A program made the position numbers and the translations under genes. The notes under the pieces are model-generated. The model searched no databases and had not been told where the DNA came from. It saw only the letters and a list, made by a program, of their open reading frames with translations. A stretch of DNA of 63,698 nt, the filler included, from Calcarisporiella thermophila CBS 279.70 (lineage: Eukaryota; Fungi; Calcarisporiellomycota), in the NCBI RefSeq assembly GCF_041956535.1. It is 6 parts of 6 records of this genome, joined end to end, with 100 filler letters (N's around TTAATTAATTAA, not from the genome) between each part and the next. Parts side by side here need not be neighbours in the genome. Positions count along the whole stretch, not along the records: positions 1 to 21,176 come from NW_027192242.1; 5 more parts are not named here. The stretch is one strand, 5' to 3'. Numbering within the stretch: position 1 is the stretch's first letter; the number at the start of each line of letters is the position of its first letter. Shown piece after piece: positions 1 through 63,698 of the stretch.

Positions 1-52
1 CCAGTTTTTCAAAAAAGGATTTAGGGTGACGTATCACCATGATACTGAATTC

Positions 53-449
53 TGTGACGGGGGTTTTTAGTTGGAGAGAAAGATTTAACTCCTTATTAAT
101 TTATTACAATCTCAAATGTACGTATATATATCCAATAAATGATGACGTAGCTACGTAGACAGAGATTAAGAAGATCTGAAAGTAACATATGTAACAAATT
201 CAAGCAAAATAATAAGCCACAAATTTTTTGAAAAAAATTTTTTCTAAGATACGTGACCTAAATTTTTGAAAAAAAATCGAATCGGACATTTTTTCCCTAT
301 GAACCCTGCTATTTGTTTTCTGGTTCTTCTTTTTCTTTGTTCTTTTATTATATTTTATTATATTATTATAGAGGAGTCCAAAAGTAGAAATACTTTTGTA
401 ACATTATTAATTAAGGATCCGAATCATTAACAGTCTCAGAACTGTTACA
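53..449 (+). mobile_element. LTR fragments
   Basis: 53-74 (TGTGACGGGGGTTTTTAGTTGG) is identical to 21155-21176. About 417-449 (ATCCGAATCATTAACAGTCTCAGAACTGTTACA) matches the 3' end of the solo LTR at 56879-57161. Confidence 0.6.
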
Positions 450-566
450 ATGTTATATTATTATTATAATATAAATCATCATTGGTATACTTCATGGGAT
501 AAAAGAACAATATGAGCAATAAGAAAAACACTTTAATTTCATATACCTTCGTGCGGCATACTTGTA
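450..566 (-). mobile_element. Dispersed repeat, probable Tc1/mariner-type terminus
   Basis: Near-identical reverse complement of about 57820-57932, which begins TA-CAGTATGCCGCACGAAGG. Confidence 0.55.
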
Positions 567-643
567 TGAATAAAGCACGATTTGGTCACCGAAGGAGCAG
601 ATACCATCCAGGGAGAGAACCTTGGGCTCTCGCCCAAGGGGAA
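564..643 (+). mobile_element. Right terminus of a DIRS-like tyrosine-recombinase retrotransposon
   Basis: AATAAAGCACGATTTGG..CCGAAGGAGCAGATACCATCCAGGGAGAGAACCTTGGGCTCTCGCCCAAGGGGAA matches the 3' end of the YR element (about 60692-60740) and the reverse complement of 19561-19635. Confidence 0.75.
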
Positions 644-669
644 TCGTACTTGTTATCATTTTCAATCTT

Positions 670-3600
670 CTATATTCTGCTGCTTTTCGTAGCTGCCTCT
701 ATAATATTTGATGCGAGAATTCTGACCATTTCATCTGATTGAGGAATGCTGTGACCATAACTGTGATTGACGATATAACTTAAACACGGGTCATAACGTT
801 GCAGAACCGCTAAATTATCTTTGTAGAATCTCTGATCTTTTGAGCTCATGCAGTGAATGGAAGAAATCGAAATTGGGCCGTTAAGTTTAGGATTTTTGAC
901 ATTACGAGGTAGCATAGCATATCTAAACGTTGGTTTGAATAATGTTGCGGAGAAGTGGATGCTAAAGCCCCACTGTCGCTGTATCTCTCCATTCACTGCC
1001 ATTCGATCAAGCAATTCTATGATAGCAGAACCTTGGCAGAATCCTAAGAGACCATCTACTCTTCCACCAATGTTAGAAATTTTGTTAAGTACATAACTTA
1101 TGGCAGTGTTAAGATGAGCTTGTCTTAGGAAGTAGCGTGGAATCCATTTAAAGAAAGGGCCGTCATAAAACTTTCTAATCTTTATAGTTTCTATAATTAT
1201 ACCAGAATAGGTTCAATAATCAATAACACAGTCAAGAAATATCAATTTGATACTAACCCATGAAGCTTGCTTTAACACATGCATCTAAATAAATAAAGTC
1301 AGCAACAGAACTAAGCGCATTTTCTAGTGGTCGCATCTTCAATTTCATTATCTCTTTGTTCATGGGTGAAGCGTGAAGACAAAGTATCTTGATTTTTTTT
1401 GTCAGAGGACGGATTGTGCGAGTAAAATTATTCGTTAATGTTATATTGGTGTTGAGAATTTCGTTAGAATTCTTCTCTGATCCGAGAATTGCAGGTGTAG
1501 AAGCCTTATATAATGCTCTAAGTGTGATATAAATTCCATGTTTACGAAGAGCGGATATTAATGCCATTGCTGTAATTGAATCACCTCCTAGAGCGAAAAA
1601 GGAAGTATGAAGATTGATCAGATTAGCATCTACTCCAAGCACTGATGCCATTGTTTCAATAACGAGACGCTGTCTATCAGTTGTTGGCTGCTCCGGCATA
1701 AATTCAAACTGAAGCAACATCTCCTTCAATTTGGTTTGGTCGGTCTTCCCGTTAGGTGTCATTGGGAAGTTGTCTAAAGCAATAATGCTGGCAGGAACCA
1801 TGTATTCAGGTAGATAGTCAAATAGCCAGTCTTTAAGAGCATTAACATTCACCTTTGCGGGCGTGACAAAACCATATAAGTTATTGTTGCGTACAAGTGC
1901 AACAGCAAACTCCACTGTCTCATATCGACTTATTGCATCAGTAATTTCTTCGAGCTCAACTCGGTATCCCTTCAACTTGACCTGATTGTCAACTCTCCCG
2001 CAGTACTCTAGTTCGCCTGATGAAAGCCAGCGCACAATATCACCGGAAGCATACATTCTGCTTCCAGGTTCACCAAATGGATCCTCGAGGAATTTCTCAG
2101 CAGTCAGCTCTGGTCTATTAAGATAGCCTTTTGCCACCCCGACTCCTCCAATATACAACTGACCCTTGACTCCAACTGGCACCGGTCGGAATTCACTATC
2201 GAGGACATATGCCCTCATATTAGGCAACACCCTTCCCATTGTGGGTGGCATTCCAGGCTGAAGTGGAGAAGAAAATGTGCAGAAAATGGATGTCTCTGTT
2301 GGTCCATAACGGTTGTAAAACACCGTCCTATTGCTCCATCGATCAATTAGACTCTGTGGACAAATTTCTCCGACTGGCATAATGACTTTGATGTTAGGGA
2401 ATTTCTCCGGGTTTAGATGTTGAAGTCCTGTCGGTGTCAGCGTTACAATTTCCACTTTTGAAATTGTTTCAAAAATATCGTCTCCTCGCAATATTAGTGT
2501 TGCTCCGTTAGAAAGCGCGCTGAAGATTTCCCCAACAGCAGCATCAAATGCAATTGACATGAATTGACCCATACGTATTCCATCCCCCAAATGATGACGC
2601 AAAGGCTGCATTATAATGTTGTTGGTTACACCTCTGTGGTGAACTAGGACTCCCTTTGGTTTGCCAGTGGTCCCCGAAGTAAAGCTATGATACACATGGG
2701 TGGGTGAATAAATTCATGAGTATCAAATGGTAAGGATACTTACGTAATATAGGCTAGATCTTCTCCAGTAGCCAAATCCTTTGGTTTACTTACATCGCCA
2801 TCTTTCCAATTATTATCTATCAGTAAGGATATATGTGAATGATCTTTTGGAACTGACTCCATGTCCCGTAAGGTTGTCAATATAATGGGGCCTGACACAT
2901 CATCCAGTATGGATTCAATGCGCTGACGGGGAAATGCAGCATCGATGGGAACAAATGCCCCTCCGGCCTTTAGGACTGCAAGAATCCCAACTACCATCTC
3001 GATTGATCGAGAGATAACCATCCCAACGTATCTCCCAGGATAAACCCCATGTCGACGCAAAACGTGCGCGAGTGAATTAGCCTGTGCATTGAGCTCTCCA
3101 TACGTGAGAGTCCTGTCACCTTCCTCAATGGCAGTGCTTTCAGATAGTATTTGAGCCATCTTTTCAAATCCGTGGTGAAGACACTCAAACGGGACCTCAC
3201 GACTTGGTCCTTTGCTGAAGGTTTCAAGCTGCCTGGTTTCTTGCATCGAGAGTCGATTGAGATCGTTGACCATTAAACTGCCTCTAGGGATGGTTTTTAT
3301 AACTTTGTGCACTGTTTCCTGATATTTGGATACTATACTTGACACAACTTGCTTATCGAATTGAGAACAATCATATTTGATGGTGCCAAGAATTGTGTGC
3401 TCTGCTGTTTTCAAAGTTATTCCTAGTGGATAACCAGTACTGCCAGGCTGATATATTTTGCATCGTTTGATTCCTTGGACTTTGAAATGCGTAGAAGATG
3501 ATGTTGATTCAAAATTATTATAGTTAAATAGTGTGGGAAACATCTCTCGTGTCCATGGAAAACCTGTCCAGCGCCGAATATCGGATAGTGATACCTGATC

Positions 3601-6600
3601 GTAAGGAAGGGAGTTCACGTGAAATTCCTGTATTGCAAGAAGAAGCTCATTAACTGTCATTGAATCCTTCAACACAATCCGGGTGGGAATAGTGTTGATA
3701 AGCGAACCAAGCACCCTAATGCAGGCAGTTTCGGTCAATTGTATAGCCAAAATAATAATTAAAAAAAAATAATACGCACCTTGTAATATCATGAACACCT
3801 CCGTCGCGCCCCATGACAACGCAGCCGAATATCACATCGTTGCATCGTGTATAATGACGTAGGGTCACAGCCCACATTGCTTTAAGAAAGTTGGCTGCGG
3901 TCACACCAAGAATTTGGCAATAAGACTGAATCTGTTCAGTTGTAGTATTTAGATCAAATGTATTGGTATGAAATCCCACCTCCTTGGGGCTTTTTCTTTT
4001 AATGATAATATCTAACTTGTCAGGAACCGTCGCTCCTTCAAATGCTGACCTCCAAAACTCCATTGCTTCACTCGTATTAATCGATAATATTGACTCGACA
4101 TGCGTCTTGAATTGAGGCCTAACTACTACCTCATCACCAAGATATGACCTAAACAGATCAGAAAAAAGCATTGGCTCCGACCAACCATCCACAATTAGGT
4201 GATGTAGCGTCCACAATAGGCGATATTGATTAGTTTCCTTAATACGTGCAATCGTGAATCGAACAAAGGTTGTGCTCTCCAAACTGAATCCGCGGGACCT
4301 CTCTTCAGCAAGGAAGTGCTCTTGTTGTTCGTCAGCTTCTGAAGTGGTCCATTCGATCGTGCACTCAAATGCTTTCGGTGCGTTTTTGAGGACAATTTGG
4401 AATATTCCCCCTTGAGTCGAAACAAAAACGGTTCGAAGAATGGTATTTGCATTCACAACTTTAGCCCAAGCAACTTGTAGGCGATCTAAGTCGAAATCGC
4501 AATCTATTTCATATACCGTTTGAAGCATATAAGATCCAGAGTCTTGTGAAAGTTGCGAGATAAAGCTTGTTTGAAGGGGAGTGGCAGGGTAAATGTCTTC
4601 AACCTCGCGCGGCGTAAGCTTCAAAATCGGTAGATATTCGTTTTCGATCTCTGCCAGAATAGTAGGATCTTTGATTAATGTAAAATCAAACACTGAGAGT
4701 GCGCCAGGAGTTTTCGGGTTGCAGCAATGATCTATAACCCTATGCATCGAGACTGTCCATTTTCTTCCCCAAGCTTCCAGTGTTTCCCTATGAAACAAAG
4801 ATGAGTTGAATCTGATTATTAGCTGGAGACAGTTTTCGGTATTGAACGAGTATTCAACTGCGATATTGCTATATACTTGGTCGTCGGAGTTAGAGTACAT
4901 ATTAAATTGTTTGTCGATCTCAAAAATGATTAACTCATTATTGACATCAAAAGGGATATCTGAGCGCTTGAAATATATTATTGTATTACGGTAACACTTT
5001 TCAGATTCGCCGTTTCCAATTGGTATTTCCGAAGTTGTGCTGAAGTTAGCATCGCTTCTTGGAGTTGATTGTAGGGCAGCTTTAATAGCCCTAATAATTG
5101 TGCTCAGATCATCTTCATTAGTCATGGAGAGACAAATGGGATGAAGGGTGGCGAACTGTCCCACTGTTCTTGAGATGTCGAATTGCTTGCCATTATATTT
5201 GCGATTCGAGTCCTCATAGATAACCGAGAGATGTCCCTGGCCCGTGGTCTCATGGAAACTAGTCAAAAGAGCCGCAAGGATCAGTTGATGGTCATTTGTT
5301 TTGTAAGTTTCATTAGCCTTTTTAAACGAAGCTGATACACTTGCATCGACCTCGTTTACCAGAACGCAAATTTCACTGGTTGCAACACTGATGGAAATGA
5401 ATTAAATTGAAGGATTAGGACTAAGTTTAACTGGCTATACAATTCGCGTTCAACTATTACCCGAAACTGTGTCGATTAGGAAGGATTCCCAAGCCAACTG
5501 ACTCAGCAGAGCATTGCCAATCATTAACGTGGCACGTTTGCTGTTTCATCCAGATTGCCCACTCGCGGAATGATGTAGTCCTCTCCTCAAGAATATATCC
5601 TCTCAGCAGACGATCGAGGTCTCTGAGGAGAATACTCCACGATAAAAGATCTACAGCAAGACTGTTAGCTGCGAAAAACATTTTCTGATCACCCTCTATC
5701 TGTAAAAAAATTTTAAGATTATATTTTATCACGGTTATAACTTAGTTCTGGAGGTGAAATCTCATCGAACATGTGCTTACTTCAAAGAGAGAGGCACAGT
5801 AAACGTGCCCTCCTGTTAAATCGCAAGAGGCTAGTTGCCTTACTTGTTCTCGAACTTCATCAGTATGCTCACAGTGGATGTGCCTAACATTCACTTCACG
5901 TGCACCATCTTCCAATACGGTCTGTCTCCAAATTCCATCACCATCCACGTAGAAGCGTGTCCGGAGCATATCGTGTTGCGCTACGATTTTTTCTATAGCT
6001 CTACAGAAATCTACAAAGTCTATATGCTCACGTGGTATAAGGAACCATCCATTGTCAAAACAGCAGGAGTGCAGTCTCGAAGCCTCTAAAAGCCGCTGTT
6101 GCAGTGAAGTCAGTGGAATTTCTCCAATAGCACCAGTTGCACTCGCGCCTAAATTTTCCGCCTCTTGAGCGATTTCAGCTAATCTTGCCGGGACCGCAGC
6201 CCTAAAAATCTGCTGTATGGTAATTTGTAAACCATGCTGACGAAATGCCGCGGCCAACGTCATTGCCGAAATTGAGTCACCACCAAGCGCAAAGAAAGAT
6301 GTATGGAGATTGATCAGGTTAGCATCCAAATTGAGTACCGATGCCATTATTTCTATGACTAGCCGCTGTTTATCCGTTGTCGGTTTCTCTGGTATAACCT
6401 CAAGATCACCTAGTGTATCTCTCAATTTGGACTTATTGGTCTTTCCATTCGGAGTCATGGGGAACTCTTTTAGTGCTACTACGGCGGCTGGTACCATGTA
6501 ATCAGGCAGGAAATTAAACAGCGAGATCCGGAGATCTTCAATATCCACATCGGCTGGTGTAACAAATCCAAACAAGATATTGTCGCGCACCACTGCAGTT

Positions 6601-9600
6601 GCAGACTCAACTCCCACATACCGTCTCATTGCAACCGCTATTTCCTCGAGCTCTATTCGGTATCCCTTCAGCTTGACCTGATCATCCACCCTCCCACAGA
6701 ACTCCAGCTCTCCCGAAGAAAGCCATCGCACAATATCTCCCGAGGCATACATTCTGCTCCCAGGCTCTGCAAATGGGTCCTCAATAAATTTCTCTGCAGT
6801 TAGCTCTGGTTGGTTGAGATATCCCAATGCTACTCCAACGCCACCTATGTACAGCTGACCCTTGACGCCGATGGGCACGGGTTGAAGCTCACTGTCGAGT
6901 ACATACGCTCTCATGTTTGGTAGCACGCTTCCCATTGTGGGCATCATGTTCGGCTTTAATGGCTGAGTACAAGTGCAAAAAATTGAAGCTTCTGTTGGTC
7001 CATAATCGATGTAAAAATTGACCTGTTCTCCCCATCTATCTATTAAAGCAGGTGGGCAAGCTTCTCCAATTGCGTCGATGATTTTGACATTTTTGTAATT
7101 TTTCGGATTAAGGTTAAGAAGGCCGGTTGGTGTCAATTTTACAATCTCGACTTTGGATAATGTTGACTCGATATTTGCTTCCCGCAAGACCAAGGTAGCA
7201 CCTTTTGATAACGTCATGAAAATATCGCCCACATATCCATCGAATGATAGAGACAGAAATGCACCAGCTCGAATTCCTGGTTTTAGCTGGGATGCAATAG
7301 GGTGCGTCAAAACGTTATTAATTACACCTCTGTGTCGAACCATGACTCCTTTTGGCTTTCCTGTTGTGCCAGAAGTAAAGCTACATAGAAATAATATCAA
7401 TAAGAAAGAGAAATGAATATTGAATGAAATGAAACTATTTACACAATGTAAGCGAGATCATCACCGGTGGCTAGCTCATTTGGTTTGTTGATATTTGCGC
7501 ATTTCTGTGTAAACTTGTCAATTAGAAATGCTGTAGAAAAATATGTCATTGGTACAGAAGTTTTGTCTCTAGAAGTTGTCAACAAAATATGGCTGTCGAT
7601 ATCATTCAAAATGGTCTTAATCCGATCTTGAGGGAATTCAGCATCAATTGGTACATATGCACCGCCAGCTTTAAGAACAGCTAGGATTCCAATTATCATC
7701 TCAATAGATTGCGAGACGACAAGCCCAATTTTAATTCCTGGGGCAACCCCTCGGTGTTGCAAAAAATGTGCAAGTGCATTAGCATGTTCATCCAGTTCTT
7801 TATACGTGATACTCCTATCACTATCCTCGACAGCAACCATTTCAGGTAATTGCCGCGCCATTTCTTCAAAACCGTGGTGTAAACATTCGTATGGAATTTT
7901 ATTCCTAGGACCTATACTGAACTTCTTAACCAACGCAGTTTCCTGCTCCGAGAGTTGATTCAAATCCCCAACCGTTAAGTTTTGTGCTGAGTTTATCCTT
8001 AGAGCTTCGTGTAGTACTGCTCGATATTTAGACATGATTCTTATTATAACTTGGATATCGAACAAGAATGCATTGTAGTTGACAGTAGAAAGGATTGTGC
8101 CTAAGTCGGGATGCAATACAACTCCTAGTGGATACTCTGTATTAATGGGCTGCTCAATATTGCATTTTTTGAATCTCTGGAACATATAACTCGTAGATAG
8201 TGAAAATATATCGAAATCAATATAATTAAGTATTGTTGGAAACATCACCTGCGTCCATGGGAGACCAGTCCAATGTCTAATATCAGAAAGTGAAGTCTGA
8301 GTGTAAGGAAGTGAGCTCAAATGGAACTCTTGCATTGTAAGGATGAGTTCTCTAATCGTCATTGAGTCCTTCAGCACAGTGCGAACCGGGATAGTGTTAA
8401 TGAGCGAACCGAGCATTCTATTGCGAGTAATATCTGTTATTTGCATGGGTTAAAATGTCCAATAAGCATAAAATATACCTTGAAGAATCTTCAGTGCCTC
8501 CTTCTCTCCCCAAAACAACGCAGCCAAATATCACATCATTGCAACGAGTATAGTGATAAAGGACCACAGCCCACATCGCTCGAAAAAAATTGGATACGGT
8601 TACTCCAAGTTTTTTGCAATATACCCGAATTTGATCAGTATCGACTTCCAAATCAAACGACATAGCACGAAAGCCTGCTCGCTCAGAAATACACGGTTTG
8701 TCCGCGATCTCTAGCTTGTCGGGAACAATCGCTCCTTCAAACACTGACTTCCAATACTTCATTGCTTCGGTGGTATTACTTGAAACTAATGACTCGATAT
8801 GTGCCTTGAAAGGTGGTCGGACCTCCACTATATCCCCAATATATGCTTTGTATAAATCATCAAAGAATAATTGGAAAGACCACCCATCCATAATTGAATG
8901 ATGCATTGTCCAGAGCAGTCGATACCGGCTCGTTTCCTTGATGTGAGCAACCGTAAGCCTCACAAATGACAGGCAATCTAAATTAAATCCCCGCCTGCGG
9001 TCTTCGGCTAAGAAAATCTCCTGCTCTTCGTCGATATCTGTCCACTCAATTATATTCACGTGTGCTTTAGGTAGATGCTTAAGGACGACCTGAAAAACGC
9101 CCTCCCGCGTAGAGACAAAGGCAGTACGAAGAATGGAGTTTGCACACACTATTTTAGCCCAAGCGTCTACCAAACGATCAAAGTCGAAATCATGCTCAAT
9201 CTCATATACAGATTGTATCAGATATGATCCAGTATCTTGCATGAGACGCGAGATAAAACTCATCTGCATTGGCGTGGCTGGATAAATGTCCTCCACGTCA
9301 CGTGGTTTTAGCCCCAAGGTTGGAAGATGTAAGATTTCAATCTCTTCTAGCAAGGAAGAGTCTTTCATTAGTGTGAAATCGGTGACCGAGAATACTCCAG
9401 GATTGCTCGGACTGCAACAATGATCTATAATCCTCTGCATCGAAGCCGCCCAGTTTTTTCCCCACAAATTCAGGATTCCCGCATGGAATAGTGATGGGTT
9501 GAAGTCCATCGTCAACTGGAGACATCTGTTAACATTAAAAGTATATTCGACAGTAATTGCACTAAATATCCTGCTTTTTTTACTGCAGCACTTGCTGTAT

Positions 9601-12600
9601 TGGTTGTCAAGCATAAGGAAGGATAGCTGTTCATTATCATTATAAGGGAATGCGGAGCGCCTGAAATAAATTGGCAGGTTATGGTAACCTTGATTGGTCT
9701 CTCCATTTTCACTTAGCAATGACGATGCCCAAGTCATGTCATAAAAGGTAGTTCCGTCGGATATAGCATGCAGAGCAGTTTTGATCCCATTAATAACCAT
9801 GCTAAGGTCATCCTCATAGGTAATGGATAGAGAGATGGGATGAAGAATGGAAAACTGCCCCACTGTCCTTGAGATATCGAGATGCTCGCCCTTAGGCTTG
9901 CGACTTGAATCTTCATAGATAACTGAGAGAAAACTTTTACCCGTGATCTCCTGGAAGCTAATCAAGAGAGCCGCTAGAATCAGATGATGATCTTTAGTTT
10001 TATAAGTGTCATTCGCCATTTTGAGGCAAGCTGATGTATCCGAGTCAAGTTCGCTTATGAGGATACAATTATCACCCGCTCTATCGCCGGAAGTGCTGAA
10101 AGGGAAGGTTATGGGGTTAGGGCATTGAAATACTATGTTAATAGTACGTAAACGTCTCTTACCTAGCGCCCTGATAATTGGTAAGAACTTTGAGATCAGA
10201 AAACTCAATAAATTGCTCCCTACTATTTAGCTCAACTGGCAACATCTGCTGCTCCATCCAGGTTGCCCATTCACGGAACGACGTTGTCTTCTTCTCAAGA
10301 GCGCGTCCACATAGCAGGCGATCAAAATCCTCAAGTAGAATATGCCATGAAACTATATCAACCGCAAGACAGTGCGCTGCGAAATACAACTTCTGCTCGC
10401 TACCAATCTGTAACGTGTTCAAAGGTTATATTTCGCCATGATTAGAGCATTAGTTGGAATTGAAGGCCAATCCATCATATGGTTACCTCGAAAAGAGCAG
10501 CGCAATAAACATGCTCTCCTACAATATCGTGAGGAGCTAACCGCCTTACATGCTCCCAAACCTCGCTGTCATGTTCACATAAGATGTGGCTAACATTTGC
10601 TTTATGTTTTGTAGTTTCCAATACGGTTTGCCTCCAGTTGCCATCGTTATCCTTGTAGAAGCGTGTCCGAAGCATATCATGGTGGTTAACGAGGGAAGTA
10701 ATTGCTTGGTTGAAACTACCAAAATCAATGAACTCTCGTGGGGTAAAAAAATACCCCTGATCGAAATGGTGGTGGTAAGCCCGCTTTGAGCCAAGGAGCC
10801 AGCTCTGCATGGGATTTAAGCAGATATTTGCTAGCGAAGGAGCTACGTGAGTTTCTCTATTGTTCTTCTGTCTTACAATAGCTGCTAGTTGAGCAAGAGT
10901 AGGTGCCTTTAAAACTTGTGCAATATTGACAATAAGTCCATGCTTCCTGAAAACGGATACTAGAGTAATTGCCGAGATGGAATCGCCTCCAAGGGCGAAA
11001 AAAGACGAGTTAAAATCAAGCATATCGACATCGATCTTGAGGACCGTCGCTATAAGTTTAATGATAAGCTTTTGCTTCTCGGTGACGGGAAGATGTTGTC
11101 CTGTATTTTTTTGAAGAGGAAGCATTTTCAATTTCTGCTTGTCAACCTTTCCATTGGCCGTTATAGGGAATGTTTCGAGGGCTATTATTGTTGCTGGAAC
11201 CATATAATCTGGCAAGAAATCAAAAAGCGAATTTCGCACAGCTTCTACATCCACTTCAGCTGGCGTAACAAACCCAAACAATGTGCTATCTTTGACAAGA
11301 GCTACAGCTAATTCAACACCTGGATATGCATTAATGACTGTCGCTACCTCGCCAAGCTCTACTCGATATCCCATCAACTTAATCTGGTCGTCTGTTCGTC
11401 CAAGAATCTCCAGATTTCCATCCAAATTCCATCTGACCAAGTCACCGGTTCTGTACATCCTAGTTCCAAGTCTGAAGGGATTATCAATGAAGCGCTCAGC
11501 GGTGAATTCGGGTTGATTGATATATCCCTTAGTCACACCTGGTCCAGTAATATAAAGCTCTCCGGTAACTCCAATTGGAACTATTTTCAGGTTGTGATCC
11601 AACACGTAGTATGACATGTTATTGATAGGTCGACCAACGCCGATTCTTACCCCTTTTTTGAGTTCTTGAGCACTAGTGATGATGCTTGTTTCAGTTGGGC
11701 CATATGCATTAAACATCCTCGCATAGGGTAACCATGTGTCTACTAGTGTTTGTGGGACTGGTTCACCAGCAACGTATATAACCTGAAGGTTTGGGGCATC
11801 CTCTGGTTTAATATGCTGTAACCCAGTAGGTGTAATAAGTAGTGCCTGCGTATCTTCAAGCGATGCGATTACATTTTCGTCAGATCGAAGCAACAACGTT
11901 CCACCATGAGTGAAGCATGTGAATATTTCTCCGACCGCGCCGTCAAAACCTACCGACATGAACTGTAATTGTAATATCCCAGGGCCTGAGCCGTTAGTGG
12001 TCATAATATCCTGAACACAATTCATCGCACCACCGTGGTGAATTGGTACTCCCTTTGGTTTACCAGTTGTTCCAGAGGTGTATACAATTATAGCAGTATC
12101 ACCACTTGATGACAAATCATCGGGTTTTGAAACTTCCTCTAGATTTGATAGCATGAATTCATCTAAAGTTATGAGCTCTCTATTCTCGAATACAAAGACT
12201 GTGGAAGCTACGGATTGTATTGTAACAATGGCTATGCAGGCGGCATCGTCCAAAATGTAATTAATGCGATCCACTGGAAAAGCGGCATTAATTGGAACAT
12301 ATGCACCACCCGCCTTGAGGATACCAAGAATACCAATAATCATCTCAATTGACCGATTAATGACAAGACCAACATTACATCCTGGTTTAATATACATTTT
12401 CCTCAACACACTAGCAAGAGCATTAGCGCGATAGTCAAGCTCATAATAAGTCATTGTTTTTCCCGAAGGATCGATGATCGCAGAGACATTCGGTTGATTA
12501 ACAGCATAATACTCGAATCCATGGTGAAGACATGGATAAATCAATGGTCTAGCATCACCGGAGCAGATGTTGTCAAGAAACAATGCGTCAGAGGAGGATA

Positions 12601-15600
12601 AGACATTTAAACCCAATAATGTTGGGGTAGCAGTAACCGGCGATGTTAAGATTGTGAATGCCACTTCTTTGAATTTTGTTATCATCCTATCAGCGGTATT
12701 GGGTTCAATCATGGTTGTGTTGATTAAAGCGCTCAGATTTAATAATTTGTCAGATGATGCGATAGTTACAATCAGAGGATATTCACTTCCTTCATAGTGA
12801 TCGACCTTCGTTAAACGAAATTCACATTTCATGTTAACCAAATCACTGAGTGGTGAGGGAGTGCTTTGATATGATATGACCGTTGGGAACATTCCCTGTG
12901 TCCACGGAAATTCAGTCCAACGTTTGATATCGCTTAGTGGAACATGGCTATAGGGAAGTGAAGCCACATGATACTCCTGAATTGCCAAAAGAAGCTCATT
13001 GACCGTCATAGAATCCTTCAACACGGCTCGGACTGGAATAGTGTTGATGAGCATCCCGATCATACTATTTTTCAAGAAAAATGAATATACAGCTTTAATC
13101 TACTAAACACTGGTCCATTGAGTCGGATGCAACTATCCTTACCTTGTAACATTGTCGATACTTTCATCGCGACCCATAACCACGCTTCCAAAGATTACGT
13201 CGTCACTTCGAGTGTAATGACGTAGTACGATAGCCCATAGAGCTCTGCAAAAATTTGATATAGTAACACCAAGTCCCATACAATAATGGTGAAGTCGTTC
13301 CATTGGGATATCAAGCTTATAAGTTCGCGATAATACGCCTCTATCTTTAGAGCAAGTATTTACATGGGAAATATTAATTTTCTCAGGAGGAGTAGCCCCA
13401 TCGAACACTGATTTCCAATACGCTTTTGCCTCTTCAACATTAGTCGAAAGGACAGTTTCAACATGCAACTTGAATGGCGGACGGATTTCCGGTTTGAATC
13501 CGGAATACACTTTTATCACTTCGCTCAAAAGGATAGTGTCAGACCATCCATCAATAATAGAATGATGCATAGCCCAGAAGAGACGATATCGATTGGTTTG
13601 TTTTATTCGCACTATTGTGAACCTGGCGAAACTAATACTATCTAATCGGAAGCCAAGAGTGCGATCAGCAACAAGCATATTTTCTTGCATCTTGTCAACC
13701 TCGTCTATTGTCCATTCAATTGTTTCTTTGAATACTCTCGGTGAGTTTTTGAGCACAATCTGGTATACGCCCTTCCCAGTGGTGACAAATGCTGTGCGAA
13801 GGATGGGATTAGCCGCTGCTACTTGATACCATGCTGACTGCAGGCGATACTCATCAAATGATCCCTCAATTTCATACACCGATTGCACCATATACGCCTG
13901 TGGATTTTGTGCAAGAGCCGAGATGAAACTTGCCTGTAGAGGTGTTGCGGGATAGATATCCTCCACTTCGCGCGGCGTGATATTTAGTATACGTAAATGA
14001 TCTGCTTCGATCTCATTAACTAAGTTGGGATCTGATAAAAGTGTAAAATCGTGATTTGAAAATCCGCCAGGAGTGCGTTGATCACAGCAATGATCGATGA
14101 GAGATTCCATCGTCTCTGTCCACCTTTGACACCATAACTCTAGGATTCCGCCATGGAAAATGGAAGAATTAAATTTGAAAATTAACTCCAATCGCCCATC
14201 CATATCAAAGTAGCACTCGATCGAAACTTCACGAAACACCTCATTTTCATTTTCATCGCCTATATAGCTCCCGCCACACTTAAAAAAAGCTGTATCTTTC
14301 TCAAAATTGTGAAAGTGACCGTAATAGTTGAAATATATCGGTGTCATCTCATGTTCTTTAATCAACTTGTTGTCCGGTGTGAAGGGTGCCAAATATTTAA
14401 TTGCGCCATAGGATAGACCTTTCTCAGGAACTGTTCTCAATGTTTCTTTTACATTCTGAATAGTGCCAGCAAAGTCATTTGGGCTTTTCAGAGACAACAC
14501 AATTGGGTATATTGTTGTAAACCAACCGATTGTTCTTGATACGTCTAATGTGGAATTCCAAGGTTCACGCCCATGTCCCTCAAGATAAAATACCAGGTCT
14601 GTTCTTCCAGTGATAGCTTGGAAGCTCAACCAAAGTGCAGTCAAAATTAGATCCTGGTTATTTGTTCTATAAGTACTGTTTGCTCTATCTAACTTGCTTG
14701 AGGCGATACGACCGATTTTCCTTTTTAGTATCCGATTGTCAATGCTTTTAGCTCTAAAAAAGGGACTGGGATTAACGTTCACATGTAAATTTGTATATCA
14801 ATAAGAATAAAATTACTCTACGCTGTCCTGAATGGTAAGAAAATGCATATCCACGGTAATAATATTCCGCGCCCATTTAATGGGATCAAAAATTTTTGCT
14901 CCTTGCAGTTGAGAGACTGCCCATTCTTGGAACGAGTTTGTTTTTTGCTCCAAGGATCCACCCTTCAGTAAACATTCGAGATCTTCTAAAAGTACTCGCC
15001 AAGAAACGAGATCGACAACCAGATGATGGATTTTGAACAATATTCTCTGCTCATGACCGAACTATGGAAAAGGTATTATAATGGATAAAATACTAATTTC
15101 AAAATTTAATATATAGTTGAATCATTCTTACTTCAAAAAGTGCGGCACAGTATAATAAGCCTTTTTCAATGTCGAAAGAAGAAGAGAGTATTTTAACACG
15201 CTCTGCAAACTGCTTTTCACTCTTACAAAGAACATAGTGAATATTCGACTTGCAATAATTTGGTTCCCGAATTGACTGTCTCCATTCATTATCTTTATTT
15301 CTAGTGTAATACGCTCTAAGCATATCGTGATGCTCCACAATTTTTGTGATAGATTGTGTGAAACTTGTAAAATCAATACGTTCTTGAGGAAGGAGTATCC
15401 AACCTTGGTTGAAATGGTTGAGGTAGAATCTCCTCGACTTAAAGAACCAATGTTGAACCGGTGTTAATGGAACATCTCCCACCACAATACTCGGATTACG
15501 CGTAGATTCATCTTGCTTTTCTTGTAAGATTGGGGCCAGTTTACCAGGTGTGGGATATTTGAATATCTCTGACACAGATACGGAAAGGCCATGTCTTCGG

Positions 15601-18266
15601 AAGGCTGATACAAGTGTAATGGCAGATATAGAGTCACCACCTAGTTCAAAGAAAGTAGTTTGGAGATTGATCAGGCTGGCATCTACATTAAGTACCGATG
15701 CCATTGTCTCTATAATTAGCCGCTCCCTATCTGTTGTAGGCTGCACTGGTGCAATTTTGAACTGACTTGCCATTTCTATCAGTTTAGACTTGTCGGTCTT
15801 TCCATTCGATGTCATTGGGAAATCGTCCAAAGAAAAAATGCTGGCTGGGATCATATATTCGGGCAGGTAGTCGAACAGCCAATCTCTAACGGCATCAATA
15901 TCCACATTGGCAGGCGTAACAAAGCTATACAAAGTATTTTCCCGCACCACCGCAACTGCTGACTCAACCCCCACATACCGGCGTATGGCAACTGCTACTT
16001 CTTCAAGCTCTACTCGGTATCCCTTCAGCTTGACCTGGTCATCGCCTCGCCCACAGAACTCCAGCTCACCTGAAGAAAGCCAGCGTACAACGTCACCTGA
16101 GGCGTATATTCTGCTACCGGGCTCTGCAAAGGGATCTTCTATGAACTTCTCAGCTGTCATATCTGGTTGGTTGAGATAGCCAAGTGCTACCCCGACGCCA
16201 CCGATGTACAGCTGACCCTTGACTCCAATGGGAACCGGTCTAAGTTCACTGTCAAGCACATACGCTCTCATGTTGGGTAAGACACTTCCAATGGTGGGAA
16301 CCATGCTTGGCTTTAGAGCGTGCGTGCAGGTGCAATGTATTGAAGCTTCTGTCGGTCCATAATCGATGTAAAAATTGGCTTGCTTCCCCCATCGATCTAC
16401 TAAAGTGGGTGGGCAAACTTCTCCAACTGCGTTGATAACTTTGATGTTTTTAAAGTCATTCGGATTAAGTTTAAGCAGCCCAGTTGGAGTTAATTTTACA
16501 ACATCGACTTTTGATAACGTCGATTTTATATTTTCTCCCCTCAAGACTAGAGTGGCACCCTTGGATAACGTCATGAAGATATCTGCCACACATGCATCGA
16601 ATGATACAGCCATAAATCCTCCAACACGAACTCCTGGTTTCAGATGAGATGTGATGGGATGAACTAAAACATTATTAACTACACTCTTGTGTTGAACCAT
16701 GACTCCTTTTGGTTTTCCAGTTGTGCCAGACGTAAAACTATATAGAAAAATGATCAATGAGAAATATCGACGATATAATATATTATAAATATCATAATTA
16801 CATAATATAGGCCAAATCTTCCCTTGTAGCTAATTCCTTTGGCTTGTTCACCTCAATTTGTTTCCCATCATAACCATTAATAAGTATGGTTTTATGCGAA
16901 TACTGCTCTGGAACCGACCCCACATCCCGTAAAGTTGACAATAAAACGGGACCTAGTACATCGTCTAAAATGGATGTGATGCGGTGACGGGGAAATCCAG
17001 CATCAATGGGAACATAAGCGCCTCCAGCCTTAAGGATGGCGAGGACCCCAACTATCATTTCAATGGATCGTGAAATGACAAGCCCAACGTAAACCCCTGG
17101 AACAACCCCTTGTCGTCGCAGGAAATGTGCTAGCACATTGGCCTGTGCATCCAGCTGCATGTAGCTAATTTGCTTGTCACCCTCCTCAATTGCGATGCTT
17201 TGTGGGGTCTTTCTAACTTGTGCTTCGAACCCGTTGTGCAGACATTCAAAGCGAATTTTTCGGACTTCCCCGAGGCAAAAACGATTTAATAATACCTTTT
17301 CCTGTGCAGAGAGTTGGTTTAGTTGATATAACCGTGGTAAGTTATACATCGGACTGTACAATATTATCTTCAATGTATCTTCAAATTTTGACATCATTCC
17401 GTCAACAATTTCACGCCCGATCTCTTCAAGATTGAACGAGATATTTGCATAGATTGAGTTGCTTCCATCAGATAACACTTTTATGCCTAAAGGATACCCC
17501 ATTGATTTGAATTCGTATCTTATATTTGCCATATAACTAGAACTATTGTCATTAACTATTGTGGGCGCTTCCGAGGTCAGATGTTGATACGAGAAAAAAG
17601 TCTGTAATCTTCCCCGAGCCCATTGAGGGCTGGTCCAACTTCTAATATCAGAATATGACACATGGCAATGTGGAAGCGCCGCACTGTGGAAATCTTGAAC
17701 AGCCTGGAAAAGCTCCCGTAGTTCCATCGAGTCGTTTAATACAAGCCGAATCGGTATCATATCGAGGAGTGCTCCGAATATCCTGAATGGTTAGGTTCGA
17801 GAAGGTCATTCTACCAGAATCTTTCAAAGCGTCTATCTTAAAAGCATATTTTTCAATCTGTACTGTACCTGGCATCGTGGTCCTCTTTACCATGTTCCGC
17901 GATGAAACAAGTAAAGATTACAACATCCCACCGTGTATAATGTCGCAAAACAATTGCCCAGATGACTTTTAAAAAGTTTGGCACCGTCACTTTAGAGCTT
18001 TTACAAAATGTCAAAATTTGATCAAACTGCAATTCTAGCTTGAAATCCAGTTCTTTTGTCCGAGCGACTTGTTTAGATGTGTTAGAGGCATCCACAAAAC
18101 TCCATATATTATCTCCTCTCTTAGGATTGACGGATCCTTCGAAGATCGATACCCAAAACTCTCTGGCCGCGTCAACACGTTCATTATGGAGTAAAGCTGA
18201 AGTTGCCCTTGCACCTTGACAAGAATCTGGGTATTTTCTTACTTCCTCCACTCGATAATGTGTCAT
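670..18266 (-). CDS. Tetramodular nonribosomal peptide synthetase, about 5540 aa, 15 exons: half-C-A-T-E / C-A-T-E(degenerate) / C-A-T-E(degenerate) / C-A-T-FSH1-like hydrolase
   Basis: Four A domains ([19 protein letters not shown].QxK, NGK), four T domains (GGDSI), three intact C domains (HHSIIDG, HHSIMDG, HHLIVDG) and three E-like domains. Fourteen GT-AG introns traced by hand: 17783-17868, 16738-16801, 15062-15131, 14754-14816, 13065-13142, 10408-10486, 10096-10162, 8418-8478, 7381-7442, 5700-5780, 5388-5460, 3716-3779, 2685-2743, 1191-1257. Removing them gives one open frame of 16623 nt. The start ATG at 18266 is a best guess. Confidence 0.93.
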
Positions 18267-18534
18267 TTTGGAGCACACGAATAAAAGCCTAATACAGTCT
18301 AGTTGAGAATACCCTTCGTGGAGGTAAAAGTTCTCATAATCATTTTACGAGTAGCTCTTTTATTATTTTGCGTTTACATAGAATTCTCTTTAAAGTCTAT
18401 TTTTATTCCACTAAGCATTTCTACCTAAATATTTTTAAACACCAACTTAACTATAATACCGATAAGGATAGATCCGAAACACAAAAACTACAATTCAATG
18501 AGCCTAACTTACATTATACTAGGTTCATTTACAG

Positions 18535-18786
18535 CCTTACAAAATCCGCCCGGTGAAATCAGCTAAGTTACGCATAGAAGCGTGAAGAAAGGATGGAGAA
18601 CGTTCGTGATTCCTTAAATTTTTACAAACCTTTCATATACTTTTCACAATTTTAAAAATGGAAGAGGAGGTTACAATTTAGAGTGTTACTGTAAAAAATT
18701 TATGAGGAATCGTGAACGTTCTCCATCCTTTCTTCACGCTTCTATGCGTAACCTAGCTGATTTCACCGGGCGAATTTTTTGTAGGG
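18535..18786. mobile_element. MITE-like element with about 90-bp terminal inverted repeats
   Basis: 18535-18626 and 18690-18786 are near-perfect inverted repeats; termini are CCTTACAAAA and TTTTTGTAGGG. Confidence 0.75.
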
Positions 18787-19560
18787 ATTTTTTGGGACTA
18801 AGCTATTTCTACTTCGAAACTACTATAGTTACACTAGAAATTCTCACCATGTGAATTGATTAAGTTTGTTATGAGATTATATAATACGAAGTTGATAAGA
18901 GCTTGATAAGCTAGGTGAACCCAAATTTTATTTCGAAAGATTTAGAGTTATTTCACTTCACGAAATTGAGAAATACAGATTGGATGTGCTAGAAATTATC
19001 ATCAAAACATCAAATAGATGCATTTATGCTTTGCCCAATGAGGGTTAGAACAGGATACACAGCATGCATGGGTTAGTAGTGTAGAGGGTTTCTCTGCTGA
19101 AGCAAAGCATAAATGGCATAATGGGCCAGGCAAAACCTGCAGTCAACGCTCAGGTCAGCTTATTGGATTAAAATTATATGGAAAACAAAAAATAAAAAAA
19201 ATGATGTATTGCGATATGGAAAACAACCCTGAGGAAATCACTGGGTTGCCTCAGAACAATGCACGAAATTCAAAATTCAGAAAAAAAGCTAAATTCAGTG
19301 TAACTCCAACAGAGGAAGAAGTTAAGTCGGACTACAAATTCTGCCTAATTTATTTCACGTAAAGTCACTAGGCTTAAGCAAAGATAAAACTTTGATATGA
19401 TTTCAGATTTTTATTCCACTTGTGACCATTTGGGTATAATAACATGGTATATTGGGATATTGAAATAAAATAAATATATTTCTCCACACTCTCAAGTTAG
19501 CCCTACAAAGTATAGAAAAATGTAGAAAACAAGGAGAACCTGGAACTTTTATTTCATTTT

Positions 19561-19965
19561 TCCCTTTGGGCGAGAGCCCAAGGGAAATGAAGCTGGATGA
19601 TATCGGCCCTTCGGAGCCCAAATCGTGCTTTATTTGTAGTAAGATAAAATATCGATAAAACATTGATAAAACATAAATAACAATATCGATAAAAATTTTA
19701 GCTTTTTTTCAATACACATAAAAGCAAAATAGAAAAGTAGAAAAACAATGTAAACATATAAAATGCCATTTACTTCAAATTCCATCCTTAGCTTTGAGAA
19801 GTTTCCTGAAGTCGTGTCTCTCGTCGCATGGGTGTGGTGGGTAGGCATCCAGCTTCATTTCCCTTGGGCTCTCGCCCAAAGGGAATTAACCTTCACTAGT
19901 TCGGCCAATGCCCTTTAGGCTTTGTGCCCAAGCTTCATTCGCTGGATGGTGTTTCGTCGCTGGAT
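19561..19965 (-). mobile_element. 3' part of a DIRS-like element (internal complementary region plus right terminus), no YR ORF seen
   Basis: Its reverse complement aligns with about 60369-60740. An internal inverted repeat pairs 19561-19598 with about 19847-19884. Confidence 0.75.
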
Positions 19966-20169
19966 TACTTCTCAGTGTTCCGCTTATCCTGTTGAGTCAA
20001 ATATTGGTCTAATAAGGTTCTATCCAGCAATCCCTTAGCTATCCCTAAGCTCTCGATTGCTCCTTCCCAAACACTTCAGAAGACTAGTAAACGACACAAG
20101 ATGGTGGTAGTGTAATCGGATTTATCCTAACTAAACAGCACACATTTATTGTAAACTAAAGATATAACC

Positions 20170-21135
20170 TGCTCACTCGAGTTCGTCCAAAGAAGCCTCT
20201 TCTTACAGTATCACATCATCGAAGGCGCCTGGAGTTTGCAAAGAAGCATCTTCATTGGACTGAAGAAGATTGGAACCAAGTAATATTTTCTGATGAAACG
20301 AAAATAATACTCGCGAATGAGGGAGGCAAACAATCCTATTACAAGTACAAGGGCGAACCTCTTCGTAGCCGTCATATCCAACCTACTCTAAAACACGGGG
20401 GTGATTACTTGATGGCGTGGGGCTGTACTACGGCACATGGAGTTGGGTACCTCTGTCGAATCAACGAAGGGCTCAATGCTCAACTTTATTGTAAGATTCT
20501 CAGTGAAGAATATAGATGGACTTTGGAATATTATGGGGTCGACAAGTCGGAAGTGATTTTCCAACATGATAATGACCCCAAGCATACAGCTAATATCACT
20601 AAAGCCTGGCTTCAAGACAACAAGCTACAGGTACTAGAGTGGCCTTCGCAGTCTCCCGATCTCAATATCATGGAGCACATGTGGAGTGAATTAAAGCGAA
20701 GACTTGCCAATTATCGCAGAATGCCCATGAACAAAGATGAGTTATGGGAACGAATTGAAACAGAGTGGGAAAGCATCGATAAAGAATACATCGGAAAACT
20801 CTACGAAAGCATGCCGGAGAGGATACGCGCTGTATGCTTCGCTAAAGGAGGGCACACAAAGTATTAGCTAGGAAAAGAGAAAATAATGATCGATCAAAAT
20901 AGTAGCTATATTGTAAGATATTGAATTATGTAGAAATGCACTTTTTATAACTTCAACTTCCCAGAGCGCGAGCCCTTGTTTGTTAAACAGGGCATGCACA
21001 TATCCCTACAAAAAGTGTAGGCTCTGCAGTTTTTTATAATAACTTTCTCACTCTAATTTTATAAGGAGATGATGAAACATTTGGCGTCCAAGGAGATGTG
21101 GCTTGGGTATTCCTCCAATTTCGGACGGGGCTGTA
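20170..21135 (+). mobile_element. 5'-truncated Tc1-like DDE transposon
   Basis: Open frame KKPLL..RLEFAKKHLHWT..WNQVIFSDE..FQHDNDPKH..WPSQSPDLNIMEH..GGHTKY, stop at 20867. Candidate right TIR ends GGACGGGGCTG followed by TA at 21134-21135. Confidence 0.85.
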
Positions 21136-21277
21136 TTAAAGAGGTATCTAAGTATGTGACGGGGGTTTTTAGTTGGNNNNNNNNNNNNNNNNNNNNNNNN
21201 NNNNNNNNNNNNNNNNNNNNTTAATTAATTAANNNNNNNNNNNNNNNNNNNNNNNNNNNNNNNNNNNNNNNNNNNNT

Positions 21278-21465
21278 GACAAGACAGAGGCAGTACTAGT
21301 GGAGGATTAAGACAAGACACGACAGGAAGAAGAGGGTGATTGTAGTGAACCAGAGGGGAAAAGACAGAGATAATACTCATGGAGAACGTAGACACGACAA
21401 GCAAGACAAAGAATTAGTGGAGGGTCCAGTCACAATTTTTTGTGCTGGCTACGGGAATCGAACCC
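21278..21465 (+). mobile_element. LTR 3' end followed by a long tRNA-complementary primer-binding-site-like sequence
   Basis: An LTR-like end ...CCAGTCACA (21434) is followed by TGTGCTGGCTACGGGAATCGAACCC, which is complementary to a tRNA acceptor stem and T-arm. Confidence 0.5.
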
Positions 21466-21596
21466 TCGCCATCTTGATGGCACCTAGGAGCGCTTAGAGA
21501 CTCCACCCTCCTTTTCGATTATTGGATAGATCGGGGTTTAAAATCAATGAAAATTTTTGACTAATAATATTCTTTTTGACGAAAATCTCGTCGAGA

Positions 21597-21670
21597 GCTC
21601 GTGTAGCTAAGTTGGTTATAGCGTGGCGCTAATAACGCCAAGGTCACAGGTTCGATCCCTGTCACGAGCA
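21597..21670 (+). tRNA. tRNA-Ile(AAT)
   Basis: Acceptor GCTCGTG/CACGAGC, anticodon arm TGGCG-CTAATAA-CGCCA, T-arm GGTTCGATCC, followed by an oligo-T terminator. Confidence 0.95.
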
Positions 21671-21836
21671 TTTTTGATTTATCTCGCATTGATACTTTTG
21701 GATATTCTCCCCCCCCATTGCGTATTTTGCGATTTGAGTCAAACCTTCGATGATGAAATCGTCGACAATTTTTTTTTGGTAACTCCTTCCAAGAGTGTCT
21801 TGCCCTAGAACTGACTAATTCCTTTAAGTTATTAAC

Positions 21837-23508
<1,672 letters not shown>

Positions 23509-24103
23509 TAGCGCGTGGGCCCGTTGGCCGAAATCTGTTGTTGGACTCGCAATATCCCCTCGTATTATCTAATTTCGTTTACCCAGCATATCCGATTTTG
23601 TGGGATTTCAATTGCTTATTAAAAAGGAAATATACTAAAACTCCAGATCGGCCTTGTTAGAATGGCGACTGATGAATGATGAGGAACTTGCGGGCTGCTT
23701 GTGTATCGGGTGTCCCTTGCTGTACCCCTGCAGCAAGGAGGCCCCCCCACAGTCCAGGCCTGGCTCTACTGTGGCCTGGCTATAGGTTTACCAGTTAAAC
23801 TCTGTGTCGCACCTGTTGAATCATTGCTAAGTGAACTTAATCTAGAACTGCTGCGCCCATTTGTTCACAAATGTTAAAAAAAAATTGAATTTGATTCAAA
23901 AAAAAAAGGAGCAAAAAAAGAAGGGAGCTACAATTCATTATCTTTTTATTACAATTATTGATTTTTTTTTCCCTCCCCTGTTTATCTACGACATAATAGC
24001 GACTCTCTTTTGTTTGATGAATTAAAAGAGCTGCCAAAACCACTCTTCCGTCTTCTGTTTTTCCTTTATCATTAGCGTGATTGGAAGTCCATTCCAATAC
24101 ATA

Positions 24104-24853
24104 ATGAGGTTATCCTATTTTTTCCTGTGCTCTACCTTGGCATTCTTGCTAGCATTCGGCACCAGTAGAGCACTAGCGGACGAAGCCATGGACAGCGGCA
24201 GCATCACTACAGATTATGCTGCCCCTCAAACCACCATTTATTCTCCAAGATCGACCGAATCCGCACTGGCTCCACAGCCTAGTAAAGATGTTAAGGGAAT
24301 ACAAGAAGAAAAGGTCTTAGAAATACAGCTGGAGAATAAAATTATCCAAGAGGTAAGCTATACATGTGTGCTTGGACCAATGATGGGTGCAATAAGGGTT
24401 GCTAATTAATTGCAAATGCAGGAGGAGAATACATTGCATATCATCATCATATCCTTTTCGGTGCTCGGCTCTGTGCTCATGATTATTCTCCTGACGCTGA
24501 GTGTGCTGCTCTTCTACCGTAAAAAGCGAAGAAAGAGAAATAGAGCAGAAGCACAGCGACGCAACGAAGGCGATGAGGCCGCCGGGGATGTGGCTGATAC
24601 CTTGCCTTCTGATAATAGCTCGCCGGACACAGGCCAACCGACTGAGGCGATTTTGCTGGAGAGAATCAGCCCTCAGGGTGTAGCAGAGGAGGCGGAAAGA
24701 GAGATGCGGACCTCTGTCCCGCTCAGGGAACCGTACTTCGAGGAGGATCCCCCGGACTACGAACCAAGCGCGCCGCCATTTTACTTGTTGCCCGGCACCC
24801 TGCATCCGCTGGAGCAGGATTATGGTGAGATGGAAATCCATGTGCGACGGTAA
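24104..24853 (+). CDS. Type I single-pass membrane protein with cytosolic PPxY motifs
   Basis: Signal-peptide-like N-terminus, intron 24353-24421, hydrophobic helix followed by RKKRRKR, then PPDY and PPFY motifs. Confidence 0.7.
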
Positions 24854-25561
24854 TCTCGCAGTATATTCCAAGGGCGCCGTGAGCTATAATGCCTGGCTCG
24901 AGCAGGAACAGATGGAGAAGCATCGCATTGGCGTTCCTGCTCACGTTATCTTTCAGATCCCCGGCCTCCACCCTGTGCAGCATTTATTGAATTCCTTGTC
25001 CTGGGAAATCCTGAGTAGAGTTTGGTGCCTCGGCTGGACGGACCACTTTTTCGGATACCCCCTCTTCGCCCTCCTCTTATGTAAACTTTCTTTGTACATA
25101 TGCTGTTCCCTATAGTTCTCTACATTAGTATATATCGCCAAAAGTTATCCCTGGAGCCGATCAGCTCCTATGTAGTGTCTCCCTGTGTTGTTGCAATACG
25201 CTATCCCCTTCCTTTGTTTTCTCCACCTTATGTTTTCCTTAATCAGAGTAAACGTCCACGAGCACCGAAAAGGTTTTTGGAATGCAAATATGGAAACAAC
25301 TCTGTCAACTAAGGATTTATTCCCGTATTCAGCGTGAAAAGCATCATGAGAGGGTGGAATCTCGAATGATCCTTTTGGGGAAGTAAAAAAGTGTGTGGCG
25401 CAGTCACTTGAACTTTGGAGTCGAGAAAAAGCACAAATTGGCCCCTAGGGAAAGAAGTTTAAACCCGATTTTTCAAAACTGCACCGATTAGGATCAAAGG
25501 ATCAGCATTGCGCGCCGTATAAGCCAAAGAGATTTGGAAGATTGGATAAACAGAGTCGAAC

Positions 25562-27279
25562 ATGAGTCAGTTAACACCTTCGAAACTCACCGTCAATAAT
25601 CTAAAAGAGCAGCTTCAAGCCAGAGGCATCCCACTTACGGGCCTTAAGCTAAAGAAGGATTTCGTCGCGAGATTGGAAAAGGCCTTAGAGGAGGAGAGGG
25701 CACAAGTTGAAGCACAAAATAAAGAAGAGGAGGAACAGCAACCGCCGATTTCAGAGGAACCCGAGTCAAATGAAAAGCCAGCCGAGGATACAGCTATGCA
25801 AGAGGCAGCGCCTGAAAAAAATGACGTGCCGAAAGAATCTCCTGAACCGGCTGCAGTGGCGGAGCCACCAGCGCCAGTTGAAAAAGAAGAAAGCTTGCCA
25901 CAGCCTGAGGAAATGCCTGTTGCTGAAGAAAACGACGCGACTCAGAGTTCCAAAGTTGAAGTGACGAAGGAATCCGTTAAAGAATCCATTAGCACTGGAC
26001 ATGATTCCACAATATCTGAGACAGCCGCCTCTCGATCAGTTACTGTCACAACGATCGAGGAAGCGTCCGCAACTAGTGGCCAAGTAGAGAAACCACAGGG
26101 TGACATTGCGACACCCATCGAGGTGGACCTTCCAAGTGCCAAGCGAAAGCATGAAGAAACGGAGACACCCTTGCGTGGGGATGAACCGGAAGGTACTAAG
26201 GCTTGCACCTGCTAAAGTTTCAGCCGGTCCATGTTAACTTCAATCCATTTCCATAGCTGAATCCAAAGATAACGAGAAAGCCGCCGAGCCGACCAGCGCC
26301 AAAAAAATACGACGCACAGTCTCCACCAACGCGATCAAGATGCTCCAGACCAATCTAACAAAGATAGCAAGCAACGCGCCACAAGAGGAGGAAAATAAGA
26401 AGGTCAGTGAATTTTCTGAACAGGTATCGATTCAGGGATAATAGGTGCTGATGTTGAGTGTCTATAGCAGGAGCAAGAGGAGCAAGAGGAGCCAGAGAAA
26501 ATAGAGCAGGATCAAGAAATGCAGCCAGTCAATGCATCTGAGGGTGAGCTTTGCCTAACTATTGCAGCTATTGGGGCGCCGTTTAACAGCTAGTTTTTTC
26601 TTTGCAGTACCAGAATCTCAGCATCCACCAACCACCACTCTCGCTGTCAGGAATTTCGTGCGTCCTCTCCAGGTCAAGCAAGTGGAAGAGCTATTGAATA
26701 AGTTTGGCAAAGTGGAGAAATTCTGGATGGATTCTATCAAGACGCACTGCTATGTAACGGTATTTATTTACCCTTCCCTCCTTGTTTCGCTGTAAGGATG
26801 CATTCACTATTAGGCTACTAATTGTTTTTTCGCATGCACAATAGTATTCTTCAGTAGATGAGGCGATTCTTGCACGTTCTCGCCTATATAACCTACGATT
26901 TCCAACCGAAAGCCATAATCCTCTCCTACCCGACTTCTTAACACCAGAGCGTGCTCAGAGATTAATCGAAGAGGAAGAATCTGCTCAGGCGTCCAATGCA
27001 CGACGAGTTTCAAAACAGTACGGAGCCCATGGCAGTAGTAAGGAGGGGAATTTAGGAAGACAAGGTGGTGAGTCGTTGCTTTACATTTAGAGCCGAAAAG
27101 GGTGGTGAGGTGACTCACTTTTGCATGGGTTTTGTGTTTTGACAGATGCTAAGATCTCGTACCTACCACTGGACAACTTGTTTCCGAAAACGACTGCAAC
27201 CCCCTCGCTGTATTTCCTTCCTGTGTCGGAGGAGCTGGCGAAGAAAAGACTGGAGGAAATGCGAAGAAAATCAAAGTGA
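25562..27279 (+). CDS. Acinus-like SAP/RRM/RSB protein (multi-exon)
   Basis: N-terminal SAP domain (LTVNNLKEQLQARGIPLTGLKLKKDFVARL), RRM (NFVRPLQ..FWMDSIKTHCYVT) and a C-terminal RSB-like motif (LDNLFPKTTATPSLYFLP). Confidence 0.85.
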
Positions 27280-27619
27280 CGAGTTATGTGTGTTATAGTT
27301 GTGGCGGCATCATGGGCACATGTTTTTATAACTTCAACATTTCAAATTTTCAGTCTTTGTAATATTTTATTTTTTTTTAGATTAATCGGAATATATGCTC
27401 TTTCTGACGTGCTTTGTCTATCATCGTTTATCATTAAATTGTGGTAAATAGCTGAATATAAAGCAATAATACAAGAAAAAAAAAGACGCAAGAAAAATAG
27501 GTAATAGCTCATGGCGATAAAAACAGAAGGGATAGGGAGAGGAGGAAGGGGGAATAAGAAAGAAAAACTAATCAATAATGCTACATTCTATTTTTTTTTT
27601 TTTCATTTATCCCCACTCT

Positions 27620-28117
27620 TTACTTCTCTGCTGCAGGCCGCCCAATAACTTTTCTAATAAAGCTGGAGATCAGCCCACCCTGCTGCTGTTGCTTCAGCTT
27701 GCTTGCATCGATACCTGCCAAAAGGCGGGTGTAATAGTTTGGGTTGCTGGCTGGGTTGAGAATCTTGTCTGAGAGTTGATACTATCCAAAAGGAAATAAG
27801 AGGATCAAAGACAAAATTGTTAAAATCGATTTGTCAGGGTCTCGTAATAGATCTGCAATACTCACTCTGTTTTTATATTCGTTGGTCAATAGCTTCTCCA
27901 GGGCCTTCAACTCGGATTTTCCCTTTGCCAATGCCTCCTCCAAGTTCAAATCCTGCTCACGAGAATTAGGCCCACGATGAAATGCTTCCTGCACGCGAGC
28001 AGCGAGCACTTTGCGGGGATCGCGCGTCGGGCGCAAAGGATCCTTGGGCCAGCGTGCGAGCACACGGAGATAGGAGCGATAGAGGGAGAGAAATTGCTGG
28101 TGGATTTGTGTTGACAT
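27620..28117 (-). CDS. Cbp6/UQCC2-like mitochondrial complex III assembly factor (2 exons)
   Basis: YLRVLARWPKDPLRP..ALEKLLTNEYKNR|YQLSDKILNPASNPNYYTRL, with one intron at about 27783-27865. Confidence 0.75.
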
Positions 28118-28283
28118 TTGTATGAAATGCAAATAGGGGAGTAAGGCGGGAAGAGAAACGGTAAATTTGTCCCAAAGAAAAGGATACCAAGCCACTGTGA
28201 CCTAAGGAGATTTTAAATAAATAAATCATTCTACCGCCGGATCAGCGCAGCGAAAGGAATTGCTAAAAATAATTAGGAGAATC

Positions 28284-28704
28284 ATGTCGAGTATATACAG
28301 ACTATCGCGATTTCCTCACCGCGTCAGGGTGTCTCCCTTGTTTGTACGATACACACAATCTAGTAAGTTACACCTCTTCTAGCCAGACAAGATTGGAGAG
28401 CTCATTCTGCCTCTTTTGATCTCTAGCTGCCAATCCCTCTTCCCCCGACCTCCACGCCTCAGAAAAACTTCGCCCCGTTTCTTCATGTCCCCAGGGCACA
28501 GTTCTCAAAGGGCTTAACTATCACAAGGAGGGGTCTGATCCCATTGCCAAGGCGGACGAAGAATATCCCAGCTGGCTGTGGGAGCTCTTAGACGAGGAGA
28601 AGACCAAGGCACGTAGCAATGATCCAACAACGAGGCAGTTCCAACGCAAGACAAACCGAGAAGCCATCCGATCTTCGAACTTCATGAAGAATAAGAAGAC
28701 ATAA
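28284..28704 (+). CDS. Mitochondrial ribosomal protein mL54 (yeast Mrpl37-like), 2 exons; absent from the ORF track
   Basis: Arg/Ser-rich presequence, intron about 28363-28426, then SSCPQGTVLKGLNYHKEGSDPIAKADEEYPSWLWELL..RKTNREAIRSSNFM. Confidence 0.85.
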
Positions 28705-28971
28705 TGGCAACGGGGTGGAATCACGGACGAAATGTAAATTGTTTTTTTATTAATATACTCTGGCATAGATACTCTTCTTTAATGAGCCGTGATATCTTTC
28801 TGCTGTTGCTGAAGCGGATACACTCCAGTCCGTTTCCCTTTTATATTAAACTTGGCTCGATGCCCAAGAGAATGAACAAAGAAATGATCATTATCACAAG
28901 AGTAAACGTAATATTTCTACATGCTGGAAACCCATTCAAATGGGAAAGGGGGTGCGAGAGTCTGTGAGTTT

Positions 28972-31095
28972 TCAGTTCTTATCTAGTGTGAATACCGGGC
29001 GCACATCGACGGGCACTCCCTTGAGTGCATCCAAGATTCGCTCCAAATCTTCGTCTATCTTGCCATACTGCTCCACAAATTGCTGCACCTTCCCCTTATC
29101 GCCATTGCCTTGCAGTACAAGGATATCATGGGTAAGATCTCGGACTGCGTCTTCAATCTTGTCAAAATCAACTGAATATCGACCAGTTGCGTCAAGATGG
29201 AAGCCCCCTTTAGCGAGGAGATAGTTAAACTGGATGGCAACCCCGAGCCCATGTGCTTCCCCAATACCGAATCGCATACTATGAATTCAAAGAAGGAGGA
29301 GGGAAGGGGAGAGGAGAGGAGAGGAGGGGCGGATAGCCGTATCAATATAAGCTGTTATGTTTAAAAAGAAAATCGCATTTTGAAAACCAACCTCCTGAAC
29401 GCTGATGCTAAGAATGTGACCCAGAATTGCTCCCGCGTGATATCAGAAATGGTGCCCTGCTTGATCAAAAGATTGGCCGCAAATAATCCGGTGATATCAG
29501 CCTTGGCCTCTTCCATGGCGGAATGGAACTCTTGCAGTCTAGCACGCACGGGCACCGGGTGATCGCCCACAGTATAATGTGGCCCATTGGAGTGCGCCAC
29601 CTCATGTAGGAGAACGTGTGTGAAAAAGGCCTCAAAGGACAAGTGGGCGGCCACCTGGTTCTCATCGACCGCCACCTCTGAAATGGGAATGAGCACTTTA
29701 TTATACTTGGCCTTTTGCACGTTTTTGATGAGGACCAGCTTGGATCCGCCTTTGGCAATGGCATCCTCGTCATTTGGGAGGTTATAGGCTGCGGTCATCG
29801 GTACAGCAACTATAGAAGTCATCCAAGATCCTTAGAGCTAGAGTACACATAAAAAAAAAGCTGCCTTAGGCCAAATTACCATCTCCCCCATTATACACCT
29901 CGTTGACAACCACGATGGGAGGCTTCGTCAGGTGCCTATTCTTGTATTCCTCTGGGACAGGCAGGTGGCTAGATTAGAGAGAATCGAAAATAAGCACACC
30001 ATGGTAATGTGACATAAAGCGTGGTTTCTCTCTCAACATGCCTCTCCACGTATTCTAGGCTTGACGCAAACTTTTCCAGTAATGAAGACGAAGGGAAATC
30101 TCGTAGCATCAAATAGAACTCATATGCGGACTTGGACGAGAAAAGCTTATCGGTGTACACCTAATACCGCCCAGAGTTTGTGTAAATGTTAAAAATGCAA
30201 GCAAATAACCGGCGTCTTCAACCCAGATCTATACCTCGTAAGGACCACAGGTTATATCGATGGGTGATTTTGGACTAATGCGCAGCCAGTCCAACTCCGA
30301 AGGGAGATAATCATTGGAGCGAAAAGCGTCGGCACGCGAGTTCAAAAAAGACCTGAGCGAAGCGTCCTCTACCAGGTCCGCAGCCTCCTTCAGTAGGTTT
30401 GCAGCGGGTTCTAAAAGGTCTGCATACTCCTTGGAGTAAGGTGACTGTAGAGGAGTAGACAACTGTGAGAATAGGGATGGGGGGCTAGCGATTGCTAGAA
30501 TTCTCTAACACACCAAGTAAAGTTGCCCTTGTTCATTGCGCTTCACAACATGATAAAAGCCTGTTGCGTGCTTTCGCTCAATTTCCGAGAGCGTCTTGGT
30601 CCATGCTTCAAACTCGGCTTTTGTCATGTCTTCCGGGTAGAAGTTTCCGCCCGGGGGAGGGTGGTTCGGCACCCCCTCAATCCAAGCTTCCTCGCCGGCG
30701 ACTCGATCCCATGGGCCCTACAACCGCCCAAGAGCCGGAATGAAAAAGCGGGCCCGCTTCAAGTGGGCAAATGAGGGCCTTACCTTGCAGAGCTCAAACA
30801 TGAGCAATTTATCCTGATCTCCTTCTTTTTTCAGGCGCTCCAATAAAGCTTCATTACCAGACCATGCCTGCCTAATATATAGCTGGTCAAGGAGCTTGCC
30901 GACCCGCACAAGCTTTGTCAGAGCAAGTTTGTCGTTGGGGGTGAGATGCGAAAAATCGGCCTCAAGCGTTGCAGGCTCGAACTTTTTGATTCGATCTTGT
31001 AGCGATGACATGGGTGAATTATGTCTTGAGGTTGACAAGAATGTTCTTGACAGGGGAATACGAACTGTATTACGGGTAAAGACACGAGAAAGCAT
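28972..31095 (-). CDS. M49 (DPP III-like) zinc peptidase of the HEXXH type with a mitochondrial-type presequence (multi-exon)
   Basis: GPWDR, GGNFYP, GPYEVYTD, AAYNLPNDE, KGGSKLVLIKNV, HEVAH, EEAKAD, RFGIGEAHG. Confidence 0.85.
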
Positions 31096-32148
31096 CAAAA
31101 TGGGCTGGCAGCTCTGCGCCTCCAATTTTGTGTGAAATTTAGGTGTGAATCATCCAATATGCTTTTGCTAATGGGATGAGTATACCTGGTACACAGAATT
31201 GGGACTATTAAGGGAGACGAGCGGCTAAGTTAGGGTTATTAGGCATTTCGCAATGAAAGCCGGAGAGCCGCTTTTCCTGGGCCTCTTTCCACTGAACGAG
31301 ACTATGTACGGTATTCGATCATAGGCTATGAACCTTGCTCTCAAGGTGTCACTCTTTGGATAGAGGGTCAAATTCGGGTTCCCTCACCGGTCAAGACGGG
31401 CCCAAGAGAATGGGCTGCCAAAAATCCCATCCTAGAATAACGTACCAGGAAGTCTGAATGGCGACTATATTCAATCGTAGATTGAAATCGGAGTCACTTT
31501 TTTTCCTTCACAGCACGTAAACAAAACACCGGATAATATCACCACCCCCTTAACAATGCCACCCTTTAGGCAAGCAGGCTAACCTCATGGACCAGTCTGC
31601 TATTTTTCTGGTTTAGATGATCTTGAATTCTTCGTTTCTAGGAAGGTTGAGTTTCTAGCGGAATTGCGTGCTTGTCCGACCTCTGAACGGGTGCTGCAGT
31701 AGCTTCCATTGCGCAACACCTCGAGTGAGAAGGGGAGGGTACGGTGTGGAAGAGCGCGACGTCCATAGGATGTCGACCGGTCAGAGTGGCCCAGCCGCCT
31801 TCTAGGAGCTCGGTGCGCTCCATGCGGTATATCTGCCTCTTATACAGACTCGGGATGAAATTAGAATTAGCGGTTCGGGTCGGAGTTCGGAACACCACCA
31901 AACTCCTTTAACAAATCCGTATTTCATGAAGAGGAAATCGAGGGAGACATTGGAACACAACTCTTCCAACCACACCCATTCCACATACGCAATAACTACT
32001 CATAATTTTTATTTACATTATTTATATTTCAGCAGCAGCAGTAGCAGCAGTAGCAAAAAAAGTTCCGTCCGTCCTCAGTTCTCTCCCCCTCTCTCTTCTT
32101 CATAACCAAGTTAATTGCTTTTTTTTTATCCCGTGTTTCGGCTTTGTG

Positions 32149-34639
32149 ATGTCTACACTGAATTCGGCCTTGTCCGAAAAAGAGCAACATGCGGCAGGCA
32201 AAGAGTTGACGGATGAGGGCCACTTCAAGCAAGAAGTGCGATCCATTGTCGATGAGTTCACGTATACATTGCAGTTCACCTGGCGAGCTGCCATTGTCGG
32301 TGCCCTGCTAGGATCCTTGATCGCCGCTTCGAATATGTATGGTAGGCTATACCGTTCTTCCTCGCCGAGCATAGGAGTGATATCTTATCTGGTATGATCT
32401 GTCCTCTCTTTGACGCAATATAGTTGGCCTTAAAGTTGGGGTAAGCTTAGAGAATGATTCTTGCTAAATAAAATGAAACGAAACGATGAGGGTTGACACG
32501 CCTCCGAATTGCTCTTTTGCAGTGGACCTTTGGCGCCAATCTCTTTGGGGCCATCTTCTCGTTCGCCATCCTTAAATCGCTCTCTCGCATCCTCCCAAAG
32601 CGCTACGGCGGCGGAGACTTTGGGCCTAAAGAGAACTGCACTGCGCAAACGGCGGCAACGGCGGCAGGAGGTTTGTCGAGCGGGTTCGTCACTGCGGTGC
32701 CCGCCCTGTACAAGCTCGGCCTTCTCTCGCCCGATTTCCGGCAAGACATCCTGGCCATGTCGCTGTGGACCATTGCCGCCGCGTTCTACGGCCTCTTTTT
32801 CGCCGTCCCGTTGAGGAAGCATTTTGTGGTGAACCAGGATTTGCCGTTTCCTTCCGCACGCGCCACCGCGGAGACCATCAAGTCGCTGCACCAGAGCTTG
32901 GCGGGCGAGAAGGATGCCATGAGACGGGCGCTGGTGCTTGCGGTTGCGGGGGGAACCAGCTTCGTATGGAGTGTGATTGGCCACTGGATTCCCGGGATCT
33001 TTTCCGCGCCGCACATTCTCTTTTGGATCGGAAAAGCGACGGGCAGTGCGGGGCTGATGGCGGCAGACGAGAAGTGGCGCTGGGTGTTCCAGTGGGAGTT
33101 TGCATTTATCGGCGCGGGTCTCATGACGCCCGCAAGCACGGTGCTCGCCTTCTTTGGGACCACCGTGATAGTGTATGGAATTGTCGGCCCGCTGATGCTG
33201 CAGTCGGGCTATATAGCGGGGGCGTTTGGGTTTGGAGAGAAGCCGACGGCCCAGGTAACCCCCCCCCCACCCCCTTATCCCCTCCTTCCTCCCCCCCCCC
33301 ATCTCTTAGTGAGCTGACGTATTTGTTTCGCATAGTCGTTTTTCCTATGGCCCGGGGTAGCGCTCATGGTGTTTGCTTCATTCACAGAGCTCTTTTTGAA
33401 TTATGCAACCCTTTGGCGTGCTCTCAAGCTGGGGGTGCTTGAGGTGGGGCGCAAGGTGGCGAGTCTCTATGCTCGCTTGAAGAGCCGACGAGCGACCGCC
33501 ACGGAGGCTCGCCCCGAGGAGGATGCGAAGGCAGACGAGAAACTGGGGCTCGACCACAAAGGGGGCCTGGAGGCCGAGGCCGAGGCCGAGGGCGTTCCCG
33601 CGCTGTGGTGGCTCTCGGGCATCATTGCCTCCGTCATCCTCACCTGCCTGATCATGGGGCTGTTCTTTGGCATTCCCGTTTACCAGACCCTCATTGCGGT
33701 CGTGCTCGCGTTCATCCTCTCCTTTGTCGGCATCCAATCCCTGGGTGAAACCGACATCAACCCCACGGGGTCCATCGGCAAAGTCACGCAGCTGGCGTTT
33801 GTGGGATTCCCAGCCCCGACCAAGGAGATTCTCCAGCGCACTGATCTACTTGCGGCGAACATCGCGTCGAGTGCGGCGTCGCAGAGCGCCGACATGGTGG
33901 CCGACTTGAAAACGGGGCAGCTGCTTGGTAAGCTAAGGATGCAGTTTCGGATGACGGCGGGCTCCACTCTAACTAGGTTGATGTTGCGTGCAGGGGCTTC
34001 TCCGCGCTCACAGTTTTTCGCGCAGCTGGTGGGCTCCGTTTTTGCCGTCGTCGTCGCGATTTCCTTGTTCTTCCTCTACGCCTCCGCCTACCCATGCATC
34101 ACATCGCGCGAGACGGATCCCAACTGCCCCTTCGACCTGGTCTCTGCGACCATCTGGCGCCAAGTCACGGTGCTCCTCACCGAGAAGCTTGACATTCCCC
34201 GGGCGTCGATCATCACCACCATAGTCTTCGCGATCCTGGCTGTGGCCATCACGATTGCAAAGGCAAGATTGTTGCCGGCCCGCGCTGCGCATTACATTCC
34301 GAGTCTGACGGCAACTGGTATGGCGATGGTGAACACCAACCCCGCCATTGCAATTGCCATGATGCTTGGATGGGTGAGTGACATTTCATTCGATCCTCCA
34401 TTCAATAGGAGCCTTCTGTTTATGCAAACGCTGCTTTGGTCTAATAGCTCATCAGCATCACTTGGAGAAAATACGGGGCCGCGAGCCATGAGCGCTATAT
34501 GTATAGCGTCAGCGCCGGTCTCATTTCAGGGGTCGGCATCGGAGGAATCCTCAAAGCAGTGTTTGAAATTGCCGGTGTGCAGCACAGCTCCGTGACCGCC
34601 GGGTGTCTTGTTGCCGCAGACGGAACACCGCGGTGCTGA
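32149..34639 (+). CDS. OPT-family oligopeptide/metal-chelate transporter, YSL-like clade (multi-exon)
   Basis: FTWRA..ASNMY, FGPKENCTAQTAA, LPFPSARATA, GETDINPTG, DLKTGQLLGASPRSQF. Confidence 0.9.
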
Positions 34640-35937
34640 GGCAGCCCGCTTCCCCCTTCCCCCTCCTCCTTTCCCCACTCGAACATCCTTCACTTCGCAT
34701 TCGCGTTTTTCTCTTGACATGGTTTTGTGAGGACTTTTGATTTATTTTATCTTTTGCTCTCCTAATGTAAGTTGTATTCGCCTCGTTTTTCTCCTTATGA
34801 CTATTATTTATTTGTAATTGCCTTTTGTGCCGGAATAAAATAACCTCTTTTCAAGAGTTTTGCCGCGTGGGGTTTGAAGGTTTCCTTGCATCGGAGTTAT
34901 TTGGGGTGTTCTGTGACATCAAGGGATTCATATGACGTTCTGCCGGTTATTATGGATTGGGCGGCGTTGTAAGAGGGGCTCCAACTCTACCCCTAGTGAG
35001 AGGATCCAAAGAGCCCATCTTGTAACAGCCAGCAGATAAGATCGTGGCCCCCCGTTCTTGGGCCCCACCGGCTGTATACTGCCCTCCGTAAAAGAAGTCC
35101 TTGCCCTGCCGTATCGTACCATAGGAAACAGAACTTGTGGCTTGTGGGTGGGGAGCAGCCATTACCATGGGGGAAGGGTTAGCCAGCTGAGCGGTCTGAG
35201 ACGATGTGAGATAGGGGAGGATGCCACCAATATCAAGTGAGAGTCACGGCCCCTCGGCTGTGGAGGGAAACAGATAATTTTCCCCGAGGCCTGGTGCCCT
35301 AAGATCATGACACCTGGCCTCTGTGCGAGCTTGCCCTCGCCTGCCAGACCCCCCTCTCCCCCCCGGCCAAGGCCAGAATGCGATTAGGCAAGGTTTCATG
35401 AATCGACCACCATCGATCGGATATAAAGAGAGAGGGTTCCTCCCACGAAAAATAGGTTTCTCAAATTCTCCCCCCAATCTGGTCCAATCAGCCGAAGTGA
35501 ATCCGTATTTAACAGCTCAGCCTTCCAAAGGTGTGCCGCCTGCTTCTCTTCCACGATACCACTCTCTCGATCCCTTCTTGGCTTGCTAAGTGAAGTGGGA
35601 TGTTTTTCCACCATTGAGTCACTCCATCGTCACAGCTTGAAGGCCTTTTCTCACCCCGCCTCCCCCTTTTCTGAACTCTCTATGAAAGATTTCCATCCGA
35701 TCCTGCGCTATCCTCCCTCGATTTCCGCTCTCTGGGCCTCTCTATCCGTTCTATTCTCTGCGTTTTACTTTGCCGGCGAGCAGGTTGACGGAGGCTAATT
35801 TTCTCTCTCGGCCGCTCCACTCCATTGATGCTTTAGTGTGTTCCCGATTGTGCCGCTTAGTTTGCTTTCATCATCATTTCATCATTATTCCGCCCGCCGC
35901 GATTGCTTTTGCTTGGCCCCTTTAATTCCCCTCCGAT

Positions 35938-36543
35938 ATGCCCTCCTTCAGCGCAGAACGCCCCCTCTCCCCTCCTCGAGGTAATATGATTCTGCTCGAG
36001 ATCCCCGCGCTGCCCTTCCGCTTCCTGATCCACGACACTCCCACCGACGTCACCCTCCCCATCTACCTCGATGCATTTGTGGCACACAGGGTCAAGCATG
36101 TGCTGCGGGTCTGCCAGCCCGCCTACAGCGTTGCCCCGCTGGCCGCCCGCGGCATCACGGTGCATGATCTCCCCTTCCAGGACGGCGCCGCCCCTCCGAA
36201 GGAGGTGATCAAGCAGTGGCTCCAGCTCTTGGACGGGCTGGATGCCGGCGAGACGATTGCGGTGCATTGCGTGGCGGGCCTGGGGCGGGCCTGCGTGATG
36301 GTTGCCGTGGCGATGATCGAGATAGGGGGGATGAAGCCCCTCGATGCTGTGGAGTGCGTCCGCAGGCACAGGCGCGGCGCCTTCAACAAGCATCAGATCG
36401 AGTATCTCGACGGCTACAAGTGCGTCGGCCGGCCCTTGAGGCGCTCTGGCTCGCCCCCGGTGCGCAACCCTTTTGCCTGGGTGTTCAAGCGCAAGCAGCT
36501 GGAGGGCGCCACCGCCCTCAGCCTCCACGTCCATATGAGTTGA
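35938..36543 (+). CDS. PRL/PTP4A-type protein tyrosine phosphatase
   Basis: RFLIHDTPT, VLRVC, PFQDGAAPP, HCVAGLGRA, RRGAFNKHQ. Confidence 0.9.
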   Translation: MPSFSAERPLSPPRGNMILLEIPALPFRFLIHDTPTDVTLPIYLDAFVAHRVKHVLRVCQPAYSVAPLAARGITVHDLPFQDGAAPPKEVIKQWLQLLDGLDAGETIAVHCVAGLGRACVMVAVAMIEIGGMKPLDAVECVRRHRRGAFNKHQIEYLDGYKCVGRPLRRSGSPPVRNPFAWVFKRKQLEGATALSLHVHMS

Positions 36544-36850
36544 CTACATGAAGGAGCTCGTGGGACCGGCTGGCTGCGGATGGCCCATTCTTCTTGTGTT
36601 AATAAAGTCAAGTGTGTTTACCCCATCTGGAACATTCTAGTTCGAGAAACAAAGTTGGTTGTGCCACCCAATTTGACCTGTGCACAAACTACGCCGTTTT
36701 CACCTGAAATTCATTTGTAGTCTTTGGGGGGGCGAGACGAGTTGGATGGGTTCAAGCGGGAGGGGAGCAGAACCAATTTATTTTGAGCTGGCCATGAAGC
36801 AGGCTGGAGATGAAGAGAGAGGAGGGTATAACGATATAGCGTTTATCTGA

Positions 36851-36853
<3 letters not shown>

Positions 36854-36887
<34 letters not shown>

Positions 36888-37130
36888 AAAGTAGGAAAAG
36901 AAAATATAANNNNNNNNNNNNNNNNNNNNNNNNNNNNNNNNNNNNNNNNNNNNNNNNNNNNNNNNNNNNNNNNNNNNNNNNNNNNNNNNNNNNNNNNNNN
37001 NNNNNNNNNNNNNNNNNNNNNNNNNNNNNNNNNNNNNNNNNNNNNNNNNNNNNNNNNNNNNNNNNNNNNNNNNNNNNNNNNNNNNNNNNNNNNNNNNNNN
37101 NNNNNNNNNNNNNNNNNNNNNNNNNNNNNN

Positions 37131-37167
<37 letters not shown>
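36854..37167. repeat. (GA)n microsatellites either side of an assembly gap
   Basis: GA runs at about 36854-36882 and 37131-37167. Confidence 0.9.
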
Positions 37168-37174
<7 letters not shown>

Positions 37175-37428
37175 ATGGGAAAAGAAAAATATTAACATGT
37201 CAAAGTATATTATAAGTGGAAAATGGTGAAGGGAGTAGTAAAAAAAAACAAGGGGGGGGAGGGAATTGGAGGGAGAAATGAAAAAAAAAAACACATTCTA
37301 TAAAGCGCAACGAGACAGACACAGAGAGACAGAAAGGAAAAAGAAAATGCAAACCTCACAAGAGAAAGACTATTTACAAATTCACACTGGTAACAATCCA
37401 TAAGAAATGCTTGCGTTGTTTTCGATTT

Positions 37429-38583
37429 TTACATGCGGTATCTTAGCGGCTCGACACAGCCAGAGGCGGCGTCATATACCTGCCAGAGGGGGGTCTGGAT
37501 GGGCACGGTGTGCAGCAGGGAGTACAGCCGGGGCAGGAAAGAGTTGATGAGGGTGGGCGGCCACATCGGGCCCGCGGCCGGCTGCGATGGCGTGGCCAGC
37601 TGGGGCTGAGAGGGGTACAGGGAGGCGGGGGCCGAGGGCGCGGGGTTCATGGCCCGGGCGAACCGCATCTTCTTGGGGGCATCGAAGCAGGGCAGGAGGG
37701 CCTGGTGGGCGCTGCGCTTGGCTCCCAGCAGCGGGTCCGGGGAGCGGTGCAGCGGGGTGGAGGCGATGCCGTGGAGCGGCGAGGTGGCCGGGGGGGTGAT
37801 GGGCGAGGGCGATGCGCGCGGCAGGGCCCTGCGGAGCTGCGGGGGCTGCTGCTGGTGGGCGGAGAAGTGGCGGGCGGCCCACTGTTCCAGCTTGTGGGTC
37901 CACAGGTGGTACTCGGTGTCGGGGACGTGGAGGCGGTGGCCGAGGGCCTGCAGAAACTCGATCTCCATGATCACGATTTCGCGCTGGGGGAGGCCCGAGA
38001 CGCTGGCCCAGGTGTGGGCGGTGTAGGTCGAGTCGTCGAGGTACTTGTTGGCGAGCATCAGGGCCACGGTGAACAGCCGGTACTCGCAGCCGGGCATGCC
38101 CTGCACGCGCGTGGCGCGGCGGTAGCGCTGGGCGTAGAGCAGCGCCAGCAGGACCACGGGGCGGGTGACCTGGGTCGAGCCCAGCAGCCGCTGGCAGAAC
38201 TGGGTCAGCAGCATCAGGGCTTCGCGCTCGGAGCGCTGCGCGACCGCGGGGGGGTGCTGTGTGCCGTACCAGATGAGGCATGTGACGGTGGCGGCGAAGA
38301 GGGCGAGCGGCACAGGCTCGGCCTTGGCGGGCAGCGGCTGGACGGTGGGCGACACCGGCGGCGAGATGAGCGCGGGCCGCGCGGCAGCGATGGCGCGGGT
38401 GGCGCCTGCGCCGGCGCGGAATGCCGCGGATGCCATGGCGGGCGCGGGGGGCATGATCATGATGGAGGGGTTGAGATGCGATGCGGCGATGGGATCCGGG
38501 GTGCAGGCGAGGTGGGGGGGGAGGAGGGCGGGGTCTAGCGATCCCAGGGGGGCGCATGTGGAGTGGAAGGCTGTCCTATCCAT
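37429..38583 (-). CDS. Pcl/Pho80/Clg1-family cyclin, intronless CDS, very GC-rich
   Basis: Cyclin box FCQRLLGSTQVTRPVVLLALLY..RLFTVALMLANKYLDDSTYTAHTWASVSGL..MEIEFLQAL. Probable start MDRTAF at 38583. Confidence 0.85.
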   Translation of the reverse strand: MDRTAFHSTCAPLGSLDPALLPPHLACTPDPIAASHLNPSIMIMPPAPAMASAAFRAGAGATRAIAAARPALISPPVSPTVQPLPAKAEPVPLALFAATVTCLIWYGTQHPPAVAQRSEREALMLLTQFCQRLLGSTQVTRPVVLLALLYAQRYRRATRVQGMPGCEYRLFTVALMLANKYLDDSTYTAHTWASVSGLPQREIVIMEIEFLQALGHRLHVPDTEYHLWTHKLEQWAARHFSAHQQQPPQLRRALPRASPSPITPPATSPLHGIASTPLHRSPDPLLGAKRSAHQALLPCFDAPKKMRFARAMNPAPSAPASLYPSQPQLATPSQPAAGPMWPPTLINSFLPRLYSLLHTVPIQTPLWQVYDAASGCVEPLRYRM

Positions 38584-41292
38584 GGTGCAGGGTGTGCGGT
38601 GGGGAGAGCGCAGGAGGGGGGCGGGGGGAGGAGGGAGAGGAGCAGTGGAAAAGAGAATGAAAAAGGAAAAAGGCAGTGAGAAAGAAGTATTTATAAAAAA
38701 GGGGTAAGGAAATCTTGGAAATTTTAGAATCAAAGTAGATTCTACATTGTTTTGCATTGTTTCTGTGAAACAAGACAAAGGCTAGATGACTATAATGAGT
38801 AGCCATTCAAATTACAAAGAAAACCCAAAATTTAGATTAATATTCATCTCCCTCAATAACAAGTTTCTGCCAGCGGGGCCAATCATTTGCCGCCTGGTTT
38901 CTAATCTTGAGTGACAATGACGCTGATGACTTGCCGAGCTCGCGCATTATTATTTTTCAAACTGAGTCCTTTCTAAAGTGGGAACCCGTCTTACAAGCAG
39001 GAGCACAGGTGAAAAAAAAAAAATTGCGTTTTCCTATGGAACCTTATGCCCTCGGTGTGCTGGGGGACGGGGCGTCCGCACCCCAATCGCCGGCCCACCA
39101 GCGCGGCCTGGGCGAGGGCGAGGGCGAGGGCGAGGGGGGGGGAGAGGTTAGGGCGGCGGGCGCAAGTAGGTTAGGGGGAGGAGGGTGTGGAACCACTGAG
39201 TCGTCATCAAGCGAAGATTGTTCTGTGTTTGAATGTGGTACATTGCAAATTTAAATCGTTAATTTTCTTTTTTGGCTCTTATTTTGCCGATATTTGCAGG
39301 CGCTTACATTGCGTCTGCCCTCTCCTGCTGCTGCTGCTGCTGCTGCTCCCCGCCCTCCCACTTGCCCATCGCCTCGCCAACTTTCAGGCTGCATCGCCGA
39401 TTAGAAAAAAAAAAAAAAAAGTACTGAAAAAATTCCGTCAATCGCGCGCAGTGGAAGGCTGGCTTTATTTTCACCCACCGCGGCTCTCATTTGCTGATCC
39501 TCATCTGCTAACCATTTCTTCCATAAATAACACTGCTAAATTAATGATTGCGACAAGCCCTTCAAAATGGAAAAAAGGGGTGGCAAACCGCGTGGTGTTA
39601 TTGTAATGTTCCACTCGCATATGCTTATTCGTTTTTTTTTTTCTGTTGGGCCCCCTCTGGCCACACGAACAGCCGAGCAAGGCTGTCCAAGTCCGCAGGC
39701 CTCCGGCGTCTTGCCACGTCTCAGCCATAGGAGTTAGTAATGTGGGCTTGGGCGAGGATGATTAGTGTTCCGCTTTTCGCAAAATTGTTTTAGAGGTGTT
39801 GGAGCTCTGCACAGTGGACACCGCAACAATCAAAGCTCAGCTTTAGCCCTCGCCCTGCACCATCCCCCCTAATTTGCAACGCGACTGGCATGTCGGCCTG
39901 ACTGGCTGGGAAACCGGAAACCAAACAAGCGCGCGCCCATCCCCAAACCTTCTCTGCCGCCCCCCTCCTTGCATATCCATCAATAAGCAATCTTCGCTTT
40001 GCGTCAAGCCTTGGACGCCTCCGCCCGCCTAGAGTTCGGGCCCGTGACTATTAATAACCCCTCCTCCACGCTGCCCGCTTTCCCCAGCTTGTTCTGATGG
40101 GACTGCGCAGCAAACTCTAAGCGGGCCTGCGTGCTCCCATGGGGTGGGGGGGCCGGCTGCAAGGATGCACAAATTGCCTGCTTGGTTGGTCGGGCCACTC
40201 GCCCGCGCGGCCTCCTTCCAGAAATGACTGCCTCATGCCGAAAAGGACAAGAGCCAGGGGGCTTGGGCGCGCGCCCTAGCGCGTGCAGTTCCTCCTCCTC
40301 CCTCTGCGCGCGGTGGGACCGCCCCCATTTGCGCGGCCTTTCCTTTTCCTCCCCCTCGCCCTCAGCATGGTGAGTCCTGAGGCACCGTGAGTAAATATGC
40401 CACAAAGCTTCCTCCACCCGCCCATCCAGCTCCCACCCACTCGTCGTCTGAAACCCTCGGATTTAGTCGCTCGTGTCCCGAGCTATTCTCCGGCCCAATG
40501 ACAGGGGCCCGCGCCATTGGCTTCTCAGATGGAACAAGGTCACACCCATCCAACCGCGGGCCTTGCTCCATGCCCGCTTGCGGATTTTTTCCTAATCGGG
40601 GCGCGATAAGCCTCCTCTCCCTCTCATCCTGCAAGCACCCTTCCCCCCCCCCCCCCGCCGCCTGCTTTCACGCGCTTGGCCTGAATGCAACCGCGGTGAT
40701 TCGCATCCTCCTCAAACACCGGATCGCGCTGTGGAGCGGCTGGGTCTGGCCGGAACCTTCTCGCCTCCTTCCTTATCCTCCTAAATTGCTCCCGTCCTCC
40801 CCTCAGCATAAGCCCTCAAGATCGGATCTAACTTCCCAAAAAGGCTATGGCTCGCAGGCTTTTTTTGTTTTCTTCTCTCTCTTGCCGAAATGGCAGGAAA
40901 TTCTTGGTCAAACCTGAGACACCCCTCTCTTTAGTCACCGCCCCATATGAAATTCCGATCTTCGCACATCCCATTGTTTTGCATAAGAGACGACTTGATA
41001 GCAAGCGAATATGGGCAAGATCGCGTCGATGGCTTTCCCATCCTGTTTCTCCAGACCCGGCAGAGAGAGTCAGGTGGGCAATGCCTCCTATCCCTCCGAA
41101 ACAGGCCATCACCCTAGCACGTCGTTCGATCTGCGAGGATGGGAAAGCTGACTTGCAATAGCTTGCGGCCTTGTCGCGGTGTGACATAGGCAGCTGGGAC
41201 ACGTCACCACGATGCTGTGCCTCCTATCGCCGCGGAGTAAAATGGTGCAACCAAGCTTCATTTGCGGCTTGGGGGGGCGGGCCTATACTGAT

Positions 41293-41983
41293 TAGTGTTG
41301 AGAATTTGTGTTTTATTTTTCCGACAAAGCTGTCGGATATGTCGGATATTTTTGAAATTTCGTGTTTTATGTGTTTTATTTTTTTCCAAAATAATCCTTA
41401 GTTTCACCTCTTTACGCGAAAAAGAAATGCGTCTCCTCATTTTTTTAAAAAACCTTTCCTTTTCACATGAGAACAATCATTTCACTTTCTTATGGTATTA
41501 GTTTTTATTTAATTTTAAAGCTCGACTTTCATGTCGTTTACTTTGTTGGATTTAGTTGAAAATGAGTCGTAAAAAAAGCACTCTCTGGGAATACGTCGAT
41601 ACAATTAAACAGAAACAACAATATTCACTTGTCCGTTGTAATAACTGTGGGATAACATTTTGGACGAATGGTGCGAACAGAATCAGAATGCATTTGTCCA
41701 GATGCCTGCAAACCGATCTTAATGACAACACTCCCGAGTTAGCAAACTCGGATATAATGCCGTCTACTTCAACCTCACAGACCATAATTCCAGAAAAGCA
41801 TAAGCATGTGTTAACGGGGGATATCGAGGAAAGTATAACTGAGATTGGCGAGTTGCTCGCAAAAGCTTTCTTTTCTGGAGGTGTGCCGTTCAATTTTATT
41901 GAAAATGATTATTTTCAACAATTTTTGAGCCGAGTATGCCCTAGCTGCAACATTATTTCACGCTATCGGCTTGCAAATCCGCT
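41293..41983 (+). mobile_element. hAT-like transposon 5' part with BED zinc finger, cut by gap
   Basis: W..VRCNNC..RIRMHLSRC (BED finger) followed by AFFSGGVPFNFIENDYF; candidate TIR TAGTGTTG at about 41293. Confidence 0.7.
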
Positions 41984-42083
41984 NNNNNNNNNNNNNNNNN
42001 NNNNNNNNNNNNNNNNNNNNNNNNNNNTTAATTAATTAANNNNNNNNNNNNNNNNNNNNNNNNNNNNNNNNNNNNNNNNNNNN

Positions 42084-43314
42084 AAATCCAAAAAATAAAT
42101 TCAGGAAGCGCGACCTTTCTTATCAATAGAGGAAGGATTGAATGCAGATCACTCCGGCGACAAGCCTTTTTGGAGCGAAGATACTCTGCGCAACCCACGG
42201 AAAGGCTAAAAAGAGCATGCGAACGTCGCTATATCGATTTTTCCTTACAATGGGAACATGAATACCTTATCCTGCCCCCCAACCTAGTAGAGAAAATCAC
42301 GAAATGTTCTGCCATACCCCAACAACATCCGTCTCCTCGCTTCCCACTTCACCTCTGTCACCTGGCTGGCGCGCCCGTCCTGGAATACTCCACCCGACAG
42401 GAAGGCACTTCCAGCGAAATGGCTCTCCGGAATCAAAAATGCTGACGCCCCAACCCTGGCCAGAGGTTGCATCCACGGCAAAGGAATGGGAAAGGCTCTG
42501 GACCTCCATCCAAAAACGGCCAATCCTCCCAAAACACCGCACACTACGTTGGCGAATCCTCGTAGAGCGTGTAATTACAAACTCGACATTCCCTGGTCAT
42601 GACCCGAAATGTACCCGCTGTAACGCTCCGAGGAACACCATCCGTCACACCTTCTTCGAATCTCCCGAACTCACACCAGTGTGACATTGGACGGAGAGGT
42701 GTATCAACACTATCTCAGGCCCCCTAAACACTCAGTTGCTGAACCCCAGGAATCTCGTACTTGGTAACCTACCGGAAGCCCCGAGGACAGTAAGACACGC
42801 GGCTCAAATCGTCTTCGATTCGGTGTTATGGCAAATCCATCGGGATCGCATTGCCTTTCATTTTGAAAATACTCGAGCCTCATCCGAAACCATCATCAAT
42901 CGGGCTAAGCTGGATATTGAGGAGGCTATAGGAGCCGAACTAACAAGAGCCCGAATAAAGTGACAAATTTAACAGTTCTGAAGCAGGTGGTGTAAAATGG
43001 GCGCGGTGAAAGAAGGAGCTAATAGAGCGGCTCTAGAACTGGAATGACGCAGTAGCCCCCACTACTAGCCCTTTTCTTTCTTCATATCTCTCTCTCCATA
43101 TCACCTATAAAGTCGTTCCCTAATACCCACAGTTAGTTGAGCTTTATTTCTCATCTACCCATTCGAGGAGAAAATTTTTCATGATCAAATTATCCCGAAG
43201 TGCAATACCGCGCTAATATCTAGCTTTTCTCTCATTTTATTAATTTTAATAATGTAACGATTGTATTTTAGGGTCTTATTAAACAATAAAGACTCGCTTT
43301 TGATCAAAAAAAAA
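42084..43314 (+). mobile_element. 3' end of an L1-like LINE (zf-RVT region, in-frame stops, poly-A tail)
   Basis: WERLW..PKHRTLRWRIL..CTRC..TIRHTFF..LWQIHRDR; AATAAA followed by an A-tail at about 43286-43314. Confidence 0.8.
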
Positions 43315-43359
43315 GTACTCGGGAATCCCTAAAATACGATACAATACGACTATGCCGAA

Positions 43360-43590
43360 TACCCTGTCACCCGTATTCTACTCCTTCAAAACACCGCATG
43401 CTCTGCTGGCGAACTCTTGCCGAGCGTGTGATTACTAACTCAATATATCTTAGTCACGACCCGAGGTGTACTCGCTTTAACGCCTCGAAGGTCACGAGCC
43501 ACCACGCCTTTTTCGAATATTCTAAACTCACAACGGTGTGACAGTAGGCAGAGAGGTGTATTTACAACATCACAGGTCCCCTGAACACAT
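43360..43590 (+). mobile_element. Older degenerate copy of the same LINE zf-RVT region
   Basis: Translates to KHRMLCWRTLAERVITNSIYLSHDPRCTR..HAFFE, paralleling 42530-42730. Confidence 0.65.
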
Positions 43591-45456
43591 AGAAGGAGAT
43601 CTGCATCCCAACCCAAAGAGCCGCCACTTCCAACCCTCCCGCACTCTTCACTGACGAAATCTATTAGAGCATGATCACCAAAATGAGGTGCACTGACCAT
43701 GGCTCGAAGTTTCTCGCTAACCTCAAGCGAAGCATTTTGATAGTTATCTTATGCACAAAAAATATTCATGGGGAAAACACCATGAAGCGGATGTAAGCAT
43801 AAAGCAGTGCGTGCGCTTCTTTATGATATATTAACTTTTCACTTTTAAAATCGATAGAGAAAATATTTTTTTTTCCACATTTGTATCATGCATAACAACT
43901 GACCAGAGGTACAACCAGTACTTAAAGCAGTTGAAGAAGCAGACAAGAATGAAGGGAGATAAATTTTTTTAGGAATGAATAATCGGAATGCTAATATATG
44001 CATAGCAAATATGTATTCAACTTCGTTAATCCTGCAAGCATACAAAAATACCTCCGTATTGCTCGAGAATTTGAAGTTAACTGTTCATTGCTATGGCTCA
44101 AATGGCACTTGACGAACCTTTAATACAATTCTCGGAGAGCCATGAGATATAGTAATTTCTAGATGACGTAACAAGATTAGGGGCACTTATTTCGATGAGA
44201 TGAGACATTTTACTTCTCAAGCGAATTCACGTTAACTAATATCCTTCTTACCAAACATGGGCTATTGCGTTCGGTGAGCTGATTTGATAGAAAAATTCCA
44301 ATTCTAAAATTTCTGAGCTTGGCAAATTTAAAGATCTGATCCTTGCTTGTGTTGAATACAAAGGAGGCTTAGTCCAATTTCTTGTACTTCCTGTCGAAAA
44401 CTCATTCTAAATTAGAATAGGCTGCTTACCGTGTAATTGTTGAATAGCAAGAGAGTAGTAGTATCGGATTGTTTCCGAGTCGAGCTGTCGTCTGGATTGT
44501 GGCTCTTCGGAGATTGGCCGTACTACTTTTCTTTTACCAATTACTATGCCTGTAGCTGGTTTGCATAGAAAATGTGCTTGTTGGTGACGAGGGAGGGTCC
44601 ATAGAAAGCAGGGGCATGCGCTCGCCAATTTGCGCCTGCGCAGTTGAAAGCGGTAAAGCGAAGGGGAAGTTGGGCAAAAAAGGGTGGAGCGTGCTCCACA
44701 CACGAGTCATTAATACGCTCGGATATATACAATCGACATATATGGCTTTATGCGTTATATGCCCAAACCGAAGGATTGCACCAATCACCACGATATTAAT
44801 ATGGAAAGAAAGAATAGGGTTGAGTCACCCCGCCTAGTTTTTCCGCGTCTAAACTGGATTTTCCTCTGCGGTTAGTAAATCGGTCCCATTTCCGAAAATT
44901 GGCCAACCTTTGCTCAGTCTTCCGGCCAATCGCACGAGAGGGAACCTTCTAAATTAAGTTTGCCTTTTGCGCACGCTTGCGAATCGGAGGCGGTTGCGTG
45001 TTGCTGGAGGGCAAGGGAACAATAGAAAGCGAGCGGCTGGCCCTTGCTCCCAGCTGGGGGGATTAGCGAAGCAGGTTAGGATCGCAGCGCGCAAGGCCGC
45101 GGATGCCGCGTCGCTCTGCCTTGGACCCTCTTTCCCTCGTAATAGCCGCCCGGGTGATGCGCTTAAATCTAATTTTGTCAAGTAAAATCCGTGGCGTGGA
45201 TCGGAGGGAACATGTAAGAGTGACGGTTTCTCCGAACAATTCCCTTTCTTGGCTCGACTAATAAATACCAGCTTTCTCGACCTCTTTACCTAACATCGCC
45301 TTTCAAGTCCGCAATCACAGCCCTTTTCTCACTATTCTTTACCTCATTCCAACTCAATTCCATCTTACTCGCTTCTCATTCCATCTGTAGGTTCATCGCT
45401 AAGAACCCTACACCATTTGATTTACACATTGCTTTGCCCTATAGCTGTGCCTGAGA

Positions 45457-48400
45457 ATGAATATAAATGAGAAGAACGATATAAGCGTTGATGTGAAAGG
45501 CGATGAGAAGAACGAGCATCCTAGAGATACAGAGTTAGAAAAAGCAAAAAAAGGCGGGCTATTCCAGCTTTTTAGCAAGAAAAAAGATGATGCTAAAGAT
45601 GCCAAGCCGGAAAAAGAGACGTTAGAAAAAGTGCCTTATATTAAGTTGTATCGATACGCAACGTGGCTCGATATTCTGCTAGTCTTGTGAGTACAAAATC
45701 CCCACTATATTGCTAGTTCTATTTTACGACTTTCAGTACTTATTTGTATCACTTTATTATAAGCCTCGGAATCATTTGCAGTATTGCTGCCGGTATTGCC
45801 CAGCCACTGATGGGTATTTCGTTCGGTCGCATTATTGGAGGCTTTACGATATCGGGTGCCACTTCGCTCGACCAGGCTTACCCCACCCTAATGGAGGGTG
45901 TTCTGATGTTTGTTTGGTTCGGAATTGGATTAACGGTCTCAACTTACGGCTCAATGTGCTTCTGGACATTGGCAGGAGAGTACCAAACAAAGGTAAATTA
46001 ATCGATTGCCATATTGCTATAGTCCTTTTATCATTGAACGATCCTGTATCCCAATATGAAAAATTAGCGCATTCGAGAACTTTACCTACACGCAGTCCTT
46101 CGCCAAGATCAAACCTGGTTTGACACTATTGAATCGGAATCGCTTACATCGCGACTAGCCGCAGACACGTTCCTTATTCAAGAAGGCCTTTCAGACAAAG
46201 TTGGCCTCGCTATCCAATATATCTCCATGTTCATTTCCGGATTTATTATTGCATTCGTGTTTAGCTGGCGTCTGACCCTAGTACTCCTAGCGGTGGTTCC
46301 CCTTTTGGCACTGTGCGGATTTTTACTCACAAAATTGGTATCAGCTGGAACCAAGGATGGTCAGGATGCATACTCGGGTGCAGGTGCGATCATGGAACAG
46401 GCAGTTTCGGGTATTCGCACGGTCGCTGCCTTCTCTTTGCAATCTCGCTTCATTAAACAGTATGAGGATAAAATTGAAGCTGCTTTTAAGGCAGGCAGGA
46501 AGAAAGCAATTGGCTCAGGTACTATTTTGTTAATATATGTTTAACCTCAAAATGCCGGCAAATTCATATCTCCTCTCTTTATACTAGGCTTTTCCCTGGG
46601 GCTTACCTTCCTAATTCTCTTTGGGGCATATGGGCTTGGCTTTTGGTATGGCGCGAATCTGGTGTCTCAGCAAATTATGAAGGGAGCTGAAGTCCTACAA
46701 ACATTTTTTGCGGTTATTATTGGCGCATTTTCCTTAGGGTAACTTTCTTTATCTATGCGCACATACAATGTTATACTGAGCACTTAACAACTTAAACCAT
46801 AGACAACTCCCTCCAAATCTCAAGTCAATGGTGGAAGCGCAAGTCGCAGCATACAAGATCTTTAAAACAATTGATCGTATTCCCGATATTGATTCTTCTA
46901 CAAAGTCCCTAAAGAAAGGTTTAGAGCCCCCTGTGTGCAACGGAAATATCACTCTTCGCAATGTACGCTTCAGCTATCCCTCGCGAAAAGAGGTTCCAAT
47001 TTTGCAAGGTATCAACCTCGAGATACCTAGTGGGAAGACAGTGGCCCTTGTGGGTGCCTCGGGAAGTGGTAAATCGACCATCATTCAGCTTGTTCAGCGT
47101 TTCTATGATCCATCGGAAGGGGAGGTGTTAATAGATGGGGTATCACTTAAGGAGCTAAATGTTCGGTGGTTACGATCGCAAATTGGTCTGGTTGGGTAGA
47201 TATTAGCTTATTTCCAGTATACTATTCGTGAATGTATTATTTTGATATTAATTGGCGAAATGAATATTAACGTTTCTAGGCAGGAGCCCGTTCTTTTTAA
47301 CGATACGATCCGCAACAACATCGTGCTTGGCGCAGTTAATCGCAATCCAACCGAAGAAGAAATCATTGAAGCCTGTAAGCAAGCGAATTGTCATGACCTA
47401 ATAAAGAAGCTTCCAAAAGGATACGATACCCTGGTTGGCGAGAAAGGCTCACAGCTCTCCGGTGGTCAGAAACAGCGTATTGCAATCGCACGAGCACTGA
47501 TTCGCAACCCCTCCATCCTCCTTCTCGATGAGGCGACTTCTGCACTTGATACTTATTCCGAACGTCTTGTACAAAGCGCCTTAAAGACGGCCTCTCGCAA
47601 TCGTAGTACTATTGTGGTTGCACACCGCCTCTCAACAATTCGTGATGCTGATCTGATTGTTGTGATGGATAAGGGAAGAGTCGTCGAACAAGGCACTCAT
47701 GAGGATCTGCTTGCAAAACAGGGCGCCTATTATCGTTATGTTATGGAGCAGCAGCTCAAGACTGAAAGCGATGTAGAATCAATAGACTCGGAAACTATGG
47801 GTGAAACCGATCTAGAAGAGAAAGCGCTCATCGAAACGGAGAATCCTCCTCAGCTGAAAAAAGTGCTAAGCTTTGCGCGACAGTTAACTGGACGTAGTTC
47901 AAAGGAAAATGACGCAGCCATGGCCAGGGCTCAAGGGGGAGATACTGACGTGGCTGTAGAAACTAAGCCAGTGTTACGCATTATTAGGATGATGAGACCA
48001 GAATGGGGATTGATGACCATATCTTTTATTGGGAGTGCGTTGGGTGGTGCGGTATGTATTGTTTGCTTATACAACTTATACGAGACTTATCCTTTAACAC
48101 TGACATGGGAATATTCTATATTTTTATTTCCACAGATTTTCCCATCTTTCTCCTTGATGTTTGCAAAACTTATTAATGTACTCGCCAATCCTCAAGTCCA
48201 AGAGGTCGAAGAAAAATCAAGACTATGGTCTATCCTCTTCGTAGTAATTGGTGTGGGGTCTTTTGTTAGTTTTGTTTTGAAGGATGGACTTATGTTATAT
48301 TGTGGAGAACGTCTTGTCAAAAGAGTGCGCTCTATTTGCTTCCGCAACATCATGAGCCAAGAGATGGCTTTCTTCGATAAACCAGAGCATTCTACCGGAG

Positions 48401-49965
48401 CTTTGACAGCCCGTCTTGCTAAAGAGGCCACTCAAATGCATGAATTGCCTGAGGCTCTTTTCATGAATGCTGGACAGACTATTGTCACTATCGCTATGGG
48501 TCTTGGCATCGCATTTTCAAGTTCATGGAAGCTGACTCTGGTGCTGGTGGCTACTGTGCCAGTTCTTGCGTTGGCGGGAGTTTTTGAAATGAAGGCGCTT
48601 GAAGGGTTAGTGACTTGTTTATTTCGGAAGTCATTATAGCCAGAATATCCAACTTATGCTCTATTTATATTGACAGATTTTCTGGTAAAACGAAGAAAGG
48701 CTACGAGAAATCTGGGCAGGTTGCTGGGGAAGCCATTCGGGAAATTCGTACGGTCGCTTCCCTTGGCATTGAGGATGTTTTCGAAAGCAAATATATCGAA
48801 GCCAACAAGGGTCCCCACCGGGCTTCTCTCCAGAAAGCTTACCTCGCTTCCATTGGATATGGAATGTCACAAGGTAATGATCCGTCTATGATACGATATG
48901 ATAATAGTAGTTTCGGCAATTTTTTACTAATGTTCTTGACGTCCTATTCAAGGATTCCAATTCTTCGTATTCGCACTTGGATTTTATGTTGGAATTCAAT
49001 TTGTTAGGGCGGGTGAAATTTCCATTGAACAAGTCTTCACCTCGATGTTTGCTGTCGTGTTTACTGCCGTGGGTCTCGGACATCTCTCAGCCTCACTTCC
49101 CAAAGTCGTCAAGGCTCGTCAAGCCGCCATTAACATTTTCGAGCTGATGGACAAGTGCACAACCATCGACCCAGATGCTGACGGAGACTTGTCAGGACCT
49201 GCTCCGCGAACCGCGTGCCTAAAGAACGCAGCTTTCTCCTATCCGTCAAGGCCAGATGCAACTATTTTCGATGGAGTATCGTTGAATATAAATGGAAATC
49301 AAAAAGTCGCTCTAGTTGGACCATCTGGTTGCGGAAAATCGACTGTTATCGCGTTACTAATGCGGTGGTATGACACTATCTCTGGGGAGGCACAGATTGA
49401 GGGAACTAATGTTCGCAAGTGGCAGCTTGGGGCTATGCGTCGGCGCATTGCACTTGTCGGCCAGGAACCTGTTCTCTTCGATATGACTATAAGAGAAAAC
49501 ATTGAGTATGGACGTGAAGAGGGTGAAGCTGTGACCCAGGAAGAAATCGAAGACGTTGCAAAGCGAGCAAATATTCACAACTTTGTTGCCAATCTACCAA
49601 ATGGATATCATACAAGAGTGGGCGACAAAGGTTCACAGCTGTCGGGTGGTCAGAAACAGCGTATCGCTATTGCTCGTGCTCTTATTCGTAATCCCGAGAT
49701 ACTACTGCTAGATGAAGCGACTTCAGCACTTGATTCGGAATCGGAGAAATTAGTACAAGAAGCTCTAGATAATGCCATGGTTGGACGCACCACCGTCGCA
49801 ATCGCACATCGTTTATCGTCAATTCAAGATTCAGATGTGATCGTTGTGTTCAAAGACGGAAAAATCGTCGAGCAAGGAAAGCATTTGGAGTTGATTGCTC
49901 TTGGTGGAGTATACAGCGAATTAGTCAAGCAGCAAGATTTGGATGCTGGAGTCAATCACGCATAG
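45457..49965 (+). CDS. Full-length ABCB (MDR/P-glycoprotein) exporter (multi-exon)
   Basis: TMD-NBD-TMD-NBD layout; Walker A GASGSGKS and GPSGCGKS; LSGGQKQRIAIARA and LLLDEATSALD each occur twice. Confidence 0.95.
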
Positions 49966-50339
49966 TATACTTTATTCTTTCCTTAAAAGCATATATTTTC
50001 TTTTAACTCGGTATCTATTTACTTTCGTTATTCTCCCCATCCTTTGTTATACAGTTTACGCTTAAACTTATTTATTCTTTCCCTTTGTATCTAGTACAGA
50101 ATCAGGTCCTAGTGTAATATGGATTGATTGTGTACAAATAGATTAATGAGTACGCCTTTCTCTAATGCAACATATATATGTAGCTTAGTCTACACTGAAT
50201 GCATGCATTTTACTTCTCCATATACATATTAGCTCAATAAATAAATCATATATTGGATAGGTTAACGTTGTTCAAGAGGTAAAAATAGTCAAGCTGCACA
50301 TATGAACCACCCAATTTTGTTCAAGAGAAATTGGATTTG

Positions 50340-51060
50340 CAATGTGTTTCTTTCTTGATTTATTAGTGTGTTTACCTGGTTGCCGGCCTGTCTAGCTTTG
50401 ATTAGTCTGTGGAAGTAGCGGGTCGACCTTTCTCCTTGCTCTGTCCATCTAGCCCGGGTTCTAATTTTTTTGACTCTATCTGCTGATTTAGGATATCTCT
50501 TTGCTCTTCTAATATCCCCTCCCGCTCCCTTTCTCTTTCTGGGTCAAAGGGTGGGGTTAATGTGTCTAATTTTTTGAGTCTCTTACCTAAGGGTTTCATT
50601 CGCCTGTCAGTGTATTTCTTCCGAATGGTTGCGTAGGAGGTTGAGAAGGCTTTGAATTCCAGTTTGGCATTTTCCCAGAAGGCCACTGGGTCCTGTTCGA
50701 GTTGTCGAGCCTCATATTGAAGATCTTGCCAGAGAGTTTCTATTCCTTTTTTATAGTCTTCTTCCGCCAGTAGGGCAGTATTTAGTTTCCATACTCCCGC
50801 TCCTTGTTTTTGTTTTGGGGCAAATCGTATCGTTGATATTAGTGCTCGATGGTCAGTCTGGATTGGAGTAGACCTAGTGTGGGTATCGTCAGCAAGGGGG
50901 ATGATATCTGGAGTGATGTAAGCATGATCAAGTCTCGTAAGAGTCAGACGATTTACTATACTCCTATTGAAGGTGAATTGATCGGCTTTATTGAAATGTA
51001 TCCTATCCTGTTAAATGATAGGGTAGCTTCTACTTCAAATCACCGAGGTAATGCTCCTGG
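50340..51060 (-). mobile_element. Degenerate LINE ORF2 fragment (endonuclease end and linker)
   Basis: Minus frames read TRLDHAY..TDHRAL..GAGVWKLNTALL..FWENAK..ARWTEQGERSTRYFH, with frameshifts. Confidence 0.7.
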
Positions 51061-51900
51061 CTACCTTGAAGGATCTGGAAGATAAAAGGAAAAGAAAGAT
51101 AGAAAAAAAAAGATATGTTTGTAAGAGGAAGAAAGAAAAGGTGAAGAGGAAAAAGCTGGGAAAGTATGGAAATAGAATTAGCTTAATAAAGAAAGGGAAA
51201 GGAATAAATGTGAGAGGGAGGGATAAACAGTTGTGTGCAACGGTATTAAGATAAGTTGCTTATGTACATGAAATAATGAAGAAAAGGAAAGGATTAAAAA
51301 GTAAAAGAAAGAAGAAAAGAAAAAAAAAAGGGGAAAAGAGCGATAGAGGAAATGGTATTAATATACAGCGGTGTGAGGATCTCCAGTCCACTTGCTAGTG
51401 ATGATTCCGGTAACTATTTTGTGCTTCATAAGTCTCCAGCGAAGAGTTCTGTGCTTGGGTTCTGACGGACGACTTTTCCACCTGGCCCACGCCTTTATCC
51501 ACTGTCAACGTCACAGGAAACGTCTTTCCATTCCTCGGTGATTATGGTTGACGCATTCTGCTTGTATAGTCTCCCAGCTTTGGTGGTGTAAGCGATGATC
51601 TCAATCCCTGCAATAGAACATTTTGTTAAAGGAAAATTGTGTTTGTTACCGACAAGGGGGATTCGCTGTGTGAGAGTCTTGGTGAGTCGTTCGTCTAGGC
51701 GGAGCAGCTTTCTCCTCCACAGTAGGTGAAGATCGAGATAATGTTCTCTGAATTCCCTTTAGAATCTGTCAGGGTTCCTTGCGACTAGGGCGTGCACCTC
51801 GGGTTCGATCATCGGTTGGTAGGAAAGTGGTAGTTTGTCAAGTCCTTCGGGACCTCTGATACGACGAAAGTTGTAGTGAATTGTCTATGTGACTGCCCCT
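51060..51900 (-). mobile_element. 5'-truncated LINE 3' fragment with pyrimidine-rich 3' UTR
   Basis: Minus frame AWARWKSRPSEPKHRTLRWRLMKHKIVTG is homologous to the LINE at 42.5 kb. Confidence 0.65.
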
Positions 51901-51952
51901 GTGACTTTTCAGTACAAAAATCAATTTTCTCGTAACAATCCAGAATCTGAAA

Positions 51953-52023
51953 GCATGGTTGGTTTAGTGGTATAATTGCCGCCTGCCACGCGGCAGACCC
52001 GGGTTCGATTCCCGGACCATGCA
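51953..52023 (+). tRNA. tRNA-Gly(GCC)
   Basis: Acceptor GCATGGT/ACCATGC, anticodon arm GCCGC-CTGCCAC-GCGGC, GGTTCGATTCC. Confidence 0.95.
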
Positions 52024-52173
52024 TTAAGTAATCAGTTTTTTATAATTGTGGTTAATAATTAAACTACTCAACTATCAATCTTGCATTTTTTGTATCAAAA
52101 TATTGACAAAGCGTCAGGATAATAAATAGTAAAAAATTCAATAGCTAATTTTAACTAGAATTAGAAAAAAAAC

Positions 52174-52255
52174 TGACGAGAGTGGGATTCGAACCCACGC
52201 CTCCGAAGAGATCACGGCCTTAACGTGACGCCTTAGACCGCTCGGCCATCTCGCC
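52174..52255 (-). tRNA. tRNA-Leu(AAG)
   Basis: GGCGAGATGGCCGAGCGGTCTAAGGCG-TCACG-TTAAGGC-CGTGA, long variable arm, GGTTCGAATCC. Confidence 0.95.
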
Positions 52256-52699
52256 GTCTTAGCTTGTGTCGTGTGCTAGAGAAGGGATATGCTGTAAGCT
52301 AGGATAAATAGGCGAATAGTAGCGGTTTCATGGACGGGGGGGAGGGTTAGTGTAGTGGACTATCCCTGGGNNNNNNNNNNNNNNNNNNNNNNNNNNNNNN
52401 NNNNNNNNNNNNNNTTAATTAATTAANNNNNNNNNNNNNNNNNNNNNNNNNNNNNNNNNNNNNNNNNNNNTGGGGAACTGTTAGATATCCGAATTCTTAT
52501 TCTAATAGAATAGAATCCGATTCAAGATAGAATGGAATTCAAGAGAGAAAAAGGTGAGGGACAATAAACAAAAGGAGTGAATTTAAATAGAGTCTTAGGA
52601 ATATCTAAGTGAAACATTAATACACCAATAATAAATTTGTGTTCAATAAGTGTATAAAAGGAAAGCTAATTAAATAGGTAAAATAATGTAAATAAGTTT

Positions 52700-54200
52700 T
52701 ATAAGTAATATTATAGTGTAAATTCGGTCGTGTTACACCCTCATCCTTAGTTGCTTTCCATTCTGCTATTACTAGTAACGGTATATACACTTATCGCTAT
52801 TATTCACCCAACTTTACCCTTCCCGCCCTCTTTGGAGAACTATTACTATTACTCTTACCGTTACGCTTCCCAATACCTACGGTATAGCCACTATACAGCA
52901 TCTATTTTCTATTGATTGAATTATTGGTTTCTCTCTCTATCTGAGTTGCTAGATTTATATCTACAACTATTTTATTATTATCCTCTCCCCTTTCCTTCTC
53001 CCTCTCTCATTCGCCTATCCCGAAATCCGTACACTCGTACAGAGCTATTTAGCTATTTGATTTATTCATTTTATTTACATTGTTACAAAAGTATTTCTAC
53101 TTTTGGACTCCTCTATAATAATATAATAAAATATAATAAAAGAACAAAGAAAAAGAAGTTTATTAGTAAATACAATAAGTAAATACTAAGAATAATTTAT
53201 ATCTGATCCTTACCTATAATAATATAATAAAATATAATAAAAGAACAAAGAAAAAGAAGTAAGGACCAAAAAACAAATAGCAGAGACTATTTAAAGATCA
53301 AACAATCGAATGATAAAATAATGTTATACAAAATAACAGTTAATAAAATTGGTATTACGGTCCTAGGCCATTTATGGCTTAGACCTTAATAGCGTCATGA
53401 TGGTAAAATTAACATCATGACATACATCCATTCTTATTATTGAGTCTCTTAGCTATTTGAGTTGTTAGATTGGTATCTACAACTATTTTATTTTATTATT
53501 CTCACCTCTTTTTCCTTCTCCTTCTTTCACACTCTTCTATTTTATCTGTCCCTCTACAGCGAAATCCGCATACTCGTACAGAGCTACTTAGCTATTTGAT
53601 TTATTCAGTTTATCTACAGTACATCTAGCCTTATTATTGAGGCCCTTAGCTATTTGAGTTGCTATATTTATATCTACAACTATTTTATTATTACCCCCCT
53701 CCCCCCCTTTTTCTTCTCCCTCTTTCATTCTCCTATTCTATCTATCCCCTCTACAGTGAAAATCGTACACTCGTACAGAGAGCTATTTAGCTATTTGACC
53801 TATTCAGTCTAACTACATCTATTCTATTATTAAGTCCCTTAGCTATTTGGTTTATTCGATTTAGAGTTATATCTACTCCTATTCCCTTTTCTCTCCCTTA
53901 CTTCCACCTTATTTCTCTCTCTATAGCGAAATCTCACCAGCCTACTAATGACGACCACTCCTCAATTACACGAATGCGACGTCATCAATTTCATCTTGAT
54001 CTGTCCGATTTCCTTTTACGGACCTCAATTTCTACTCTGAATTTTCTAACCTTTATTTCACCCCTTACGATTTCCCGCTTTACTTACCTTGTAGATTATC
54101 ACTCTTATTTACATTAGATGTCAATAAAAGAACCGTGAACCCCCCTAACCTAAGGAAGTATTATAAGTAATATTATAGTGTAAATTCGGTCGTGTTACAC
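52700..54200. repeat. Two identical LTR-like termini around an imperfect AT-rich tandem repeat of about 195 bp
   Basis: TATAAGTAATATTATAGTGTAAATTCGGTCGTGTTACAC occurs at about 52700-52738 and 54162-54200. Units containing TAGCTATTTGAGTTG..CTACAACTATTTTATT..CTCGTACAGAG start at about 52940, 53440 and 53640, with a partial unit at about 53830. Confidence 0.7.
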
Positions 54201-54823
54201 TTTACCTCTGTAATATGGGAACAATCCTCCCCTATTCCCATGCGCCCTACTTTAGAGAGAGGTTCAATTTTCGGTTTGCTTTTTCATATTAAGGCCATTG
54301 CAATTTTACTCTTGAATCGATCTGGGTACAGAGATAATTGCGAAGTCTGCAAATTCGTCTACAAGGGTATAGCGACTCATTAGTCAAGTATCAGGTAGAG
54401 ATTGATATCTATCCCTGTAGGCACTATTGGTTTTTGAGAGGTGGAGTTGGAAAACTAATTGAAATTGGATATTGCGATTTATTAGAGCAAAAATGCTCAT
54501 CTTTAATCCCAAAGAACAAGAAAAATCTTTGCACAAGTATCTCCTCCTGTCCCGTCAGGCTGTGGCTTAGCTTATGCAATCATGAAATGGTGGCTTGCAT
54601 ACGCATATAAATAGGGTTTTTAGGGGGCTAGGGTTGTTGAATTTTCCTTACTTATAGCCTAAAATTGTTAATTTTATAACAAATAGAACCCATTTGGCCA
54701 GAGTGCAAAGAGAGGATCAAAAAACTTATTTTATTTATTTCATATAAGATGCAAATGGTGACATTTTAGATTTTTCTCGTAATTATCAGCGTTCTTATTC
54801 TTGTAATAAAATTCTGGCTACGA

Positions 54824-55249
54824 TCAATCATCATCATCTATAGGTCTGACAATTGCTTTCGCCGGCAAATCATGGACCACTTCATCTGTAACACTTGAGC
54901 CTTTGAATAGAAAATCTGCCCCGCGTCGGGAGAGTTTGATTCCAAGTATCTTTTCACCGCCATCATTGACATTATCATTAATAACAGCGTCGTAGGGACC
55001 TCCAGGGAGCACATTGTATTCAACTAAACCTCGCGACCGTTCAGGGTAACTAGCGAGCCAATTAGGCTCTTGAGTTCTGAGAATAATTTCGTAGGACTTT
55101 CGGGAAAGTAGCAAATTGGCTCTAATCCGATACTCTGGCGGGAAAATGCGAGGAGCCGGGTAGAATTGAAGTATGGCGGGTTCCTTCTCCGCAGAAACCA
55201 CGAAGAGAACGAGAGCAAAAAATGCAAAGAAGGCGTGTAAAAACCTCAT
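54824..55249 (-). CDS. Small secreted protein of unknown function, 141 aa, intronless, Cys-free
   Basis: Signal peptide MRFLHAFFAFFALVLFVVSA, clean ORF, upstream TATAAAA at about 55295-55301 on the minus strand. Confidence 0.75.
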   Translation of the reverse strand: MRFLHAFFAFFALVLFVVSAEKEPAILQFYPAPRIFPPEYRIRANLLLSRKSYEIILRTQEPNWLASYPERSRGLVEYNVLPGGPYDAVINDNVNDGGEKILGIKLSRRGADFLFKGSSVTDEVVHDLPAKAIVRPIDDDD

Positions 55250-56267
55250 AATTATTTAAGCGGAAAGTCGTTGAATGAGGGCCGATAAAGACCTTTTTAT
55301 AATGTTTCTCCTTGCTCCGCATCTCTCGTTTTCCCTGCAAGCTATGCAAGAGCACAAGTATCAATAAACTGAGATCGAATTTGTAACAGGATGGCTAAGA
55401 TTTAAGGTGCGTATGCGAGCCATCATTTCAATCATGAAATGGTGGCTTGCATACACCTATAATTAGGGTTTTTAGGGGGCAAGGATTGTTGAATTTTCCC
55501 TATTTATAGCCTAAATTGTGAAGGCTAATTATCCTTATTTGGTCTTATTCATCTGCACCTATTTATCTGTTAACGCCATCTTTGTTAAATTGCTTAGATA
55601 CACATCTATTATTATATTATCATATTATAAATATACGCCTAACCGGTTAGAATACCGACAATCCCTAGCGGTTAGGCTGTAAATGGGTTTTGGGAAGGGA
55701 AGTAGTACTGTTTTGCATGGCACCAAAAGAGGTAATAAAATATTAGGTAATGAGTAATGAATTTTAATATTGAAATACATTTACCTGTAATGCCAAACAA
55801 GATCCAACGATTGATCAGCAACTACAATAATATGCTGCATCGAACCTGCAATTAGTGCAAAATCGCCTGTTATAGTAAAAGTTCGATTGATCCTCCATCA
55901 GCAGCCAAGTGAGGTGCATATTCCCTACAAAAAGTCCTTTTACAGAAATTCCTGTGAATTCAATCAGAAAATTTGGGGTTATACGTTAGAAGTCTCAAGA
56001 ACTCTAGTAAAAATTGGGGTGCGGGGCTGAGAAATTAACGTTTGGCATAGGAAATTGTCACGTGGCTTTAAATCTTTTGGCCCGAAATAAAAGTTTTGGC
56101 CCAAAGCTAATTCTTGAAATTTTGCCCGGCCCAATTCTCTGGCCGGAATTTGAGAGCAGATAAGAAATTTTAATTGCCAAAATGAAAATTATCCACCCCG
56201 AAATAATGGGTAATAATTGAAAGATAGAGGACAATTTCAACAATTCAGGTTCAAGTTTCTGGATCAA

Positions 56268-56835
56268 TGTAACACTATATCAATAACGGAATCCATCCAA
56301 AAAGTATTGCATGATTATTATGACGTCTTTCCAACAGTACTTCTTGTGAATCGAGTCGTGATCACTACATTTTGGTAGCGACGCTATTTTATACAAATCC
56401 ATTATTATTTTATTTTATTATTCCGTGTTATCAACAACGAAGATAATTTACGATGGATCAAAACTCCCTTGAAGCCCACGTGAGACAGCTTACTGCCCTC
56501 ATCGACAAGTTGACTTCGAACTCTTCGCAAACCCCTAAAGAAAGCTCTAAAGAAAATTTTATCTCTATTCCGTTGCCACTGTTCTATGGTCGAAGTGGGG
56601 ATAATGCGCGAGGTTGGGTTCGACGTGTTGATACAATTTTCGAAGCGATGAAAATTCCAGAGGAAAGAAAAGTCGTGACAGCCGCATCATACTTGAGAGA
56701 CGCTGCTGATCAGTGGTACCAATCCACTAAGTTCGGAAAAGGTGCACCAAAAGAATGGCAAGATTTTGCCAATAAACTTATTACGGCTTTCGAACCTGGG
56801 GATTACCAAATGTCCTTGTGTAATCAATTGGCAAC
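56268..56835 (+). mobile_element. Ty3/gypsy-like element: short 5' LTR, PBS and interrupted gag
   Basis: TGTAAC..CTACA (56268-56369), PBS TGGTAGCG (56373-56380), gag LPLFYG..GWVRRV..SYLRDAADQWY from 56453. Confidence 0.8.
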
Positions 56836-57718
56836 TGTAATGATTTGACTTTAGGTATTTTTCTTATCTCTTATCTTCTGTAACAGGACCAAGCCACCAT
56901 CTCTCTATCCTGATTCAATATTTCCTTTTATATGCTCATTGGTTCCCACGCTGATTAAGGTTTATCTTGTCTACTATTTAAGCCTCGATCTTTGTTTATG
57001 ATTCCTGGCCCATTGTTTGCCCATTGTTTGCCCATTGTTTGCCCATTCTTTGGCCAACCTTTGTCCATTTGTCCATTTTGTCCATTATTCTAATTGAATT
57101 AAGACCACTTTTCATATATTCAATAAGAATCCGAATCATTAACAGTCTCAGAACTGTTACATCTTCACAGCAAATTGGAATATTTTACCTTAGATAGATA
57201 GTTTTAGTTTTGTGATTTTACGCCAGTTTTACATTGACCATTTTACGCCAACTTGTATTATGTAAAGAATGTTTTCTGAAGTTCATAAATAGTCCTTGAT
57301 TTTTTGTAAAGAATAAATTAATCAATCTTTTTCTTCTTGACTTACTTGATTTGGAATCTTTGGAACTCCGATCCCTCCAGAACTCGAGAAATCTTACAAT
57401 TGGTAGCGACGACTTCGATCTACCTACGTGAAACTACCAGAAATCCAGAAAAATTTTAACCAGAAACCAGACACTAGACACCAGAATTATTTTTACGAGA
57501 CAACGATATTGAAATAATGGAACCGATTTTTGTACCAGCACCTTTCCGTATGCCTGAACCCGCCAGGTTTGGTGGCAGACACTACCCCGACGTGCGCGAA
57601 TGGATTGATCAAGTTGAAAACTATTTTGTGGGAACAAATCCCCCTGAGCATATGAAGGTCCCGTATGCCGCTGCTTTATTCCAAGGAGACGCCCTTATTT
57701 GGTGGAGACATTTGAAGA
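56836..57718 (+). mobile_element. Second Ty3/gypsy-like element inserted into the first gag
   Basis: LTR TGTAAT..CTTACA (56836-57398), PBS TGGTAGCGAC (57401-57410), gag PARFGG..VREWIDQVE..GDALIWW from 57517. Confidence 0.8.
56879..57161 (+). mobile_element. Solo LTR with 5-bp target site duplication
   Basis: TGTAAC...GTTACA flanked by TCTTC on both sides (56874-56878 and 57162-57166); contains GCCCATTGTTT tandem copies. Confidence 0.85.
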
Positions 57719-59344
57719 NNNNNNNNNNNNNNNNNNNNNNNNNNNNNNNNNNNNNNNNNNNNTTAATTAATTAANNNNNNNNNNNNNNNNNNNNNNNNNN
57801 NNNNNNNNNNNNNNNNNNTTACAGTATGCCGCACGAAGGTATATGAAATTAAAGTGTTTTTCTTATTGCTCTTATTGTTCTTTTATCCCATGAAGTATAA
57901 CAATGATGATTTATATTATAATAATATAACATAAAGGCAATAACATTTCATAATTATCATAAAACTTTAAACGAAAATTTTCCGAGAGATAGGAGGCTGA
58001 GTTTTAACAAAGTGTATATATGACTTTTGCAATTTCGTTGAAAATCCATCCGCCATCTGGAAAAATTTGATTATTCAATAACTTTATTATGATAATTTTT
58101 TGTTTTAATTTTAAATAATACTTGAGATAGACATCCATCAACAGTTATAAGCTCATGCTCATGGAGCCACTATCCAACAAGATATGAACGCATATTCTTT
58201 CACTCTTAATATAAGCTTATTTGTATCAACAAATTGCTACTCTTTTTGATTTTCATTACAACGTTTTCTCAAAATGTGTCAGTATGCAATGTTTACTTGA
58301 CCATCAATCAGAAAAAACTCGTTCAGACCGCCCACTAATATCGAGCAAGGAGAACGAGCGCGAGAACACTCCACTTGTTTTCTAAAGTTAGTGTTTTAGA
58401 GAAATTAAGGCAAACAACAGCCCTCAAAAACGTGTAAGGTATCAAAACATCTCTTGATATCGTAAGGAGAGTATAGCATAGATTCTATTTATCAGCAAAG
58501 GCCACCAAAAGAACGCCTCTCCTTGGATTGGAACTTGATTGAAAGAAGACGGGTTCTCCAAAATACACATCAATTAGAGTTTGCAGCAACAGATGACTAC
58601 GGTGTGGTCAAATATCTGTAAATACGGTATCTTCAGGAACACAGTGATGAAATATTATTATAAAACGCGGAAGATGAACAGCTCCGGAATAATCAAACAC
58701 GGCCCCTGGTGAGTAACCGTGGAAAGTCAATGGTGTGCAAAAGATGTATCAGTGAACATAATGTTGTCCAATTGTGAAAAAAGATAGGGAAATGGGTGCA
58801 TTACTTAGCTANNNNNNNNNNNNNNNNNNNNNNNNNNNNNNNNNNNNNNNNNNNNNNNNNNNNNNNNNNNNNNNNNNNNNNNNNNNNNNNNNNNNNNNNN
58901 NNNNNNNNNNNNNNNNNNNNNNNNNNNNNNNNNNNNNNNNNNNNNNNNNNNNNNNNNNNNNNNNNNNNNNNNNNNNNNNNNNNNNNNNNNNNNNNNNNNN
59001 NNNNNNNNNNNNNNNNNNNNNNNNNNNNNNNNNNNNNNNNNNNNNNNNNNNNNNNNNNNNNNNNNNNNNNNNNNNNNNNNNNNNNNNNNNNNNNNNNNNN
59101 NNNNNNNNNNNNNNNNNNNNNNNNNNNNNNNNNNNNNNNNNNNNNNNNNNNNNNNNNNNNNNNNNNNNNNNNNNNNNNNNNNNNNNNNNNNNNNNNNNNN
59201 NNNNNNNNNNNNNNNNNNNNNNNNNNNNNNNNNNNNNNNNNNNNNNNNNNNNNNNNNNNNNNNNNNNNNNNNNNNNNNNNNNNNNNNNNNNNNNNNNNNN
59301 NNNNNNNNNNNNNNNNNNNNNNNNNNNNNNNNNNNNNNNNNNNN

Positions 59345-60740
59345 CAACACCTGAACTCACCAAAAGCGATCCCAAGACACCCAGCACAGGTAATCGCATG
59401 GAAATTATCAGGCATGCGCTCGAAGCACAGGGAGTTCCTGAGAAAGCAATCGAACTCATTTCCAAGGCAGAAAGGGCAACTACTGGGAAACATTATACTT
59501 CAGCATGGAAAAAATTCACGGCATGGTGCAAAACGAACAATAGAGATCCGTGCAGATACGACTTACCTACGGCCTCAATGTTCCTTGCTGAGATGAGTGG
59601 GAACTACAAGTATACCTCGCTCCAAGTCTACCGATCAGCGATATCGAAGACGTGGCAGATGCTCCACCCAGAAATAGCACCCATGGCCAACCAAGCAATA
59701 GTGAAGACGATAATCAAAGGGGCAAAGGAGGTGGCACCTCGACCACGGAGAAAACAACCATTTTGGAATGTCCAGAGGGTAATAGAAAGATTAGCAAGGA
59801 TCCCAACTAACAGAGAAACTCCATTAGCACGTCTGGGGCAAAAAACAGCCCTCCTACTTGCACTAACAACCATTTGGAGACCAAGATCTGACCTCGCAAG
59901 AATACCACCAGACAGAGTGCAATTCATCACTACGGAAAATGGCACACCAAGGGCGATGCAAATTACCGCCATAAAGCCCAAAGAGGGAATGGAAAAGACC
60001 ATAAGGCTACAAGCACTCCTAGAAGATCCAGAGCTATGTCCCGTGGCAGCAACGCACCTCTATATTACGCGCGCCAGAGAGACGTCAGTAGGCTATGATG
60101 ACTTCCCCTCTTTCTTCGTCACGGCACGCAAAACTCCAACCCCTGCAACTGGGGATACGGTGGCAAGATGGATCACAGATATGCTGGCCGAATGCGATAT
60201 CCTAGCAACAGCTCACTCAACCAGAAGCACCTCATCATCTTACGCGTTAGTGCAGGGCACACCGCTGGAATCCATACTCAAAGCGGCTAACTGGACCTCA
60301 GCGACCACATTCGAACGCTTCTATCACCGCGTGGAGATGGATACCTTCCCTGTGGGAATAACTTTACGACGAAACACCATCCAGGGAGAGAACCTTGGGC
60401 ACGATGCCTAAAGGGCATTGGCCGAGCCTGTGAAGGCTAATTCCCTTTGGGCGAGAGCCCAAGGGGAACGAAGCTGGATGCCCACCCGCCACAACCCAAG
60501 AGTACAGCACAGATCCGTAGGACTTCTCAAAGCTAGGGAACAAGGATAGCGGACACCGTTTTTAAATAACTTTGTTTTCAGTATTATTACTTTTTTACAA
60601 TTAATTCTAAAAACAGCAATTTGGAAAAAATTTGATCAATATTTTACTTCAATTTTATACTTTTTTATATTTTATTATTACTTTCTGTAACTATGAATAA
60701 AGCACGATTTGGGCTCCGAAGGAGCAGATACCATCCAGGG
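59345..60740 (+). mobile_element. DIRS-like retrotransposon 3' half: tyrosine recombinase ORF, internal complementary region and right terminus
   Basis: YR catalytic pattern WRPRSDL, KPKE, LCPV, HSTR, AANWTS..TFERFY (stop at 60411), followed by complementary repeats. The 5' part falls in a gap. Confidence 0.88.
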
Positions 60741-62523
60741 NNNNNNNNNNNNNNNNNNNNNNNNNNNNNNNNNNNNNNNNNNNNTTAATTAATTAANNNN
60801 NNNNNNNNNNNNNNNNNNNNNNNNNNNNNNNNNNNNNNNNAGGAGTCGAGTAATTTCAACGATATATGTGAGGCCATTCGGAACTTGTCGCAAACAATCG
60901 TAGGTGAAGGCACTGCTGGCAGCCAACTCGTTAGAGAGGCAAGCATTGTTGTCACAAGTGACGCAAGTAGTGCACAGGACGTTGATAAAATTTGGGGAGC
61001 ATGTATTGAAGAGACATCTATGGCATTTGTCAAGTATATGGAGGGGGACGCAGGACCACTGTCTAGTGGGGTGTGGAACTCGATGATAAACTGTTGCATG
61101 ATCAGGCTCAACATGCGCTGTGGAAGCATACGTCATGCGAACGATCTTTCACATCAAGTTCCAGGTTGGCAGTCCGTTATAGCACGACATACCGATGTTC
61201 CGTCGTAAAGTGCCTCTCAAACTTGGTTTATATACCTAGTTGCTATGAATTACCTAGATATATATTATATTTGAGATGATTTTTGGTTTGACTTTTGATC
61301 CAAATTTTTTAATTTGTAAAATTTACTCAGATTTTTAAGCGAAAATTTGTGGGCTCGATTTTTCCGGCCGTACACTCACGGCCAAATTGTTTTTCCCCAA
61401 TTTTCTTTTCAGCCAAATTATTCCTCTTAAGCCAAAGCAAAAATAATTCAACATGTCACTTTCCTTGATTTCCATATACGACTCGTCCAAAATTATCACG
61501 AACCAATAGGTTACCCGAAATTTTTACCAATAATCCCTGAATTTTTCGACGGAGTTTACCTATGTTTCTTCTTACTGGGGAAGCTTCGGCAGGCACAAAA
61601 TAAAAGGCTGGTATGCGGAATGATCCGGTTGTAACAACTGACGCGCGCGCAGGAAAAAGGAAAGTCAACGGAATCAGTTCCGTGGAAGAATTGGGCAATG
61701 AGGTAGGGAAGATCAAGAGGATTGCACGAACCTACAGAAAAACGAGAGCCTGAAATAGTCGAATCATCGGGCAAAACAGGGCATTATAGTAATTCCATGA
61801 TATGTAAATGCTAACACAGCACTAAAAAGGGTTTTTAATTTTTAACTGAATAAATATTTCTATGCATTATTAGCATGATATCGTTTATAAATTTGGTGTA
61901 ATTGAGCAACAATTTACCTTCCATATATGTGAAAATCAACATAGGGAATTGCTAACTTTCCGCATGTTTGAATTACGCCATTTTCCTGCATGTATTTGTG
62001 AGTTTATTCCTTAACCCGACTTCTTACCGGGGTATTTTGAAGCCTTTGCGCGACATTCTTTATTTAATCATTAAAAAATGTTTTTCTTCCCAAGATCTTC
62101 TGCAACGATTTGATACACGCCATCTGCCTTAGTGTATCCAATATTCGTGTCAAAGCCAGAGCCAGGTCTGTGATCTGGGTGCATGCTGGAAATATTAGGA
62201 AATAAAGATATCGAGTTTCAGAAATTTCCTCAGCGGCTAAATATTGCCATGCAACTCTTATTGTAGATGGAGTTATTTAGTGTTCGTGTTGTGCACCGAT
62301 CCTTCCCGAAACGTCCCATGCGAAAATGAAACTGAGAAGGCGAAATATACCCAAAGATACAATCTACGCATTGATACCGAGCAGCAGCGGGGTATGAAAA
62401 AAGCCAAACAAGAGGCTAGGTGTGCTTTATAATTTCTCAGGCTAGGAAACCGGTCTACATATTAAAGATATGTTAAATTATAGTCTGCTATATTCATGAC
62501 TTGCCCTTGATCTTTTTCATGTT

Positions 62524-63698
62524 ATGATGTCCCACATTGTTAGGAGATTATCATTATACAGTAGTGCGAGCAACTTCACCTACTTCAAGGCGTGTTATTC
62601 ATGCCAACAACGCAAATTGAAATGCGATGGCAACATGAATGGGTGCTTTCGGTGCAAACTTCTGGGGACGCAATGCATATACAAAGTATCTACCGCTAAT
62701 GTGGGGCGCCCTTCCAAATCGCAAAAAAGATGCAGAAAACAGAATTCTGTAAGTGCATCAAAGGCACTACGGGCATCTAAGCAAGACTTCTTATTGGGCC
62801 AGTACCGCATGTTCATCAGAGAGCCCGAAAACTTGATTCATAACCTAAATGTAATCGCGAGAGCTTTTATCTAAATGGACTAGTATTAATCTCACTTCTC
62901 TTTTTGTAGTATCAAATTGTGAAAAGTCCTTGGCGGTGGAAATGGTCACAGGGGATCCACTTTCCGCGCTCTCCAGCGTGTAGCTTATGTACCAATGATG
63001 TGCTCGGGGTAACTATCGAGAGTATGAGTGCACTCTGTGTTAACGAGAGGATCGGAAATGACTATCCCCAGGTTGCTCAGAACGAAGAAAGACACATGCT
63101 ATCCAAAGACTTCATGCAAAAAGACCCCATGAAATCCCTGCCCACGGTCCAGGCTATTGTGCTTATAAACCTATGGTTTAGAAATTTTCCATTTCCCACC
63201 GTAGTTAACCACATCGCCTTGATTCAAGATTATATTGAGGGCCAGACGCACTCCTTGCTCTACTCAAGCATTTTCGCCTTAGCGATCTCTCTCCCGGAAA
63301 CCCCATTTTATCATGAGTCACTCCGTAGAACACTAAGCTCGCTCTTTTTAGAATATGCGATATCTTCAACAAATAAGGAGGCATATAACACTTCCTCACT
63401 TATCAATCTCCAGAGCTTCTATATCCTCGCTGTAACCTTGACATATCGAGGCTACCTGTATTCAGCCCGAGCAATTCTGAGTAGTGCGTGGAGAATGGCA
63501 TTTGACCTGAGGATTCATGAACAGGATAATAAAGATTTCGATATAGAATTGGATCCAATAAGCCGCGAACTGCGCAATAACATCTGGTGGGCTATGCGCA
63601 TTTTTACTACATGGAGCTGTACCCGACTCAACTTAAGCTTTGAACAAGAGATTGTCGATGTGTCCATAGGATTACCGGTCATGAAGGAGACGGAGTCT
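62524..63698 (+). CDS. Zn(II)2Cys6 transcription factor with fungal-specific TF domain, truncated at window end
   Basis: ACYSCQQRKLKCDG..GCFRCKLLGTQCIY; intron about 62851-62909; later SAWRMAFDLRIHE..RELRNNIWW. Confidence 0.85.

Follow-up and report, generated by a model that had tools for sequence, protein, structure and literature searches.

The NRPS encoded by VTP21DRAFT_9675 of the early-diverging fungus Calcarisporiella thermophila (XP_069245482.1, here P0124; 5540 aa, four modules) ends A4-T4-FSH1, and its terminal domain is a cysteine variant of the FSH1/OVCA2 family. Sequence, predicted fold and analogy with known systems indicate that this domain is probably the in-cis product-release domain of the synthetase, equivalent to a thioesterase (TE) domain but drawn from the FSH1/OVCA2 hydrolases and not from the TE family. 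The window analysed is a stretch of 63,698 nucleotides joined from six records of the assembly of strain CBS 279.70 (GCF_041956535.1), and positions below count along it unless a contig is named. An earlier note on this DNA had proposed a fused hydrolase with a Cys nucleophile at the end of the NRPS.

Gene structure and domain organization

The gene, including its TAG stop codon (672-670), occupies 670..18266 on the minus strand, as defined by Pfam domain calls and the public gene model. P0124 aligns exactly to 15 minus-strand exons, from 18266 to 673, with GT/AG at the edges of all 14 introns. The domain order is half-C, A1-T1-E1, C-A2-T2-E2, C-A3-T3-E3, C-A4-T4, FSH1. All three full C domains keep HHxxxDG. 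The HHxxxD and EGHGRE motifs are intact in E1 and gone from the degenerate E2 and E3. The expected product, judged from this order, would be a tetrapeptide that contains no more than one D-residue. Read against GrsA, the A4 specificity code is DAGTMVRIF, which is unlike the bacterial Ser, Thr and Dap codes, but codes of this kind are poor predictors for these fungi.

The T4 carrier domain (1490..1666, minus strand; Pfam match) bears its phosphopantetheine site at Ser5261 (codon TCA, 1579-1577, minus strand), 66 residues before the CLH motif of FSH1. The fusion in cis described in the earlier note is thus directly after the last carrier. A Pfam scan of the whole protein found no release domain other than FSH1. 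As the earlier note held, FSH1 occupies the place usually taken by a TE, a terminal C or an R domain.

At its start the NRPS has a C domain reduced to the C-terminal lobe, without HHxxxD (17868-18266, minus strand). A C-domain C-terminal lobe lacking HHxxxD also opens the paralogue on contig C37 (~23060-23900), and both starts are possibly structural or docking remnants. Truncation of the gene start by an upstream transposon was considered and rejected, since a missing C-domain exon was looked for upstream and not found and C37 has the same half-C start; for the same reasons the gene is probably complete.

Several repeats surround the gene. An inverted repeat whose 83-nt arms are 90% complementary lies upstream of the start codon (18541-18778), followed by a MITE-like element of 326 nt (19560-19885), which has many copies in the genome and perfect terminal inverted repeats of 40 nt, and a Tc1/mariner-type transposase fragment (DDE_3, HTH_Tnp_Tc3_2; 20160-20864, plus strand). 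Just past the stop is a 75-nt MITE-like piece (569-643), and a similar piece lies just past the stop of the C37 paralogue (C37:10913-10988). A solo-LTR-like repeat of 144 nt with TG...CA ends (53-196; many genomic copies, 80-100% identity) recurs, by its first part, at the far end of the contig (21155-21176).

Family assignment of the terminal domain

The FSH1 domain is divided between two exons. The first contributes the first strands and the oxyanion loop (1258..1396, minus strand) and matches positions 2-47 of the Pfam FSH1 profile (E 1.1e-5); the second contributes all three triad residues and the stop (670..1190, minus strand) and matches positions 81-208 (E 3.2e-10). Searched separately, each exon passes the PF03959 cut-off, and the spliced domain in P0124 matches at E 6.3e-17 and 62.4 bits, the gathering cut-off being 21. 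The joined sequence used for folding was that of the public protein, P0124. The intron between the two exons (1257..1191, minus strand; 67 nt, GT-AG, phase 1) joins both frames in phase. Its predicted splicing, put forward in the earlier note, is supported by conserved position and by the public gene model: a phase-1 intron lies 5-6 codons past the DAC motif in four paralogues, and the independent NCBI model XP_069245482.1 makes the same splice and reads GFCQG. The intronless fifth paralogue, C37, is collinear with the spliced form of the domain.

The putative nucleophile, Cys5419 of GFCQG, is encoded by TGC at 1038-1036 on the minus strand, as read earlier, and aligns with Ser110 of yeast Fsh1. 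The mechanical ORF 670..1014 starts after this codon and indeed misses the central motif. Where the G-x-S-x-G motif of PF03959 has Ser in 93/93 free members, the domain here has GFCQG. A further difference is in the oxyanion loop, where the His-Gly motif has become His-Ala (Ala5330, 1372-1370, minus strand) in VTP21DRAFT_9675 only among intact members; Gly is present in four paralogues, read from the full-length alignment or from exon 1, and in all 93 free FSH1s.

No thioesterase family, PF00975 included, was matched by the FSH1 exons or by P0124 in Pfam searches, and a genome-wide PF00975 search did not have the FSH1 locus of VTP21DRAFT_9675 among its matches. Comparison with the genome's own canonical TE, on contig C30, showed no meaningful similarity (best BLASTP E 0.56). 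A canonical TE identity was rejected on these results and on the fold, and the earlier assignment to the FSH1 family holds. Exon 2 alone gave no homologues by word search and no PDB sequence match; a profile built from the paralogues was needed. A length-limited search with a profile returned only free FSH1s, as expected.

Predicted fold and active site

The AlphaFold model of the domain, an alpha/beta hydrolase with a compact fold like that of Fsh1, is confident (pLDDT 95.4, pTM 0.92). In it, Cys5419 is placed at the strand-helix elbow, Asp5486 (codon GAT, 837-835, minus strand) after the fifth strand (beta7, position II) and His5514 of GHSIP (codon CAC, 753-751, minus strand) after the last strand, beta8. 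Profile alignment to yeast Fsh1 (1YCD) likewise puts the three residues on the Fsh1 triad, and alignment and model together support the placement of the Cys-Asp-His triad predicted in the earlier note, with Asp5486 as the acid and His5514 as the base. Both are invariant across the six genome paralogues. An Asp at position II is the default of FSH1 and no special feature.

The top structural match of the model was 1YCD (Foldseek E 2.4e-10; Z 23.4 over 212 aligned residues; next match 18.8). Carboxylesterases and acyl-protein thioesterases came next at Z ~18, and the best biosynthetic thioesterases among the matches listed were TesA (Z 16.4) and ClbQ (Z 15.4). An ESM Atlas feature search agrees with the Fsh1-like assignment. 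Yeast Fsh1 and human OVCA2 share fold and triad layout with the domain, which is ~18% identical to 1YCD, but they are free-standing esterases with an invariant Ser (93/93), and the NRPS-fused members form a separate clade. In Fsh1 itself the cap is small and the pocket shallow (PMC7077851). A model of the T4-FSH1 didomain (pTM 0.73; rmsd ~18 A to the SulM and EntF T-TE structures) gave no productive docking of T4 on the active site and does not discriminate between the readings weighed below.

FSH1-ended NRPSs in other genomes

We searched 1.84 billion representative proteins with the profile, and the top matches were C-terminal domains of large NRPSs and NRPS fragments. About 30 fused relatives were found in other genomes, nearly all with Ser. 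At least 11 genera of chytrids have FSH1-ended NRPSs: Thoreauomyces, Batrachochytrium (both species), Globomyces, Quaeritorhiza, Geranomyces, Spizellomyces, Chytriomyces, Phlyctochytrium, Zopfochytrium, Terramyces and Polyrhizophydium. FSH1 comes straight after a T domain in 24 of the 34 outside proteins mapped; in six more, an A domain is followed by FSH1 and the T is below the HMM threshold. The earlier note had asked whether Cys or Ser is conserved in such fusions: most members have Ser, and Cys is found in three C. thermophila paralogues. Of 39 aligned rows, 33 carry Ser as the nucleophile, four carry Cys and two have lost it. Triad residues are lost in some chytrid members, and the triad acid is often Glu in this group.

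The fused FSH1 domains form one clade apart from free FSH1/OVCA2 (support 100/98) in a careful 42-row tree, from which P0156, P0210 and P0213 had been left out as long or doubtful. A quick tree of 132 rows gave the fused clade an SH-aLRT of 97, with two exceptions. On the best reading of these alignments and trees, the VTP21DRAFT_9675 domain would belong to an ancient clade of T-FSH1 termini common to chytrid NRPSs and Calcarisporiella. The domains of Calcarisporiella, which is not a chytrid, nest in the chytrid-dominated clade beside a Thoreauomyces sequence (98/91), a hint of either transfer or deep ancestry with losses. Elsewhere in the survey, the Globomyces model P0125 has T-FSH1 twice within one protein, and the metagenome contig L043 has two NRPS-linked FSH1 domains in tandem, adjoining ABC transporter genes.

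Paralogues and the history of the cysteine

In the 28.2-Mb C. thermophila assembly, six NRPSs end A-T(-T)-FSH1, with Cys on contigs C52 (VTP21DRAFT_9675), C25 and C2 and with Ser on C6, C3 and C37; FSH1 lies directly after T near the C-terminus in all six. The genome also carries one free canonical FSH1, and a frameshifted seventh FSH1 remnant (C2, 1439790-1440260) sits after an E domain. The C3 paralogue has an in-frame TGA inside an A domain (315718-315722). The terminal A codes are DGSMIVGLG for C25 (Cys) and DGSITVGLG and DGAITVGLG for C3 and C6 (both Ser); the last A domain of C37 contains N stretches and was excluded from this reading. Canonical T-TE and R-domain genes coexist with the FSH1-ended ones. 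One of them, a multi-module NRPS with a canonical T-TE end (C30, ~29600-48700), is intron-poor, and the FSH1-ended group is intron-rich.

Compared with the paralogues, the FSH1 domain of VTP21DRAFT_9675 has a pS of 0.72-0.81, which is saturated, and a pN of 0.34-0.40. It is under purifying selection, with dN far below dS. Because synonymous sites are saturated at such a pN, the Cys appears to be old and retained, whichever of the histories below is followed.

The history of the Cys was analysed on a tree with the nucleophile column masked. A single recent origin was rejected, the three Cys copies as one clade giving an AU p of 0.0098. The VTP21DRAFT_9675 domain is basal within the six-member Calcarisporiella group, with weak support (87/67). 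The Ser codon is TCN in all eight cases checked, seven fused domains from outside and the genome's free FSH1. Within the Calcarisporiella group, Ser is encoded by AGT twice and by AGC once, and Cys always by TGC. Changing TCN to AGY takes more than one step, and TGC is one step from either. With TCN in the outgroups and AGY in the local Ser copies, the simplest history would therefore be that Ser (TCY) became Cys where the Calcarisporiella expansion began and that Cys later reverted twice to Ser (AGY). Passage through Thr, or descent from AGY with Cys gained three times, would be an alternative, less simple history. A fourth Cys, in the metagenomic member P0142 (TGT), has an independent origin. 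Sequencing error as the source of the Cys was rejected, as TGC is present in three independent copies.

Relation to known systems

LovG, which we take to be an FSH-type hydrolase, acts as a separate protein. It releases the chain from LovB (PMC8374128), and MrPigG, a free FSH-family protein, has been proposed to take acyl chains off the ACPs of a fungal PKS cluster (PMC7558996). Such trans-acting FSH-type hydrolases, namely MrPigG, AfoC and DbaE, share the family and are tied to carrier off-loading (PMC7558996, PMC5635595, PMC8374128), but they are separate proteins that work on polyketide ACPs in Dikarya, whereas the FSH1 domain here is in cis on an NRPS. Within megasynthases, FSH1 domains have been noted in dinoflagellate ZmaK-like PKS/NRPS, where they are uncharacterised (PMC8283056), and in bacterial SdlR, whose fused FSH1 is described as inactive (PMC7619045). 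Both resemble the present case in having FSH1 within a megasynthase and differ in their PKS-type context, and the inactive SdlR domain would, by analogy, count against a release role.

Cys-TEs are functional release enzymes (PMC6668435, PMC11298585, PMC13288461), and one of them, MacB-TE, performs ordinary macrocyclisation (PMC13288461). ObiF1, SulM and MacB/PmxB lie after T and have a Cys-His-Asp triad like that of VTP21DRAFT_9675, with the Asp at position II in ObiF1 and SulM. They are, however, bacterial classical TEs (PF00975) with a helical lid, and the Gln-Cys-Asn motif is missing from VTP21DRAFT_9675.

The T-FSH1 fusion is already known in outline. Bushley and Turgeon (2010) listed a T-C-T-A-T-FSH1 protein of B. 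dendrobatidis, BDEG_03514.1, as a domain call only (PMC2823734), giving no function, family survey or Cys variant. This protein is likely to be our B. dendrobatidis P0141 (its cluster includes JEL423 BDEG_23494), which has the T-C-T-A-T-FSH1 layout and falls in the same clade as the VTP21DRAFT_9675 domain. Both have FSH1 after the last T; P0141 differs in having Ser (TCT) and one module. A literature search covering few subscription journals found neither a biochemical study nor a family survey of FSH1 termini, and no Cys variant. The novelty claimed in the earlier note is weakened, since the T-FSH1 ending is widespread in chytrid NRPSs and was noted in silico for B. dendrobatidis (PMC2823734). 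How broad the family is, and that it switches between Cys and Ser, seems not to have been reported.

Proposed release role and alternatives

In the proposed mechanism, His5514 and Asp5486 would activate Cys5419, which would take the finished tetrapeptide off the phosphopantetheine of T4 Ser5261 by transthioesterification. Water could then resolve the acyl-S-enzyme to a linear peptide, or an internal amine or hydroxyl could close it to a cyclic one. The evidence gathered here covers the fusion and its position, the lack of another release domain, the predicted fold with its triad, the breadth of the family and the selection on the domain. Catalysis is inferred from the precedent of Cys-TEs and from FSH-family proteins tied to carrier off-loading, and the product and the choice between hydrolysis and cyclisation are putative. 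The position after the last T supports a TE-like way of working, not membership in PF00975. The same end-domain closes the NRPSs of at least 11 chytrid genera, and for that reason it is probably an overlooked release enzyme of chytrid NRPSs in general. The His-Ala oxyanion change and the triad losses in some chytrid members speak against a release role.

The Cys itself is best read as a tolerated or cyclisation-favouring variant of the usual Ser. It could instead confer a chemistry of its own, its reactive acyl-thioester driving strained closure (a cyclic tetrapeptide, a beta-lactone or a lactam) beyond what the Ser versions do. Cys with a position-II Asp is the configuration of ObiF1 and SulM (PMC11298585), changing Cys to Ser abolishes cyclisation in MacB-TE and ObiF1 (PMC13288461, PMC6668435), and the Cys has been kept in three paralogues despite saturated synonymous divergence and gained independently in P0142. 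With four modules, of which one has an intact E domain, the expected tetrapeptide would carry a single D-residue, which could aid formation of a cyclic tetrapeptide. Yet an Asp at that position is the FSH1 default, Phe-Cys-Gln stands in place of the Gln-Cys-Asn of SulM, the Cys copy C25 and the Ser copies C3 and C6 have near-identical terminal A codes, and Cys has apparently reverted to Ser twice. The A4 code is moreover not of the Ser, Thr or Dap type, a point that weighs little in fungi, as the codes compared are bacterial. We consider such Cys-specific chemistry unlikely. These points, and the ordinary macrocycles made by MacB-TE, leave beta-lactone or beta-lactam release unsupported; of the unusual chemistry proposed in the earlier note, a cyclisation-biased release may still apply.

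The His-Ala change also makes it possible that the domain is decaying or non-catalytic, a pseudo-enzyme or proofreader, any product being released non-enzymatically or in trans. Its branch is the longest of the six paralogues (0.68), E2 and E3 have lost their catalytic motifs, mobile elements flank the gene, and NRPS decay is seen in the genome in the frameshifted remnant on C2 and the in-frame TGA on C3. Degenerate E domains are, however, common in active NRPSs, and the 5540-aa ORF is intact, with canonical introns, a complete triad, a confidently predicted fold and dN far below dS, which makes decay improbable. An assembly or annotation artefact, either in the Cys or in the fusion, could be suspected from the short contig (21 kb) with repeats at both ends. 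It is scarcely credible given TGC Cys codons in three paralogues on three contigs, the conserved intron position, the collinear intronless paralogue and the ~30 fused relatives in other genomes.

The preferred reading, in-cis release by the FSH1 terminus, can be extended. FSH1 termini would then be an uncharacterised in-cis release class, and the Calcarisporiella Cys a Ser/Cys switch from hydrolysis to ring closure, for example to a strained cyclic tetrapeptide. We regard this extension as speculative and rather doubtful.

Implications

Reviews of fungal NRPS release list R domains, terminal C domains and a small number of TE domains (PMC2823734). FSH1 termini include those of NRPSs from both amphibian-pathogenic Batrachochytrium species. 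If FSH1 release is true, it would account for product off-loading across an entire lineage of unexplored fungal NRPSs, and mining tools could call such NRPS genes complete. The three Cys and the three Ser paralogues of this culturable fungus form a natural experiment on the effect of a Cys nucleophile. Should the Ser/Cys switch prove true, they would provide naturally matched pairs of Ser and Cys paralogues, together with a peptide-cyclase scaffold that is new and not related to classical TEs.
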